From an uncultured bacterium (GTDB taxonomy: Bacteria > Fidelibacterota > Marinisomatia > SCGC-AAA003-L08 > JACNLC01): a stretch of DNA of 64,000 bases. The notes below the pieces were generated by a model. That model ran no database searches and was not told where the DNA came from. It saw only the letters and a program-made list of their open reading frames with translations. Below, piece after piece: positions 1 to 64,000 of the stretch. The position numbers were made by a program, and so were the translations under genes. Positions within the stretch are counted from its first letter, which is position 1. Each line of letters starts with the position of its first letter. The DNA lies in NCBI GenBank assembly GCA_964527215.1, contig CAZGNZ010000001.1:193276-257275 (forward strand), given 5' to 3'.

Positions 1-2385
1 TCTCAGAACTTCAATACGGTAGGTACCGGAATTCAGACTGTCAAACGCAAAAGCACCGTTTGCCTGTGTGAGAACAGAATCCAGCTGCTCATCGTCCAGA
101 TACAGTTTTACCAGCTGATCCGTTTCCTCAATCGGCTGGAGGTTCGCATCCGTCAGACGTCCGCTGATGGATCCGTAATTTACCCGGAACAAATCCGCTC
201 CCGGTTCAGAGAGGTCCACTGTCAGATCATGCTGTGAAGAAATGGGATCGTCAAAAATATCCTCTGTTGAATTCACAATCCGGTAGGTGTCCGTAAGCTG
301 AATGGGTATCAGATACTGACCATTTTCATCCGTTAACATACTCCAGACGGTTTCATCCGAAGAATTCAAGGTAACAGACAAGGCATCAGCCACAGGCGCA
401 TCATCTGCGAAATCCCAGACATCACCCACAATGGCTGCGGGATAAAACCAGACCGTGTCGGAATCGGATATGGTCTGCAGGTCACTCAGCCAGGTTGTGC
501 CGGTGACAATGGCAGGGATCATCTCCGTGCTGCTGACAACTGAGGTCAGTGGTGCGGCAGCCGTTCCGTTGAGTGTGGTTGTCAGGATTTCACTGGTTCC
601 GTTCTGGAACAGACCGGCATCAGCAGTGAGGATCACTTCTGTGCCGTCAGGTACCCGGTCACCGTTGACGTCCAGCACAAGTGCCTGCACATTCGTGATG
701 GAAATTCCGTCCGCGGGGATGTACTCGGGCTCTGCGGTCACCTGAATGGTTCGCGGAATGCCCGGTTGATTGATCAGCGTCACGGCATCATCGAACTCAT
801 GAACACCGGCGGCATTGGTAATATGCGCCACATTCAGGAGTTCCAGATTCAGGTCTGCGGTAACCAGAACCGATATGGTCAAAAGCTGACTGTCGCCTGG
901 ATTCACCTCACCCAGATTCCAGCTGACAATACCCAGATTTTCGGTTCCGCCTTCAGATGCTGATATGAACTGTGTTCCGTCAGGCAGCACATCGTGTATC
1001 AGTGTATTGGGTGAGGGATACTCGCTGGTGTTTTCGAGATAAACGGTATAATTCAGGGTATCGCCGGTGAAGGAATAACCCTTATCGACGTCTTTCACAA
1101 ACAGGAAATCGGAGAATACCTGTACCGCAGTCAGAGCACTGTCTGCAGCCTGAGGATTGTTATCGATACTGATCTGTGCCAGATTCAAAATTTCTGTGCC
1201 GGATACAGCTTCCGGATCCACCGCTGCAGTCACCATCAGGGTGTCACTGAATTGCGGCCACAGGAGATCGTAAGTCCATTGAATTACACCGGTTTCGGAT
1301 TGATAATTATAGGTTCCATCTGCATTCAGGAAATTCAGCTCATCAGGCAGACTGTCCGTGAGTACCGCATCGAAAATGGTCTCGCTGCCGGTATTGGATA
1401 CTATTATCTGATACTGAAGCGTATCCCCGGGCTGAACAAGTTCCTGATCAACCGATTTAACAAGATTAACATCCGTCATTGAATATGGGACGTGAATCTG
1501 GCAGACAGCCGAGTCGCTGTCGGAAATTCCTGATGCATTGGTAATGACCGCTCTGTTCAGCAGCTCGGTTCCGGAAGGAGGATTCCCCGTGATCCGGGTC
1601 ATGATTCGAACCGAATCAATGGTGCCCGGCTGAAGTGTGCCGAGATACCATGTGATCATGTTATCGGCTGGATTCCCGGGCGGAATCATTTCCAGCAGCT
1701 GCAGATTTGGCGGCAGATGGTCAATCAATAATGTATTTTCGCCGGCAGTATTGCCGTTATAATGATATTCAAGGGTATAGGTGAGCGTATCATTCGGAGC
1801 AGCAGTTGTCAAATCCACTGATTTCTCGATTTCAAACGCGGCGTAAACTCCCGATTCGTCAACAGTCAGATCAACCGGATTGCTTTCAGCCGCAAACCCG
1901 TCTTCAGTGGTTGCCACTGCGATATTGCTCAGAATTGAGAAGGGGGTGCTCTCCGACAGATAACATTCCAGACCGGCCTGCCAGGTATCGTCGGCAGGCA
2001 GATTTTCAATGGTCCAGGAGACCAGACTGCCATTCACTTCCGCTTCAGGATCGGCACTCAGATATGCCAGACCTTCCGGCAGGGTGTCCTGCACGGTCAC
2101 CCATTCCGCTGCAGCATTCCCGGAATTGTGAACGGTAATTGTATAGAGTACCGTATCACCGGGAACCGCATTTTCATACGGACTGGATTTTGTGATGATG
2201 AGATGAGGAGCAGTTGAAATATCCGTGATGACTGTATTGGTTGTATCTGTAGTGAATGTCAGTTCGTTGGCATCCATATACAATACGTACGCACGGTTGA
2301 CCAGCTGATCATCCCGATCGGTCTGTCCGAAAACGGCTGCAGGCAGCAGCAGTGTCAGGAATATTATGTGTCTTAAAATACGCAA
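1..2385 (-). CDS. Large DUF11-repeat envelope protein, N-terminal 795 aa only (C-terminus runs off the left edge); 'giant' member of module A
   Basis: It is absent from the ORF track because there is no stop codon in the window. My own minus-strand translation from TTG 2385..2383 gives LRILRHIIFLTLLLPAAVFGQ (signal peptide). DUF11-type units follow (APHLIITKSSPYENAVPGDTVLYTITVHNSGNAAAEWVTVQDTLPEGLAYLS...). Next come a Big-like unit (PEYIPADGISITNVQALVLDVNGDRVPDGTEVILTADAGLF, codon frame checked against the start) and CarboxypepD_reg-like units (...QANGAFAFDSLNSGTYRIEVL at the window edge). The domain order matches the N-terminus of the 2420-aa protein at 12020..19282. The start codon choice is uncertain. 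Confidence 0.75.
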   Translation of the reverse strand, partial: MRILRHIIFLTLLLPAAVFGQTDRDDQLVNRAYVLYMDANELTFTTDTTNTVITDISTAPHLIITKSSPYENAVPGDTVLYTITVHNSGNAAAEWVTVQDTLPEGLAYLSADPEAEVNGSLVSWTIENLPADDTWQAGLECYLSESTPFSILSNIAVATTEDGFAAESNPVDLTVDESGVYAAFEIEKSVDLTTAAPNDTLTYTLEYHYNGNTAGENTLLIDHLPPNLQLLEMIPPGNPADNMITWYLGTLQPGTIDSVRIMTRITGNPPSGTELLNRAVITNASGISDSDSAVCQIHVPYSMTDVNLVKSVDQELVQPGDTLQYQIIVSNTGSETIFDAVLTDSLPDELNFLNADGTYNYQSETGVIQWTYDLLWPQFSDTLMVTAAVDPEAVSGTEILNLAQISIDNNPQAADSALTAVQVFSDFLFVKDVDKGYSFTGDTLNYTVYLENTSEYPSPNTLIHDVLPDGTQFISASEGGTENLGIVSWNLGEVNPGDSQLLTISVLVTADLNLELLNVAHITNAAGVHEFDDAVTLINQPGIPRTIQVTAEPEYIPADGISITNVQALVLDVNGDRVPDGTEVILTADAGLFQNGTSEILTTTLNGTAAAPLTSVVSSTEMIPAIVTGTTWLSDLQTISDSDTVWFYPAAIVGDVWDFADDAPVADALSVTLNSSDETVWSMLTDENGQYLIPIQLTDTYRIVNSTEDIFDDPISSQHDLTVDLSEPGADLFRVNYGSISGRLTDANLQPIEETDQLVKLYLDDEQLDSVLTQANGAFAFDSLNSGTYRIEVLR

Positions 2386-2432
2386 CCTAATGTCCTTTGC
2401 GGCGCAGGTTAAGTCCGTTATTCAGTAAGTTG

Positions 2433-2464
2433 AAAAAGCAGCCGGGCCGGAGCGACCCGACTGC
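2433..2464 (-). terminator. Rho-independent terminator-like hairpin plus T-run after the type-2 subunit gene of module A
   Basis: The minus strand reads GCAGTCGGG-tcgctccgg-CCCGGCTGC followed directly by TTTTT. The stem is 9 bp with one mismatch. It lies between the stop of 2523..4247 and the start of the downstream giant gene. Confidence 0.55.
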
Positions 2465-2522
2465 AATCCAAATTAGAAAAGAAACTGTGTAACGGAGAAA
2501 AACCATTGCGCAGGTTCACCCC

Positions 2523-4247
2523 CTAATCAATCATCACCTGGAAAGTGACGAATGTCGTGCCGCTGGGTCCGATGGACGGAATGGTGAATGACGCTGTTCC
2601 GTTGGCAAAGGACGCGGTATCACCATCGCTGGCATCTGTTTTGGATACACCGGCAATGGTCAGGGTTCCGGCCTGGTAAGTGGCATTGTCCGGCACTGCA
2701 TCGGTGACCAGAACATTGGTCGCCATCCCGGTTCCGGCATTCAGCAAATCCACCCGATAGGTCAGAACCGTGCCTGGCGGCTGCGGTCCGGTGGGTGTCA
2801 CGGATTTGGAAAGGATCAGGTATGGTGCCGTTACTGTCACGGTAACCGTTCCGCTGTCGGATATTGCAGGGTCACCAACGGAGGTTGCCGTAATGAGTGC
2901 CTGCTCGACGGTGCCGTCGTTTGTTCCTGCCGGCACAGTGGCGGCGGCGATGATGCAGGCGGTGTCGCCGGCATCCAGTTCACCCAGATCAGGTATCCCG
3001 TCGTTATTGGTGTCCGTCAGCAGAACATCGTCAGCATCAATCACTCCGTTGCCGTTGAAGTCCCAGTAGAAGGTCCAGGTCCAGAAGTTGCTCACATACG
3101 TGATGTTGAAAACATCGGTCCCGTTACCATCATTGGTGAAACATACCGGATAGAGTATTTGGTCACCGGGGTCACCGACTGTGGTCAGATCATCACCGGC
3201 GGATACGTCAAAAAGCTGGTCAACGGTAACCGTACCGCCCTGATACTCTTCAGGCGGATAAGGATCACCTTCATCATTTTCAGTTTCAACGACGATATCT
3301 ATGGGAATATCCGATCCTTCCGGGACACCTTCATCTATGGTCACCTGGAAGAAAACACAGTAGTAGTCGCTCGGATTCATCTGACCCAGATTGATGGTTA
3401 CCGAATTCGGGCTGGAGATGCCGAAGTCACCCTGAGTGGATGGCGGGTATTCAACGCCGTCATCGGGATCGGTGAGGGGCAGTGCGCTTCCCGGATCGCT
3501 GGATGTCGAGTAACCCATGCTGCCCGCGACATACGTCATGCCGTCCGGAATTCCGGAGGTAAGCAGTGTGGTTTCATAAGCCGGTGCGGAACCGATATTT
3601 TCGGCACACACCGTAAACGTAACCACATCTCCCGGTATCGGGCTGGGGTTGTCATTGGAAATGGTGATGTCCATCACGGATCCGGCAATGGTTGTGGTCA
3701 GCGTGGAGCTGTCCGAAACCGTTCCGTCAAACTGCGAGACGGCAGTCACATCCGTAGAAACGACATCTCCGTCCGGAGCGCCGCCGGGTGTGATATCGGT
3801 CACCAGAACGATAATATCCAGGAAATCATCGGCGGCAAGCGGACCGGTCTCCGTAATGAGGCTGTCGAGGCCGTCAATGATGCCGTTTCCGTCGATATCC
3901 ACGTAGATTTCAATCTCATAAGAGCCGGTGCCAATGACGGTCGAGAGCTCAGACAGATCAAAACTGTCAGTGCCGTTACCCGTGTTGATAACATCCATGG
4001 GATATGCATGGCTGCCCTGGGGGCTCATGTTGCTGGCAGTCTGATCCGGTATGATGTCCACACCGGCAATCTGACTGACGATGGTGGTTACGGCATTGGA
4101 CTGAACCTGGGGCATGGCATTTCCGTTGGCATCATCGTAGTCACCATACGCAACGTTGGTGATTTCGGTGCCTGCCGGAGTGCCTGCAGCCATCAGGAAG
4201 CCAGCCGTAAGCAGCAGGAGCAGTGAAAATTGTTTTAATGTATTCAT
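2523..4247 (-). CDS. Secreted multi-domain DUF11 protein, 'type 2' subunit (module A)
   Basis: 574-aa ORF with signal peptide MNTLKQFSLLLLLTAGFLMAAG. The N-terminal block TPAGTEITNVAYGDYDDANGNAMPQVQSN is conserved. There are two NxGNGxDxF Ig-like units with DxDGNGxIDxxD Ca-loop motifs. The C-terminal DUF11 unit (PGTVLTYRVDLLNAGTGMATNVLVTDAVPDNATY...VTFQVMID) ends exactly at the C-terminus. It is a paralog of 19406..21127. Confidence 0.88.
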   Translation of the reverse strand: MNTLKQFSLLLLLTAGFLMAAGTPAGTEITNVAYGDYDDANGNAMPQVQSNAVTTIVSQIAGVDIIPDQTASNMSPQGSHAYPMDVINTGNGTDSFDLSELSTVIGTGSYEIEIYVDIDGNGIIDGLDSLITETGPLAADDFLDIIVLVTDITPGGAPDGDVVSTDVTAVSQFDGTVSDSSTLTTTIAGSVMDITISNDNPSPIPGDVVTFTVCAENIGSAPAYETTLLTSGIPDGMTYVAGSMGYSTSSDPGSALPLTDPDDGVEYPPSTQGDFGISSPNSVTINLGQMNPSDYYCVFFQVTIDEGVPEGSDIPIDIVVETENDEGDPYPPEEYQGGTVTVDQLFDVSAGDDLTTVGDPGDQILYPVCFTNDGNGTDVFNITYVSNFWTWTFYWDFNGNGVIDADDVLLTDTNNDGIPDLGELDAGDTACIIAAATVPAGTNDGTVEQALITATSVGDPAISDSGTVTVTVTAPYLILSKSVTPTGPQPPGTVLTYRVDLLNAGTGMATNVLVTDAVPDNATYQAGTLTIAGVSKTDASDGDTASFANGTASFTIPSIGPSGTTFVTFQVMID

Positions 4248-4257
4248 GGCTTGATTC

Positions 4258-5985
4258 CTAATCTATGGTTACCTGGAATGTAACATATGTTGAACCGCCG
4301 GAGCCGAGTGTGGGAATATCAAAAATGACTGAATCATTTGAGAATGTTCCGTTGTCTCCGTCAGCGGCATCGGTTTTTGCAATACCGGCCACGGAAAGTG
4401 ATCCGGCAACGTAGGTGCAGTTTGTGGGAATGGCATCCGTAATCAGCACGCCAGTGGCCTGGCCGGTACCGGCGTTTATGACATCCACGCGGTAAGTCAG
4501 AACCGTGCCCGGAGGCTGATTCCCGGTGGGGGTCACCATCTTGCTGAGTGTCAGATAGGGAGCAGTCGCCGTAATGGTGGCCGTACCAGAAGTAGTGACT
4601 GTCGGGTCGCCAACGGATGTGGCGGTAACCGTCATTACATCACTGGTGCCGTCATTGGTGCCGGCGGGAACCGTGGTCATGCCGATAATGCAGACAGTTT
4701 CATCCTGACCCAGTGAACCAATGTCAATGATTCCGTCGTTAATGGTATCGGTAAGCTCAGTATCATCCGGATCTATGACACCGTTTCCGTTCTGATCAAA
4801 ATAGAATGTCCATGACCAGAAATTGCTGGTGTAGCTGATATTGAAGATGTCGTCGCCGTTACCGTCATTGGTAAAGCAGATGGGATAGAGCACGTCATCA
4901 CTGGGATCTGCGAAGTAAACTTCGTCACCGGTGGAACTGACGGCATATACCTGCTGCACCACAGCGGGTGTACTGGTATAGTTGCCGGAAGGATACGGTG
5001 TGCCTTCACTGTTATCAAATCCGACTGTGACATCGGCTTCAATGACGGTACCTTCCGGTGTGTCTTCGTCCACAACGACCTGATAGAATACACAGCCTGA
5101 TTCGCCGGGAGCGGCATCACCCCATACAATGGTTACCTGACCGGCGTTGGTCACATTGAAGTCACCTTCGGTCAGAGGGGGATATTCCACACCGTCGTCA
5201 GGATCGGTAAGCGGGCTGGCGTTGGCATAGTCGTCCGTACTGTACACAGCCATGCTGCCGGGGACGTAGGAGGAGTTCGCGGGGATTTCACCAATAATGG
5301 TGACACCGTACGAGATTGCACTTCCAGTATTGGAACCGCAGACCGAGAACGTAATCACGTCGCCGGGTTCCGGGGTGGTTGTGCTGGGTTCAACGGATAC
5401 AGCCAGTACCGCTGCTGCAATGGTATGGTCGGCTTCGGAATTGTCACTGACCGTTTCATCAAACTGGGAAGTGGCAATCAGGTTGGTGTACACATTGTCA
5501 CCATCCGGTGCGCCGCCAGGAGTGGTATCTTCAATCCGGTATATCAGATTCAGTTCCTCGTCAGCCGCCATGTTGGGGGTAACCGTGATGAGGCTGTCCA
5601 GACCGTCAATGATGCCGTTACCGTCGATATCATGCCAGAGGGTGATGTCAAAGGTTCCGGTTCCGGTGATTTCCGATTCCAGAGTCAGATCAAATGCATC
5701 GTCACAGTTGCCGGTGTTGGTCAACGTGATGAATGACAGGTGCACGGCCTGAGTGGGAATCGTGTTGGAGTGATAGTCGGGGTTCAAATCCACACCAGCC
5801 ACCTGGCTGACGATTGTGGATACCACGTTGGACTGAACCTGAGGCATAGCGTTGCCGTTGGCGTCATCGTAGTCACCGTAAGCAACATTTGTGATTTCCG
5901 TTCCACACGGGGTTCCGGCTGCCAGTACCAGACTTCCCATAACGGCAATCAAAGTTACAATTGAGCTAAAACGCAATGGTTTCAT
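4258..5985 (-). CDS. Secreted multi-domain DUF11 protein, 'type 1' subunit (module A)
   Basis: The ORF track gives 4258..6150. I place the start at ATG 5985, because AGAAAGGAGACTGAG precedes it and it yields the signal peptide MKPLRFSSIVTLIAVMGSLVLAAG. The architecture matches 2523..4247 but has extra Cys residues (GTPCGT, NTGNCDD). Its closest paralog is 21141..22868. Confidence 0.88.
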   Translation of the reverse strand: MKPLRFSSIVTLIAVMGSLVLAAGTPCGTEITNVAYGDYDDANGNAMPQVQSNVVSTIVSQVAGVDLNPDYHSNTIPTQAVHLSFITLTNTGNCDDAFDLTLESEITGTGTFDITLWHDIDGNGIIDGLDSLITVTPNMAADEELNLIYRIEDTTPGGAPDGDNVYTNLIATSQFDETVSDNSEADHTIAAAVLAVSVEPSTTTPEPGDVITFSVCGSNTGSAISYGVTIIGEIPANSSYVPGSMAVYSTDDYANASPLTDPDDGVEYPPLTEGDFNVTNAGQVTIVWGDAAPGESGCVFYQVVVDEDTPEGTVIEADVTVGFDNSEGTPYPSGNYTSTPAVVQQVYAVSSTGDEVYFADPSDDVLYPICFTNDGNGDDIFNISYTSNFWSWTFYFDQNGNGVIDPDDTELTDTINDGIIDIGSLGQDETVCIIGMTTVPAGTNDGTSDVMTVTATSVGDPTVTTSGTATITATAPYLTLSKMVTPTGNQPPGTVLTYRVDVINAGTGQATGVLITDAIPTNCTYVAGSLSVAGIAKTDAADGDNGTFSNDSVIFDIPTLGSGGSTYVTFQVTID

Positions 5986-6314
5986 CTCAGTCTCCTTTCT
6001 GTTTTGGGTTCTATTTGGATTGATCCATTTCTGGATCCTTGTGTTGAAATCGCTTGGAATTCGGCGAATTCCATCACTCTCTGTTATACTTCGTATAACA
6101 GAGAGTGTGTTTTGATGATTTTTAAATTTGTTCAATGGATTCAGTTTCATTGAGTCTGAAGCCGCCTCAGCATACTGAAGCAGCTTAATGATTGTATTAT
6201 TATGGTTTACCTATTTCAGATTTAGGATATACTACCTTGTTTGTCAGTGCGTCCAGACATTAGAAAACAGTTCCGGCATTATCATGTTTGGTCATAAAGG
6301 CTTGTTTCAGGCCA

Positions 6315-6779
6315 TTATCGGATCACCGCCAGAAACGTCACTTCCCGGGATTCGCCAGGAGCAAGAATATCCTGTATTTCCCATCGGATATGGGTGATGT
6401 CTTCAACGGGAGCCGGTTTCTCGACCACTTCACCGTTCTCATCGGTGACCAGTTTTACCGGCGGCCATTCCTGGAAATAATTGCCCTGGTCGAGCGAAAA
6501 TGTGATAACGGCCGGATCACCCGTCACGGATTGAGGCACATACACCACTCCCGGAGGAATGGGATCCACAATGGTGGGCTCACGCATTTCATCATCACCC
6601 ACATTGCTTGCTGTTATGATGTACCGCAGGGTATCCCCGGGAGAAAAAGTGAGTTCGCCGCCGCTGAGCTCCTGGGGGGTTTTATTCACTTTTTCCGGGG
6701 TGACGTCCAAATTCAGCAGAGGCCCCTGCTGTCCGAGCAGCCACCCAATACAAATGAAAAATATTATATAGTATCGCAT
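6315..6779 (-). CDS. Small secreted single-DUF11-domain protein (module A)
   Basis: The ORF runs 6315..6803. The preferred start is ATG 6779, preceded by GAGGAGG-tatc, giving the signal peptide MRYYIIFFICIGWLLGQQ. It has one DUF11-type unit (LTFSPGDTLRYIITASNVGDDEMREPTIVDPIPPGVVY...REVTFLAVIR). It is a paralog of 22986..23477. Confidence 0.82.
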   Translation of the reverse strand: MRYYIIFFICIGWLLGQQGPLLNLDVTPEKVNKTPQELSGGELTFSPGDTLRYIITASNVGDDEMREPTIVDPIPPGVVYVPQSVTGDPAVITFSLDQGNYFQEWPPVKLVTDENGEVVEKPAPVEDITHIRWEIQDILAPGESREVTFLAVIR

Positions 6780-6795
6780 GATACCTCCTCGTTCG

Positions 6796-8286
6796 TTAAT
6801 CAAGTCTTACCTTAAATGTGACCGTCTCGCCGGAACCTGCAGGCAGGGAAGTGCCGCGCTGAAACTGAATATTGGTTATCGGCGGGGTCTGGCTGGAATC
6901 ATAGTTGAATCCGCCGTCATGGCTGAACTGAATGGTCATCAGATTCCCTTCAGCCGAATTGGTTACATAAGTTGTATTCTCCGGAATGGTCTCATGAATC
7001 ATAACAAAACTGCTGAAGTCATCCCCTGAATTCAGATAGTGAATACTGTACAGAATGGTATCTCCAGGTGCGGCCTGACTCTGGTCCACAACCTTGGTTA
7101 AAGACAGCACCGGACTGATGACCTGTACCGCTGCGGTTTCTCCGGTAGAAATGATATCGAAATTGGAACCGTAAACAGAAACATTGTTGAAGTAGGATCC
7201 TCTCTGAAGACCCACATTGGCCTGAAAACTCAAGGTTGTTTCCGTGTCCGCATCCAGTGTGAAGTCTTCATCCCAGATAAGTTCATTGCCTTCGATGACA
7301 GGATCCTGTATCTGACTGCCTGACGATGAACCCGGGATATATGTGAACGGCAGCGGGAGGTAGTCGATGATGCCGGAAATGTCGGCCGGACCGTTACCCG
7401 TATTTGAAATCGTAATCGAATACTCGGTGACTCCACCGCTGCTGACAGTGGCGGGAGAAACCGACTTGGTGATGCTGATTTCCGGTTCCGGGTCTCCGAA
7501 GAATATGACATTTCCCAAGTCATAAAATGTAACGGGCGGATTATTCAGCAGCGTCAGACTGGCATCCAGCTGGTTGATCAGATACAGGCTTCCCGGAAAG
7601 AACCAAAATCCCAGTGAACTCCCGTATAAATCCCCTTCAAAAGTATAAGCCAGTCCCGTCAGACTGACGCCGCAGTCACCAATGAAGTTTGCTTCAAGGT
7701 CATTCAAATTGACGGTATAGAGATTACCGCTGGAAATAATGTAGAAATCATTCACGGTATAAAAATCAATATCACCGGAGTTGGCCGTGAAATCCGCTCC
7801 GGTGAGAGTACCGAAATACGTGACGGATCCGGTGACGGGATCTATTTCGTATAAGTCATTGGTATTCAGACGTGTACCAAACAGGCGGCCGTCCAGTGAA
7901 AATTCCATGCGCGGTGAAATTGCAAAACCAACATCACTGTTAATGATGGTGGTGATTTGGGTTTCCGTGTCAAAATACCCAACTCTGTAAGGTGAGGAAT
8001 TACTCGTGAAATACAAATTACCGGTGCCCGGCTGCGTACCCAATGCGTAACTGGCGAAGGCCGCATTTCCGACAAAAGTATATTCATCCGTGATCGTATC
8101 GTAGGCATAGATGGAGTAGGGGGAGTTTGCACTGATTCCGTACACCGTGCTGGCAGCCGCCCAATCCGGAAAGTGTATGGCGAAAACAGTCAGTATAAAG
8201 AGGGTGCGGCCAACACACCTCATAACGGAACCGCCTGCTCCGGAAATTGCAGCTTTGATTCTTTGAATTGCGTTACTGTCAATCAT
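6796..8286 (-). CDS. Secreted protein: beta-propeller-like N-terminal 'head' plus two C-terminal DUF11 domains (module A)
   Basis: 496-aa ORF. The signal peptide is best from internal M22 (MRCVGRTLFILTVFAIHFPDWAAA, ATG 8223), so the start is uncertain. The N-terminal ~270 aa has repeated ..LY.I/V....G.. strands. The C-terminal ~220 aa aligns by eye with the C-terminus of 23474..26029 (PGDTILYSIHYLNSGDDFSSFVMIHETIPENTTY vs PGDTLNYTIHYSNIGDDYASLVLIHESIPENTHY). Confidence 0.82.
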   Translation of the reverse strand: MIDSNAIQRIKAAISGAGGSVMRCVGRTLFILTVFAIHFPDWAAASTVYGISANSPYSIYAYDTITDEYTFVGNAAFASYALGTQPGTGNLYFTSNSSPYRVGYFDTETQITTIINSDVGFAISPRMEFSLDGRLFGTRLNTNDLYEIDPVTGSVTYFGTLTGADFTANSGDIDFYTVNDFYIISSGNLYTVNLNDLEANFIGDCGVSLTGLAYTFEGDLYGSSLGFWFFPGSLYLINQLDASLTLLNNPPVTFYDLGNVIFFGDPEPEISITKSVSPATVSSGGVTEYSITISNTGNGPADISGIIDYLPLPFTYIPGSSSGSQIQDPVIEGNELIWDEDFTLDADTETTLSFQANVGLQRGSYFNNVSVYGSNFDIISTGETAAVQVISPVLSLTKVVDQSQAAPGDTILYSIHYLNSGDDFSSFVMIHETIPENTTYVTNSAEGNLMTIQFSHDGGFNYDSSQTPPITNIQFQRGTSLPAGSGETVTFKVRLD

Positions 8287-8316
8287 GTTTATTAATACGA
8301 CAAAAATAGTCCCTTA

Positions 8317-8333
8317 TACAAAAACAGTGCCCA
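8317..8333 (-). promoter_or_regulatory. Weak sigma-54-like -24/-12 element upstream of module A
   Basis: The minus strand reads TGGGCAC-TGTTT-TTGTAT. GGCAC and TTG have the consensus spacing of TGGCACG-N4-TTGCW, but the -12 element reads GT instead of GC. It lies 20-30 nt upstream of ATG 8286. Confidence 0.3.
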
Positions 8334-8871
8334 ATGATAATTAGAAATCTTACACGGTGCAGAACAGTCGCGATGTAAATTTTCAGGTCAATATTTAAAG
8401 GGACTGTGCCAAAATGAAACATGTTTTCCAATTCAGCAGAGATGGGTTTATTCGGTGTTTGTGATCTGCACTGTGAAATTAAATTAAGAGAACTTAATTG
8501 AAATGGTGATGGACGATTTCTCACCATGTGCTTCGTCAGCCTTTGGATTGATTTCATGATATGAAACCAAATACAGATTTCAGTCAGTCTCGGCTGTGCA
8601 ATCCAACATGGCAAACTCTGATGGCATCCGGATGATGTCGTAAAAAGCCTTTATTTATTCTGCGTACAACCGGAACTTGAAATCTGAAAATCGAATTATA
8701 GAATTTGATCGTATGATCGTTCACATAACCTATTTAAATACGACCGAGATATCCAATATTTTTTGAAACGAATTTGCATACTGTCTGGCTGTATTGTGGA
8801 TCAGTAGACAATTCATTTCATTCAGATACCTCTCTTGTTTCCGAGCGTCAATGGGATAGACACGCTGCCGA

Positions 8872-8904
8872 AAAAACCCATAAACCCGCCGTTGAAGACG
8901 GGTT
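8872..8904 (-). terminator. Possible weak terminator after the 1024-aa barrel gene
   Basis: The minus strand reads AACCCG-tcttcaacgg-CGGGTT, then TATGGG and TTTTTT. The stem is short (6 bp) and the T-run is offset by 6 nt, so support is weak. Confidence 0.3.
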
Positions 8905-8945
8905 CATGGATTCTTCCGGCGATCAGGCCGCCAACCTTTTCAGCC

Positions 8946-11900
8946 TTACCGCCAGTCAAAAATAGTTTCGCTGAATTTAACATTGAAGTTGATGTAGAAG
9001 CGGGAGAGACTCTGGTCCAGCTGCGAAAAATCCGGATCGTCATAGCGATTGAATATATATCCGGCACCCAGCTGGATATTTTTATATACCAGATAATTCA
9101 CTTCCAGTGCATTGCCGAATTCCCATTCATTCGTGGCATCCATATTCAGGAGACGAAGATCCAGGGCGGTGCTCCAGCGGGTGGTCCAGTCATACTCGGT
9201 GCGCAGCCCAAAATAGTTCACGGCATTTTCATCATCAAACAGATCACCTTCTTCCTCAAGTACAAATCTTCTGGCAGCCCTGACCCCAAACTCCAGCTCC
9301 TGACGGGGCTGGTAATACCCGTGGGTACTGAATATCAGGCGGTCGCTTCGTACATCCGGGTTCACATGGGAATTGCGCTCAGTTGCATATTCCAGTTTGG
9401 CCAGAACCGTGAACAGGTCGTGTTGGTCCGGCCGGTAGGCAATTCCGAACTGATACCGGCCTTTTACCACTTCCTCGGAAACTTCCTTTCGGTAATCGGT
9501 ATGCGAATGTTCGAGACGCGTGATACCGCTGAATCCCTGGAACAGACGCATCGACCCGCCAAAGGTAAACACCTTCTTCACCGTTGTGTCATCCTGGCGA
9601 TGCTCAAACTTGCCTGAGCTCTTGTACGGTGCCTCCGGAAGGTACTCATAAGCCATAGACACAGCATTGTGATCCTGTGTCGCCGTCTGGAATGAATCGA
9701 TTGTCGCGGTATTTTCAAAGGCCAGGTTAAACGTCAGATCGGGACGGACAGTCCATTTATTGCGCAATCCGATTGTGGCTTTGGCCCGGTCTTCACCCAG
9801 TGCACCGCCCATTTCATACTTACCTGTGAAATCCGTATTTTCCCTGACTTTGGATTCAAACCCAAATACAGTTTCATTTGGTTTTGAACGGCTGTCGATG
9901 ATGCGGTGCTTAAAGAACAACCGAATCTTCTCCGTCATTTCCCAACCCATTCCCAGCAGAAGGCTGGTGGGCTTGGACTGATCTTCTGATTTCAGGTTCT
10001 GGTAATATTCCAATGATCCGGTGAGTTTATCGTTCAGTTTGTGGGAATATTTCCCGGTCAGCAGGGATGATTCACTGGATTCATCTCCGCTGGTGCGGTA
10101 TGCATTTTCAAAGCCCACCGCGAAGCTGCCGCGGCTGTTCAATACTTTTTCATAATCAAGTGTGAAAACACGTTTGGTGGTTTCAGCTGACAGACCGGGA
10201 TTCTTTTCCTCCTGCCAGAACTCCGAGTTCAGGGTTCCCTTTTTCATGTTCTTATAGGATGCGGACACACCGTATTTCCGGGTGTCTCTTTCACTCTTAC
10301 CGCTGTTCTGGGACATGTTGACAAAACTGCTGTCCACTTCCCGGTAGTATCCTTCCAGTGTCAGGTCATCCTGAGGGCGGGCGATAAACTCTGTCTTGTA
10401 TGCCAGGCCGTTGATGTTGTCATCGGTTTCATCACTGTGCTTTGATGCGGCCAGCTCGGCACGAACGGTCAGCCAGTCATTCACGGGAGCCCTGACATCC
10501 AGTCCCAACAGAGAATAATTGCCCGGTTCCTGTTCCTCGGCCACCAGGGTGGTTCCCAGATCGATTCCGCTGATGCGGCCCTTGATCCGCATGCCCCCGA
10601 TCAGATTTTGGGGACCGTCATGGGCCATTTCATAGGAAACAACAATGGTCACAGGATTCCCGTTTTCATCAATGCTTGGAACCGGCTGCTTAAAGAAAAG
10701 CGTGCCGTCCTCGTAGTCAATATCGTAATCATGATACCGAATCATAGGCTGCAGGTCCAGCACTTTTTCGGAATGATATTTATCTCTCGTTTCCAGCACC
10801 ACTTTGTCAGAGAAGCGTGTGATGTCGGTATCACCCAGATAATAAAACCCGGAAATGCCTTCTCCGCGGATACGCTTCAGCGACATTCCCCGGTCGGTTT
10901 CCGCACCAAAGCCGGTCACCTGGAATGCTCCGGATTTATATTGGGTGTACAAGCCGTTCAGGGTGCGGTTGTAGGATGCAAATTCGGTATCCTGAAGATC
11001 GGTTCGATAATCGCCCAGCACCGCATATGCCTTGTCATTTTCCACCCTCACGAAAAGCTTGGAATTGGTTTGAACATCATACATGATCTGTCCGGCATCG
11101 CCGTACAGTGAATACTGACTGGCCGGATCATCATCATCCTCAAGCTGGTTTTGCTTTTTCCGGTCGGAATCAAAGGAGGCCGTCACGCGGTATTCTTCCA
11201 GGAACGTTCCCCTGGCATAAAATGCAGTCCGTCCGCGGAGGGATGCATGATCCCCGTCAAGGATGGTCCCCTTGCGGCTGACAATATCCTGGCCGGCCAG
11301 CTCGTAGTCCTCAAAACCGTCATCATTGCTCATCAGTGCGCCATTGGCAAATCCAGTGAGAATCAGAGGTTCGATCGGACGGGCAAACCGAATGGGAAAC
11401 TGCTGGATGAGACCGTCAATATTGACCTCTATCACCGCGGTCCCCGGTTTTACGGGGGCTTTGATGGGAACGCGCAGGATTCCGCTGTCAATGGCCAGCT
11501 GATGGCCGGCAGACATGTCATCAAAATCAGGTTCCGCGATAGAACCGGACGTGATACTGACAGATGCGATTTTCAGATGATCCAGACGGAATCCCCAGGC
11601 GTCCCGGATTTCCAATTCCACATGTTTCAGGGAACTGCCGTCGGCCACACATTCCAGGTTCTCCTCCAGCGAAACAACCTCGTGGGCCGGCCCCAGAATG
11701 TGCATATTGCGGTTTACGGAGAATATGCGGCCTCTGGAACCCACCGCGTCCACACGGACGTTCACGGGTCCGTCCGGAACAGGTATATTCAGGAAATCCA
11801 ATTTACCGTCAATTCGAAATTCACCGGTAGCAGCGTGCTCATCATTAATAAACAGATCCGCTGCGGCTCCGGCTTTCCCGGCCACAGTCACGGCGATGCG

Positions 11901-12020
11901 ATGCAGTTTGGTTACATCACCCTCACGGGGCGACAGCATAATCACCTGACCGAACGTCATCCCAAGCAGCAGGAATGCTGCTGCAAATGAACGGATAATA
12001 TGGCCGGATCTGAACTGCAC
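8946..12020 (-). CDS. Predicted large outer-membrane beta-barrel protein with N-terminal soluble Ig-like region (usher/translocon-like; function unknown)
   Basis: 1024-aa ORF with signal peptide MQFRSGHIIRSFAAAFLLLGMTFGQ. The C-terminal ~650 aa is a continuous series of alternating-hydrophobicity strands separated by polar/G/D/N turns (e.g. LTFNLAFENTA, YQFGIAYRPD, LEFGVRAARRF, LGAGYIFNRYDD, RFYINFNVKF). It ends in an aromatic-rich tail (..FSETIFDWR). The GTG start overlaps the stop of the upstream giant gene (TAGTG at 12022..12018). Confidence 0.8.
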   Translation of the reverse strand: MQFRSGHIIRSFAAAFLLLGMTFGQVIMLSPREGDVTKLHRIAVTVAGKAGAAADLFINDEHAATGEFRIDGKLDFLNIPVPDGPVNVRVDAVGSRGRIFSVNRNMHILGPAHEVVSLEENLECVADGSSLKHVELEIRDAWGFRLDHLKIASVSITSGSIAEPDFDDMSAGHQLAIDSGILRVPIKAPVKPGTAVIEVNIDGLIQQFPIRFARPIEPLILTGFANGALMSNDDGFEDYELAGQDIVSRKGTILDGDHASLRGRTAFYARGTFLEEYRVTASFDSDRKKQNQLEDDDDPASQYSLYGDAGQIMYDVQTNSKLFVRVENDKAYAVLGDYRTDLQDTEFASYNRTLNGLYTQYKSGAFQVTGFGAETDRGMSLKRIRGEGISGFYYLGDTDITRFSDKVVLETRDKYHSEKVLDLQPMIRYHDYDIDYEDGTLFFKQPVPSIDENGNPVTIVVSYEMAHDGPQNLIGGMRIKGRISGIDLGTTLVAEEQEPGNYSLLGLDVRAPVNDWLTVRAELAASKHSDETDDNINGLAYKTEFIARPQDDLTLEGYYREVDSSFVNMSQNSGKSERDTRKYGVSASYKNMKKGTLNSEFWQEEKNPGLSAETTKRVFTLDYEKVLNSRGSFAVGFENAYRTSGDESSESSLLTGKYSHKLNDKLTGSLEYYQNLKSEDQSKPTSLLLGMGWEMTEKIRLFFKHRIIDSRSKPNETVFGFESKVRENTDFTGKYEMGGALGEDRAKATIGLRNKWTVRPDLTFNLAFENTATIDSFQTATQDHNAVSMAYEYLPEAPYKSSGKFEHRQDDTTVKKVFTFGGSMRLFQGFSGITRLEHSHTDYRKEVSEEVVKGRYQFGIAYRPDQHDLFTVLAKLEYATERNSHVNPDVRSDRLIFSTHGYYQPRQELEFGVRAARRFVLEEEGDLFDDENAVNYFGLRTEYDWTTRWSTALDLRLLNMDATNEWEFGNALEVNYLVYKNIQLGAGYIFNRYDDPDFSQLDQSLSRFYINFNVKFSETIFDWR

Positions 12021-15000
12021 TATTTCACTCGAATCTCGATTTCTGTCTGGTAATTCACTCTGAGTGCTCTGGTCCCTATCAGCGCCTGTATTTCCACAGG
12101 CAGAATAACAGTCCCGGGGACGCTTTTGCTTTGTCCTTTGAAACGGAACGTCCGTATTGGGTCAGTTCCGTCGATTAAAATTTCAGCCTGCATTTCCGAA
12201 AGCGGTTTTCCGCTCTCTGCAGTGAACAGGAACGTTTCATTCCCTGTCAGTTTCAGCAGTACCCGATCCGCTTTTTCAATCCGAGAGATATCTGCATTCA
12301 GGCGCAGCTCCATTTCCCCCCCGGAGTTGGCGTACATGGTCGGGACCGCTGCCGATTCCCGAAGAGAGCCGTCATGGAAGGTAATGACGGAATTTTCAGA
12401 TCTGCCGGGCATATGTTCTGCAGAATCTGAATTGTCCGGGACCGGAATCTGAAATTCAATAACGGCTTCTCCATTTGCTGACTGCGAGCTGAGGAACGTT
12501 ACCTGGATCCGACTTTCTGCCAGGTCCCGATCACGGGTAAGATAATGTGTGACCGCCTGGATTTTATCCCCCATTGAATCGGCTTCTTCATTATTTGCCG
12601 GTTGAATTCCCACAATTTTCAGATTCAGATGCTCCTGCCAATGGAGAAAATCAGCAATCCCATTCAAGACCTGCTTCGTTTCAGGATGCAAACTGGCGCC
12701 GGAAGAAAGGATGGATTCCGCGGAAAGGGCGGAAGTGAGGTAAATGTTTTCGATATATGCATGTGCAGCAGTGGACAGTTGACCGGATTCAAGATGTTCT
12801 GCATTCCGTACAAAAGCGGCAACGCTGTCCTCAGCTGATATTTTGTCCGGATCATTGATTTGAATGCTGTAGGAGAGGATCAGATCTGAATGTGATGAAA
12901 TAGCCGGAAGATTCCAGGATAGGGCGGCTGAACTGCCGGACGGCTCCGTGTTTTGACCGGCAATCCGTCCGGAACCGGCTGTGTATGCCCATCCTGAAGG
13001 CAGGTTTGCCGTGAACCGGTATCCTTCAAGTGAATCCCGTGCAGTGGTTTTGAAGACGGTTTCCAACTCAAGCACTGCTCTGGACAGATCGGTGCGCTGC
13101 GGTGAAGTGAACTTCAGTTCAATTCGCCGGTTTTGACGCCGGCCTTTACGGGTGCTGTTGTCCGCCACCGGTTCATCAGGCCCTTTGCCGTTGGTGCGGA
13201 TACGGCTTTCCGATATGCCCAAATCGCCGACCAGGAAACTCCGGATGTTTTCTGCTCTCGCCCGGGACAGTTCGTAGTTATCTGCAAATTCCAGCCGGCC
13301 GGATACGGGAACGCTGTCGGTGTGGCCGATAATTTCAAGTTTGACCCCCGGCTGCCAGTTCAAATACTGACCGATCCTGCGGACTTGATTTTGATCGGCT
13401 GCACTCAGACGGGCGCTGCCGGATTCGAAGTTGAAAAATGCAAAAATCTCAAGTGGATGGAACTGAACCGCCCGTACACCCGATGTCAGTGATTTCTGAC
13501 TTACTGTGAGGGGATCCGGCCGAATATCGGGACATGATCCGTCGGATGTGATCCCCTGAACCGGTACTTCCAGGAATCGGTGCATGACCGGATTCGTTTC
13601 CGGGAGACTGCTGCCGACACGGTTCAGGCGCAGTTTCAATCCGGCAATGATATCGTGCGCCTGCGGCTGCATTCGGCTGTCGCTGAAATACGGACCGTAC
13701 ATATGCAGAATCAGCCGGTTCCGTGCAATCCCGGCATCGGTCAGATACTCCTGAATCTGCATTCCGGCTGCCTGAGCAGCATCAGGGGATTCAGACAGAC
13801 TGCTGTCAGCAGGACAATGGATTTCGATGTCAATATCCAGTCCGGGTTCCCACTGCAGCAGCTCCGCAACCTGATTCAGCTGATCAACGGCTTCCTTCGA
13901 AAGCGTGCCAGTTCGGGAGTTCAAGGTGACGGTTTTCAGATACAGACCGTCTGCCCGAACGGCAAAGGGAGCTGTCAGTTCACCGGCTGCCAGACGGTAC
14001 CCAACGGTATTGGTGTATTCGAACCGGCCCGTGACGCTGCCATTGTCCGGAATGGGACCGATATCTGCCGGAACCAATTCACAGTTATAGGTCTGGTCAA
14101 CGGAATACTGCCACCCGCCAAGATTCCAGATCAGGCTGCGGTCATCGACTGCAATGTTCTCGAACGGTGCATCATTCAGTCGGGCGGAACCCTGCACGTA
14201 CCGGAAACCATTCGGAATGCTCATGATGAACCGCACATCTGCCAGCGGGTATTCGCTTGTGTATTCCGCCCGGGCTTGGATTCCCAGACTTTCAGGATTC
14301 TGCGGCCGGTGTTCCGGAGAACTGAATCTGAGTTCAATTCTACGGTTTGCGGCTCGTCCGGCAGATGCGGAATTGGCTGCCACCGGTTCATCAGGTCCCA
14401 TTCCCGCCGTATGCACGCGCTGCGGAGAAATCTGCCATCTGGAATCCAGATATCGCACAACAGCATTGGCCCGGGCGCGGGAAAGCTCATAATTGTCTTT
14501 AAACAACATCCCGAAGGACACCGGGACATTGTCCGTATGCCCGATCACATCAAGAACAACGAATTCCTGCATCCGCATGAAACTGCCGATCAGATCCACG
14601 GTCTCAAGATCGGTACTGTCCAGTACCGCGCTGCCGCTGTCAAAATTAAAATGGGTATCCATTTCAAACGGCTCAAACTCCTGCAGACGATAGCTGGGAT
14701 TGAGCACTTCCAGACTGATTTCAAGGGTGGGTATCTGACACAGCTCAAGTGATATGTCACCTGCAGCGGGTTCTTCAATGGGGAAATTGGCTTTTGCAAT
14801 GCCGCCGGGAGTTACTTTTGTCAACCGAGACCAGGGGTCGTTCATGAAATCCGTGGAATTGATGCGCACCACCGACCCTTCCGGGATGGTGTAACGGTTC
14901 AGGCGAATGACATGTTCACCCGGCTGCACATTTGGCACGGAGTATTTGCCGAATTCATCCGTAATGACCCTGATCCCGTTTTCCAGAATCAGCTCGACAT

Positions 15001-18000
15001 AGGGAAGAACTGCCTCACCGCTGTCATGGAGTCCGTTTTCATTTTCATCATAGAATACCTTGCCGAATATGAGTCCGTCCGTGAGCAGACCGTCGGGTTT
15101 TACCAAAACGGTTGCGGTTGCTACCGGGGAGGTTACCGGTGCGGATCCTCCCGGTGTTCCGCTGGCCCAGGCCTGGTTCTCGCAGTCTCCCGGACTTGAA
15201 TTCAATCCAATCACGGTGCGGAATTTCAGAACGGCCATCGAACCGGCAGTCAGGGATTCATTCAGTTCCCAAACCAGCTGCTGCTGCCGGCTGTTCAGTG
15301 CAGTAATCACCGGGTCAGCAATCCGGCTGCCGTCCAGGTAGGAACTTCCTTTTTTATATTTGAATCCGTTCGGGAGATGATCGGTGAGAGTCAGCTGGTG
15401 CAGGACGGTGCCAAAACTTTCATTTTGGGCTTCAAGGGTATAGGTAACGTAATCCCCATGGATTGCGGTTTGTCTGTTGGCGGTTTTTTCCAGCATCAGC
15501 ACCGGCGCGGAAACCTGGGTATCCGCATCGCTGCGCCCGTCCGCGGTGGTGCGAACGGTATCCAATCCGGAATACAGATAAGCGGTATTGACGATATATC
15601 CGCCGGTACTGAGTACATCCGAAGTGACCACGGCACTGAACCGTACGGAATCCATCTCTGCTTCCGAGAATTCCAGTGCATAAAATGTCAGGTCGTTCCG
15701 GACGGGATCGTATGAGTGATAGGTGATATCCTGAGGGTGCTCGATCGTATTCAGCAGCACTTCCAGACCGGTTGGCAATTCATCAACCAGCCAGGTGGTG
15801 TCTGCCACAGGGAATGATTCGGTGCCGAAGTGTATGGTATAGGTCAGCGTATCGCCCACAGCGGCATTTTCAATATCCACTTCCTTGTAGGTGGCCAGGG
15901 TGAGACGGTCCAGCCCGATATTGGCATTGATGACATAATAACCTTCGGTAAGGTCTTCCAGAACGATATTGCCCATACTGGCGTATTCTTCTTCACCATC
16001 ATACTGCACTTCCACTTCATAGGTGCCTTCATACAGCTGGGTAAATGCATAAAAGCCGGTTTCATCGGTGTACGTGGTATCTGTGAAACCCTCCTCAACA
16101 AATGACCGGTCCAGGCTGCGGCCGAGTGAGTCCGGCGGCGAACCGTTCAGGATAATGGGGATGCCGCCTTCCGCAATAATTTCGCCGGTTACCATATCAA
16201 TGATCCATCCGGAGATGGAAATCCAGTTGGTGATGATGATGTTTTCATTGAGGTCATCGTCGGATATGTCAATATCCTGGCCGACAGGGATGGGATCACC
16301 GTTGGGAGCCAAAATGGTGATGACGATGTAATATTCATCGGGATCTGTAATGGGTATCAGGTAATAGCCTTCGGTATCTGTCGTGTCTGCACCGACAAAA
16401 TCATCTCCGGAGTTATACACATCGACAATGGCACCCTGTATTGACACATCGCTGTAGTCAATCACCCATCCGGCTACGGCGCTGGGGTAGAAAGTTACAT
16501 CGGTTTCGGCGGTGTCATAGGTGGAGCTGCCGTAACGAACGGTCGCGGTGACATGCGAAATGACAGTCTCGTTGAGAACAATGCTGGATACAAGCTGCGA
16601 TGGGGCAATGCCATTATCCGTCTGCGTGGTAAGCAATGCCTCAGGAATGGTCCCTTCCGTCGCGGTGAAATCAACATCCACCGGTTTGTCCACGGGATTG
16701 CCAAGGAATGTATACACGGGAGCATACAGCAGCGCGCTGTTCAAGCCGTTACCCAGAATCCAGGGCGGTACGGCATAAAGCTCGATGGAAAGCGGCAGGA
16801 CATTTGTCGTTAGAGCGCTGGATTGGTCCGAACTGCCTTCAATGCAGGTGACAGAGGCGGTATTTTCAAATGTGGCTCCTTCGGGCAGCAGAACATCCAC
16901 CACGGTTTGGATGGTAAGTGTATGGGATGTCAGAGCGGGCATGTCGTCAAAGACCCAGGTCAAAACCTTGCTGAAATCGTCATATGCATAATCGCCGTCT
17001 GCGTCGTAAAGGGTCAGTTCCGGCGGCAGTGTGTCGTTCAGTGTTACCTGGGTAGCGGTATCCGAGCCGATATTATCCAGAATGAGCGTATAGATCAGTG
17101 TATCTCCGGGGAAGATTTCGATATCAGCTATTTTGGTCAGTTCCAGCTGCGGCGCGGAAACGACCAGAATTTCGGTTTCGTCAGACTGGTTTTCCAGTCC
17201 CGGGGCTGAACAGACGGCTCTGTTGGGAATCGCCGTTTCATTGGGGATTGGATTGGCGGTTTGGGCAGTAAGAAATAAGGTATCCGATGCTCCTGCGTAA
17301 AGCTGCGGAATATTCCAGGAAACCACATTGTCCTGCAGAGATGCTTCAGGGGTGGAATCCAGGAGTGTCAGCCAGTCTGAAAGGGTATCTGTCACCGTAA
17401 GGTTGTGGATGGTCAGGAATTCAGGATTGGCGATGATAATCTCGTAGGTCACCGAATCACCTGCATCAAAAATATCTCCGTCTGCCTGTTTCCGGATGTC
17501 CAGAACGGGCAGATGCATGGGGATATCCGCATTGATCAGCCAGACGGCTTCGGGCAGATCAGCAGCAGGCATTTCGCCAATCTGAATGAACTCCAGTTCA
17601 TTCTGGGGATCCATGACGGCCTGAAGCCGATAAGTACCGGCAGACAGCCCGTTGAAGGCGTATTTTCCGTTTTCATCCGTGTAAGTGGAATCAGTCCGTA
17701 TATCGTCAGACATGAGATAAATACGGATGTCGCCTACCGTGATTGGCACACCGGTGGCCAGGTTTGTCACAGAACCGGAAATGGTGCTGTGATTCAGAAT
17801 CTGTGACTGTCCTATTCCAGACATCATATCAACTGCAACCGTATTCACAGAACCGGTGCTGCGGCCGAAATGGTCTTCTGCAGTGCCGATTACGGTATAT
17901 TCTCCGGATTCCGTTACCGGCAGCAGGTACATCCCGTCAGCATCCGTCTGATCAGACCAGCGCAGCAGAGAGTCCCAGTCACGCAGTTCAGTTTGCGCGG

Positions 18001-19282
18001 CTACCACGGGCACATTGGTACTGTGGTCCATGATCCGCCCGGCGACGGCCAGGGGGTAAAAATGAACCAGAGTCTGATCCGAGATATTGTCAGGCGGTTC
18101 AGTGCCGGTTTGTACGGTGGCCGTTATTTCTGCAGTTATGATTTCATCCGTACTGACTGCAGATGTCAGAATTTCTGACACAATCCCGTCTTCCGTCGAT
18201 AAGGTTACCACAGTGGCTTCATTGGACCAGATTCCGGCAGTTGTCTCGAGTTCCACCTGAGTACCGTCCGGTACCGGCAGTCCCCAGAAACTGGTCACAC
18301 TGGCCGTAATCAGAGAAGCGGATTGTCCGTCTGCCGGGATCATATCCGGATTCGGAGTCACCGCAATGTGATACGGAGAATCTGCAGGGTTGAGAATCGT
18401 TTCAGCAGCGGCATGGAGTTCAGTACCGGTGTCATCGGTCAGCACTGCCTGGTTTTCAATCAGAGCATCTATTGGATATGAACCGGCTGCTTCAGCCGTT
18501 AGCACAAGTTCAATATCCGAACCAGGCAGAAGTGAACCCAATTCCCAGGTAATGAATTGGCCGTTTTGAAATCCGTTTGGAATAGAAGACAAATAGGTGA
18601 GTTCATCCGGCAGGATATCCGTTATCACTGTTCCGGATGTTGGATATGGACTGTTGTTTTCTATATAAATAGTATAGGTGAGGACATCCGAGTCGTAGGC
18701 AAAATCAGTATTGACAGTTTTGGAAAATTCGTAATTCACATCAGGATACTGGTCTATAACAACAATTGTGGTATCAGAAACAAAGGGTATGGTTCCGGCA
18801 GCAGAAACTGCCAGGTTGGAGATCTGAGTTCCAACAGGTGTCTCGGGATGTATGACAACGCGCAGGGTGAATTGGAGGATTTCTCCGGATTGAAAATTCG
18901 AGAAATTCCATATAACAACATTGTTTTGCATTGATGCAGGGGGACTTGAATCCAGAAAACCGACTGCGGCATTGAGGGTATCTGTAATGACCCCTTCCGG
19001 TATCGGAAAAATGCCGTTGTTTTCAGCTGTTATGGTATAGACAATCGTATCACCGGGAGCTGCTGACTGCTCGTCAGCGCTTTTTTGCAGCAGGATGTCA
19101 GGGACTGCAACATCAGTGATGACCGTATTGGTACTGTCACTGAACAGCGCACCGCCGGCATCCAGGAATTCTGCAAATGCCCGATTGGATATTTCCTGTC
19201 CGGATACGGATGTAATCAGGCTGAGCAAACCAGCCAGAACCGCACCAAAGCAATGGATCATGCTGCGAATGGATATTCTCAT
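12020..19282 (-). CDS. Giant (2420 aa) multi-domain envelope protein: DUF11 repeats, Big-like, CarboxypepD_reg-like and SdrD-B-like units plus four internal OmpA-like domains
   Basis: Single uninterrupted ORF with signal peptide MRISIRSMIHCFGAVLAGLLSLITSVSGQ. It has many PGDT(I/L).Y.I...N.G DUF11 units. Two canonical OmpA/MotB peptidoglycan-binding domains are present: FNFDSGSAVL...GHTDNVP...NYELSRARANAV...NRRIELRF at ~14320..14655, and FNFESGSARL...GHTDSVP...NYELSRARAENI...NRRIELKF at ~13105..13440. Each is followed by a DUF11-like unit and a degenerate OmpA-like unit lacking those motifs (~13640..13930 and ~12485..12712). Confidence 0.92.
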   Translation of the reverse strand: MRISIRSMIHCFGAVLAGLLSLITSVSGQEISNRAFAEFLDAGGALFSDSTNTVITDVAVPDILLQKSADEQSAAPGDTIVYTITAENNGIFPIPEGVITDTLNAAVGFLDSSPPASMQNNVVIWNFSNFQSGEILQFTLRVVIHPETPVGTQISNLAVSAAGTIPFVSDTTIVVIDQYPDVNYEFSKTVNTDFAYDSDVLTYTIYIENNSPYPTSGTVITDILPDELTYLSSIPNGFQNGQFITWELGSLLPGSDIELVLTAEAAGSYPIDALIENQAVLTDDTGTELHAAAETILNPADSPYHIAVTPNPDMIPADGQSASLITASVTSFWGLPVPDGTQVELETTAGIWSNEATVVTLSTEDGIVSEILTSAVSTDEIITAEITATVQTGTEPPDNISDQTLVHFYPLAVAGRIMDHSTNVPVVAAQTELRDWDSLLRWSDQTDADGMYLLPVTESGEYTVIGTAEDHFGRSTGSVNTVAVDMMSGIGQSQILNHSTISGSVTNLATGVPITVGDIRIYLMSDDIRTDSTYTDENGKYAFNGLSAGTYRLQAVMDPQNELEFIQIGEMPAADLPEAVWLINADIPMHLPVLDIRKQADGDIFDAGDSVTYEIIIANPEFLTIHNLTVTDTLSDWLTLLDSTPEASLQDNVVSWNIPQLYAGASDTLFLTAQTANPIPNETAIPNRAVCSAPGLENQSDETEILVVSAPQLELTKIADIEIFPGDTLIYTLILDNIGSDTATQVTLNDTLPPELTLYDADGDYAYDDFSKVLTWVFDDMPALTSHTLTIQTVVDVLLPEGATFENTASVTCIEGSSDQSSALTTNVLPLSIELYAVPPWILGNGLNSALLYAPVYTFLGNPVDKPVDVDFTATEGTIPEALLTTQTDNGIAPSQLVSSIVLNETVISHVTATVRYGSSTYDTAETDVTFYPSAVAGWVIDYSDVSIQGAIVDVYNSGDDFVGADTTDTEGYYLIPITDPDEYYIVITILAPNGDPIPVGQDIDISDDDLNENIIITNWISISGWIIDMVTGEIIAEGGIPIILNGSPPDSLGRSLDRSFVEEGFTDTTYTDETGFYAFTQLYEGTYEVEVQYDGEEEYASMGNIVLEDLTEGYYVINANIGLDRLTLATYKEVDIENAAVGDTLTYTIHFGTESFPVADTTWLVDELPTGLEVLLNTIEHPQDITYHSYDPVRNDLTFYALEFSEAEMDSVRFSAVVTSDVLSTGGYIVNTAYLYSGLDTVRTTADGRSDADTQVSAPVLMLEKTANRQTAIHGDYVTYTLEAQNESFGTVLHQLTLTDHLPNGFKYKKGSSYLDGSRIADPVITALNSRQQQLVWELNESLTAGSMAVLKFRTVIGLNSSPGDCENQAWASGTPGGSAPVTSPVATATVLVKPDGLLTDGLIFGKVFYDENENGLHDSGEAVLPYVELILENGIRVITDEFGKYSVPNVQPGEHVIRLNRYTIPEGSVVRINSTDFMNDPWSRLTKVTPGGIAKANFPIEEPAAGDISLELCQIPTLEISLEVLNPSYRLQEFEPFEMDTHFNFDSGSAVLDSTDLETVDLIGSFMRMQEFVVLDVIGHTDNVPVSFGMLFKDNYELSRARANAVVRYLDSRWQISPQRVHTAGMGPDEPVAANSASAGRAANRRIELRFSSPEHRPQNPESLGIQARAEYTSEYPLADVRFIMSIPNGFRYVQGSARLNDAPFENIAVDDRSLIWNLGGWQYSVDQTYNCELVPADIGPIPDNGSVTGRFEYTNTVGYRLAAGELTAPFAVRADGLYLKTVTLNSRTGTLSKEAVDQLNQVAELLQWEPGLDIDIEIHCPADSSLSESPDAAQAAGMQIQEYLTDAGIARNRLILHMYGPYFSDSRMQPQAHDIIAGLKLRLNRVGSSLPETNPVMHRFLEVPVQGITSDGSCPDIRPDPLTVSQKSLTSGVRAVQFHPLEIFAFFNFESGSARLSAADQNQVRRIGQYLNWQPGVKLEIIGHTDSVPVSGRLEFADNYELSRARAENIRSFLVGDLGISESRIRTNGKGPDEPVADNSTRKGRRQNRRIELKFTSPQRTDLSRAVLELETVFKTTARDSLEGYRFTANLPSGWAYTAGSGRIAGQNTEPSGSSAALSWNLPAISSHSDLILSYSIQINDPDKISAEDSVAAFVRNAEHLESGQLSTAAHAYIENIYLTSALSAESILSSGASLHPETKQVLNGIADFLHWQEHLNLKIVGIQPANNEEADSMGDKIQAVTHYLTRDRDLAESRIQVTFLSSQSANGEAVIEFQIPVPDNSDSAEHMPGRSENSVITFHDGSLRESAAVPTMYANSGGEMELRLNADISRIEKADRVLLKLTGNETFLFTAESGKPLSEMQAEILIDGTDPIRTFRFKGQSKSVPGTVILPVEIQALIGTRALRVNYQTEIEIRVK

Positions 19283-19318
19283 ATATGCCGGAGATTCATC
19301 AAAACTGAATTCTTGAAT

Positions 19319-19352
19319 ACCGGGTGGACTGGAAAAAATCCGCCCACCCGGT
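19319..19352 (-). promoter_or_regulatory. Strong intercistronic stem-loop between the type-2 subunit gene and the giant gene of module B
   Basis: ACCGGGTGG-(16 nt loop)-CCACCCGGT, a perfect 9-bp GC-rich stem. No T-run follows on the minus strand, so it is not a canonical terminator. Its position matches that of the 2433..2464 terminator in module A. Confidence 0.45.
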
Positions 19353-19405
19353 AATAACCAAGAAAATAAAGACAGTTTCAGTTTCGATGACTCAAGTCAC
19401 CGATC

Positions 19406-21127
19406 TTAGTCGATGGTTACCTGGAAAGTAACGTACGTCGAACCGCCAGCGCCCAGAGAAGGAATCGTGAACTGAGCGGTATTATTGGAGAACGTACCGC
19501 TGTCACCGTCGGCAGCATCGGTTTTGGCAACCCCTGCCAGTGACAGAGAACCGGCAACGTAAGTGGTGTTGGCCGGAATCGGATCGGTGATTACAACCTG
19601 AGTGGCCTGACCGGTTCCGATGTTCATGATATCTACCTGATAAGTCAGGACCGTTCCCGGAGGCTGGGGACCTTCCGGAGTCACGGATTTGACCAGGGAC
19701 AATGAAGGTGCGGTCACGGTCACAACCATTTCACCGGAATCACTGACAGCAGGATTACCGACGGAAGTTGCGGTGACAGAAATGACTTCTTCCGTGCCGT
19801 CGTTCGTACCGGCAGGAACGGTTGTCAGCGCGATAATGCACACCGTTTCATCGGCTGCAAGGGACCCCAGATCAATGATACCGTCATTGTTGGTGTCGGT
19901 TAACAAGATGTCATCCGGATCAATGGTACCGTTGCCGTTGAAATCCCAGTAGAAAGTCCACAGCCAGAAATTGCTGACATACGAAATGTTAAATATATCG
20001 TCGCCGTTACCGTCATTGGTGAAACAGAGACTGTATGTCACTTCATCACCCGGATCAGCGAATGCCAGATCATCATCGCCTGCGGTCACGCCGTAAACCT
20101 GTCCCACAACCATTGGTCCGCCGGTAATTTCTTCCGGAGGAAGCGGTGAACCTTCAGGATTTTCAGTTTCAACCGTGACATCAACCGGAATGGTTGTGCC
20201 TTCGGGCACGCCGTCATTCACAACTACCTGATAGAAAACACAGTATTCTTCCTGAGGTGCGATATCACCGAGAAAGAAAGTCGCAGAGTTGGCATTGGTG
20301 ACATTGAAGTCGCCTGCAAATTCAACCGGATATTCCACACCGTCGTCAGCATCCGTCAGAGGATTGGAATTGGGATAGTCATTGCTGGTGTAGAAAGCCA
20401 TGGTTTCAGGTGCATAGGTTGTATTGTCCGGAATGAATCCGATCAGTGAAGTATTGAAGCCAATCGCTGAACCGGTATTTTCCGTACATACCGAAATAGT
20501 GACGGTACCGCCGGGAAGCGGATTTTCATCATCCAGCGTGATTTCAGTTTCCATTACCGCTGTTGAGACGGTCGTGGTCAGGTTTGAGCTGTCGGATACC
20601 TGATCATCAAACTGGGAAACAGCCGTTACCGCAGTCTGAATCACGGTGCCGTTGTCAGCTCCGCCGTCGGTGGTATCTGTGATTTTGATGATGATGTCCA
20701 GTGACTCATCCGCGGCAAGGAGGCCGGTATCCGTGATAATGGCATCGTTGCCGTCGATAATACCGTTGCCGTTTTCATCCAGATAGATTTCCACATCAAA
20801 TTCGCCTGCACCCGTAATCTGCGAGATTTGACTCAGATCGAATACATCATCTCCGTTACCGGTATTCACCACATCCATGGGATACAGTTTAACACCGCCG
20901 GCTGCGATGTTTGAGGATGTCTGGTCCGGAATGAGATCCACACCGGCAACCTGACTGACGATTGTGGTGACAACATTGGAAGTTACCTGCGCCAGGGAGT
21001 TTCCGTTGGCGTCTTTATAGTTGCCGTAAGCAACGTTGGTGATGCTGGTACCGGCAGGCGTACCGGCTGCAAAGACCAAACTCATGGCCAGTGCTGTGAC
21101 GATTAATATAATTGAATTTCTTTTCAT
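19406..21127 (-). CDS. Secreted multi-domain DUF11 protein, 'type 2' subunit (module B)
   Basis: 573-aa ORF with signal peptide MKRNSIILIVTALAMSLVFAAG and GGAG upstream of the ATG. TPAGTSITNVAYGNYKDANGN... is collinear with 2523..4247 over the full length. The C-terminus is ...GSTYVTFQVTID. Confidence 0.88.
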   Translation of the reverse strand: MKRNSIILIVTALAMSLVFAAGTPAGTSITNVAYGNYKDANGNSLAQVTSNVVTTIVSQVAGVDLIPDQTSSNIAAGGVKLYPMDVVNTGNGDDVFDLSQISQITGAGEFDVEIYLDENGNGIIDGNDAIITDTGLLAADESLDIIIKITDTTDGGADNGTVIQTAVTAVSQFDDQVSDSSNLTTTVSTAVMETEITLDDENPLPGGTVTISVCTENTGSAIGFNTSLIGFIPDNTTYAPETMAFYTSNDYPNSNPLTDADDGVEYPVEFAGDFNVTNANSATFFLGDIAPQEEYCVFYQVVVNDGVPEGTTIPVDVTVETENPEGSPLPPEEITGGPMVVGQVYGVTAGDDDLAFADPGDEVTYSLCFTNDGNGDDIFNISYVSNFWLWTFYWDFNGNGTIDPDDILLTDTNNDGIIDLGSLAADETVCIIALTTVPAGTNDGTEEVISVTATSVGNPAVSDSGEMVVTVTAPSLSLVKSVTPEGPQPPGTVLTYQVDIMNIGTGQATQVVITDPIPANTTYVAGSLSLAGVAKTDAADGDSGTFSNNTAQFTIPSLGAGGSTYVTFQVTID

Positions 21128-21140
21128 TGCTCCAGTTTCC

Positions 21141-22868
21141 TTAGTTAATGACTACTTGAAAGGTTATGTATGTTGACCCGCCGGGGCCCATTGTCGGGAT
21201 TTGAAACTCCACCTGATTGCTGGAAAAAGTTCCGCTGTCTCCGTCGGCGGCATCTGTTTTGGCAACCCCGGCTACAGTCATACTGCCCGATATGTAAGTG
21301 GTGTGGGCAGGAACTGCGTCCGTAATGACCACGTCGGTTGCCTGACCTGTACCGGCATTCAGAACATCTACTCTGTATGTCAGCACAGTTCCGGGAGGCT
21401 GTTCTCCTTCCGGTGTCACGGATTTGTTAAGACTCAGAATTGGGGCCGTTACGGTGGTCGTAATGGTACCCGAGTCTGAAACAGTGTCGTCAAAAACGGA
21501 TGTTGCCGTTACCGTCATCACATCCACCGTCCCGTCATTGGTGCCGGCCGGGATGGCACTGGTGCCGATAATGCAGACCGTTTCGTCCTGATCCAGAGTA
21601 CCCAGATCGATAACACCGTCGGAATTGGTGTCTGTCAGCTCGGTATCGTCCGGATCGATGTTTCCGTTTCCGTTTGAATCAAAATAGAAAGTCCAGGACC
21701 AGAAGTTGCTGACATATGAAATGTTGAATACGTCTTCACCGTTTCCTGTGTTGGTGAAACAGATACTGTACGTCACTTCATCACCAGGATCAGCGACTGC
21801 GGTATCATCATCACCCGCTTCGACTCCGGCGAACTGATCAACAATGGAAGGATCACCATGATAGGTACCCGGTGGGTAGGGTGTCCCCTCGCCGTTTTCA
21901 AATGTCACATCTACTTCCGGCTGGATGGTGGTTCCGGCAGGTGTGCCGTCAACAACCACAACCTGATAGAAAACACAGCCTTCATCCATCGGAGCGGCAT
22001 CTCCCCAAACAACTGTGACCAGATCCGCATTGGTAACATTGAAATCACCTTCTGTGGCCGGGGGGTATTCCACCCCGTCATCTGCATCAGTCAGAGGATT
22101 GGCATTGGCAAACTCATCCGTCGGATAGTAACCGAGAGTACCCGGTACATATGTTGTATTTTCCGGGATTTCTCCGATGAAGGTGAGGTCGTAGGAGGTT
22201 GCAGACCCCGTGTTTTCAAAGCAGACTGAATATGTGATTGTCTCACCCGGCAGCGGACTGACGTCACTTGGCGTGACGGTGACATCCAGCACTGAAGCGG
22301 CCACGGTGTGATCCGTATCTGCCGTGTCAGTTACCGTGTCATCAAACTCTGATACGGCCGTGATCACCGAAGCGACATTGGCACCGTCAGGTGCTCCGCC
22401 GTTCGTGATATCCGTGATCAGGTATATCAGATCAAGCTCTTCATCAGCCGCCATCTCGGGGGTGATGGCAATCGGGGCGTCCAATCCGTCAATAACACCG
22501 TTTCCATTTATATCGTGATACAGTTCCACTGTAAAGGAAGCATCACCGGTAATGGTGGTGTTCACGGAAAGGGTGAACTGGTCGTTGCAGTTTCCAGTGT
22601 TTGTCAATGTCAGGGATGACAAATGAGTTGACTGGGTCGGGATGGTGTTTGACAGCAATGCAGGATGCAGGTCAACACCGGCGACCTGACTGACCGTCGT
22701 AGTAACCGTGTTGGATGTAACCTGGGCCAGGGAATTGCCGTTGGCATCCTTGTAATCCCCATAGGCTACATTTGTGATGGTTGTTCCGCAGGGGGTCCCG
22801 GCACCGAATGCCGTCGACCACAGCAGAACTGTCATCAATATTCCAGTATTAAAGCGTAGTAGCTTCAC
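21141..22868 (-). CDS. Secreted multi-domain DUF11 protein, 'type 1' subunit (module B)
   Basis: The ORF track gives 21141..22976. I place the start at GTG 22868, because AGAAAGGAGACAGTT precedes it (same RBS and spacing as paralog 4258..5985). This gives VKLLRFNTGILMTVLLWSTAFGAG. It shares the type-1 Cys pattern (GTPCGT, NTGNCND). Confidence 0.85.
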   Translation of the reverse strand: MKLLRFNTGILMTVLLWSTAFGAGTPCGTTITNVAYGDYKDANGNSLAQVTSNTVTTTVSQVAGVDLHPALLSNTIPTQSTHLSSLTLTNTGNCNDQFTLSVNTTITGDASFTVELYHDINGNGVIDGLDAPIAITPEMAADEELDLIYLITDITNGGAPDGANVASVITAVSEFDDTVTDTADTDHTVAASVLDVTVTPSDVSPLPGETITYSVCFENTGSATSYDLTFIGEIPENTTYVPGTLGYYPTDEFANANPLTDADDGVEYPPATEGDFNVTNADLVTVVWGDAAPMDEGCVFYQVVVVDGTPAGTTIQPEVDVTFENGEGTPYPPGTYHGDPSIVDQFAGVEAGDDDTAVADPGDEVTYSICFTNTGNGEDVFNISYVSNFWSWTFYFDSNGNGNIDPDDTELTDTNSDGVIDLGTLDQDETVCIIGTSAIPAGTNDGTVDVMTVTATSVFDDTVSDSGTITTTVTAPILSLNKSVTPEGEQPPGTVLTYRVDVLNAGTGQATDVVITDAVPAHTTYISGSMTVAGVAKTDAADGDSGTFSSNQVEFQIPTMGPGGSTYITFQVVIN

Positions 22869-22985
22869 AACTGTCTCCTTTCTTCTATCTTCTTGGTTTT
22901 TCGCATCTAATTGCGAGTGCCCGCAGTGTTTACGGCGGACATTGGTTTTTCTGAAGTTTTGTATTTTGGTTAACATTGATATTCT

Positions 22986-23477
22986 CTATTTAATGACTGC
23001 CAGAAATGTGTACTCACGTGATTCTCCCGGTTCCAGATCGGACAGAATCTGCCAGCGAATATGCGTGACGTCCTTTGCCTCTGCCGGTATTTCGACGGGA
23101 TTTCCGTTCTCATCAAGCTTGATTTTTGTTGGTGGCCATTCCTGAAATCTGCTGCCGTCGATACTGAAAGTGACGTCAGCATCATCAAAGGAGGCGGTTT
23201 CGGCGATGTACGCCACACCTTCCGGCAGAGGATCCACCACAGCCGCTTCAGTCATCAGCGCATCACCGATATTGGCTGCAGAAATCGTGTAGCGCAGTGT
23301 GTCCCCAGGTGAAAATGTGAGTTCGCCGCTTTCCTGCTCCTGCGGCGTTTTGCTGAGTTTTTCAGGGGTTATCTGAATGGATAATTCCGGCTGCGCAAGC
23401 AGCAGGCCCATGCAGACTGTCAGCAGTATTGGGAATTGAATTGTTTTCACTGGTTGCTCCATTGTAGGTATTGTCAT
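22986..23477 (-). CDS. Small secreted single-DUF11-domain protein (module B)
   Basis: 163-aa ORF with a hydrophobic N-terminus (FPILLTVCMGLLLAQP). LTFSPGDTLRYTISAANIGDALMTEAAVVDPLPEGVAY...REYTFLAVIK is paralogous to 6315..6779. ATGA start/stop overlap with the upstream gene. The exact start (23477 or 23462) is uncertain. Confidence 0.8.
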   Translation of the reverse strand: MTIPTMEQPVKTIQFPILLTVCMGLLLAQPELSIQITPEKLSKTPQEQESGELTFSPGDTLRYTISAANIGDALMTEAAVVDPLPEGVAYIAETASFDDADVTFSIDGSRFQEWPPTKIKLDENGNPVEIPAEAKDVTHIRWQILSDLEPGESREYTFLAVIK

Positions 23478-26029
23478 TGAATAATAACTTTAAATTCAAC
23501 TGTTTGTGATTCACCATCCAGTAACGGTACTGTCCGCATGAACTGCAGATGCGTGATGTTTTCGTTTTCATTGCCTGAGTATGTAAAACCGCCGTCGGCG
23601 CTGTAGGTGACGGTCATGTATTCACCGGCCGAGGATCCGGGCAGATAATGGGTGTTTTCCGGAATGCTTTCATGGATGAGAACCAGGCTGGCATAGTCAT
23701 CGCCGATATTGCTGTAATGGATGGTATAATTAAGGGTATCTCCCGGCACCGCAAGCTCATGATCCACTTCCTTGATCAGGGTCAGAAGGGGACCGAGCAC
23801 CTGCACCGGTGCCGTTGATCCCGTAGTAACCGGATCGAAATTGTCTCCGTCTGCCTGTGCCGAATTGGTGTAGGTTCCGCGATCCAGACCGACATTCACG
23901 TTGAATGACAAATAGCCGGGATCGGGTGCGCTGCTGCTGAGATTCCAGCTGCCCGACCATGTCAGAACATTATCCGATATTGTCGGATCATCACTGGTCA
24001 GACCTGATGAGGTCCCGGGAACATAGGAGAATTGTACCGGCAGGATGTCCGCGATTTCCGTGACATTGGCTGTTCCGGTGCCAATATTTTGAACCGCAAT
24101 GGTGTATGCCATTACGGAACCGGAACTGATGGAGTCCGCTGCCGCCGTCTTTTGTATATAAATCTGCGGATCAGATGATATCAGGGTTTCTACCGGATCA
24201 CTGATGAGGAATTCTGAATCCGATTCAAGGAAGGCAGTGTTGATGATGACCGAACTGTCCGGCAGACCGTCGGCAGTTTCCACCGTCAGAGTAACAGTGC
24301 CCGGAGTATCGGGAGCTACCTCACCCAGCAGCCAGGTGACGGTGTGAAGCCCGATGTCGTAAAAGCCGTTATCGCTGGCGCTGACAAAGCTGACATCGTT
24401 TGAGAGTGTATCCGTGACAACGACATTCTGCGCCCGGTCGGATCCCTCGTTGGAAAACTGCAGTGCATACTCGATGGAAGCCCCCGGTTCACTGAGCGCC
24501 GGTCCCGATTTATTGATGAACATTGATGCCGCGGAGGATATCTCGGTTTCAGCAGACCCTTCGCCTGCAGCCCCCTCGAAGGATATCAGCTCGACTTCGT
24601 TTTGGATGACTGTTCCGTCCGGAATAACCGCGTCGGTCTGAACGGTTAGAACCAGCTGAACTGTTTCTCCGGCCTCTATGGAGCTGATCGTCCAGGTGAC
24701 CTCATGACTGCCGCTGCTGTAGGATCCATTGTCCGATGCGCTGACAAACTGCAGATAATCAGACAGTTCATCAGTCACGACGATACCGGTGCCAACTGCG
24801 CTTCCGAAGTTGGTGATGGTAACCGCATAGGTAATTTCTTCACCGGCATCTGCACTGGGCGGGGCACTTTTCGCAACCCAAAATGCGGGCATGGCATTGA
24901 TGGACGTGGTGGTGTAGTCGGAGTCAGTGACATCCTCACTGCAGGTGATTTCCGCAGTATTGGTGATCAGTGTTCCATCCGAAACAAACGGGGAAATGCC
25001 CACTGTCAGGGTCAGGGTGTCGATTTCTCCAGGCTGCAGCGTACCGACAGACCAGGAAATCTCCTCCGACCAGACATCGTAACTTCCATTGTGGGATGCT
25101 GAGATGAAATAGGTTTCAAACGGCAGGTGATCTGTTACAACCACATTTGTGGCCGCGTCGTTTCCGATATTCGAAATCACCAGCTGATAATCCAGATGGC
25201 AGATGTCGCCGTTCCAGTCGTCGTCGTCATCATCGTCATCATCGTCGTCATCGTCGTCACCCCAGCCGCCGTCATCTCCGCCATAATCCGGGTCCCAGTC
25301 ATCAAGATCACCCAGATAGCAGTCGCAGTCGCTGTAGGGGATGTCATCATCATCGTCATCGTCGTCATCCCCGCCTTCATCGTCGTCATCATCATCCCCG
25401 CCTTCATCATCGTCATCGTCGTCGTCACCCCATCCGTCGTCATTGTCCCCGCCTTCGAAATCAAAATCATCTGATCCGCCGCTGCAGACATTGAGAAACA
25501 ACTCTGAAAGTTTGTCTATCACCAGCACCGGATCAGATTCCACTGTGGTAAGGCAGGTCGCGGATTCGCTGAGTCCGCTGTCTCCGACTGCCAGAATTTC
25601 ATTGCTCAGTTCCGTATTGTTCTGCAGCGGGGATGCAACCTGGGTCACAATCGTTAGAGTATCTGAGGAAAGAGGAAGCAGTTCATTGAAATTCCAACTG
25701 ACTGAATGGGTTTGAGAATCATAACTGCCGCCGGTGGAATTGATGTAAGTCACATCAAGCGGCAGCAGGTCAGACATCAGCACGCCGGCAGCGGACTCAT
25801 CGCACGGATTTGTGAGTGTCACCGTGTAATTCAGGTATTCTCCGGCTTCCACGGATTCCGGAGCGGTCACAGCGAGTGAAACGTGACAGTCAGGATTCTC
25901 GGAAAACAGGAATTTGACAGACAATAGCAGCACCGCTGCCGCAATAAACAGGCGGATGGCCGAGCGCTTTGAGGCGTTCGAGCCGTCGAATGAAAACGGG
26001 GAATCAGTTTGCGGTTTCAAGTGGTGCAT
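23474..26029 (-). CDS. Secreted multi-DUF11 protein with an internal poly-Asp insert (variable 'head' protein of module B)
   Basis: The ORF track gives 23474..26152. I prefer ATG 26029 (MHHLKPQTD...AIRLFIAAAVLLLSVKFLF), because the longer version overlaps the upstream gene by 107 nt. It has at least six DUF11-type units (e.g. AGEEITYAVTITNFGSAVGTGIVVTDELSDYLQFVS). The C-terminal ~220 aa is homologous to 6796..8286. Confidence 0.85.
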   Translation of the reverse strand: MHHLKPQTDSPFSFDGSNASKRSAIRLFIAAAVLLLSVKFLFSENPDCHVSLAVTAPESVEAGEYLNYTVTLTNPCDESAAGVLMSDLLPLDVTYINSTGGSYDSQTHSVSWNFNELLPLSSDTLTIVTQVASPLQNNTELSNEILAVGDSGLSESATCLTTVESDPVLVIDKLSELFLNVCSGGSDDFDFEGGDNDDGWGDDDDDDDEGGDDDDDDEGGDDDDDDDDDIPYSDCDCYLGDLDDWDPDYGGDDGGWGDDDDDDDDDDDDDDWNGDICHLDYQLVISNIGNDAATNVVVTDHLPFETYFISASHNGSYDVWSEEISWSVGTLQPGEIDTLTLTVGISPFVSDGTLITNTAEITCSEDVTDSDYTTTSINAMPAFWVAKSAPPSADAGEEITYAVTITNFGSAVGTGIVVTDELSDYLQFVSASDNGSYSSGSHEVTWTISSIEAGETVQLVLTVQTDAVIPDGTVIQNEVELISFEGAAGEGSAETEISSAASMFINKSGPALSEPGASIEYALQFSNEGSDRAQNVVVTDTLSNDVSFVSASDNGFYDIGLHTVTWLLGEVAPDTPGTVTLTVETADGLPDSSVIINTAFLESDSEFLISDPVETLISSDPQIYIQKTAAADSISSGSVMAYTIAVQNIGTGTANVTEIADILPVQFSYVPGTSSGLTSDDPTISDNVLTWSGSWNLSSSAPDPGYLSFNVNVGLDRGTYTNSAQADGDNFDPVTTGSTAPVQVLGPLLTLIKEVDHELAVPGDTLNYTIHYSNIGDDYASLVLIHESIPENTHYLPGSSAGEYMTVTYSADGGFTYSGNENENITHLQFMRTVPLLDGESQTVEFKVIIQ
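25215..25475 (-). repeat. Low-complexity GAY-codon tract encoding a ~85-aa poly-Asp/Gly/Trp insert
   Basis: It encodes GGSDDFDFEGGDNDDGWGDDDDDDDEGGDDDDDDEGGDDDDDDDDDIPYSDCDCYLGDLDDWDPDYGGDDGGWGDDDDDDDDDDDDDDWNGD inside one DUF11 unit. The + strand shows runs of gtcgtc/atcatc. Confidence 0.9.
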
Positions 26030-26045
26030 TCTGTCTGTGAATTCG

Positions 26046-26411
26046 TCAGCCGGCAAGACTTTTTGTGGATTGAGATTTGTTGATTGCAGCAAGTTCTTCC
26101 AGGCGATACGGAATTGTCGCAGTGTTGAAATCACCAGAACGAATGGTTTCAATCACATCAAGCAATTCATCATTTGCCATAAGCACCAGCTGTAACTTTC
26201 GATGAAACTTGTTGATGTATTTCACGAGGGCAAAATCACGCAGCGTTGAAACCATCAGGAGTACGGTATGAACAGATCGTGATTCAAGAATCTGGATCGC
26301 TTTTTCCAAATTGTCAGCCTCATAAACGGTGTCCGCCAGTGACATCGCCATCATTCCGTCCAGAATGCTGCTGCTGGCAAAACGACTGTGAGAAACAATT
26401 AAAACACCCAT
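26046..26411 (-). CDS. Degenerate (pseudo-)receiver-domain protein, first gene of module B
   Basis: 121-aa ORF with GGAG 5 nt upstream of the ATG. It has a CheY-like alternating pattern (VLIVSHS...TVLLMVST...LQLVLMAND...). By-eye alignment to CheY puts SH at the acidic pair, M/V at the phospho-Asp, A at the conserved T/S, and no conserved Lys. Confidence 0.6.
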   Translation of the reverse strand: MGVLIVSHSRFASSSILDGMMAMSLADTVYEADNLEKAIQILESRSVHTVLLMVSTLRDFALVKYINKFHRKLQLVLMANDELLDVIETIRSGDFNTATIPYRLEELAAINKSQSTKSLAG

Positions 26412-26450
26412 ATAAACTCCATTTACTTCCTTTCTTAATGCCTATTATTT

Positions 26451-26467
26451 ATGCAACTATCTTGCCG
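26451..26467 (-). promoter_or_regulatory. Sigma-54 (-24/-12) promoter for the module B operon
   Basis: The minus strand reads CGGCAAG-ATAG-TTGCAT, against the consensus TGGCACG-N4-TTGCW. The invariant GG and GC are at exact spacing. The -12 GC lies about 42 nt upstream of ATG 26411. A sigma-54-dependent activator gene is the immediate upstream neighbour. Confidence 0.55.
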
Positions 26468-26551
26468 TATTACATATGTATTATTTTTACAGTATGATAT
26501 AACCAGTCGAAGATGTTTTTTTGCCTTTGCAGAATGTGTGGAATATCTGCT

Positions 26552-26673
26552 TTCGGATAGGATTTTCTGACCGAAGGCTTGATGAATGTTTTATTATACT
26601 GTTAATATGTAACTTATGGTGGTATTGCCAGATTATCCGTTTATGGATAAAATATCGGATTCGGATAGTCCGA
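26552..26673. promoter_or_regulatory. Three inverted repeats sharing a CGGA/TCCG core, candidate enhancer (UAS) sites
   Basis: TTCGG-N14-CCGAA (26552..26575), TTATCC-N6-GGATAA (26633..26650) and TCGGA-TAG-TCCGA (26661..26673). They lie 85-210 nt upstream of the sigma-54 element, the usual bEBP distance. Which protein binds them is unknown. Confidence 0.3.
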
Positions 26674-26993
26674 ATTGCGGGATTTCACTGAGTGTAATCG
26701 CATTAACGAATCCACATCCTGGTGACGCGGTAATGGGGCAGGGCTGTGGCCAGTGTTAACAGCGTTAAAAAAAATGCGGTAGGCTGCGAAAAACGCGGAT
26801 TTGAAGCAATGCAATCCACAATCGGTGCGGATCGCCAGAGTTCATTCCATTTTTACACAGGTTTTGATTTGGGGTTGCTGCCGAATGTATCGGGAAATAC
26901 CAAAGCAGGTGGTTTGGAGGATGATTCAAACCGGTGGTTCACATGGCGGTTGGAACGCCGGAAATAAAAGTAAATAAGATGTACAGGTCTTAA

Positions 26994-28376
26994 TTAATTG
27001 GTTAGTATGTCATATTTTCGAAGACGACGGTCAAGTGCCTGCCAGGAGATGCCCAGCAGTTTTGCGACCTGAGCCCTGTTTTGATTTGAGCGATCCAGAG
27101 CCAGCCGAATGTACCTGGCTTCCATATCCCTGAGATTCAGATTTTTGTGTTCTGGATTTTCAGTGCTTTCAGATATCTTTGGTGAAAACAATCCTGAAAA
27201 ATTGCGTAAATGGAGGGATGATTTAATACAAGTAATTACAGCACGTTCAACCAAATTACGAAGTTCCCTGACATTGCCCGGGAATCGGTATTCCGCCAGC
27301 ATACTGAATACACCGGGATCAATATTTACAATGTGCTTATTCATGCGGTCACTGAAATATTTGGTGAAATACTCCAGGAGAATCGGAATATCTTCCTGCC
27401 GTTCGCGCAGTGGCGGAACATGGATATGAAATGTATTCAAGCGAAAATACAGATCTGTACGGAATCTGTTGTCATGGACCATATCTTCTATATCTTGATT
27501 GGTGGCTGATATTATTCGGACATCGGTATCCAATTCAGTATGCGATCCGATACGACTGATTTTCTTGACCTCAAGCACACGGGTGAATTTGGTCTGAAGA
27601 TTGATCGGAAGCTCGCCAATTTCATCCAGAAAGAGCGTGCCGTTCCGGGCGATTTCAAACCAGCCTATTTTGGCCTCGGTCGCATTGGTAAAGGCACCCT
27701 TTGTGTGACCGAAGAATTCACTTTCAAACAGTGTATCCGGAATGGCGGAGCAGTTGACGGCATAAAAATACTTTTCCTTGCGTGAGCTGAGATAATGGAT
27801 GCCTCTGGCCACCAGTTCCTTCCCTGTACCGCTTTCACCCGTGATCAGCACGGGTGTGTCGTCGGTTTGTGCCACCTGATGCATCTGGTCAATGATATTC
27901 CTCAGGCTGGGACTGTCACCGATAATTTCTCCGCCAATATTGGCCTGAATTTCGCGGCTGAGAAGAGAGTTGTTCAGCTGGGCATCAGCCAGACGGCTGT
28001 TAATTTCAATATATCTGCGCGTCTTTTCAATTGCACGGCGTAAATCAATAAAGCGCACTGGTTTGGCAATAAAATCAAAGGCTCCCAGTCTCATGGACTT
28101 GATAACCACATCCATATTGCCGTGCCCGGTTACCATAATCACTTCAATATCAGGGTATTCCTTACGAATTTTGCTGAGCACCTGAAGTCCGTCCATTTCA
28201 GGCATGCGAATATCCAGAAGGACAATATCAATTTCCGTGGTTTTCAGAATTTCAAAAGCTTCCGAAGGCAGACCGGCCAGATGCAGGTCGAAGTCGAAAT
28301 TGGATAAAAGATCCTTGAACGCCTCACGAATACGAATTTCATCGTCGAGAATTAAAATACTTAGTGGCTTTTCCAT
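26994..28376 (-). CDS. Sigma-54-dependent response regulator (NtrC family bEBP)
   Basis: Receiver domain (ILILDDE...DIVLLDIRMPEMDG...VTGHG...FDFIAKP). AAA+ domain with Walker A GESGTGKE, GAFTGA-type loop GAFTNA and RIISATNQD. C-terminal Fis-type HTH (RAQVAKLLGISWQALDRRLRKY). Confidence 0.93.
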   Translation of the reverse strand: MEKPLSILILDDEIRIREAFKDLLSNFDFDLHLAGLPSEAFEILKTTEIDIVLLDIRMPEMDGLQVLSKIRKEYPDIEVIMVTGHGNMDVVIKSMRLGAFDFIAKPVRFIDLRRAIEKTRRYIEINSRLADAQLNNSLLSREIQANIGGEIIGDSPSLRNIIDQMHQVAQTDDTPVLITGESGTGKELVARGIHYLSSRKEKYFYAVNCSAIPDTLFESEFFGHTKGAFTNATEAKIGWFEIARNGTLFLDEIGELPINLQTKFTRVLEVKKISRIGSHTELDTDVRIISATNQDIEDMVHDNRFRTDLYFRLNTFHIHVPPLRERQEDIPILLEYFTKYFSDRMNKHIVNIDPGVFSMLAEYRFPGNVRELRNLVERAVITCIKSSLHLRNFSGLFSPKISESTENPEHKNLNLRDMEARYIRLALDRSNQNRAQVAKLLGISWQALDRRLRKYDILTN

Positions 28377-29882
28377 TTAGCGATCTATCCTGTAGTGAGG
28401 TAATTGAATCATAACGCGCGTGTATTTTCCGATTCGGCTGCTGATTTTTATTTTTCCGTTCATATCTCTGATAATCCCGTAAGCCACTGCCAGACCAAGA
28501 CCTGTTCCATGCTGGGGATCCTTACTGGTAAAGAACGGATCAAACACCCGGTTGATTTTATTCTCCGGGATGCCTGCGCCGTCATCCTCCACTTCAAGAT
28601 AAATCCAGTCATTGTCATTTCGGGTTTGAATGATTATCCGTTTGGCCTCCTTTACATGGGGCGGAAGCGGATATTTTTCATTCAGCGCATCCCGGGCGTT
28701 CAGGAGAACATTCCACAGCACCTGTTCAATCCTGTAGCGGTTTCCCAGCGTGGTTCGGACAGATTCATCCAGCTCCAGGAAAATATGGATATTGTGCGTT
28801 TCCAGCTGGGCCGACATCAGCTTGAGCGTATCCGCTACCACATCATTCACATTGACTATTTCAACACTGCTGCTGTCCTGTTTCAAAGCAAAGATCTGCA
28901 GGTGTTTGACCAACTTCACAATTCGTCCGATATCCTGAAACAGCTGAGATGTTTTCTCCTCCAGAAAATCTGTTGTCAGTTCACCCGTCTGCTGCTTGTA
29001 AAGAATCGTATCCAATCCGATGGAGATGATAGAAAGCGGCTGATTGATCTCATGGGCCAGTGAGCCTGCCATTTCTCCAAGGGATTCCAGATTGGATTTC
29101 TCAAGAATCTTCATAATCTGCTGCTGTGTTCTGACTCCGCTGGTCAGAATATACTGTTCCAGATTCTCGTTCGGATTCAGGATGTCACTGGTGTCATGGG
29201 AAGTGTGGCTGAGATCAATCGTAATACACAGGATACCATATACCACGTCGCTGTCCACGATTGGAACGACCAGCTGTATGGTATCATAAGGCCGTCCGTC
29301 CAGACTGAATTTAAATTCATGGATATGCCTGTGTCCGCCAAGAGCCCGCGAAAAAGCCATTTTCCATGATTCGATCTGGTTTTCCCCGAACAGATTGCTT
29401 TCGTAATGTTCCCCTCGAGCCGTCCCCCAGCGTTTCTCCTGATGTTCATTTTGAATGATAATCCGTCCCTCGGGATCCAGAATGATGATATCGAAAGGAA
29501 GGTTATCAAAAGTCTTCTGAAAAATGGATGAGCTCAGTAAGCTGTCCAGTGAGCTGGTTATATCCTTGGATTCAGACCGGCTTTCAGGAAAAAGAGTGAT
29601 TAAGTACTGCCAGGCTCCCTTCTGATCAGTAAAACGGGTGAAACAACACTGCCATGGAGAAAGGGAGTGACGGATCGGAAGGATTTTTTGAAATTTTAAA
29701 TCCGGATTTTTCTTTTTCAGGTGAAACTGGATTTCCGAGATGATATGAGGATCAGGAATGATATATTCGAGCGGCTGATTCAGCAAATCGATTCTGTCCG
29801 TTGCAGTCAGATCACAAAATGGATCACTCACAGCGGTCAGTTCAAAGTTATCCTTTAAGATTAAAGAACCCGTTTTGGTCAT
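28377..29882 (-). CDS. PAS-domain sensor histidine kinase (no obvious TM segments)
   Basis: H-box SLAHEINQPLS, N-box NVLLNARDAL, G1 DDGAGIP, G2 GTGLGLAV. The stop abuts the start of the response regulator gene. Confidence 0.9.
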   Translation of the reverse strand: MTKTGSLILKDNFELTAVSDPFCDLTATDRIDLLNQPLEYIIPDPHIISEIQFHLKKKNPDLKFQKILPIRHSLSPWQCCFTRFTDQKGAWQYLITLFPESRSESKDITSSLDSLLSSSIFQKTFDNLPFDIIILDPEGRIIIQNEHQEKRWGTARGEHYESNLFGENQIESWKMAFSRALGGHRHIHEFKFSLDGRPYDTIQLVVPIVDSDVVYGILCITIDLSHTSHDTSDILNPNENLEQYILTSGVRTQQQIMKILEKSNLESLGEMAGSLAHEINQPLSIISIGLDTILYKQQTGELTTDFLEEKTSQLFQDIGRIVKLVKHLQIFALKQDSSSVEIVNVNDVVADTLKLMSAQLETHNIHIFLELDESVRTTLGNRYRIEQVLWNVLLNARDALNEKYPLPPHVKEAKRIIIQTRNDNDWIYLEVEDDGAGIPENKINRVFDPFFTSKDPQHGTGLGLAVAYGIIRDMNGKIKISSRIGKYTRVMIQLPHYRIDR

Positions 29883-30125
29883 ACTTCAGTTATATCCAGA
29901 ATGATGCTCAGGAAGGTTGCGCCGCAGAAGTGAAATCACCTGACAATCCCTAATTCAGCGGCTTTGGCAACAGGCAATTTACGATTAAATCACATTGTCC
30001 GCTATCGGATAATTTATGAATATCGGCGTGTTTTCGATAACGGCCGGAATGCGTGAAAATACCTTCAGCCCTGCAGAAGGATCTGCCTGATTCATATTAT
30101 CGAAAAAAGTGGTGCCGGAATCGAA

Positions 30126-31361
30126 TCATGGATATCTCGGCTGCCGGATATTCCGCTGCGGCGGGAGGCGGTACAAATCCGGAATACTGTCTTGAAAAAC
30201 GGTGAATTCATCATGGAAAAAGGACAGGAAATCTCTTTCGGCAGGGTGTCCCGGATAGGGAGCAAAGCAATGGTTTGTCTGATAGTTGCGCCAGACAAGC
30301 AGATAGGCAATCCTGCTCGCTTTCGGGCTTGATTTAATGGGATTCAGCAAATGCCGGGTAAACCAGTCCTTCGGTCTAATTCCGTTACGGCCGGTTTCCG
30401 TGAGAGCTGCGATCTTTCCGTGATCATCGGCGAAATCAACGATGTACTCCAGCCAGGCGATGAACTGATCTCCGTTTCCGGCATCCAGGGTTCCGTTATA
30501 GGCATCCAGACCGATGACGTCAACAACATCATCACCCGGATAATATGCCTCGTAGTCTGCCGTGGAACCCCAACTCGGAGAATATGCATATATCAAATGA
30601 TGTATCTGATGGTCGTCCCTGAGAACCTGGACTGTCATTCGCCAGAAAGCGATAAACTCTGCAGGCGTGCAGCTGTCCCGTCCCCACCAGAACCAGTTGC
30701 CCGTGTTCTCGTGATAAGGCCTGAAAATTACGGGAATTCCCGAACCGGACGGTGTTTCCAGTGTTTTCAGATATTGTGCAAGCAGGTCCAGGCGACGGAG
30801 GTATGCCTGATGATGCTCAGCCCCGGGAAGCAGCGTACGGATGACGGGAGTTCTGTCCCAGGAATCCTTTCCGGTGACGGGATGATCCTGATGCCAGCTG
30901 ATGGTGTTCACTCCGCCCATGGCATAGACATCTGCTATCCATGAACGCATATCCGCGAATCGAACCCCGTCCAGATTATGTTCAGCACCGTTTTCAATAT
31001 CGCCGAGATCCCAGCCGAATACAGCCGGATAGGCACCGGTCACCGCCTTCACATCAGAATTTCCCGGCACGTTGCTCCATTGAATTCCGTATGCGAGGTC
31101 GTCTTCATGCCCAAACAGAATACCCTCGCCCATCTGTGATTTCAGATTATAGAACAATGCCTGTGTTTCAGGATTGGCTTTGCGATCCACCGGACCGTAC
31201 TCCTGTATGTGATCGGTTTGCCGAGGTGAATACCGCGGATCGGGATGATGATGACAGCCGGTGGGGATCAGCGCGGTGCTGATCAGTATCGCTGTGAAAA
31301 ACAATCCCGGTTTTCCTAGATTTCCCTGAGTGTTCGGCAGTGTGAATTTTGCGATGTCCAT
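30126..31361 (-). CDS. Glycoside hydrolase family 26 (beta-mannanase-like) lipoprotein
   Basis: GH26 signature FRPYHENTGNWFWWG and the earlier FGHEDDLAYG. Lipoprotein-type signal (..ISTALIPTGC). Confidence 0.8.
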   Translation of the reverse strand: MDIAKFTLPNTQGNLGKPGLFFTAILISTALIPTGCHHHPDPRYSPRQTDHIQEYGPVDRKANPETQALFYNLKSQMGEGILFGHEDDLAYGIQWSNVPGNSDVKAVTGAYPAVFGWDLGDIENGAEHNLDGVRFADMRSWIADVYAMGGVNTISWHQDHPVTGKDSWDRTPVIRTLLPGAEHHQAYLRRLDLLAQYLKTLETPSGSGIPVIFRPYHENTGNWFWWGRDSCTPAEFIAFWRMTVQVLRDDHQIHHLIYAYSPSWGSTADYEAYYPGDDVVDVIGLDAYNGTLDAGNGDQFIAWLEYIVDFADDHGKIAALTETGRNGIRPKDWFTRHLLNPIKSSPKASRIAYLLVWRNYQTNHCFAPYPGHPAERDFLSFFHDEFTVFQDSIPDLYRLPPQRNIRQPRYP

Positions 31362-31412
31362 TGTTTGGCTGCTGTGTGATTTTAGAGGGTTTTTTCAATA
31401 TTCATTACAGAT

Positions 31413-33113
31413 TCAATCGTTTGATGCATGACCGGGTTCAATCCAGATCGGATTTGAGAGAGCCATGTGATTTCCCCGGTCGGATTTTGTTTTTACCTCG
31501 GCCCTGAAATAGCAGTTTCGGCTTCCGTTCTGCTGAATTCTGACCTCAAGGGAATAGGTTTCTTCATCGGGTTTTTCCTGAAATACTGCCGTTTCATGCT
31601 GCTGATTCAGGTCACCTTTGTATAAAACGATCTCCTCCAGCGGCCCAAATTCCCGAGTGGACTCGCAGAACAGACTGACGGCTGCATCAATGGCGTTCCC
31701 GAAGGGTGCAGCGGCTCCCATCTGGTATTTCCCGCCGGCTGCTGTCAGCTCTGTTTTCACGGCAGGACCATTGCTGACATAGCATCTTCCGGTTTTCAGA
31801 GCGTTGAGTATGGATTGACAGTCAGCCGTGCTGCTGTCTTTCAGGACAGCGGTCCAGCAGGTGCCGAACACCTGGTCGTCGGATTCATGCAGACTCAGCA
31901 TCGGGGTTTTGATTTGTCTGAATTTATTGAAATTGCCGTGAGCATCCGTTCCGCCGTAAATGAATTTCCTGAACCCCTGAAGCAGGAGTTTAATCCAGAT
32001 TTCGCGGCCGCGGAAAAAACCGGCATCCAGCGAACCGTTCAATATCTGAAATCCGGTGACAGCGTCAGACTTCAGATCCCGTTCCCGCCATTGGCCCCGC
32101 TTGATAAAGAGCCACTGAAAAAACGGTACAGGTACGGAAGGGTGGGCGGCAATGAAGAGGGCTGAATCGGGAAGCGATTCCCGAACGGATTCCACATCGT
32201 GTTCACAGTGAAAATCAAACCATTTCTCGGCACCGTCGCCCCGGCCCGAATAAAACCGGTCGCTGTTCAGAATCAGGCCGTGAACAATTCTCCTGCGCCC
32301 GTTAAACAGGCTTAATTCTTCACCGGGAAGAATGACTGCACCGGAAGCTTCGGAATTCAGCTGCTTGATCCTGGTGCGGGAGTCATGCCATTTCCTGAGC
32401 CGAGGATCGGTGTCCGTCCAGGAGCCCGGAAAGTCATCCAGATCGTAGGAATGATCTGCTGCGGCCAGAAACGTCAGTCCGCAATTGTCAGCGGCAGACC
32501 GGGTGATTGACAGCGGAGCGCCAAATTCCACCATGTCTTCCGTCAGACGGGTGTGGCAGTGGAGGTCGCCGGCAAGCGAAAAAGTGTTTCCCGGCAGATT
32601 CGAATCTCCAAAATAGACCGTCATGGCTTTCGGTTCCAGCTGCCTGAGATTGTGGGTTCGGCAGATTCCGGATTTTCCGTTGATCCGATAGTGCAGGACC
32701 GCATCAACTTCTGCCGGGCCGGTCAATTGGTTGGTCGGCAGTACAAATTCGCGGCTGAACCAGTGGCTTTGCAGCTCGGTATTCAGGCTGAACTGCTGTT
32801 CCAGAACTGCCTCTGAATATTGACGGATTTTGACAACGACCCTTTCCAGAGTGACAGGGTACCGGTGCGCATCCTTGACAATCAGAAAAACCGACAGGGA
32901 TTTTTCGGGGGCAACACGATACGGGGCGTCAAAAATAATTTCCGGCTCACGCATGAAATACCGGCTGCCCGAGAATGGAAATCGATAGTGGATTTCCGCA
33001 TATCCCGCAGCTGCAGGCAGCCAGAAGGACAGATCAGACAATAGCGCCGAGAATTCCATGCTCAATATTAAACAGTCCGGAATATTGATTGAAACAGCAA
33101 AGGATCGGCTCAT
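31413..33113 (-). CDS. PHP-domain (CehA/McbA-like) metallohydrolase family protein
   Basis: GDLHCHT, AADHSYD and GGTDAHGNF motifs are typical of PHP/polymerase-histidinol-phosphatase-fold metal sites. The substrate is unknown. Confidence 0.55.
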   Translation of the reverse strand: MSRSFAVSINIPDCLILSMEFSALLSDLSFWLPAAAGYAEIHYRFPFSGSRYFMREPEIIFDAPYRVAPEKSLSVFLIVKDAHRYPVTLERVVVKIRQYSEAVLEQQFSLNTELQSHWFSREFVLPTNQLTGPAEVDAVLHYRINGKSGICRTHNLRQLEPKAMTVYFGDSNLPGNTFSLAGDLHCHTRLTEDMVEFGAPLSITRSAADNCGLTFLAAADHSYDLDDFPGSWTDTDPRLRKWHDSRTRIKQLNSEASGAVILPGEELSLFNGRRRIVHGLILNSDRFYSGRGDGAEKWFDFHCEHDVESVRESLPDSALFIAAHPSVPVPFFQWLFIKRGQWRERDLKSDAVTGFQILNGSLDAGFFRGREIWIKLLLQGFRKFIYGGTDAHGNFNKFRQIKTPMLSLHESDDQVFGTCWTAVLKDSSTADCQSILNALKTGRCYVSNGPAVKTELTAAGGKYQMGAAAPFGNAIDAAVSLFCESTREFGPLEEIVLYKGDLNQQHETAVFQEKPDEETYSLEVRIQQNGSRNCYFRAEVKTKSDRGNHMALSNPIWIEPGHASND

Positions 33114-33414
33114 GGGGACGGCTGTCGGAATGATGCTCCAGCGCAGAGTCTGACATCAATTCGTCCAACGGCGATTGCATGCGGAAACAGCGTCATTGAC
33201 GCATTTTTTGAAAAGACCGGAAATCCGTCAGGCTTCGGTGGGCAGGGATAACGAAATCCCGAGGAGGGGATAGGGCAATCAGCAAAACAAACAGATCAGC
33301 GGCAGACAGCGCGGGGAAAACTTGTCAAAGCATTGAAGTCAGGAATAATGCAAAAAGGTAAATCTCCAAATCTGTAAGCTTTGGGATATTGTGCGTCATC
33401 TGTTTTTTTTATCG

Positions 33415-33684
33415 TCAGACTAGAATTTCAATAAAGCCAAAATCGGGCTGCTTCAGTCGGTTGTTAATCTCATTTTTATTAAAATATTCAGGGTCAAATT
33501 CACCCCCCATCCATTCGATGATGCTGTCATATTCCTCGTTATCAGGGTGCTTCAATATTTGTAATAAATTCCGCAAATTCCCAAACACCGCCGCAGTCTT
33601 CCGGAGGGCAATGATTTTTGCCGGCTTTCTTCCAGCCTTGCTGAAAACATGGGTGGGCAAGGTGAGATTCAATTCGAAGCACAA
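33415..33684 (-). CDS. Hypothetical small protein (in AT-rich islet)
   Basis: 89-aa ORF with no recognisable motif. It may be a gene remnant. Confidence 0.3.
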   Translation of the reverse strand: MCFELNLTLPTHVFSKAGRKPAKIIALRKTAAVFGNLRNLLQILKHPDNEEYDSIIEWMGGEFDPEYFNKNEINNRLKQPDFGFIEILV

Positions 33685-33821
33685 GTCCGCACCAGGAACA
33701 GCAGCGGATGCGCAGTACTTTCCTGTATAATCACAAGAAAGCTGAAACGGTACTGCCGCTTGATTTCACTGCTGTCTCGGCTGTGATTTTTGACATTGAG
33801 TCAGGGCGTTTTTATATTTCC

Positions 33822-35129
33822 CTACCATACCGATACTCTTTTAGACTCAGGAATATAATATTCCGATTCAGGGTTAATATTGAAAAGCTGATAAAACTTA
33901 TTTTGATTGTAAACAGGTCCAATTGCCCTGAATCTTTGAGGTGTGTGTACTCTTTTATATGACACAATTTTAAATTCAGTAGTTGATTTTTCTTTCCAGA
34001 ATCCGGCATATTGGACGAAATATTCTTTCAGCGATTCATTTATCTCATGATTGGATATGTTTTCGTTTTTATCCTTCAAGTAATTTTCCAATGCCAATAT
34101 TGAAACTTCAACTCCGGCTAAATCTGCATGGTTTTCCTGTAATGTTACTTCCCCATCAACAAATAAACTGTCATGATAGGAATAACTGTTGAATTGATCA
34201 ATCAAGTTTTGATGTACAGCATTCCTGTTGTCTTTACTGAATAGGATTCCTGAAAATGTTTTTCTCAGCAAATTCATTTTCTTTCCGTCCATGTCATAAT
34301 TTTCTCCGACTACATCAAAAGCATGTGTCATTTCATGTGCAATTGTCCTTCCAAGGGTAGCAAAAAGATAGATGATGTCGTCACTGCTGTCAAAATCATA
34401 TAACATTCCGGCATAAAGAATAATTTTATTGCTTCCTGCATAGTAAAAACAGTCTGTTTCATAAGGTGTTCGCCAGTCAGTCTGAATCTTTTCCATTTCA
34501 GTTTTGTATGATTTTGCCAGTTTAAGGTTGTCCGAATAGGAGGTGTTTGACAGTAAAGGAATTTCGGGAAAATCAGATATTGAAGGAGCTCCAATTTCAA
34601 ATCTCAAATTATCCAGTTTTTTAAGGAAAAACTTCTTGTAACCCTTCCCAATAATATCAGTGTGTTCAATTTTGTATCGGTAGGCCAAAGAAAGATAATC
34701 AATGATTTCCCTGATCATTGCTTCTTTTTGATGAGTGACCGTTATTTTCGAGAAGATTATTCCAAAATTCATGGGGAAGTTTTTCTGCACTTCTGCAACA
34801 CGTTTCTTCGGATTTTCAATAGTTCCGGAGGTGCTATTATAAAAACTTCTTAATTGTTTTAAAGCGTACAAGTGTTGATCGTCAAGTTCATACGTTAAAC
34901 TGCCGCTTAGAATTTCAATTGATTTCTTTTCTATCTCTTCCCAAAGGATACCAACCTGGTTTATTACAACATAGTTTTCCGGCAAAACCGTCTGGTTGAT
35001 CCATTCACTGTTTACAGATTGATAAAAATCAGAAATGGGTGCATTGGTCTGTGCAAGCATTATTGTATTTGGCAATAGCAGGTGAACTGCAAACAAAAAT
35101 ATTATGGATATTGTTTTTCTATTTCTCAT
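33822..35129 (-). CDS. Compact M13-family (neprilysin/PepO-like) zinc metallopeptidase
   Basis: Signal peptide. M13 N-terminal motif DFYQSVNSEWI. HExxH as IAHEMTHAFD. Third ligand motif ENHADLAG (cf. GENIADxGG). C-terminal ...TPQRFRAIGPVYN...RVSVW. At 435 aa it is much shorter than typical ~650-700-aa M13 enzymes. Confidence 0.72.
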   Translation of the reverse strand: MRNRKTISIIFLFAVHLLLPNTIMLAQTNAPISDFYQSVNSEWINQTVLPENYVVINQVGILWEEIEKKSIEILSGSLTYELDDQHLYALKQLRSFYNSTSGTIENPKKRVAEVQKNFPMNFGIIFSKITVTHQKEAMIREIIDYLSLAYRYKIEHTDIIGKGYKKFFLKKLDNLRFEIGAPSISDFPEIPLLSNTSYSDNLKLAKSYKTEMEKIQTDWRTPYETDCFYYAGSNKIILYAGMLYDFDSSDDIIYLFATLGRTIAHEMTHAFDVVGENYDMDGKKMNLLRKTFSGILFSKDNRNAVHQNLIDQFNSYSYHDSLFVDGEVTLQENHADLAGVEVSILALENYLKDKNENISNHEINESLKEYFVQYAGFWKEKSTTEFKIVSYKRVHTPQRFRAIGPVYNQNKFYQLFNINPESEYYIPESKRVSVW

Positions 35130-35185
35130 TTGTTCCCCTTTGGTTATTTTAATCTATAGACAGAAAAAATATTGAACACAGCCAT

Positions 35186-35758
35186 TTAATTTTTACCACT
35201 TTTCATTTTGTGTTTTTTAAGCAGCTCTTTCAAACTTTCTATTCCATAATGTTCTCGTTCTTCATCTGTTGTAAGTGGGTCTATTGGAGCCCATAATTCC
35301 TGGTTGTCTTCAAATACTCTCTGGGTTCCGTATTTTTGAAATCCTTTTGTGTAAAGCAGATACCTGTCATAAAACGCAGCTGTAAAATAACGAGCTTCTT
35401 CATTTCCATTTTCAAATGAGCTTTTTGCCAATTGATAAGCCAAATAATAATTTTCTGCACTGACGCTTTTTACGCTGCCGTCACAAAATACGAGTCCTGT
35501 GTGATTTAAAATATATGCTGCGTGAAATTTGTCATTATCAGTCACAATCTTGTCCTCTGCCAATAACTGCAGAACCTTTTTTCTTCTTACCCTATCGCTT
35601 ATTTCCAATGGATCGTTAGAGTCGGATTGCCTTAGCGCAATGTCATCATTATACATTTTTGTTAATTCTCGACAATCCGTTAGCTGTTCGCTTTTTTTCT
35701 CGCTGCATGAACTGAGAAAAAGTGACAGTATAGCAGCCAATAATATCCATCTTCTCAT
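35186..35758 (-). CDS. Hypothetical lipoprotein
   Basis: Lipobox LFLSSC after a hydrophobic N-terminus. No recognised catalytic motif. AT-rich codon usage. Confidence 0.6.
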   Translation of the reverse strand: MRRWILLAAILSLFLSSCSEKKSEQLTDCRELTKMYNDDIALRQSDSNDPLEISDRVRRKKVLQLLAEDKIVTDNDKFHAAYILNHTGLVFCDGSVKSVSAENYYLAYQLAKSSFENGNEEARYFTAAFYDRYLLYTKGFQKYGTQRVFEDNQELWAPIDPLTTDEEREHYGIESLKELLKKHKMKSGKN

Positions 35759-36352
35759 ATCTTTCTCCCTGCATTCATTGTTTTTCGCACCGGTTTGGTG
35801 CTTTTAATTATGTATTGCCATGACGGCGCAAAACGCAGCTGTTTTCGATGATTTTTTAGTCTGCTTATGAACGATTATTTTTTTACCGGCTCTCTGTCAG
35901 CCTTGTTGAAAACATTGACGGACGAGGTAAATGGCGCATTGACCTTTTCGCTAAACGCAATTGCGTATATTTGGAATATGATTATTAAAATCCTGCTGCG
36001 ATTTAACGGGAAACAACGATGTTAAAGTGAATCAATGAAAAATGTTACTCAAAAACTGATTGATTAAAATTACAGCGAAGAGGCTGAAAAATCCTATATC
36101 TGTACTCGCTGATTATGTGAAGTCGCAATCAGCGTCTCACCTCATATAAACATTATTCATTAAATCCGCAGTCCGTTCGACAGTGCTTAACCGCCGCCCC
36201 TCTCGGACACAAAATTCAAACATTATTCCGTTACCAATGCTTTATCATCTCACCGTATTATAAATGTTCTGGAAATGCATTTTATCCTGCTGTTAAGGCG
36301 TGTCCGCCATTTCCGGAGAAGACTTCATCGTTTAATAAATACGGGAAAAACC

Positions 36353-37873
36353 ATGCTGAAATTCATGCTGATGATACTGGACGGATTCGGACTGCGGTCG
36401 GAATCGGAAAACAATGCTGTCCTTCTTGCAGACACCCCCAACATCGACCGTCTCATGGCCGGCTGTCCCATGGTGCCCCTGGAAGCTTCGGGTCCGGCGG
36501 TGGGTCTGCCCGACGGCGTCATGGGCAACTCCGAGGTGGGGCATATGAATATCGGCGCGGGCCGGATTGTCCGGCAGGATCTGGTGCGCATCAACGACGA
36601 TGCCGCTTCCGGCCGCCTGGCGGAAAATACCGAATTGATAAACCTTTTTCAGTCCGTAAAGCAGAACCACCGCACCCTGCATCTCATGGGGCTGTTCAGT
36701 GACGGCGGCGTTCACAGCCATCTGGATCACCTGGAAACCATCATACGGGCTGCCGCAAACTTCGGACTCAGTGACATCGCGGTGCATGCCGTCACGGACG
36801 GTCGGGACACTCCGCCCCGCAGCGGCATCAGATACATTGCCGGTTTCCAGCAGAAAATGAACGAAATCGGCGTCGGACGCATTGCCACTGTCTGCGGAAG
36901 ATACTACATGATGGACCGTGACCAGCGCTGGGACCGGGTGGAAAAAGGGTACCGCCTGCTCACCGAATCGGACGGGGAAAAATATGACGAACCCGCTGCT
37001 GCCGTGCAGGCCAGCTACGACAATGATGTGACAGACGAATTCATCCTGCCCAAAGTAATCGGTACGCCCCAGCCGCTGCAGGACGGCGACGGACTTCTCC
37101 TGTTCAACTACCGCGCCGACCGCATGCGCGAAATTACGAGGGCATTGACGGAAGACGGATTCAGCGCTTTCAGCGTCCGGCCTCTGAATCTGCATCTGAC
37201 CACGATGACCCGCTATCAGGAAAATTTCACCGTTCCGGTCCTGTTTCCGCCGGAACAGCTGACCAATATTTTCGGAGAAATCCTGGCGCAGCACCATCTG
37301 CGTCAACTGAGAATAGCCGAAACCGAGAAGTATGCCCACGTGACCTATTTTTTCAACGGCGGCAGCGAACAGACTTTTGACGGGGAAGACCGGATTCTGG
37401 TACCGTCGCCCAAAGTCGCCACCTACGACCTGCAGCCGGAAATGAGTGCGCCTGAGGTGACGGACGGTGTCATGGAGGCCATCCGCAGCGACAAGTATGA
37501 AGGCATCATCCTGAATTTCGCCAACCCGGACATGGTGGGCCACACCGGGATTCTGGCTGCCGCAATACGGGCCGCCGAAACGGTGGACCGCTCCGTGGGC
37601 CGCATCACCGAACTGCTGGCGGAAAAGGACGCCGCCCTGTTTCTTACCGCCGATCACGGCAATCTGGAAATGATGGTCGATCCCGAAACCGGTCAGCCCC
37701 ATACGGCACACACCACCAATCCGGTGCCCTTCCTGTTAAAGACCGCCCGATCCGGTCTGTCGTTGGATGGAACCGGTAAACTGGCCGATATCGCCCCCAC
37801 CATACTTGATTTTCTGGAAGTGGCGCAGCCGAAGGAAATGACCGGGCGGAGTCTGCTCACACGCCGGGGCTGA
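36353..37873 (+). CDS. gpmI: 2,3-bisphosphoglycerate-independent phosphoglycerate mutase
   Basis: MLKFMLMILDGFGLR...NSEVGHMNIGAGR...TDGRDTPP...ADHGN are classic iPGM motifs. The ORF opens at 36275, but the conserved N-terminus begins at ATG 36353. Confidence 0.95.
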   Translation: MLKFMLMILDGFGLRSESENNAVLLADTPNIDRLMAGCPMVPLEASGPAVGLPDGVMGNSEVGHMNIGAGRIVRQDLVRINDDAASGRLAENTELINLFQSVKQNHRTLHLMGLFSDGGVHSHLDHLETIIRAAANFGLSDIAVHAVTDGRDTPPRSGIRYIAGFQQKMNEIGVGRIATVCGRYYMMDRDQRWDRVEKGYRLLTESDGEKYDEPAAAVQASYDNDVTDEFILPKVIGTPQPLQDGDGLLLFNYRADRMREITRALTEDGFSAFSVRPLNLHLTTMTRYQENFTVPVLFPPEQLTNIFGEILAQHHLRQLRIAETEKYAHVTYFFNGGSEQTFDGEDRILVPSPKVATYDLQPEMSAPEVTDGVMEAIRSDKYEGIILNFANPDMVGHTGILAAAIRAAETVDRSVGRITELLAEKDAALFLTADHGNLEMMVDPETGQPHTAHTTNPVPFLLKTARSGLSLDGTGKLADIAPTILDFLEVAQPKEMTGRSLLTRRG

Positions 37874-37902
37874 TCCCGAAGCGCAGCCGTACATCCGCAT
37901 TT

Positions 37903-37938
37903 GCCCTTGTCGAAAGAAACCCGCAGGGGCTAATTTTT
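37903..37938 (+). terminator. Possible rho-independent terminator after gpmI
   Basis: GCCCTTG...CAGGGGC stem (includes G-U pairs) followed by TAATTTTTGG. Confidence 0.4.
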
Positions 37939-38041
37939 GGTCAGGTACCGGACATCAATTGTCTGTTCCGCAATATCTTACTGCTGCAGAAACCGCAGCA
38001 TTCCGGATAACGCCTTCGCGGGCGTCGATGAGACTTCCTGA

Positions 38042-39631
38042 ATGATCACACGAATTGGTATAACAACCGCACTCCTGTTTCTGACCTGCCTGACGGGGCA
38101 GAATTTCATCTATGAGCCGGATGACTGGGAAATCATCCATCCGCCCGGTGCCGTCAATGCGGTAACGGCGGACTACTACAATGTGTATTTCGGCACCGAT
38201 GAGGGCATATATACCTGGAATATCACGGATCAGGAACTGTTTTACGACTACGGGCTGTCCCGGGATTTGGCCGGACTGAAGATATATCATCTCTATTACG
38301 ACACCCATACCAGCAATTTCTGGTGTTCTCATGAAGACGGCCTGAGTTTCAAATCGGACATGGCCTCCCATTGGCGGCGGGCGGTTTTTGATCCTCCGCA
38401 CTGGGAAGTGGATGACATCGGCAGCACGTCTGACTACATCTGCATCCGCAACGGAGGGGAATACCGTTTTGTGAATCCATTCAGCGGGTATCTGGAAGAT
38501 CCGGAGTATCCGCCGGACGATTCGGATATTGAGTGGGGCAATTCGCGTTTCGGCCGCGCCGGCGTCGATGTGACCCTGTTCGGATATCAGCTGGATCCGG
38601 CATATCAGTCTGTTAAGCGGCTGAATGACGAATTTTTCTACGCTGTGCCGACCGTGGCACTGGAGGATTTTGACGGGAACACCTTTATCGGAACCGCATC
38701 CGGTACCATCTACATCAGCCGCTTCCGTTCCCGGCTGGTGGAACCGCTGCAGGTGGGGCTGGGCCTGCCTGAAATCACCGAGGTGTATGAGGATGAAACC
38801 GGCAGCTGGTGGTTTGGTGACAGCGAATATAAGCGGAAAGGTTTTTCTCAGTACTCCCGGGATCTCTTTCTGTCGCGCTGGCTGCCTGATCAGGGACGAT
38901 GGATAAACTATTATTCTGATGAAAGCAGCGTGATTCGAAATACGAATATCAACTGCATGGTTCGGGATGGATATTTCCTGTTCTGCGGGACCATGGAAGG
39001 GATACTGGCATTGAATGTTGACGGCCGCGACTGGGAATCCGTCACTCGCGGATTGAAGGATGACGCGGTCTGGGATCTGGCCGTTATCGGCGATGTGCTG
39101 CTGGCAGCCACTGCCCGGGGCATCAGTGAAATCGCCCTGGAATCACTGTTGGTACTGCCGCCCACCAAGCAGTATGAACGATTCAACCGCATTGAGGTCT
39201 ATGATTTTGAAAAGGATGCCCGGTACCTGTATGTCGCCGCGGCAAACGGGCTGCACCGGATGGAATTGGACACGGGATTCTGGCAGCGCCTGGATGATCG
39301 TTTCTACCGGGAAGTACATGTCACGGACAGCGGAATTTTTGCTTCGGACGGGATGATCTGGAAAATTATCCCCGGGGAAGATCCGGAGATGGTCCATGCC
39401 GGTGATGTCTTTAATTTTCATCCGAACAGGAACTATCTCTGGATCAATGAGAGAAATTCAGCCGTCCTTATCGACCGGAATTCCGCAGGGGAATGGACAT
39501 TCACAAAGGAGGACGGAATCCCGGGATCACTTATTTACCAGCTGGGTTCAGACGGAGAATTTGTCTGGTTTGCCACCAATAACGGAATCGCATATTTCAA
39601 CTGGAGTCGGTATTTTAAACTTGAAAAATAG
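38042..39631 (+). CDS. Secreted beta-propeller protein with Reg_prop-like repeats
   Basis: Signal peptide MITRIGITTALLFLTCLTG. Recurrent (F/A)GT..G(I/L) blades (VYFGTDEGIYTW, TFIGTASGTIYIS, LFCGTMEGILAL, LLAATARGISEI, YVAAANGLHRM, VWFATNNGIAYF). Confidence 0.6.
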   Translation: MITRIGITTALLFLTCLTGQNFIYEPDDWEIIHPPGAVNAVTADYYNVYFGTDEGIYTWNITDQELFYDYGLSRDLAGLKIYHLYYDTHTSNFWCSHEDGLSFKSDMASHWRRAVFDPPHWEVDDIGSTSDYICIRNGGEYRFVNPFSGYLEDPEYPPDDSDIEWGNSRFGRAGVDVTLFGYQLDPAYQSVKRLNDEFFYAVPTVALEDFDGNTFIGTASGTIYISRFRSRLVEPLQVGLGLPEITEVYEDETGSWWFGDSEYKRKGFSQYSRDLFLSRWLPDQGRWINYYSDESSVIRNTNINCMVRDGYFLFCGTMEGILALNVDGRDWESVTRGLKDDAVWDLAVIGDVLLAATARGISEIALESLLVLPPTKQYERFNRIEVYDFEKDARYLYVAAANGLHRMELDTGFWQRLDDRFYREVHVTDSGIFASDGMIWKIIPGEDPEMVHAGDVFNFHPNRNYLWINERNSAVLIDRNSAGEWTFTKEDGIPGSLIYQLGSDGEFVWFATNNGIAYFNWSRYFKLEK

Positions 39632-39638
39632 CCTGATA

Positions 39639-40805
39639 ATGTTTGCAGTCATCGCTCTTTTCTGGTCCTGTTCGGGGTCACGACAGAGTATAAATCCCGC
39701 ACACCGAAGCGGCCGCTCTGAAATGATGGTTCAGGTACTGTACCCGGAGGGTGATCTGATCCGCGTGAATGTACATGCCCGGGTGCCCAATCAGCGGTTT
39801 ATCTTTCTGAAGGAAAAAGACCATTTTGCCTGTAGGGTCGAGTATATCCTCAATATCATCAACCAGGAGTCCGGAAAGCAGGTATTCCATAAATCATGGA
39901 AAGACAGATACACCGAATCATACTATGAAGACACTCGGGATCCGCATCGGTATATCTGGACGGACTGGAGTCTGAGTCTTTCTCCCGGTGACTATGTCTT
40001 CTCGCTGATGGTTGTTGATCTCGACAGCCGCCGTGAATGGAATATGAAGGAGAAGGTGCAGATAGTGCCGCCCGACGGATGGAGCCGTCCGTTTCTGGTT
40101 ACTCCCGGAAAAGAGGGTTTCCAGCTGGCGGGAACGCTCCTGCAGGGGAAAGTGGATACGGCATGGTTCCGCTTCTATGCCCAGGAAGAACTGCCGGCGT
40201 CCGGCATGAAGTATGAACTCAAATACCGGAAAACCGTTCTGGATTCCGGAATCGTAACTCCCCAGACGGCAGGTTCTGAAAATCAGTTTCAGTTCGCTGT
40301 CCCGGTTCAGACCGAATGGGCGGGTGAACTGGAACTGAAAGTCTCAATGAATGACCGAAGTGAGACTGTCCGGTTTACGGTTATTCAAACCTCCGCTGAC
40401 CAGTATCTTCAGGATCTGGAGGAGGTGGTGAAACTGATGTCGCTGATTCTTGAAAATGATGAGTATCAGGAACTGAAGAAAATGAAACCGGACCGGCAGC
40501 GTCAGTTTATTATCCGTTACTGGACGGAGCATGATCCCACGCCGGGCACGGCTGAAAACGAACTGATGGTGGAATTTTTTGAAAGAGTGGATTATGCCAA
40601 TATCCACTTCGGCGCACTGAATGTCGGCTGGCGCTCGGACCGCGGACGAATCTACATCAAGTACGGTGCACCCTCCTCCATTGAAACATCATCGCAGGAT
40701 GTGTACGGAAGAACCTATCAAATCTGGTACTATCCCTCCAATAAACAATTTGTTTTTATGGATGATGGTTTTGGAGATTATCGACTTCTCCGAGAGGTAA
40801 ATTAG
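39639..40805 (+). CDS. GWxTD domain-containing lipoprotein
   Basis: The ORF opens at 39396, overlapping the previous gene. In-frame ATG 39639 gives MFAVIALFWSCSG (lipobox). The C-terminal GWRSDRGRIYIKYGAPSSIE matches the GWxTD domain signature. Confidence 0.75.
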   Translation: MFAVIALFWSCSGSRQSINPAHRSGRSEMMVQVLYPEGDLIRVNVHARVPNQRFIFLKEKDHFACRVEYILNIINQESGKQVFHKSWKDRYTESYYEDTRDPHRYIWTDWSLSLSPGDYVFSLMVVDLDSRREWNMKEKVQIVPPDGWSRPFLVTPGKEGFQLAGTLLQGKVDTAWFRFYAQEELPASGMKYELKYRKTVLDSGIVTPQTAGSENQFQFAVPVQTEWAGELELKVSMNDRSETVRFTVIQTSADQYLQDLEEVVKLMSLILENDEYQELKKMKPDRQRQFIIRYWTEHDPTPGTAENELMVEFFERVDYANIHFGALNVGWRSDRGRIYIKYGAPSSIETSSQDVYGRTYQIWYYPSNKQFVFMDDGFGDYRLLREVN

Positions 40806-40806
40806 T

Positions 40807-41628
40807 TTGTCAAATCATCATACGTTATCACTTTCCGATCATTTTTCCTATTCGCAGATCAGCACATTCAAAATGTGCCGTGAGCAGTACAAGCTTATCT
40901 ATATCGACGGCATTCGCAAAGACGATGAAAGCATTGAAGCATTCATGGGAAAATGCGTCCATGCCACCCTGGAATGGCTGTATCAGCCAAAAAATCTGGA
41001 GAAACCCTACATCACATTTGACCGCGTGTGCCAGAAGTATGATGATATCTGGCTGGAATTGTGGCACGACACAATATACATCTCGGATCCCCGCAGTTCA
41101 ACGGATGGATATTATTCCATCGGCAAGCGCTGTCTGGCGAATTACTACAGCAAATATGGTCCGACCTTTGAAGAAGGGGTGACGGGCGTGGAGCTGGAGC
41201 TTGATTTTGAACTGGAGGGGGGCTACCTGTTTCGCGGCGTCATCGACCGGCTGGACAATCCCAACCCCGGCAAGTGGGTGATTCACGATTACAAGACCGG
41301 AAAGCATATAAAATCCGAACGGTCCGCTCGAAATGACATTCAGCTGGCGCTGTATCAGATTGCAGTGGAGTCCAATTTTGAGAATGTATCCGAAGTGGAG
41401 TTGAAATGGCACTACCTCAGAAACGGGCATGAAGTCACCATTTCCCACACCGAAGAGGAAATCCAGCAGTTCAAACAAAAACTGATTCGGGAAGTGGATA
41501 AAATCATCAGACTTTCACAGGACCCCGCCAACTTTTATCCCCGTGAATCGGTGCTGTGCAACTGGTGCTACCGCTGGGCGGAATGCTCAGCCAAATCAAC
41601 ACCCAATCCTGCCCCCAGAGCAACCTGA
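40807..41628 (+). CDS. PD-(D/E)XK nuclease with Cas4/AddB-like Cys cluster
   Basis: GVIDRLD...IHDYKTGK (D...D/ExK core). One N-terminal Cys (FKMCREQY) plus C-terminal CNWCYRWAEC (CX2CX5C), the pattern of 4Fe-4S RecB-family nucleases. TTG start. Confidence 0.75.
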   Translation: MSNHHTLSLSDHFSYSQISTFKMCREQYKLIYIDGIRKDDESIEAFMGKCVHATLEWLYQPKNLEKPYITFDRVCQKYDDIWLELWHDTIYISDPRSSTDGYYSIGKRCLANYYSKYGPTFEEGVTGVELELDFELEGGYLFRGVIDRLDNPNPGKWVIHDYKTGKHIKSERSARNDIQLALYQIAVESNFENVSEVELKWHYLRNGHEVTISHTEEEIQQFKQKLIREVDKIIRLSQDPANFYPRESVLCNWCYRWAECSAKSTPNPAPRAT

Positions 41629-41734
41629 CGATCCCTGCTTTATGATCGGCATTGGTTAAAATATCCTTCTGCCGCATGCGCAGGACCCAGGCAGCAAAAA
41701 CAGTATCCGTCAACCCATCAAACCCGGATAGGAT

Positions 41735-42178
41735 ATGTCTGATTTAAAAATCTGTACGCCGATAACAGACAACGATTTTGCGAATTATTATACCCTGCGC
41801 TGGCTTGTGCTTCGTAAACCCTGGAATCAGCCGCCCGGCAGTGAAAAAGATGAGCTGGAAAGCGAAGCGCTGCACCGGATGGTATGTGACCGGGAAGGCA
41901 TTGTTCGGGGAACCGGCCGGCTGCATCTGAACAGTCCCGCTGAAGCACAGATCCGGTATATGGCTGTTCATCCGGAGTTTCACCGGCAGGGAATCGGACG
42001 AATGATTCTGATGGCCCTTGAAGCTGCCGCCCGGGGAGAGCACGCGAAGCGGATCGTTCTCAATGCCCGGGACAATGCCCTTGCCTTCTATAAAGCGCTT
42101 GGATATGTTCAGAAGGGGAAATCGTATGTGCTGTATGACAGCATCCAGCATTTCTTGATGGAGAAAATACTGCTATAG
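41735..42178 (+). CDS. GNAT family N-acetyltransferase
   Basis: Acetyl-CoA motif A: RYMAVHPEFHRQGIGRMIL...ARDNALAFYKALGY. Confidence 0.85.
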   Translation: MSDLKICTPITDNDFANYYTLRWLVLRKPWNQPPGSEKDELESEALHRMVCDREGIVRGTGRLHLNSPAEAQIRYMAVHPEFHRQGIGRMILMALEAAARGEHAKRIVLNARDNALAFYKALGYVQKGKSYVLYDSIQHFLMEKILL

Positions 42179-43273
42179 ATCTATCAGAGCCTGATCATAT
42201 TCCGCGGCCGTTCGGACCCAGCTGAAGCGGGCCAGTTTCGACCGGATATCCGGCGGCGGAGTTCCGTCAAAATTTCCGAGCATTGACTTTAAACGGATTT
42301 CCAGTTCATCTGCATCCCCGTAAAACTGTGCATTTCGAGGGAATTCGGAATACAGCTCCGGGTAGGACAGCCGTGTCGGCAGCAGCGCAAGGGTCCGACA
42401 GTAAATTGCTTCCAGAACGCTGAGTCCGAAAAAATCATGTGTGGAAACCACCGGCAGCAGATCAGCCTGCCAAAGCATCCTGCAGTAGTCCGCCCGATCC
42501 CTGACAAATCCCCGATGGATGATTTCCCGGTCCAGCTGACGGATCAGGCTGTCAGTTTCAGAATCCGTCCGACCGGGCTGTGCCCCCAGCAGCACGGTTC
42601 TGAACTGGAACCCATCCGATTTCAGACGAACCAGCAGCTGAAGAAATTCCAGCGGGTTTTTATCGTATTCCCAACGGTGATTCCAACAGATGACCGGAAG
42701 TCTGCACAGTCGGTCCCGGGTCTGGAACCGATCGAAAGAATTCGAATCAAACCCAAGATATCTGACGGTGCTTTTTTTTGATATTTTACTCGGGGATTCC
42801 GGCAGCCGGTGATCCGGCATCTGCTTCAAAAAAGCATTCAGGCCCTTGTGAAATTCCCGAAGGTGATAATTCGAATTGAACCAGACTGCGTCCGCAGCCA
42901 AAGCCGACACGGTATTGATATACCCGTAATGATGATCCCGATGATGGAGCTGATCGGTATCCAGCCTGGATTTCGGATAGGTAAACTGGTTTTCATGAAA
43001 ATAGAGGACGGTCCTGACTGCCGGCAGGCTCCGCCGGACCAGTCCCAGGAATTCAGCAAGGTTTACCATATCCGTAGCGATGACAGCGTCTGCCTGAAAA
43101 CCGGATTCCAGAACCATTTCTGCCAGAGTCACGGCACCGCCGTGCATTCGCCATTTCCAGTGTCTGCCCGGAAGCTTCAGAATTCTGACATCATGCCGGC
43201 TGTGTTTTCTGTACCCCTGTGCCCAGTGGGCATGAGACGCCGTCCAGTAGCTGTCCGCAATAAGTATTTTCAT
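42173..43273 (-). CDS. DUF3524-type GT4-like glycosyltransferase (homolog family of eukaryotic tRNA-queuosine mannosyltransferase)
   Basis: MKILIADSYWTASHAHWAQGY...RILKLPGRHWKWRMHGGAVTLA is the characteristic DUF3524 N-terminus. The ORF opens at 43411, but the conserved N-terminus starts at ATG 43273. Confidence 0.7.
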   Translation of the reverse strand: MKILIADSYWTASHAHWAQGYRKHSRHDVRILKLPGRHWKWRMHGGAVTLAEMVLESGFQADAVIATDMVNLAEFLGLVRRSLPAVRTVLYFHENQFTYPKSRLDTDQLHHRDHHYGYINTVSALAADAVWFNSNYHLREFHKGLNAFLKQMPDHRLPESPSKISKKSTVRYLGFDSNSFDRFQTRDRLCRLPVICWNHRWEYDKNPLEFLQLLVRLKSDGFQFRTVLLGAQPGRTDSETDSLIRQLDREIIHRGFVRDRADYCRMLWQADLLPVVSTHDFFGLSVLEAIYCRTLALLPTRLSYPELYSEFPRNAQFYGDADELEIRLKSMLGNFDGTPPPDIRSKLARFSWVRTAAEYDQALIDL

Positions 43274-43825
43274 TGATTTTCGTATTCGCTGCAGCGGAAA
43301 GTTACAGCAGTCCGGACCGTTCCATGCCACAACAATGGTCACACCCCGCACGGGTGACAGAGCGGCTGGCAGACGACCGGGATCTGCCTGATGACCGGGA
43401 AGGCAGCACATGCATTCTTGGCTGCCGAATACTCCGGACAGACCGGTCTGAAGCGACCATTCAGACGGATTCCGAATTCAGACAGTAGCGCTGTTTCCAG
43501 CAGGAAATGATACAAAACCCGCCGACACAAACCGAACGCTGAAGGGATCGGAAATTGCGTATTAAAACCTGCTGAAGGGGTAAAAATATGAAACACCGGG
43601 GGCCGTAATCAGCGGTTCTGAATACGGCATGAACCCTGTTAAAAAAAAATTATATAACCGTCAAGCATAAACTTCACCTAAAGCATTGATATTTACAGGA
43701 ATTGGCAGAATAAGTTTTACATATTGATACAAAGAATATTTGGATATGAAAAGGGGGGCGGGTATAGTTTCCGCTGGGTTATTTTATATGGATTTGATAA
43801 TTAAGAAATCATAATGGAGTCTTAA

Positions 43826-46800
43826 GTGAAAACAACGCGTCTGTATACCGCACTTACATTTATTTTCTTAACCTTCCTCTCTGCCGGGACGCTGGGCAGA
43901 TTTGAGCTGATGGAACCATCAGATTCTGAAACACGATTGAACTTTCGGCTGGATCAGTTTTCAATGACTGAAACGGGTCGATTCCAGAAGTTTGAAATCG
44001 AGACCGCGGGGAAAACAACGGAAGCCGGGATGCCGGAACTGCCGGTTTTCTCCACAATGTTCCAGATGGAGCCCGGAATCACCTATGAGGTTACATACCA
44101 GGTTCGGCAATCCAGCGTGATGACAGATATCGATCTTCTGCCTTCCAGCGGGATTGAAGAACCGGAACCCGGTCAGGAAACTGCCGATCCGGATGACAGC
44201 GCTTACGGCACTATCGCAGTGTATCCCCAGAGTAATATTTCAATATCAGAACCGCACATCATGCGGGGACTGGAGCTGGCGGTAGTGACCCTGATTCCCT
44301 TCAGCTATTCACCTCAGACCCGGCAGTTGGAGATTTATGAAGAGGTTGAAATTCAGGTGTTTGAAAGCGGCACCCGTCCGATTGGGAATATCGTGAACAT
44401 GCCCCGGTCCCGCACCTTTGAACCGCTGTATGAATCCCTAATTGTGAATTATGAGCCGACCGACCGGGATGAAGATTTTCAGCAGCCGGCAATACTGTAT
44501 GTCTGCGGCGGCGGCAGCAACGGTGCCATCAATCATCCATCCTTCAACGATCTGGTGGAATGGCGTCATCAGAGAGGCTGGGTGGTATATACGGCACACA
44601 CCGGTCAGACCGGATCCAGCAGCAGCAACATCAAAAATTATATCGAAGATGCCTATGAAACCCTGAACCCACCACCGGAAATCGTGGGCCTGGTCGGAGA
44701 CGTGGGCGGATCATTTGATATCCCCACCTGGTATGAAAACTGGTCCTGGTACAGCGGGGAAGGGGATCACCCCTATTCACAGCTGGACGGCACCGATATT
44801 TTCCCGGAAGTATTGATCGGACGTATCTCCGTCAACAGCAGCACGGATATTGCCAATGTGATCAACAAGACAATTGCATACGAGCAGGCATATTATGTTG
44901 AAAACAACTGGCTGGAAAAAGCCGCGCTGGTGGGTGACCCGACTCATTCCGGCCTGTCCACAATTATTACAAACCAGTATATCGAAAACATGATGTCGAA
45001 TTACGGATTTGAGGACATTCGAACCAACTACGGTGACGGGAACTACTCTTCCTGGATGCAGAGCCAGCTGAATGAAGGAATTGCCTATTTCAACTACCGG
45101 GGCTACATCGGTACCAGCGGATTTGGCACGTCCAACATCAACAATGCCAATAACGGTTATATGACGCCCTTTGTCACATTTCTGACATGTTCAACCGGCG
45201 GATTTTCCGGAACAGCCATTACGGAAAGCTTCCTGCGCGCAGGCACGGTTGCCTCGCCAAAGGGGGGTGTGGCTGCCATTGGAACCGCCACTTCAGGAAC
45301 CCATACCCTGTATAACAATATTGTCCAGATGGGTATTTACGAAGGCATATTCTCACGCGGGCTGGAGACCGCAGGCGGTGCCCTTGCATCCGGCAAACTG
45401 GCCCTTTACAATGCCTATCCAAACAATCCGGATGATAAGGTCAGCATCTTTACCCACTGGAACAATCTTATGGGTGATCCGGGACTGCATCTTTGGACCG
45501 ATACACCGCTGCAGCTGATTGTTGAACATGCCGAAACCGTGGGTGCCGGCACCAACATCATTGATGTCCTCGTTACCGATACCGACGGCATTCCCGTTGA
45601 GGATGCCTGGGTGACACTGCTCGCGGATGATGATGCGATTTTTACCACCGTTCTGACCAATTCGGAAGGTTTGGCAACATTGCCCCTGAATACCGAATAT
45701 ACCGGTGACGTTCTCGTGACTGTCACAAAGAAAAATGTTGCTCCCAGTCAAACCAGCTTTGATATCTCCAGTGATGGTCCGGCAGTTAACATCGTCGAAA
45801 CAGACATCACGGTAGATGATTCCGCAGGGAACAATGACGGGATACTGAACCCCGGTGAAACCGTCACACTCACCATCGCTTTCGCCAATTACGGCAATGA
45901 ACCTGCCGAAAATGTTGTTGCCACGATTTCCTCTGATAACGAACTGGTTGAATTTCAGAACACCTCTTCAACGTTTGAATTTTTTGATTTAGGCCAGCTT
46001 TACTACGGAAACTATGAGTTCACTCTGGCTGCGGAAGCCGTTCAGAATGAGGCTCTGGGACTTCGAATTGATATGATGGATGCGGGCGGCGTCAGCGGCG
46101 TGGCGTCTGTACCCATGCACGTCAATGGTGCAAAACTGGAAATTGACGGATACTCTGTTGTAGGTCAGGATTATCTGCTGGCAGGCGTATCCAATCAGGT
46201 CCGGGTAGAACTCTACAACGAGGGCATGGTCTCATCAGAAAACGTTCAGGGATATGTCATCAGCCATACCCAGCTGCTGGATGTGGAAACCGCAGATTTG
46301 AGCTGGAACAGCATCGAAAGTCTGGGAAGTGCAGAAAGCAGTCAGACATTTTCCGTTTATGCCAGCAACGATATTATCCGTGGCTCAATCCTGAGTCTGG
46401 AAATAGAGTTGTGGAATGATGCCGGTTACGACCGATCGGTAATCCTGAACCTCCAGGTGGGCGAGGTCACGGTTATGGATCCTCTCGGACCCGATGCATT
46501 TGGACATTATATCTATGATTCCGAAGATCTGAATTACAGTCTGGCAGTTCCCTATGACTGGATTGAAATTGATCCTTCACTGGGCGGAGACGGGACATCG
46601 CTGAACCTGAACGATCAGGGGTACGGCAACCCGGTTTCACAGCTGTCCGCCCATTTGGATATCCCCTTCACCTTTACCTTTTACGGTGTGGATTATACAG
46701 AAATCAGCGTAAGCAGCAACGGCTGGATTTCTTTCGGGGATGTAGAGAGCGAATCGTTCCGGAATTATCCGTTGCCCGGACCCGGCGGACCGTCCCCAAT

Positions 46801-47374
46801 GGTGGCCGTGTTCTGGGATGATTTGAAAACATCGGGCGGCGGACAGGCATACAGTTATATTGACGAAGATGCCGGCATCGTCATTATAGAATGGTCCGAC
46901 ATGCACACCTATGACAACAACAGTCCCGAAACCTTTCAGATTATACTCATCGACGCCATATCTCCCACCGGTGATGATGAAATGATCCTGCAGTACAAAG
47001 ACTTCAATAATACTACCACCGGCAATCTGGAGAGCGGCGGTGTGATTCACGGCTCTCACTGCACGGTTGGTATTGAAAACCATTTGGGAACGGACGGTCT
47101 CCTGTACACCTATGACGATGAATATCCGGAAGCAGCCCTGGAAATCACAGATGAGACCGCACTCTTTATCACTACCCGGCAGCCGCTGGCACTGCTGAAG
47201 GGCGATGTAAATCAGGATGGCGGCGTGGATATTCTGGATATTGTGCTGGTGGTCAATGATATCGTAAATATTACTCCCCTGGGACCGCTGGAACTGTATA
47301 TCGCGGATATGGATGAAAACGGTATTGTCAATATTCTGGATGTGATCCAGATGATCAACAATATTGTACAGTAA
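43826..47374 (+). CDS. Peptidase C25 (gingipain)-like secreted protein with NIDO-like domain and C-terminal dockerin-like module
   Basis: Signal peptide. C25-type blocks (YSQLDGTDIFPEVLIGRISV; FNYRGYIGTSGFG...FVTFLTCSTGGF). Later IPFTFTFYGVDYTEISVSSNGWISF...VAVFWDDL (NIDO-like). The tail is GDVNQDGGVDILDIVLVVNDIV...ADMDENGIVNILDVIQMINNIVQ at 47201..47371. Confidence 0.8.
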   Translation: MKTTRLYTALTFIFLTFLSAGTLGRFELMEPSDSETRLNFRLDQFSMTETGRFQKFEIETAGKTTEAGMPELPVFSTMFQMEPGITYEVTYQVRQSSVMTDIDLLPSSGIEEPEPGQETADPDDSAYGTIAVYPQSNISISEPHIMRGLELAVVTLIPFSYSPQTRQLEIYEEVEIQVFESGTRPIGNIVNMPRSRTFEPLYESLIVNYEPTDRDEDFQQPAILYVCGGGSNGAINHPSFNDLVEWRHQRGWVVYTAHTGQTGSSSSNIKNYIEDAYETLNPPPEIVGLVGDVGGSFDIPTWYENWSWYSGEGDHPYSQLDGTDIFPEVLIGRISVNSSTDIANVINKTIAYEQAYYVENNWLEKAALVGDPTHSGLSTIITNQYIENMMSNYGFEDIRTNYGDGNYSSWMQSQLNEGIAYFNYRGYIGTSGFGTSNINNANNGYMTPFVTFLTCSTGGFSGTAITESFLRAGTVASPKGGVAAIGTATSGTHTLYNNIVQMGIYEGIFSRGLETAGGALASGKLALYNAYPNNPDDKVSIFTHWNNLMGDPGLHLWTDTPLQLIVEHAETVGAGTNIIDVLVTDTDGIPVEDAWVTLLADDDAIFTTVLTNSEGLATLPLNTEYTGDVLVTVTKKNVAPSQTSFDISSDGPAVNIVETDITVDDSAGNNDGILNPGETVTLTIAFANYGNEPAENVVATISSDNELVEFQNTSSTFEFFDLGQLYYGNYEFTLAAEAVQNEALGLRIDMMDAGGVSGVASVPMHVNGAKLEIDGYSVVGQDYLLAGVSNQVRVELYNEGMVSSENVQGYVISHTQLLDVETADLSWNSIESLGSAESSQTFSVYASNDIIRGSILSLEIELWNDAGYDRSVILNLQVGEVTVMDPLGPDAFGHYIYDSEDLNYSLAVPYDWIEIDPSLGGDGTSLNLNDQGYGNPVSQLSAHLDIPFTFTFYGVDYTEISVSSNGWISFGDVESESFRNYPLPGPGGPSPMVAVFWDDLKTSGGGQAYSYIDEDAGIVIIEWSDMHTYDNNSPETFQIILIDAISPTGDDEMILQYKDFNNTTTGNLESGGVIHGSHCTVGIENHLGTDGLLYTYDDEYPEAALEITDETALFITTRQPLALLKGDVNQDGGVDILDIVLVVNDIVNITPLGPLELYIADMDENGIVNILDVIQMINNIVQ

Positions 47375-47409
47375 CAAAAACCGGGACGGACTTAATCGGG
47401 ATCTGATCA

Positions 47410-48573
47410 GTGGAAATTCTGATACTGTTCATACTGATAATTACTCTTTTGCTGCTGGGATGGCGGGAAAACCACCGCCATCTCATTTCCCTGCAGCGGA
47501 TCCCCATGCGCATACACATCAATGGAGCAAGGGGTAAATCCAGTGTTACTCGTCTGATCGCCGCCGGATTGCGAAACGGCGGACTGCGGACTCTGGCCAA
47601 GACCACCGGTTCAGCACCCAGAGTCATTACCATGGAGGGGAAGGATCAGGTGATCCATCGTCTTCGCAGTGCATCCATTGGCGAGCAGGTTCGTCTGCTG
47701 AGGGGATTTGCCCGTCAGAAGCCGGATGTTGTGGTGATGGAATGCATGGCCGTACAGCCCCAGTACCAGTGGGTGGCTGAGCAGAAAATGGTGCAGTCCA
47801 CCATTGGTGTGATCACCAATGTCCGTCCGGATCATCTGGAGGAAATGGGGCCCCGGCTTTCGGATATTGCCTATTCGCTTTCCAATACCATTCCCTTCAA
47901 CGGCCTCATGGTTACGGCTGAGCACAAGAAGCTGAAAGAACTGCGGGAAATCGCAGGCAAACGACATACTCGGCTGTTTGAGGTTCATTCTGAAGATATT
48001 TCCCTGGATTACATGAACCGGTTTCCATATCTGGAGCATGATGAAAATGTGGCCCTCGCAGTCAAAGTATGCGAACTGGCCGGTATTTCCCGGAAAACTG
48101 CTTTGGACGGAATGATTCATGCCAAACCGGATCCGGGTGCACTGGTACTGTGGAAACTGAAATTCAATGGTAATACCTGTCGGTTTGTCAATGCATTTGC
48201 CGCCAATGATCCACTGTCCACGTTGAAAATCTGGCAGCTGGTGGAACATCGTCTTGTCGATGAAAAAACATGTGTTTTCCTGAACACAAGACCGGACCGG
48301 CGTTCACGAACGCGGCAGATGATGAGTCTTGTAAAAGACTATATTAAACCCAGTATTCTTATTATTCGCGGTGACAATCTCTCCGTTTCGCTTTTGGATG
48401 AATTAAGAAAAGCCCGAATTGCCGTACACACGTATCCCCTGAGTGTAAAACCTGAAGAAGCCGTCTCCAAACTGGCCAAACTGGATAAGCATTTTATATT
48501 TGGTATTGGCAATATGGTCGGGTGGGGAGACAGTTTTGTAACAACGCTGAAGAAGTATCGTATCAATGATTGA
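47410..48573 (+). CDS. pgsB: Poly-gamma-glutamate synthase PgsB/CapB
   Basis: Collinear by eye with B. subtilis PgsB: N-terminal TM, INGARGKSSVTRL (cf. INGIRGKSTVTRL), ECMAVQPQYQ, PDPGAL, FAANDPLST. GTG start. Confidence 0.93.
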   Translation: MEILILFILIITLLLLGWRENHRHLISLQRIPMRIHINGARGKSSVTRLIAAGLRNGGLRTLAKTTGSAPRVITMEGKDQVIHRLRSASIGEQVRLLRGFARQKPDVVVMECMAVQPQYQWVAEQKMVQSTIGVITNVRPDHLEEMGPRLSDIAYSLSNTIPFNGLMVTAEHKKLKELREIAGKRHTRLFEVHSEDISLDYMNRFPYLEHDENVALAVKVCELAGISRKTALDGMIHAKPDPGALVLWKLKFNGNTCRFVNAFAANDPLSTLKIWQLVEHRLVDEKTCVFLNTRPDRRSRTRQMMSLVKDYIKPSILIIRGDNLSVSLLDELRKARIAVHTYPLSVKPEEAVSKLAKLDKHFIFGIGNMVGWGDSFVTTLKKYRIND

Positions 48574-49018
48574 AAATGTTGAAATTGCTGTCGGACTTGG
48601 AATTGTTCTGAGTCTGTTTCTGACCGAAACACTGGGTGTCACCGCCGGCGGAGTAATCGTTCCGGGGTACATCGCTCTGTACCTGCACCATCCCTGGCAG
48701 GTGATAAGTACGTTTGCCGTCGCACTGACGGTGTATTTTATCATCCAGGGACTGTCCCGTGTCATGCTGATTTACGGGAAACGCCGACTGGTTCTCAGCC
48801 TGCTCCTGGGATTTTTCCTGGGGGTTCTTACCAAAAAATATCTTCTGTTCCCGGAAGAAGGGGTAAACCTGGCCGTGATCGGTAATATTATTCCGGGTCT
48901 GATTGCCAGCTGGATGGACAGGCAGGGAGTCACGCGTACTGCAAGTGTGATCCTGATCGTGGCCGTGGTCGTTCAGCTGTTTCTTATGGTGACCGGACTG
49001 GAGGTGCCCAATGTTTAG
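48566..49018 (+). CDS. pgsC: Poly-gamma-glutamate biosynthesis membrane protein PgsC/CapC
   Basis: GGVIVPGYIALY, MLIYGKRR and IIPGLIASW match PgsC (AGLVVPGYLAL, MILYGRRK, IVPGLIAN). 8-nt overlap with pgsB. Confidence 0.9.
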   Translation: MIENVEIAVGLGIVLSLFLTETLGVTAGGVIVPGYIALYLHHPWQVISTFAVALTVYFIIQGLSRVMLIYGKRRLVLSLLLGFFLGVLTKKYLLFPEEGVNLAVIGNIIPGLIASWMDRQGVTRTASVILIVAVVVQLFLMVTGLEVPNV

Positions 49019-50132
49019 ACCTGCAATTCAGCAGACACGGGTTCTGGTTGGAATCGCAGTGTTTAATCTTTTGGTTTTTTTGATCGCATCAAAATCCACC
49101 GTTGTGGCAGAAGCCCGAGGATACACCGAGAAAATTGAATCCGCGCGTCTGATGCAGTCTGCAATGCAGACGCTGAAGGAATCCCGAACCGGAGCTGATG
49201 CCGTGTTCGTGGATGTTGAAAATGATCCCAACGAAACCGCTTTGGTCGGGCCCCAGTACAGCCTGATTACCACAGATGAGGGGAATCTGGATCACAAGCT
49301 CACCACCCTGAATCCCAATTTTGCGGCACTGTTTGTCGATCTGCTTCTGGAAGCAGGCTGTCAGCCGGGAGATCCGGTGGCAGTGGCCGTGACCGGATCC
49401 ATGCCGGGCGCAAATCTGGCATTGTATTCCGCGATGAGCGTTCTGGACCTTGAACCGTTTATCATAACATCCGTCGGCGCATCACAATGGGGAGCCACTG
49501 ATCCGTGGTTCACATGGCTGGATATGGAAACCATCCTGAAGAACGCCGGGGTATTTGAATTCAAGAGTTCTGCGGCATCCATCGGCGGAAAGGGAGATAC
49601 CGGTAAAGGAGTCAGTCTGCGGGGCCGGGAACTGCTTTGGGAATCCATTTACCGGAACAATATCGCTCTGATCCAGGAAGCCAACCTGCTGCAGAGTATG
49701 GATGTCCGTCAGTCAACTTACGAGGGCAATCTGCCGCTGGATCAATACAAAGCCTATATCAATATTGGCGGGGGTGCTGCAAGCGTCGGTCCCAGTATTA
49801 ATGCAAGGCTGATTCCAACCGGTGTGGTTCCCGCAGAAGAACTTCGCGGCTTAGGCGGACGCAGTGTGCTTTCTGAATTTGCACAGGCCGGGGTATCTGT
49901 GGTGCATCTGCTGGATGTTCCAGAAATTTCCGCGGATAACGACCTTCCGTCCGCACCCGTTCCACTGCCGGAAATCGGCAGCGGAAAACTGTATTCCGAA
50001 TTGAAATATAATATCTGGATCGCTTTTACTGCACTGCTGCTGACTGTCGGTGTGACCATTTATATCGGTGTGCTGAGTCATCGTCAGATCAAGCACAGAA
50101 TGGAGACCTATGAACCCGAATCAATCCTGTAA
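49011..50132 (+). CDS. Likely 'poly-gamma-glutamate system protein' (PgsA-replacing third component)
   Basis: 373 aa with TM segments at both ends. It overlaps pgsC by 8 nt. It has no similarity to the metallophosphoesterase-like PgsA/CapA. The assignment rests on position and my memory of the family that accompanies PgsBC outside Bacillus, so it needs an HMM check. Confidence 0.5.
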   Translation: MFRPAIQQTRVLVGIAVFNLLVFLIASKSTVVAEARGYTEKIESARLMQSAMQTLKESRTGADAVFVDVENDPNETALVGPQYSLITTDEGNLDHKLTTLNPNFAALFVDLLLEAGCQPGDPVAVAVTGSMPGANLALYSAMSVLDLEPFIITSVGASQWGATDPWFTWLDMETILKNAGVFEFKSSAASIGGKGDTGKGVSLRGRELLWESIYRNNIALIQEANLLQSMDVRQSTYEGNLPLDQYKAYINIGGGAASVGPSINARLIPTGVVPAEELRGLGGRSVLSEFAQAGVSVVHLLDVPEISADNDLPSAPVPLPEIGSGKLYSELKYNIWIAFTALLLTVGVTIYIGVLSHRQIKHRMETYEPESIL

Positions 50133-51021
50133 GTTTTGGCTGATCTTTTCCGTTTTCCTCTGCAGTACGGCCCTGTCCGGGGTCATTTCACCGCTGGAGT
50201 CGGAGAAGCGGGAAATTCTGACCATCAATGAAAAACGGCGGACCTACTATCAACTCCACAATGAACCTCTGAACTACCAGATCAAGGGTCCCCGTGAACT
50301 CACGCTGTACGCTCGAAAAGCGGTTCCAAAACACAACAAAAAACTGCATGGTTTCGGGTACCAGATTGGGCTGGATGACGGAGAGCCGGTGCTGGTTTCA
50401 CACGAGAAAGCGCTCTACAGTGCCGTCAAATCCGGAGCTCATCCCGGACACAGTTATACTTCCAGCGGAAAATACATCATCAAGATTCCCGCCGGACATC
50501 ACACCCTCACGCTGGCACCGCTGAAACCCCGAAGCGGACCGGTGCTGATTCGAATCATTGCTTCAGATCCGCCGGACAAGGAAAACGGCATATTCCTGGC
50601 GCCCAGTCATGGAGAAGATCCGGTACATCTCAGAATCGCCGGTAAAAAAATCCGGTATTTTGAACTGCTTGGAAACCAGCCGCTGAATTTCGATCTGGAC
50701 GGTCCGGGAGTAATGGAAGTCCGGAGCAGGCTGGCCTTCCTCGACTGGATGGGACCGGAAGAACCCTACCGCATTCGGGTGAAACTCGACGGTGTTCCGG
50801 AAGGGACCTTTTTCTTTACGGCAGACAAATCCGATGCCACGGATGTCATGGAAGACAAAACCATCGTCCCCGGTAAATGGCGTTCCTGCGACATCAGGAT
50901 TCCACAGGGGGCTCACAACGTGACTCTCGAACTGCTCAACCGGGATAAAAAGGTGTACGTTCGCTGCAAAGAATACAAGCCTGCTGCAGAATCGAACCAG
51001 CGTTTGAATCCGAAGCGATGA
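50110..51021 (+). CDS. Secreted protein made of two tandem homologous ~130-aa domains (unknown function)
   Basis: Signal peptide FWLIFSVFLCSTALSG. Half 1 is YYQLHNEPLNYQIKGPRELTLYAR...GYQIGLDDGEPV...IKIPAGHHTLTL. Half 2 is YFELLGNQPLNFDLDGPGVMEVRSR...RIRVKLDGVPEG...IRIPQGAHNVTLEL. 23-nt overlap with the upstream gene. Confidence 0.75.
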   Translation: MNPNQSCKFWLIFSVFLCSTALSGVISPLESEKREILTINEKRRTYYQLHNEPLNYQIKGPRELTLYARKAVPKHNKKLHGFGYQIGLDDGEPVLVSHEKALYSAVKSGAHPGHSYTSSGKYIIKIPAGHHTLTLAPLKPRSGPVLIRIIASDPPDKENGIFLAPSHGEDPVHLRIAGKKIRYFELLGNQPLNFDLDGPGVMEVRSRLAFLDWMGPEEPYRIRVKLDGVPEGTFFFTADKSDATDVMEDKTIVPGKWRSCDIRIPQGAHNVTLELLNRDKKVYVRCKEYKPAAESNQRLNPKR

Positions 51022-52070
51022 ACCGGTTTTTTATCAAATTCACCCTCGGTTTTTTAACAGCCATGCTGCCGGCCGCCATCCTGGCTTCCGGATTCTCGGT
51101 ACCGGTGGTGCTGACACCTGCAGTATCGGTGGGATACGACTCCAATTTTCTGAAACTGTCTGATGAGGAAATGGACCGCGCAGATCTGGACCGCAGCTAT
51201 CTGGGTGATTCAGAAAACTTTGATTCCGCGTTCCTCAAACCGGAATTTCGACTGCAGTATGCGCCGTATCTCCTGGGTGAGAATGAAACCAGACTGGTTT
51301 TTTGGACAGCATACTCTCACTACACTCAATCAGACATAAAAGGCTATGCTTCCTGGCTCGTGCGGCTGGAGCAGCATCTTGGCCCCTATTCCTGGCTGAA
51401 ACTCCAGATTTCCCAACTGCCTGAATTTTATCTGCGAACCTATATCGACCGGGACTACACCAGCAAGCTTCGCCAGGACTGCAGTTTCTCCTATGAATCA
51501 TGGTACGTCAGTTATTCCCTGCCCCTGATGAAAAAGACATGGGCTCAGGTGAAGCGGCAGGAGTCCAAGGAATATTATAATCCGGTGTTTGCGGAATTCG
51601 ACACGGAAAAAACCGGAACCGAATTGAAAATCTCCAGCACACTGGTTCGCGACTGGCGGTTTCAGGCCTGGGCGGAGATGGGGTCCGCGGACAATGTTTC
51701 ATTTCAGTCGGGACTGAACAGTACCCGTCAGGACCGTTCGTATGACTATCTCGAATACGGCGGCAGCATTCGCCGAACGCTGGATTGCTGGATTAAGGAT
51801 ATTGCCCTCAAAGCGGATTTTCATTACCGGGAATACCATACCGATGATCCTGAGGATCCCCTGCATGCCGGCCGGGAGCATCTGGACGGGAAATTTACCC
51901 TCACTATGAATCGCCCTCTGACTGGTAACTGGAATGCCCAGCTGAACCTTCGCTACCGCAATAAATTCACGGAATCGGGATACGACTGGGTAGAGGATTT
52001 AAAATCATTTGAGCAGTTCCAGATTTGGCTCAAAATCAGTTACCGTTTTCATTCAGACATTCTTTATTAA
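51018..52070 (+). CDS. Predicted small outer-membrane beta-barrel protein
   Basis: Signal peptide. Amphipathic strand pattern throughout. C-terminal ...FQIWLKISYRFHSDILY ends in an aromatic residue. ATGA overlap with the upstream gene. Confidence 0.65.
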   Translation: MNRFFIKFTLGFLTAMLPAAILASGFSVPVVLTPAVSVGYDSNFLKLSDEEMDRADLDRSYLGDSENFDSAFLKPEFRLQYAPYLLGENETRLVFWTAYSHYTQSDIKGYASWLVRLEQHLGPYSWLKLQISQLPEFYLRTYIDRDYTSKLRQDCSFSYESWYVSYSLPLMKKTWAQVKRQESKEYYNPVFAEFDTEKTGTELKISSTLVRDWRFQAWAEMGSADNVSFQSGLNSTRQDRSYDYLEYGGSIRRTLDCWIKDIALKADFHYREYHTDDPEDPLHAGREHLDGKFTLTMNRPLTGNWNAQLNLRYRNKFTESGYDWVEDLKSFEQFQIWLKISYRFHSDILY

Positions 52071-52094
52071 ACTCGATGATTGGAATTTTTGCAG

Positions 52095-53180
52095 ATGAAA
52101 CACTTTAAGTACCCACTGTATTTCCTGCTGACACTGGCATTTTTTACGCAGGCCTGCATATCACCCTCAGACCCGGAAGGTCTGAAATCTGAACATGTCA
52201 TCACCATTGACACCATTGGATACTGCAAGGATTTTGACCTGAATGATACCCTGCTGGTGCTGGCTGCCAATGAAAACGGCTATATGGTATTTGAATATGA
52301 ATTTGATGCCCAGGGACAGTTCCATTATGAGTTTATTTATGACGACAATGATATGGACAATGACGGAAGCGGGGTGGATAAAATTTCTTCCGTGCAAATC
52401 TCCGAGCAGTTTCCGCTGCTGTACCTGATGGATCACAGCGACGGTGTGTACTACACCAATATCGGAATGCCCGATGATGATCTTGCAACGGGCAAGCTGG
52501 GCGGAGGTCTTTCGGAAAACCGGGATATTGTGCGCAGCATGATCCTGGATGATTCCCGTCCGGACCAGCCCATTCTGTATTCCCTGCGCAAGCCGGGCAG
52601 CGCTGAAAATTATACGGAAATCAATGCCCGGTACCTGTCGGCGTTTGGAGAAAACCCGATGTTTGTTTTTGAAAATGATACACCCAGCTGGGGAATCCTG
52701 AATGAGGCAGCGGAAAGTATCTGCCTGGCCGACAGTCTGATGTCGGTGACCCTGTCCGAACTGGGTGTGGCGGTGTACAGGCAGCAGGCGGACGGTTCGC
52801 TGGTTGAATTTACCGCTTTCGATACACCGGGTATCGCGCAGACCGTGTATTCCGTTGGTCAGAGAATATTTGCGGGTCTGGATGAGGATTTTGGTTGTTA
52901 CACCGCGTTACTTGATTCGGTAGGCAATATTGACCATACATTTAATATCGCAGAAGGTTATTCGGTTCGCAGCATTCACTATAACGACGGTATTCTGGCG
53001 CTGGCCTGCGGGAACGACGGCGTGCTGCTTTTTGAATGGAGCGGGACAGACAGCGATCACACATTTGAAGAACTGGGCTGGCTGGAATCGGCGTATGCCT
53101 ATCGAGCCCACGTTTATGACAGTCAGAAAATTTTTGTGGCCACCCGCAGTGGTCTGCAGTTATTTAATCTGGAAAACTAA
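52095..53180 (+). CDS. Hypothetical lipoprotein (possibly beta-propeller)
   Basis: MKHFKYPLYFLLTLAFFTQAC has a lipobox. The ORF opens at 52080. No catalytic motifs were recognised. Confidence 0.65.
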   Translation: MKHFKYPLYFLLTLAFFTQACISPSDPEGLKSEHVITIDTIGYCKDFDLNDTLLVLAANENGYMVFEYEFDAQGQFHYEFIYDDNDMDNDGSGVDKISSVQISEQFPLLYLMDHSDGVYYTNIGMPDDDLATGKLGGGLSENRDIVRSMILDDSRPDQPILYSLRKPGSAENYTEINARYLSAFGENPMFVFENDTPSWGILNEAAESICLADSLMSVTLSELGVAVYRQQADGSLVEFTAFDTPGIAQTVYSVGQRIFAGLDEDFGCYTALLDSVGNIDHTFNIAEGYSVRSIHYNDGILALACGNDGVLLFEWSGTDSDHTFEELGWLESAYAYRAHVYDSQKIFVATRSGLQLFNLEN

Positions 53181-53192
53181 AAAGGAATCATT

Positions 53193-56105
53193 ATGCGGTT
53201 CTTAATCATATTTTTGGTGTTTTCATTGGCAGCGGCCCAGTTTGACTGGGCGGAAGACGGTGTACCGGTGCGTCAGGGTGACCATATTGAATGGCAGCGC
53301 GGAGGAGATATCGGGGATGCGGATGAAATGATTATCGTCTGGTCCGACACCCGATATGGTGATCGGGATATCTTTGTGCAGAAGATAAACAACCTGGGTG
53401 AAAGGCAGTGGAACATTATGGGTGCACCTGTTGTGATTGCAGAAGGACGGCAGGAAGACCCCATCATCATATCCGACGGAAACGGTGGCTGCTACTGTAT
53501 GTGGGTTGATTATGAAGCCGAACCGGAGGATGGGGACATTTATGGGCAGCATATTAACGCCGACGGCGAGATACAGTGGGATCCCAGAGGGGTTCCGCTG
53601 TCTGTTGAACCCGGGAAACAGGTTGCTCCCAATATGAGCAGCGACGGGGCCGGCGGCGCTTTCGCCATCTGGGATGATAAGAATGCCGCCAATGACGGTC
53701 ATATCTATGCCACTCACATGAGTCCGGCCGGGGTTCTGGCAAGCGGAACCGGGATTCCCATTATCACCAGTGCCGGTGCGCACGGGGCAGTAAGTATCGA
53801 ATCAAGCGGGTCCGGCTATGCCATGCTGGTCTGGGAACAGTGGGGCAATGGAGACTTCACTGATCTGTATGCCCAGCGTATTGACACCAGCTGTGACACC
53901 CAGTGGACCACTCCGGAAGAAGGCGGGATCATGTTCTGCAGCGCTCCCGATTTCCAGTATAAACCCAAAGTGAATGATTTCAACGGTGACGTTTCCGCGG
54001 TTGTCTGGGAAGACCGCCGCAACAACCCGGAATCGGGCGATATTTATATCCAGCTGCTGGATTCCGACGGAAACTCGCTGCTGGCAGCGGACGGAGAACC
54101 GGTATGCGACAATGAGTTTCATCAGTTCGGTGCCCGTGTGAAGGCCGATGATTCCGGAGCATATATTGTGTGGGAAGATAAGCGTTACGGTGATAATTCC
54201 GATATTTATATTCAGCGCTGGACGGTGGCTGACGGAGCGGAGTTTGATGACAATGGGTTTTCGCTGGCATCAATCGGGTTTGGAAAATCTGCTCCGCGTC
54301 TGACAACGGACGGCGAAGGCGGAACATGGGTCGTTTGGGAAGATGAGCGGGAAAACAGTTTCCCGCAGGTTGAAATTTATGTGCAGCACGTGGATGAAAG
54401 CGGAACCATCGCATTTGATGATAACGGCCTGCTTGTCTGTGACGCGGAAAATCTGCAGTTTAACCCGCTGGTGCGTTCCGACGGCAGCGGCGGAGCATTG
54501 GTGTGCTGGGGTGACAAACGGACCGGCAGTATCGGTCTGTACGTACAGCATCTGGATGTGGAAACCGGAATTACGCTTGAGCCCAACGGCATTGAAATTT
54601 ACTACGGGATCGACGGCCATGCCCATAACGGATCATCCGTCTATCTCGGCAATGACCAGGCATTTCTGTTCTGGCAGGATGAACGGGCCGGCAGTGAAAA
54701 TCCCCTGATATACGGCGTGATTGTGGATGAGAATTTTGATGATATTGACAATCAGAACGGCCTCAAGATTTCAGAGAATCCCTATCAGGAGAATCCCAAA
54801 GCCGTCCGTGTCGGCGACAATGTATTCATGAATTTCAAAAGCAAGGATTCCATGGGCACATTTATTCAGTACTACATTGTGCTGGACAATCAGCTGACGG
54901 TCGTGTCCAGCAGCAATCTTGGTGAACCCGTTTACGCCATAAACTGGGCTTTCAATCAGGATTATTCTGTTCAAACGACAGGCAGCGATGATCATGTCTA
55001 TTTTGCCTATTCCGATCTGCGCAACTGGAGCGATTATGATGTGTATGTTCAGAAAATCAATGATCAGGGTGTGCGTCAGTGGGATTCCGAAGCGCTGCTG
55101 CTGGGCGGTACCGACGGAGATGATATCGTCCAGAGCATTGAACCGATGCCTGACGGCGGCTGCGTTGTGGTCTGGCAGGGCGGTCCCTGGGATGATCTGA
55201 ATATTTATGCCAATGCTTTTGACAGCAGCGGCGAACATTTGGACAGCTGGGGCACTGACGGACTGGAGATCTCTGCCGGGACAGGGAATCAGTCGAACGC
55301 TGTCAGCGTCAGTACTGACGACGGCATATTGATTGTCTGGAAGGACACCCGCAACGAAAATGCTGATCTGTTTGGTCAGTTTGTGGATTTTGACGGAAAT
55401 ATTCTGGGTGATGAGGACGGATTTGTCATCGCCGATGCCCTCAATGATCAGCAGAATCCCGCTGTTACCTACAACCCGATGCTGGATGAAGTACTGATCT
55501 GCTGGGAAGATTTTGAAAACGGTCTGGATTTTGACCTCAACTGTCGGACATTCAGTGATGAATATCTTATGCTGGACGATGTATCGGCCATCACGGCAAT
55601 TCCCAATATCAATGAAACCCAGCCGTTTGTGTATACTTCCATGGAAGGTAATTACATGATTGCCTGGGAAGATACCCGAAATACGGGCGGTCTGGTATCG
55701 GATATATTCTACCAGGAATATCAGCAGTTCCCCCAGGAACCGGAGTTTGCGGCCGGCGGAATTCCCATCTGTGACTTTGTGTTCAAACAGGAATCCCCCA
55801 AGATTGACCTGTATGCCGGATCAACCGGTTCGTACATGATTTACTGGGATGACTCCCGAAGTTCAGGTAAGGAAGATCTCATAAATATTTATGCCCAGTC
55901 ACGAACACTGGGTGATCCCTTCTGTCATTCCGGTGATGTGAATTTCGACGGCAGTCTGGACATTCTTGATATTGTATCCATCGTGGGCTATATCCTTGGC
56001 AATATTGAATTTTCTGACAATCAGGTCTGTGCTGCGGATTACAATGCCGACAGCAATGTGGATATTCTGGATATTGTAGGTGCAGTGGCAGAGATTCTGG
56101 AGTAA
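53193..56105 (+). CDS. Secreted ~15-repeat protein (WxDxR...DIYxQ repeats) with C-terminal dockerin-like module
   Basis: Signal peptide MRFLIIFLVFSLAAAQ. Repeats of ~55-60 aa include IIVWSDTRYGDRDIFVQKIN, AVVWEDRRNNPESGDIYIQLLD, YIVWEDKRYGDNSDIYIQRW, WVVWEDERENSFPQVEIYVQHVD, LVCWGDKRTGSIGLYVQHLD, LIVWKDTRNENADLFGQFVD and MIYWDDSRSSGKEDLINIYAQS. The tail is GDVNFDGSLDILDIV...ADYNADSNVDILDIV at 55932..56102. Confidence 0.85.
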   Translation: MRFLIIFLVFSLAAAQFDWAEDGVPVRQGDHIEWQRGGDIGDADEMIIVWSDTRYGDRDIFVQKINNLGERQWNIMGAPVVIAEGRQEDPIIISDGNGGCYCMWVDYEAEPEDGDIYGQHINADGEIQWDPRGVPLSVEPGKQVAPNMSSDGAGGAFAIWDDKNAANDGHIYATHMSPAGVLASGTGIPIITSAGAHGAVSIESSGSGYAMLVWEQWGNGDFTDLYAQRIDTSCDTQWTTPEEGGIMFCSAPDFQYKPKVNDFNGDVSAVVWEDRRNNPESGDIYIQLLDSDGNSLLAADGEPVCDNEFHQFGARVKADDSGAYIVWEDKRYGDNSDIYIQRWTVADGAEFDDNGFSLASIGFGKSAPRLTTDGEGGTWVVWEDERENSFPQVEIYVQHVDESGTIAFDDNGLLVCDAENLQFNPLVRSDGSGGALVCWGDKRTGSIGLYVQHLDVETGITLEPNGIEIYYGIDGHAHNGSSVYLGNDQAFLFWQDERAGSENPLIYGVIVDENFDDIDNQNGLKISENPYQENPKAVRVGDNVFMNFKSKDSMGTFIQYYIVLDNQLTVVSSSNLGEPVYAINWAFNQDYSVQTTGSDDHVYFAYSDLRNWSDYDVYVQKINDQGVRQWDSEALLLGGTDGDDIVQSIEPMPDGGCVVVWQGGPWDDLNIYANAFDSSGEHLDSWGTDGLEISAGTGNQSNAVSVSTDDGILIVWKDTRNENADLFGQFVDFDGNILGDEDGFVIADALNDQQNPAVTYNPMLDEVLICWEDFENGLDFDLNCRTFSDEYLMLDDVSAITAIPNINETQPFVYTSMEGNYMIAWEDTRNTGGLVSDIFYQEYQQFPQEPEFAAGGIPICDFVFKQESPKIDLYAGSTGSYMIYWDDSRSSGKEDLINIYAQSRTLGDPFCHSGDVNFDGSLDILDIVSIVGYILGNIEFSDNQVCAADYNADSNVDILDIVGAVAEILE

Positions 56106-56109
56106 TGTG

Positions 56110-58338
56110 ATGCGTATTCTGTCCATCCTGTTAGCCATCGGATTTCTGTTTGGCGAAAGCCGGCTGATTGACCGTTGGCACACCTACGAGGAGGTTCGGG
56201 ATCAGCTGCTGGCCTGGGATGAGGAATTCGGCAGCAGTACCAGTTCAGTACCGCCGTGGTACAATGACTCCGGAATCATTTATCATCTGGAAACCATTGG
56301 TCATTCTTCATTGGACAGCCTCCCGTTCTGGGGGGTTCGTCTATCCTACAATGCGGATGTGAAAGAGGATGAACCGCGGATTTTAATTCTCGGTCAGTGC
56401 CACGCCGAAGAGATATTCGGTGTGGAATCTGCCATGAAGATGATTGAGATGTTCCTGTATCCCATCCAGGAACTGCAGAATTATATTCTGTATATGGCGC
56501 CGCTGCTTGAGTCCGCGGAAATTTGGATCGTTCCCACCTACAACCCTGAAGGTCTGCAGGTAGTGCATGGATTTGATGATGACGGTGTGTGGATACAGGA
56601 TGAGTCCTACCGAAAGAACAAAAGGGATATCAATCTGAACGGGCTTTTCGATTTTGAAATTGGTATCGGGAATGACAGTGACGGGGTGGACCTGAACCGG
56701 AATTATGATTTCAACTGGATATTCGGAGATGCAGAATGGGTGGTGGATCCCGGCGGTACCGATTACATTTCAAATTATGATTATTATCGGGGACCGGGAC
56801 CTGCGTCCGAACCCGAAATTCAGGCCATGATGGCCTTTGCAAAAGAACAGCAGTTCACCACCTCCATTGCCTACCACAGCTCACGATCCGGAAATGTTTC
56901 GGAGAAGGTGATCTACAGCTGGGAATGGATTGAAGGCGGTAAGTATTCTCCCGATCACACTGTTATTTTTCCCATTGGCGAAACCATTGCAGGCTTGATA
57001 CCCAAAGAAAGCGGCAGCGGTACATACACGCCGGTCACCAGCAAATCCCGCAAGGGGAATGCCCACGACTGGTTTTACACCCAGACCGGATGCATTCAAT
57101 TTTTGATTGAACAGGGGACTTCCAACCTGCAGCCGAATGATCCTGAAATCATAGACGATACGGTGATCCGCAATCTGGCGGGTGCATTCTACATGATGAA
57201 CAGAACGATCGGATTCGGGCAGTATCAGCTGGGTGCCGAATCTTATCAGGTGACGGGTCTCGTCACAGACCTCGACACCGGGCTTCCGGTCGCAGGGGCG
57301 CAGGTACACATCCCTGAACTTTCCGGTCCCATGCTGGAACCGCGCCTGACCAATGAGTTCGGCCGCTACCACCGGCTCCTGACCTACGGAACATATACGA
57401 TTGATGTATCTGCCCGGGGGTATGAACATAATTCCGTATCCGTAACACCCAGCAGCAGTGCGGTATCCCATCGTGACGTTCAATTGGTTCCTTTGGCGCA
57501 GCATATGCTGACAGTCAATATTGATCCGGCGTACGGTGAAGACAGTGCGGCCATGGTGGTTGCCGATGAGTACGGAAGCGATACGCTGACTGTCACCAAC
57601 AGCATCCAGCTGGAGCTCTGGGAGAATGAATACGACATCTACTTCATTGATGAGGGTCTTTTTCCGAAGATGCACCATGTGGTTCTTACCGAAGATCATA
57701 CTCTGGATATCGACCTGAAATGGGCCGGCGTGCTGTGGTCGGAAAGTTTCGAAAACCTGAGCGACTGGACGGCAGACGGGCCGTGGCTCACGGACTGGGA
57801 CATCCTGTCATCACAGGATAATCTGGTTTATGAAGACGGTGCTGATGTCCAATTGACCTATTCAGGCAGCGATCTGACGGACGCAGGCTACCAGCAGTAT
57901 GCCCTTGTTCTGGACTGGCAGTATGAGCTGGAATGGGATTTTGACACTTTGGGAATTTCCGTATCTGCCGGCGGTGCACAGCAGGATCATACCTGGATGG
58001 GGCACAATTGGGAGTTCCATCAGGATTTCAGACCTGTCGAGCTGAGTGATCAGCCGGCGGAAATCAGCATTTGGATCCATCCCGATGAAACCCTTGGCTA
58101 CCGCGGCGTGGATATCGAACAGATGATGATCGTATTTGAACCCGACGGGGAGTGTGTTTTCGGTGATTATAATCAGGACGGCAGCGTAGATGTGTCCGAT
58201 GTAGTGACTCTCCTGAATGACATTCTTGAATATATGCCCATCACAGGCAGTCGTTTCTGCGCAGCGGAGGGAACCGGAGACGGCCGCATTGATATCTTGG
58301 ATCTGGTCTATCTGGTGGCGGTGATACTTGAACTTTAA
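56110..58338 (+). CDS. M14 zinc carboxypeptidase with CarboxypepD_reg-like domain and C-terminal dockerin-like module
   Basis: HxxE as GQCHAEE, DLNRNYDF, SIAYHS and LIEQG (M14 zinc and substrate motifs). VTGLVTDLDTGLPVAGAQVHI...GTYTIDVSARGYE. The tail is GDYNQDGSVDVSDVV...GTGDGRIDILDLV at 58162..58335. The start is set at ATG 56110 (signal peptide MRILSILLAIGFLFG); the ORF opens at 56080. Confidence 0.88.
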   Translation: MRILSILLAIGFLFGESRLIDRWHTYEEVRDQLLAWDEEFGSSTSSVPPWYNDSGIIYHLETIGHSSLDSLPFWGVRLSYNADVKEDEPRILILGQCHAEEIFGVESAMKMIEMFLYPIQELQNYILYMAPLLESAEIWIVPTYNPEGLQVVHGFDDDGVWIQDESYRKNKRDINLNGLFDFEIGIGNDSDGVDLNRNYDFNWIFGDAEWVVDPGGTDYISNYDYYRGPGPASEPEIQAMMAFAKEQQFTTSIAYHSSRSGNVSEKVIYSWEWIEGGKYSPDHTVIFPIGETIAGLIPKESGSGTYTPVTSKSRKGNAHDWFYTQTGCIQFLIEQGTSNLQPNDPEIIDDTVIRNLAGAFYMMNRTIGFGQYQLGAESYQVTGLVTDLDTGLPVAGAQVHIPELSGPMLEPRLTNEFGRYHRLLTYGTYTIDVSARGYEHNSVSVTPSSSAVSHRDVQLVPLAQHMLTVNIDPAYGEDSAAMVVADEYGSDTLTVTNSIQLELWENEYDIYFIDEGLFPKMHHVVLTEDHTLDIDLKWAGVLWSESFENLSDWTADGPWLTDWDILSSQDNLVYEDGADVQLTYSGSDLTDAGYQQYALVLDWQYELEWDFDTLGISVSAGGAQQDHTWMGHNWEFHQDFRPVELSDQPAEISIWIHPDETLGYRGVDIEQMMIVFEPDGECVFGDYNQDGSVDVSDVVTLLNDILEYMPITGSRFCAAEGTGDGRIDILDLVYLVAVILEL

Positions 58339-58351
58339 ACGAAAGCAGGAT

Positions 58352-61225
58352 ATGAAACGTACACACCTAATTCTTACTCTACTATTGGCGGGACTCTGGG
58401 CTTCTGATGCAGTGACGGCACCTCTGACAATGAAGCAGATGTATGGAGAACGGGATGTCCAGTATCAGCGCGGGGAATACCTAATCGTGCTGCCGACCGC
58501 TCAGCTGGAATCACTGCTGGGTGATTTTATCGCATTTAAAAACACTCAGGGGTATGATGTAAACGTCGTCAATCTCGCGGAAGAAGGTGTGACTTCAGGG
58601 CTGGATATGCGGAGTTTTATGCACGGCTACTGGCTGGAGCATCCCATGCTGGAATATGTGCTCCTTGTTGGGGATGTCACCGGTTCATTCGTGATCCCTT
58701 CCACACATATTCAGTCCATTAATGAACCGGAAAATGATGTGACCGATTATGCCTATACCTTTTTCACCGATGATCCGGCGGATGACTCCTACGATGCGCT
58801 GACACCTCACTTTCTCATCGGCAGAATTTCCATTCAGACACCCACTGACCTGATTATGGCGCTGAATAAGACCATACAATATTACACTTTGGAAAACGTG
58901 GTCAATTCGGGTGTGGAGAATTATCTGAACCGGGCACTGCTGGTGGCCGGGAATTACGCCAATAACGAGGGTTATGAAATTCCGCCGTACCAATGGCCGG
59001 TGACACCGGTATGGACATCCCTCTGGCTCATGGAACTGCTTGAGGACTACGGGTATGCCCAGGTGGATACCGCGTTTTTCCATGCCGGGTATCAGGTGCC
59101 GTACAACCCGCTGCTGTTTGAGGCCTGGAACAACGGTGTGGGCGTAGTCACCTACCGTGGCTGGGGCAATTCCCATGGCTGGCACTATCCTGAGTTTCAT
59201 ATTGATTATATTGATGATCTGGAAAACGGCTGGAAACAGCCCATCGTTTTCAGCTGTGTCTGCAACACCGGAGATTTCGGCTCGGAAGAATACGGCGGTC
59301 CGGCCCACTGCTTTGGTGATGAACTGCTGTTTGCCGGTTCACCCGGCACACCCAAAGGGGCCTCCGCAGTCGTGGGACCGTCTGATCTGGATACCGACAC
59401 ACGATACAACAATGTGATTTTCGGTGCCATGTGGGATGCCTTGCTGGACGGTGAAGCCTATGAGCTTGGTGCAGCCCTTTTTGCCGGAAAACAGGCCCTG
59501 ATTGATGAATTCCCGCACCTTTGCTGCGATGTCGAAGACGTGGTGGCCTTTTATCATCACGTGTATGGCGTCATTGGGGACCCCAGCCTGCCGGTGTGGC
59601 TGATGGAACCGGTGGAGATGACAGTGAATCTGGATGAAAACAGTGATTTGCATCAGAGTTTTATCGCAGCCGTGATTCAGGATAATGACGGACAGGCGCT
59701 GAAGGATGTGGTGGGGGCATTGATATATGAGGATGAACTGACTGCCAAGGGCATTTCCAATGATTTGGGTGAGCTGTGGATTGATTTTGCTGATGTTGCA
59801 CCGGGCGGCACCCTGGATCTTTATCTGAACAAACCGCAGTTTTATCAGAAGCATATCAGACTCAATTTTGTGGAAGACGACGGGACGGTTTTCAATCCCA
59901 CGCCCTTTGTTGAATTTGATGTGGTACCGCTGCTTCAATCCGGGGAATCCTGGCTTGTGTCCGGTGAAAGCGCACAGATTGCACTGCAGATTGTCAACGG
60001 CAGTCCCTTTGATTACGAGGATATTCTGGTGCGGGTCATCTCTGACGGCAGCGTCAACGGGCTGTTTTATGATGAAGTATTTTCGATTGATGCCTATCAG
60101 ACCATTGAAACGGGAATTCTGGTGGACGGCATCACTGCCATCCTGCCGCGAGGTACCAGAGTGGATTTTGAAATTGAATTTCTGACCTATCCGAATGAAC
60201 AGCATGCCGGTGATTTTTCCTTCAGCATGATTGTGGGTCCCATTGAGGATACGGACCCTGTCCCTCCGGACGATTACGGCTACTGGGCATACGACAATCT
60301 TGATACCGCATATCCTGAAGCGCCGGTGTACAGCTGGGAAGATATCTCGGAAATCGGAACGGACCTTTATCTTACCGACGACAGTCATGCCTCCGATGTG
60401 GAAATCGGCTTCCCGTTCACATATTATGGTGAAACGTATGAAACCATGACGGTCTGCTCCAACGGCTGGGCATCCTTTGAACCGTGTATGATTGATTATT
60501 TCTGGAATTTCAGCATCCCGATGCCGCTGGGTCCCAGTGCCATGCTGGCTCCCTATTTTGATGATCTGGATGACAACGGGAAAGAGCCGTTTGAAGATTT
60601 GAACGGAAACTACCAGTGGGATGACGGAGAGCCGTACATTGATGTGAATGAAGACGGACAGTACAATGCCGGGGAACCATTCCGCGTGTACACCTGGCAG
60701 GATACGGAAAACGGGCGCTTTATTATCCAGTGGCATGATCTGGCAAACGGGGAACTGGACCATCTCTGTGATGAGGGATACTGTCCCCGGGAAACCTTTC
60801 AGCTGATCCTCTACGATCCGGAAATGTATCCCACCAGGACCGGAGACGGGGAAATTGTTTTTCAGTATTTTGAGATCAATGATGATGATGATGAAAACGG
60901 CAACTATTCGACTGTCGGGATCGAATCACCGGATCAGGAAACCGGTGTACAGTATGTTTTCAATCATCTGTATGCCCCCGGAGCGGTTCAGCTTGAACAG
61001 GGAGTGGCGGTAAAATATACCACTGACGGTCCGCAGGTTTGTCCGCAGGGCGACGTGAATACCGACGGAAGCTTTGATATTCTGGATATCGTGGCCATGG
61101 TGTCCAACATACTCAACGGTGTTCCTGTTTTTGATGAAGTGCAGGCCTGCAGCGCCGATGTGAATGAGGATGGTTCGGTAGATATACTGGACATCGTTCT
61201 GGGTGTGGCCATTATTCTCGGTTAA
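58352..61225 (+). CDS. Peptidase C25-like secreted protein with NIDO-like domain and C-terminal dockerin-like module
   Basis: Signal peptide MKRTHLILTLLLAGLWA. YAYTFFTDD...HFLIGRISI; TYRGWGNSHGW...IVFSCVCNTGDF. IGFPFTYYGETYETMTVCSNGWASF...LAPYFDDLD has an acidic insert (DLNGNYQWDDGEPYIDVNEDGQYNAGEP). The tail is GDVNTDGSFDILDIV...ADVNEDGSVDILDIV at 61049..61222. Confidence 0.8.
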   Translation: MKRTHLILTLLLAGLWASDAVTAPLTMKQMYGERDVQYQRGEYLIVLPTAQLESLLGDFIAFKNTQGYDVNVVNLAEEGVTSGLDMRSFMHGYWLEHPMLEYVLLVGDVTGSFVIPSTHIQSINEPENDVTDYAYTFFTDDPADDSYDALTPHFLIGRISIQTPTDLIMALNKTIQYYTLENVVNSGVENYLNRALLVAGNYANNEGYEIPPYQWPVTPVWTSLWLMELLEDYGYAQVDTAFFHAGYQVPYNPLLFEAWNNGVGVVTYRGWGNSHGWHYPEFHIDYIDDLENGWKQPIVFSCVCNTGDFGSEEYGGPAHCFGDELLFAGSPGTPKGASAVVGPSDLDTDTRYNNVIFGAMWDALLDGEAYELGAALFAGKQALIDEFPHLCCDVEDVVAFYHHVYGVIGDPSLPVWLMEPVEMTVNLDENSDLHQSFIAAVIQDNDGQALKDVVGALIYEDELTAKGISNDLGELWIDFADVAPGGTLDLYLNKPQFYQKHIRLNFVEDDGTVFNPTPFVEFDVVPLLQSGESWLVSGESAQIALQIVNGSPFDYEDILVRVISDGSVNGLFYDEVFSIDAYQTIETGILVDGITAILPRGTRVDFEIEFLTYPNEQHAGDFSFSMIVGPIEDTDPVPPDDYGYWAYDNLDTAYPEAPVYSWEDISEIGTDLYLTDDSHASDVEIGFPFTYYGETYETMTVCSNGWASFEPCMIDYFWNFSIPMPLGPSAMLAPYFDDLDDNGKEPFEDLNGNYQWDDGEPYIDVNEDGQYNAGEPFRVYTWQDTENGRFIIQWHDLANGELDHLCDEGYCPRETFQLILYDPEMYPTRTGDGEIVFQYFEINDDDDENGNYSTVGIESPDQETGVQYVFNHLYAPGAVQLEQGVAVKYTTDGPQVCPQGDVNTDGSFDILDIVAMVSNILNGVPVFDEVQACSADVNEDGSVDILDIVLGVAIILG

Positions 61226-61247
61226 ATCTTGACAGAGTGAAATCCCG

Positions 61248-61703
61248 GTGAAGAAACGTTTCTATGAAGATGGACTGCGTTTCGAGTGCACCGGATGTGG
61301 TGATTGCTGCCGCTTCTCAGAAGCGGCAGTTTTTGTTACGGATGAGGAAGTCCGTGCGATCGCCGGATTTTTGGAAATGACTGAAGAGAAATTCCGCAGC
61401 CGGTATGTGGATCCGGATAAGACACCTCAGCAACTGAATAATCCAACCGAAGACTGCATATTTTTGAATACGGATACAATGAAATGCCGGATATACGATG
61501 TTCGTCCCAGTCAGTGCCGCACCTTCCCGTTCTGGGGAGAGATTATTAAATCAAAATACCGCTGGAAATATATCAAAACCCAGTGCAAAGGGGTGGATCA
61601 GGGACGGTTGTACACGTACGAGGAAATTCGGAATATTGCCCGAAACCGGATGGACACAGGGCCCGGTCCCGTCGAACCTTCAGAACCGCCAGAGGAAGAA
61701 TAG
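61248..61703 (+). CDS. YkgJ-family Cys-cluster (CxxCxxCC) protein
   Basis: FECTGCGDCCRF plus the later CIFL...C...C pattern. GTG start. Confidence 0.7.
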   Translation: MKKRFYEDGLRFECTGCGDCCRFSEAAVFVTDEEVRAIAGFLEMTEEKFRSRYVDPDKTPQQLNNPTEDCIFLNTDTMKCRIYDVRPSQCRTFPFWGEIIKSKYRWKYIKTQCKGVDQGRLYTYEEIRNIARNRMDTGPGPVEPSEPPEEE

Positions 61704-61805
61704 AGATGGCCGTTATCCGGATGGCATGCCGGCAGCACCGATAATTCGGCTCATTCAGCGGATTAAACCGCCGACGCGCAACCGCTGATGGCATGTCTTC
61801 TTCTT

Positions 61806-62954
61806 TTAATCAAACTCACCGATATAAAGCCAAATATCCTGCAGGAAATATTGGTGCTCATCAGGCGCGATTTTTCCAAGAATCACAAACTGGTTTTCCC
61901 GGTTGCTCAAAATTTTCACGATTTCATAATTGCTTTTATCGGGTATATCCATTTTTTGGATGATATCACCTGCGGTATCCATTGTCAAAATCTTCGGAAC
62001 GGGGTAGACTTTCATGTCCGGGACGTAAGTGACGGCCAGGAGCATCTGATTGGAGTCCCAGGCAGCGGCTGAGCCGAAACTGCATTTTCCTAGGAAATCA
62101 TATCCGCGTTTCCAGATGAATTCACTGCTGCCTGAGCTGGGATGAAACTGCACGACAGCCTGCTTGGAATTCAGACTGCCGGCAGCTGCAAACAATCCGG
62201 TTTCAACAGGAGTTATGACCCCGTCCTCCGGATCCAAATCCAGCTGCATATCCCACTCCCGTTCCAGTTTCCAGGTCCACTTCTGCACGGACCATTTCAG
62301 TTTGTAATCGGGGGTCAAAATCGCACTGGAAATAAGAAAACCCTGATTGAGACAGTGCTGCAGCCCCTTGGGTTCAAAGCTTTGAACACCGCCCAGATAA
62401 TCATCAATACAAAGAGAGCCGTCAGGTTCAATCATTGCCAGCCAGATCGGCCACTGGGGGTCGTCCGGTTTGCGGCCGATGGTCATGGTCTTTCCTTCCA
62501 CGAGGGGTATCCCGCCGCTGAACTCGGTATAGGCCGGTCCCTTATAATCTTTTTTCCAGATGAATTCGCCTTCCGCTGACAGTTTGGCCGCCCAGGCTTC
62601 CATGTGGGGGGTGCCCCAGTAATGCTTATTTCCGACGAGGATGATGCTGCCGTCATGCATCTCGGAAATCGAAAGGGGTCGAATGGAGCCTTCTCCCTCC
62701 AGAACATGTTTCCAGAGAATATCGCCTTCAGGATTCAGACGGACAATGAATGCGGTGTAAATAATTCGAGCGTGATCCTGACTTGTGCCGGTATATCCGG
62801 TAATGACCAGATCACCGTTCAAGGTTTGGAGTATATCAATGGGAACATCCATCTGTCCCAGGTCAAGCAGTTTGTCAACGGGTTCTGAGAAAAGAACCGA
62901 GGTAAACAAAAGAAGCAGAGATGCGGTGCGGATGAAACATCGGATAGGGACCAT
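61806..62954 (-). CDS. Hypothetical secreted protein (beta-rich)
   Basis: 382-aa ORF with signal peptide FIRTASLLLLFTSVLFSEP. No motif recognised. Confidence 0.65.
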   Translation of the reverse strand: MVPIRCFIRTASLLLLFTSVLFSEPVDKLLDLGQMDVPIDILQTLNGDLVITGYTGTSQDHARIIYTAFIVRLNPEGDILWKHVLEGEGSIRPLSISEMHDGSIILVGNKHYWGTPHMEAWAAKLSAEGEFIWKKDYKGPAYTEFSGGIPLVEGKTMTIGRKPDDPQWPIWLAMIEPDGSLCIDDYLGGVQSFEPKGLQHCLNQGFLISSAILTPDYKLKWSVQKWTWKLEREWDMQLDLDPEDGVITPVETGLFAAAGSLNSKQAVVQFHPSSGSSEFIWKRGYDFLGKCSFGSAAAWDSNQMLLAVTYVPDMKVYPVPKILTMDTAGDIIQKMDIPDKSNYEIVKILSNRENQFVILGKIAPDEHQYFLQDIWLYIGEFD

Positions 62955-63201
62955 GATACTTCCTGTACTGTTTAATATAATGAAAGGGCTGCGGCAGAAG
63001 GCGAGGGTTCAGCAGCAGTAAACGATATCGTGTTGAACAGGCGGAACGGATAAATGTTATGGAAGCCCGGAACCAATACAGATTCAACCATCTATGAATC
63101 ACTCTGTCAGCGCATGGAATTCGGTTTCAGGATGAAATTGCCGCAGTATTTATAGACCAACTGCATTCATGGATATTATTGAAATGGGAGAGAGGGTGTA
63201 G

Positions 63202-63556
63202 TGGAGGCGGGCGGAATTGAACCGCCGTCCGAATATAAGCCACAGTGAGTATCTACATGCTTAGGATTTTCAGAGGTTCTTACTTGTCGTTCGGGAAAAT
63301 CCAACCTCCGGACAAGCCAGTCTGTGGGTTCTCGTTTACTGCAGCCAGACGATGCAGCAAACCAGTCTGCTGAATTTGACACCCCTTACCGAAACCGCAG
63401 ACAAATCCCGGCAGGGATGGCAGCCGTCAGTTAAGCGGCAGCAGAGTAGCCGTAATCGGCATTTGTTTTGGTTTCCCAGATGATTAACGAGGTTACCAGG
63501 AGTTCCTCGGCATGCAACTTAAAGCCGCTTTATACCCGTCGAAACCAGTCGCCCCC
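63202..63556 (-). ncRNA. ssrA: tmRNA (ssrA), 355 nt, CCA not encoded
   Basis: The minus-strand 5' end GGGGGCGACTGGTTTCGACGGG... matches the tmRNA 5' consensus (cf. E. coli GGGGCUGAUUCUGGAUUCGACGGG). The 3' end GGACGGCGGTTCAATTCCGCCCGCCTCCA is a T-arm plus acceptor. The acceptor stem 5'-GGGGGCG pairs with CGCCUCC-3' and contains the G3:U70 alanine identity pair. The internal tag frame GCC GAT TAC GGC TAC TCT GCT GCC GCT TAA (63460..63431) encodes ADYGYSAAA*. Confidence 0.92.
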
Positions 63557-64000
63557 ATTTCAAATAGCAGAACAAATTTACAGACAATTTCAATCTTGCT
63601 CCAAAAAATATTAATGGACAGTCGATGGTCAGTTGGTCTCGTACCGGATCAAATATGTTTCGGACTGCTGCGGAGGAATCCATCAATCGATCATAAAAGC
63701 AATCGCATATGATGATAAACAATAATATATAGGATTATTTGGTTATGCTTCTGTAATTTTGCATCGAACATTTCAATGAATATTATTTAACCTTATTGTT
63801 TCATGCGACTTTTCAGTATAGAAATATTGATGTGTTGATACGGAAAAAGCAAATATATACCTCGTTTCAAGTACCTTTCAGTGAAGTTGTATCCGTTACG
63901 GAACCCGCAGGATTATCATTTCGCAGGTCAAAATATAATGGATGAATGCGTACGGATCGTGCGCAGAGATCATTATTCAGGATTATTGCCAATCCGTATC

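What the first reader, a model, noticed from the sequence alone, without database searches (positions are those of the whole stretch)
47410..53180. Poly-gamma-glutamate synthesis genes in a diderm, without PgsA, followed by a candidate outer-membrane export module
Seen in the sequence: pgsB and pgsC are unmistakable (collinear with the B. subtilis proteins). There is no metallophosphoesterase-like PgsA/CapA and no PgsE. Instead there is a 373-aa double-TM protein, then three more genes chained by overlaps or very short gaps (8, 8, 23 and 4-nt overlaps, then 9 nt). These are a secreted two-domain protein (50110..51021), a ~350-aa predicted OM beta-barrel (51018..52070) and a lipoprotein (52095..53180).

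Established knowledge: the PgsBCA(E) machine is described for monoderm Bacillus. How PGA would cross an outer membrane is, to my knowledge, not defined.

Inference: the periplasmic protein, barrel and lipoprotein trio may be the missing OM leg of a diderm PGA pathway, analogous in logic to the Wza/PgaA/AlgE exopolysaccharide porins.
Basis: partly seen in the sequence, partly recalled or inferred. Interest (0 to 1): 0.75.

Follow-up and report, generated by a model that had tools for sequence, protein, structure and literature searches.

The report
Outer-membrane module for polyglutamate export
A marine Marinimicrobia genome links the genes that make the polymer poly-gamma-glutamate to two undescribed envelope proteins, a basic periplasmic adaptor and a 14-stranded outer-membrane barrel, which are the best candidates so far for how a double-membraned bacterium gets this polymer across its outer membrane.

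Summary
pgsB, pgsC, a 373-aa two-TM protein, a secreted two-domain protein (X), a beta-barrel (Y) and a lipoprotein (Z) are chained by 8/8/23/4-nt overlaps.

Corrections:
- The 373-aa protein is not new. It is TIGR04332, the "poly-gamma-glutamate system protein" (NCBI gene pgsW), the type called CapA in Francisella.
- The unit is larger: ten genes, 43826-61225. It adds two C25 peptidases, an M14 peptidase and a ~970-aa repeat protein.

Support for the interpretation:
- X and Y have no Pfam or NCBIfam family.
- They follow pgsBCW in every one of 80 Marinimicrobia genomes whose contig reaches far enough (X 74/74, Y 66/66, Z 62/64).
- Six of seven distant Y homologues (GC 29-67%) lie in loci with pgsC and pgsW, five of them also with pgsB. 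One locus is rearranged.
- X-type domains occur fused to PgsW and, twice, to the N-terminus of Y.
- AlphaFold gives Y as a 14-strand barrel (pLDDT 95.5), closest to CymA and OmpG. Its lumen-facing residues are net basic. X is a basic tandem beta-sandwich.

Limits:
- Export itself is inferred; pore openness was not measured.
- Z is accessory.
- A Fusobacteriota pgsBCW locus lacks X/Y, so this is one solution, not the universal one.

The parts
43826..47374 (+). C25 (gingipain-type) cysteine peptidase with propeptide, Ig-like domains and a C-terminal dockerin-type module. First gene of the conserved locus.
   Evidence: Pfam Peptidase_C25 E=2e-49, Propeptide_C25, Dockerin_1. A C25 gene sits directly upstream of pgsB in most Marinimicrobia loci.
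47410..48573 (+). pgsB, poly-gamma-glutamate synthase (ATP-dependent amide ligase, Mur-ligase fold).
   Evidence: NCBIfam TIGR04012 equivalog E=6.8e-122, 406.9 bits (cut-off 222.7), residues 4-379 on profile 1-379/380. Pfam Mur_ligase_M.
48566..49018 (+). pgsC, small integral-membrane subunit of the synthetase. Overlaps pgsB by 8 nt.
   Evidence: TIGR04011 E=2.4e-34 (118.5 bits, cut-off 96.45). Pfam Caps_synth_CapC E=1.6e-32.
49011..50132 (+). pgsW (TIGR04332, 'poly-gamma-glutamate system protein'). It has an N-terminal and a C-terminal TM helix flanking a ~300-aa domain inferred to be periplasmic. It takes the place of PgsA/CapA and is the same type as Francisella 'CapA'.
   Evidence: TIGR04332 E=1.1e-85, 287.5 bits (cut-off 100). 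At least 1861 homologues, many named 'poly-gamma-glutamate system protein'. Gene symbol pgsW in a RefSeq record. [quoted passage not shown] No Pfam family and no solved relative. Topology is inferred from the basic residues before TM1 and after TM2, and from the L009 fusion.
50110..51021 (+). X: secreted, basic periplasmic protein made of two homologous jelly-roll beta-sandwich domains. Proposed polymer-binding adaptor between PgsW and the barrel. New family.
   Evidence: No Pfam or NCBIfam hit. AF2 pLDDT 84.4, pTM 0.75, two all-beta domains. Foldseek finds CBM22 tandem, CBM-bearing xylanases and malectin-like tandems at E~1e-5 but TM only ~0.25. Both halves of the L095 homologue match the same half of the X profile. 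Net charge +9, median +10 in 41 homologues. Found fused to PgsW in L009 and to Y in P0168 and P0120. Overlaps pgsW by 23 nt.
51018..52070 (+). Y: 14-stranded outer-membrane beta-barrel. Proposed outer-membrane conduit for the polymer. New family.
   Evidence: AF2 pLDDT 95.5, pTM 0.88, 14 strands. Best PDB fold matches are CymA (4d51) and OmpG (2iwv), both 14-strand channels; the PgaA barrel 4y25 ranks 19. 539 cluster representatives at E<=1e-3 in an exhaustive search. Only 6 of 95 members touch the generic Pfam OMP_b-brl. Lumen-facing strand residues: 20 K+R against 12 D+E, family mean net +7.5. K108, R140, R271 and R316 are 81-94% conserved. Ends in Tyr; 56 of 95 members end in an aromatic residue. 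Overlaps X by 4 nt.
52095..53180 (+). Z: very acidic lipoprotein, an LVIVD-type beta-propeller. Accessory component: present in Marinimicrobia and some other lineages, absent in others. The TTG at 52080 is an alternative start.
   Evidence: A leader followed by a Cys is visible in all 73 homologues; a strict lipobox pattern matched 60. 14 of 31 diverse homologues hit Pfam LVIVD, best E=2.5e-32; the window protein itself does not. Net charge -41, median -27. Present in 62 of 64 Marinimicrobia loci with room. Z-like genes sit next to Y in L011, L012, L095 and L096; none in L009, L013, L014.
53193..56105 (+). ~970-aa secreted repeat protein (~50-aa 'W.D.R..G..DIY.Q' units, probably beta-propeller blades) with a C-terminal dockerin-type module. 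Function unknown.
   Evidence: Dockerin_1 E=3e-6. Sub-threshold hits to a beta-propeller repeat model and to GH43. This gene or a C25 gene follows Z in 53 of 54 loci with room.
56080..58338 (+). M14 zinc carboxypeptidase with a CarboxypepD_reg domain and a dockerin-type module. Candidate polymer-trimming enzyme (inference).
   Evidence: Peptidase_M14 E=7e-31. Conserved in the locus. The phage PGA hydrolase PghP is a Zn metallopeptidase related to carboxypeptidase A (PMC4497714). An M14-like succinylglutamate desuccinylase precedes pgsB in Cetobacterium.
58328..61225 (+). Second C25 cysteine peptidase with a dockerin-type module. Last gene of the locus.
   Evidence: Peptidase_C25 E=8e-48, Dockerin_1 E=3e-8. 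Conserved position after M14.
61306..61330 (+). Terminator-like hairpin (11-bp stem, 7 G-C pairs, T-run). Probable end of the transcription unit.
   Evidence: Strongest terminator-like site in 43000-62000. The total number of such sites is no higher than in shuffled sequence, so this is only suggestive.

Best explanation
The region is the core of a ten-gene locus (43826-61225) conserved across the phylum Marinimicrobia (Fidelibacterota).

Proposed mechanism:
- Three genes encode a PgsA-less poly-gamma-glutamate synthetase of the PgsB-PgsC-PgsW type. PgsB and PgsC polymerise glutamate at the inner membrane.
- PgsW has two TM helices and a ~300-aa periplasmic domain. It receives the chain on the periplasmic side.
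- X is a basic protein of two beta-sandwich domains. It binds the polyanion and bridges PgsW to Y.
- Y is a 14-stranded outer-membrane barrel whose lumen carries conserved Lys and Arg residues. It lets the unbranched polyanion out.
- Z is an acidic LVIVD beta-propeller lipoprotein. It is an accessory outer-membrane partner.
- The downstream repeat protein, M14 carboxypeptidase and C25 peptidases act on, or together with, the surface polymer.

What is shown:
- gene identities;
- folds (predicted);
- the genetic linkage of X and Y to pgsBCW across distant lineages;
- the domain fusions.

What is inferred:
- the product is PGA;
- PgsW, X and Y touch each other;
- the polymer passes through Y;
- the roles of Z and of the peptidases.

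I put about 0.9 on X and Y being dedicated parts of the PGA system, and about 0.6 on Y being the export conduit.
For: Identity of the synthetase.

Linkage within the phylum. In 80 species-representative genomes the order is C25-pgsB-pgsC-pgsW-X-Y-Z-repeat protein-M14-C25. X is present in 74/74, Y in 66/66 and Z in 62/64 of the loci where the contig has room. Median junctions are -23 nt (pgsW/X) and -1 nt (X/Y).

Linkage outside the phylum. Seven distant Y homologues (E 1e-17 to 1e-29 against the Y profile) were looked up.
- L009, L012, L013 and L014 have pgsB-pgsC-pgsW-X-Y.
- L096 has the same genes in another order (C25-Y-Z-pgsB-pgsC-pgsW-X).
- L095 (Cand. Stahlbacteria) has pgsC-pgsW-..-X-Y-Z-C25.
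- Locus GC ranges from 29% to 67%.

Fusions.
- In L009 one ORF holds PgsW, a third TM segment and a tandem X (X profile E=1e-67).
- The next ORF holds a tandem X-like region plus the Y barrel (hhalign probability 83%, E=8.5e-6; E=1.4e-16 with the broader X profile).
- P0120 is one X-type domain plus the barrel (E=3e-9).

Structure. Y is a confident 14-strand barrel, closest to the channels CymA and OmpG.

Charge.
- The lumen-facing strand residues of Y have net charge +8, and the family mean is +7.5. The whole mature protein is -10.
- X has net charge +9, and 95% of its homologues are positive.

No competing annotation exists. X and Y have no Pfam or NCBIfam family. The CapsuleFinder PGA model has no outer-membrane component.
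Against: - No experiment. No member of X or Y has been studied, and Marinimicrobia are not known to make PGA.
- In Francisella, which has the same PgsBCW type, the locus has not been shown to make PGA (PMC4688374).
A 28-residue loop 1 with two short helices could plug or gate the barrel.
- The lumen and lipid faces were assigned from hydrophobic alternation only.
- The best conserved motifs of Y sit in the presumed extracellular loops. That fits a binding or catalytic site as well as it fits a pore.
- One Y homologue (L011) has Z and an HGSNAT-type acyltransferase but no pgs gene within 10 kb.
- The Cetobacterium pgsBCW locus has no X/Y/Z within 9 kb, and tblastn of Y found nothing on that 664-kb replicon. 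X/Y are therefore not required for every diderm PgsBCW system.
- Only 7 of 539 Y cluster representatives were checked for context.
Confidence: 0.6

Rival explanations
1. Y is not a conduit. It is a surface anchor or lectin for the polymer (as Wzi is for K30 capsule), or an outer-membrane enzyme that cuts or transfers the polymer at its conserved loops. The polymer would cross the outer membrane by another route.
For: The most conserved positions of the family lie in or next to the presumed extracellular loops, which are normally the most variable part of porins: N43, S48, F191, E193, D195, D280, H283, R286, K329, each at least 90% conserved in 95 sequences. They include a Ser/His/Asp-Glu set. 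The linkage to pgs genes fits an anchor or enzyme equally well.
Against: The best fold matches are open 14-strand channels (CymA, OmpG), not OMPLA, omptin or Wzi. Four conserved basic residues face the lumen. X-type domains are fused to the periplasmic N-terminus of Y and to PgsW, which suggests a periplasm-spanning hand-over and not a surface-only role. No other outer-membrane candidate is conserved in the locus.
Confidence: 0.2
2. The PgsB-PgsC-PgsW enzymes do not make free poly-gamma-glutamate here. They make a different glutamyl product, for example a short or lipid- or protein-linked gamma-glutamyl chain. X-Y-Z handle that product.
For: The same PgsBCW type in Francisella is needed for virulence, but capB and capC were not needed for capsule and PGA has not been demonstrated (PMC4688374). 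PgsW is unrelated to PgsA. The locus is locked to C25 and M14 peptidases, which hints at a protein-linked role.
Against: PgsB and PgsC score far above NCBI's equivalog cut-offs. Fusobacterium nucleatum was shown to make PGA (Candela 2009, cited in PMC3815933), and a related Fusobacteriota genome (Cetobacterium) carries a pgsBCW-type locus. The F. nucleatum locus itself was not examined. The basic X and the basic Y lumen fit a polyanion.
Confidence: 0.12
3. X-Y-Z form an uptake or recycling route: a porin plus periplasmic binding protein for glutamate, peptides or PGA fragments released by the neighbouring peptidases. They would feed the synthetase and not export its product.
For: Y resembles substrate-specific uptake channels (CymA). 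The locus contains secreted M14 and C25 peptidases.
Against: The core B-C-W-X-Y cassette occurs without peptidases in L009, L013 and L014. X is fused to PgsW, a synthetase-associated membrane protein, and to Y; that is a poor design for a diffusible binding protein. No inner-membrane importer is conserved in the locus.
Confidence: 0.05
4. X-Y-Z serve the neighbouring secreted proteins (secretion or surface attachment of the dockerin- or T9SS-CTD-bearing peptidases) and are only neighbours of the pgs genes.
For: All 175 large secreted proteins in these loci carry a dockerin-like or a T9SS-type C-terminal module. A C25 gene accompanies Y and Z in L012, L095 and L096.
Against: B-C-W-X-Y persists where no C25 or M14 gene is present (L009, L013). 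The PgsW+X fusion ties X to the synthetase. The 23-nt and 4-nt overlaps chain X and Y to pgsW, not to the peptidase genes.
Confidence: 0.03

Closest known systems
PgsBCA(E)/CapBCA(E) poly-gamma-glutamate synthetase of Bacillus subtilis and B. anthracis
   Same: PgsB and PgsC are full-length equivalogs, in the same order and with overlapping genes.
   Different: No PgsA/CapA (PGA_cap) and no room for PgsE. A PgsW protein takes the third position. The host is a diderm. Seven further conserved genes follow or precede the synthetase genes.
PgsB-PgsC-PgsW (TIGR04332) systems: Francisella tularensis capBCA and the Cetobacterium/Fusobacteriota pgsBCW locus
   Same: The same three-gene synthetase core in a diderm. 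PgsW matches TIGR04332 at E=1e-85.
   Different: The Cetobacterium locus, the only one of these examined here, stops after pgsW: no X, Y or Z within 9 kb. Here, and in several other phyla, X and Y are translationally chained to pgsW.
Synthase-dependent exopolysaccharide outer-membrane porins: PgaA (PNAG), AlgE with AlgK (alginate), BcsC (cellulose)
   Same: The logic is the same: an inner-membrane polymerase, a periplasmic protein-interaction module and a dedicated monomeric beta-barrel for a linear polymer. AlgE has an electropositive pore for a polyanion (established knowledge). The PgaA barrel (4y25) appears among the fold matches. As with PgaA and BcsC, the periplasmic module is sometimes fused to the N-terminus of the barrel.
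   Different: 14 strands, not 16-18. The periplasmic module is a beta-sandwich tandem, not TPR repeats. There is no sequence relation. The cargo is a polyamide, not a polysaccharide.
CymA (Klebsiella oxytoca) and OmpG (E. coli), 14-stranded monomeric channels
   Same: Best structural matches: 14 strands, TM about 0.52-0.66.
   Different: 7-12% identity. Those are uptake channels for cyclodextrins and oligosaccharides, unrelated to polymer synthesis loci. Y has strongly conserved loops and a basic lumen.
Wza/OPX and Wzi of group 1 capsules
   Same: Outer-membrane components dedicated to a capsule polymer. Wzi is a beta-barrel that holds the capsule on the surface, which is the model for the main rival explanation.
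   Different: Wza is an octameric alpha-helical barrel lipoprotein. Wzi has 18 strands. No Pfam hit to either family.

Membership tests
PgsBCA(E) Bacillus-type PGA synthetase | PgsB amide ligase | tested here: met
   TIGR04012 equivalog, 406.9 bits against cut-off 222.7, full length.
PgsBCA(E) Bacillus-type PGA synthetase | PgsC membrane subunit adjacent to PgsB | tested here: met
   TIGR04011, 118.5 bits against cut-off 96.45. 8-nt overlap with pgsB.
PgsBCA(E) Bacillus-type PGA synthetase | PgsA/CapA (PGA_cap metallophosphatase-like protein) | tested here: not met
   No PGA_cap hit in any of the 29 large ORFs of the window scanned against Pfam. The rest of the genome is not available.
PgsBCA(E) Bacillus-type PGA synthetase | PgsE/CapE small peptide | tested here: inconclusive
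   No intergenic room in the operon, since all junctions overlap. Small ORFs elsewhere were not scanned.
PgsB-PgsC-PgsW (TIGR04332-type) system | TIGR04332 protein directly after pgsB-pgsC | tested here: met
   287.5 bits against cut-off 100, residues 12-320 on profile 3-307/307. 8-nt overlap with pgsC.
PgsB-PgsC-PgsW (TIGR04332-type) system | Product is poly-gamma-glutamate | not testable with these tools
   Needs chemistry. Unproven even for Francisella capBCA (PMC4688374).
Outer-membrane beta-barrel protein (general) | Signal peptide, even number of amphipathic strands closing a barrel, C-terminal aromatic residue | tested here: met
   AF2 gives 14 strands at pLDDT 95.5. Hydrophobic/polar alternation in all 14 strands. 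Terminal Tyr. 273 PDB matches at E<=1e-3, and every one of the 50 listed is an outer-membrane barrel or channel protein or an engineered derivative.
Synthase-dependent exopolymer porins (PgaA/AlgE/BcsC) | 16-18-strand barrel homologous to those families, with a TPR periplasmic partner or domain | tested here: not met
   14 strands. No Pfam hit to those families. The periplasmic partner is a beta-sandwich tandem. Works-like only.
Synthase-dependent exopolymer porins (PgaA/AlgE/BcsC) | Open, polymer-conducting pore with a lining that complements the cargo | tested here: inconclusive
   The lumen-facing strand residues are net basic (+8; family +7.5). Pore radius could not be computed because no coordinates are available.
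Wza/OPX polysaccharide export proteins | Poly_export (PES) and SLBB domains, lipoprotein, alpha-helical outer-membrane barrel | tested here: not met
   No such Pfam hits in X, Y or Z. Y is all-beta.
LVIVD-repeat beta-propeller proteins (PF08309), for Z | LVIVD repeats | tested here: inconclusive
   14 of 31 Z homologues hit PF08309 (best E=2.5e-32). The window protein itself has no hit at E<=0.05. No structure was predicted for Z.
Carbohydrate-binding-module-like beta-sandwich (CBM22, malectin-like), for X | Jelly-roll beta-sandwich fold with a ligand-binding face | tested here: inconclusive
   Foldseek probability 1.0 and E~1e-5 to CBM22 tandem, CBM-bearing xylanases and malectin-like ectodomains, but TM only 0.21-0.35 and 8-12% identity. 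No Pfam hit.

The most novel reading that the evidence does not exclude
The ten-gene locus builds a new kind of cell-surface layer. Poly-gamma-glutamate is exported through a dedicated PgsW-X-Y trans-envelope machine. At the surface it serves as the scaffold or acceptor for the co-encoded enzymes. The C25 peptidases, which belong to the family of the T9SS sortase PorU, and/or the conserved Ser/His/acidic loops of Y would cut the polymer or link it to proteins. The dockerin-like or T9SS-type tails of the M14, C25 and repeat proteins would hold them on it. That would be a polyamide-based counterpart of A-LPS anchoring.
Probability: 0.1. Interest if true: 0.9.

Novelty: new variant of a known kind. 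Interest (0 to 1): 0.72.

Why it matters
Poly-gamma-glutamate is a capsule and virulence polymer and an industrial product. Its synthetase genes occur in many double-membraned phyla (PMC5542703). Yet the current capsule models list no outer-membrane component for it, and I found no paper describing one.

This locus supplies two concrete, unannotated protein families (X and Y) that are genetically and architecturally tied to the synthetase in several phyla. That turns 'how does PGA cross an outer membrane?' into a testable question.

It also offers parts for engineering PGA secretion in Gram-negative hosts. It suggests that abundant uncultured ocean bacteria (Marinimicrobia/SAR406) carry a PGA-based surface structure coupled to their secreted peptidases. 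It shows too that the answer is not universal, because Fusobacteriota lack the module.

Tried and rejected
- The search for related loci with the Y alignments (A2, 95 sequences; A3, 36 sequences) failed because no stretch was conserved enough. A reverse co-occurrence survey across genomes was therefore not possible.
- The genome scan with the PgsW alignment confirmed 574 loci but kept only the best 80, all Marinimicrobia. The wanted contrast of phyla (diderm against monoderm PgsW systems) could not be made.
- The word-index homologue search found only 3 Y relatives. The exhaustive profile search was needed.
- Sequence searches of PgsW and PgsB against PDB chains found nothing useful. Pfam at E<=1 found nothing for PgsW.
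- My iterated X profile became contaminated by the X+Y fusion protein (a hit spanning all 644 residues). The claim was re-tested with clean profiles and hhalign.
- tblastn of Y against plasmids found no match.
- Literature searches for TIGR04332, pgsW, and Marinimicrobia with PGA found nothing relevant.
- Considered and rejected: Y as an 8-10-strand anchor (it has 14 strands); X/Y as Wza/OPX or TPR-porin family members (no homology); the finding as chance ORFs.

Full report
**1. Observation**

The overlaps are 8, 8, 23 and 4 nt, followed by a short gap.

- PgsB matches the NCBIfam equivalog TIGR04012 over its whole length (E=7e-122, 407 bits against a cut-off of 223).
- PgsC matches TIGR04011 and Pfam CapC.
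- No PGA_cap (PgsA/CapA) domain occurs in any of the 29 large ORFs of the 64-kb window that I scanned.

**2. The 'double-TM protein' is a known family**

The 373-aa protein matches TIGR04332, 'poly-gamma-glutamate system protein' (E=1e-85, 287 bits against a cut-off of 100).

- At least 1861 relatives were found, many already carrying that name.
- RefSeq gives the gene the symbol pgsW in Cetobacterium somerae.
- The product of Francisella tularensis 'capA' is described the same way (PMC5362203).

A PgsA-less PgsB-PgsC-PgsW system in a diderm is therefore not new. In Francisella the locus matters for virulence, but its product is unproven (PMC4688374). PgsW has no Pfam family and no solved relative.

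Basic residues precede TM1 and follow TM2. I therefore infer that both termini are cytoplasmic and the ~300-aa middle domain is periplasmic.

**3. The organism and the real extent of the unit**

Names attached to homologues place the window in Marinimicrobia/Fidelibacterota.

I mapped ten window proteins onto 94 fetched loci with iterated profiles. The order is nearly invariant: C25 peptidase, pgsB, pgsC, pgsW, X, Y, Z, a ~1000-aa repeat protein, M14 peptidase, C25 peptidase.

Among the 80 species-representative genomes, counting only loci where the contig has room:

| Gene | Present |
|---|---|
| X | 74/74 |
| Y | 66/66 |
| Z | 62/64 |
| repeat protein or a C25 gene next | 53/54 |

Median junctions are -8, -14, -23, -1 and -14 nt from pgsB through Z.

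In the window the unit runs from 43826 to 61225. A strong terminator-like hairpin lies at 61306-61330, but it is only suggestive, because such sites are no more frequent here than in shuffled sequence.

**4. What X, Y and Z are**

None of the three has a Pfam or NCBIfam hit.

*Y*
- AlphaFold2 with a 95-sequence alignment gives pLDDT 95.5, pTM 0.88 and 14 strands.
- The best PDB fold matches are the 14-strand channels CymA and OmpG (TM 0.52-0.66). The PgaA polysaccharide porin barrel ranks 19.
- I assigned the lumen face of each strand from family-averaged hydrophobic alternation. The lumen-facing residues are 20 K+R against 12 D+E, with a family mean net charge of +7.5. The whole mature protein is net -10.
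- K108, R140, R271 and R316 are 81-94% conserved and face the lumen.
It rests on sequence periodicity, not on coordinates, which the tools do not expose.

*X*
- AF2 (pLDDT 84, pTM 0.75) gives two all-beta domains.
- Foldseek finds tandem CBM22, CBM-bearing xylanases and malectin-like ectodomains at E~1e-5. TM is only about 0.25, as expected when two domains are differently oriented.
- The two halves are homologous to each other.
- X is basic: net +9, median +10, positive in 95% of 41 homologues.

*Z*
- All 73 homologues inspected show a hydrophobic leader followed by a Cys; a strict lipobox pattern matched 60 of them.
- 14 of 31 diverse homologues hit the LVIVD beta-propeller repeat.
- Z is very acidic: net -41, median -27.

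**5. Co-occurrence outside the phylum**

An exhaustive profile search found 539 Y-family cluster representatives at E<=1e-3. I looked up the context of seven distant ones.

| Locus | Source | Gene order |
|---|---|---|
| L009 | 12-Mb chromosome, GC 64% | pgsB-pgsC-[PgsW+X]-[X+Y] |
| L012 | metagenome | C25-pgsB-pgsC-pgsW-X-Y-Z(LVIVD+FGE)-HGSNAT |
| L013 | Bacteroidota MAG | pgsB-pgsC-pgsW-X-Y |
| L014 | metagenome | pgsB-pgsC-pgsW-X-Y |
| L095 | Cand. Stahlbacteria, GC 38% | pgsC-pgsW-(two inserted genes)-X-Y-Z-C25 |
| L096 | GC 29% | C25-Y-Z-pgsB-pgsC-pgsW-X-HGSNAT |
| L011 | metagenome | Y, Z and HGSNAT; no pgs gene within 10 kb |

Six of the seven carry pgsC and pgsW, and five of those also carry pgsB. 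One has a rearranged order, which argues for functional linkage and against mere inherited synteny.

**6. Domain fusions**

- In L009 a single ORF carries PgsW, then a short basic loop, then a signal-peptide-like third TM segment, then a tandem X (X profile E=1e-67).
- The next ORF (P0168, 644 aa) carries an X-like tandem in front of the Y barrel. hhalign against a clean Marinimicrobia-only X alignment gives probability 83%, E=8.5e-6. The broader X profile gives E=1.4e-16.
- P0120 (498 aa) is one X-type domain plus the barrel (E=3e-9).

X-type domains are thus found covalently joined to the inner-membrane partner and, independently, to the periplasmic N-terminus of the outer-membrane partner. 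This is the strongest argument that PgsW, X and Y form one periplasm-spanning assembly.

**7. Mechanism proposed**

PgsB and PgsC polymerise glutamate at the inner membrane. The PgsW periplasmic domain takes the emerging chain. Basic X binds it and bridges to Y. The chain leaves through the basic lumen of the 14-strand barrel.

Z is an acidic outer-membrane lipoprotein and is accessory. It is present in Marinimicrobia, L012, L095 and L096, and absent in L009, L013 and L014.

The M14 enzyme is a plausible trimming hydrolase. The phage PGA hydrolase PghP is a Zn enzyme related to carboxypeptidase A (PMC4497714), and an M14-like gene precedes pgsB in Cetobacterium. The role of the C25 peptidases and the repeat protein is open.

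Shown: identities, predicted folds, linkage, fusions, charge patterns. Inferred: contacts, passage through Y, the nature of the polymer.

**8. Evidence against, and limits**

- There is no experiment on any X or Y.
- Pore radius was not computed. The 28-residue loop 1, with two short helices, may gate or plug the barrel.
- The most conserved motifs of Y lie in the presumed extracellular loops: GYDxN..S, YNxxFxE.D, DRSY, DPLHxGR. They include Ser, His and acidic residues, so an anchor or enzyme role is a serious rival.
- L011 shows Y without nearby pgs genes.
- The Cetobacterium pgsBCW locus has no X, Y or Z within 9 kb, and Y has no tblastn match on that replicon. The related F. nucleatum is the first Gram-negative shown to make PGA (Candela 2009, via PMC3815933). 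The module is therefore not the general diderm solution.
- Only 7 of 539 Y representatives were checked.
- The planned genome- and metagenome-wide surveys failed for technical reasons.

**9. Comparison with what is known**

The synthetase belongs to the PgsBCW (TIGR04332) type, not the Bacillus PgsBCA(E) type, because the PgsA test is not met.

X-Y works like the periplasmic-module-plus-porin pairs of synthase-dependent exopolysaccharide systems (PgaA, AlgK/AlgE, BcsC), including occasional fusion of the periplasmic module to the barrel. It is not a member of those families: it has 14 strands and not 16-18, beta-sandwich and not TPR, and no homology.

The CapsuleFinder model of PGA capsules has CapB and CapC as mandatory, CapA and CapE as accessory, and no outer-membrane part. 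The authors themselves note that diderms need one more protein to cross the outer membrane (PMC5542703). Full-text searches found no description of such a component, of pgsW, or of PGA in Marinimicrobia.

**10. Verdict**

This is a new variant of a known kind of system, built from two undescribed protein families.

- Interest: 0.72. It does not overturn expectations, but it makes a standing gap directly testable and points to a PGA-linked surface structure in a very abundant uncultured marine phylum.
- Confidence: about 0.9 that X and Y are dedicated PGA-system components; about 0.6 that Y is the export conduit.

Noticed in passing
window 43826-47374, 53193-56105, 56080-58338, 58328-61225; loci L001-L094: All four large secreted proteins of the locus end in a dockerin type I-like module. 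Across the fetched loci, all 175 complete orthologues (repeat protein, M14, C25) end in either a dockerin-like module (69) or a T9SS-type C-terminal domain (104), never neither. Orthologous surface proteins therefore swap the two tails between lineages. No cohesin partner was seen.
   Followed up: partly
window 51018-52070 (Y), residues 39-48, 187-195, 239-242, 280-286, 329: The most conserved motifs of the barrel family lie in the presumed extracellular loops. They include Ser48, His283 and Asp/Glu residues, each at least 90% conserved. This is unusual for a porin. It could be a gate, a polymer-binding site or an outer-membrane enzyme active site.
   Followed up: partly
L009:7987-9996 and L009:10001-11935 (GCA_977880245.1, 12.2-Mb chromosome); P0120: Fusion proteins: PgsW + third TM + tandem X (669 aa); tandem X + Y barrel (644 aa); single X-type domain + Y barrel (498 aa).
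   Followed up: yes
L011:8674-9783, L012:13597-14694, L096:9669-10778: An HGSNAT_cat (PF07786) membrane acyltransferase recurs next to Y/Z in non-Marinimicrobia loci. In L011 and L012 the Z homologue carries an extra FGE-sulfatase domain. L011 keeps Y+Z+HGSNAT with no pgs gene within 10 kb. This may point to a chemical modification of the polymer or to a second use of the module.
   Followed up: no
L097 (Cetobacterium somerae NZ_CP143320.1, 395187-413897): A Fusobacteriota pgsB-pgsC-pgsW locus is preceded by gamma-glutamyltransferase (CapD-like) and an M14-like succinylglutamate desuccinylase. It lacks X, Y and Z within 9 kb. Its PgsW is shorter (319 aa).
   Followed up: partly
L095:7825-9074 (Cand. 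Stahlbacteria GCA_016208615.1): Two unrelated genes (DUF6978; DUF1828/DUF1829) are inserted between pgsW and X. No pgsB was detected in the locus. A Y1 transposase-like gene lies upstream, so this copy may be decaying or rearranged.
   Followed up: no
window 2523-26152, - strand: A long run of DUF11-repeat proteins. It includes a 2420-aa protein with five DUF11 repeats, a CarboxypepD_reg domain and two OmpA domains, and a 1024-aa protein with no family. This looks like a large cell-surface or envelope structure locus.
   Followed up: no
window 34001-36000 (ORF 33822-35129, - strand): GC drops to 0.36 against about 0.50 elsewhere. The dip lies over a short (435-aa) M13 peptidase ORF and its neighbour. 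This may be foreign or decaying DNA.
   Followed up: no
window 63199-63556, - strand: tmRNA gene (Rfam 181 bits), tag peptide ADYGYSAAA.
   Followed up: no
window 53193-56105: The ~970-aa protein is built of many ~50-aa units of the form 'W.D.R..G..DIY.Q..D..G', probably beta-propeller blades. It has no family above threshold, yet it is conserved after Z in nearly every Marinimicrobia genome.
   Followed up: no
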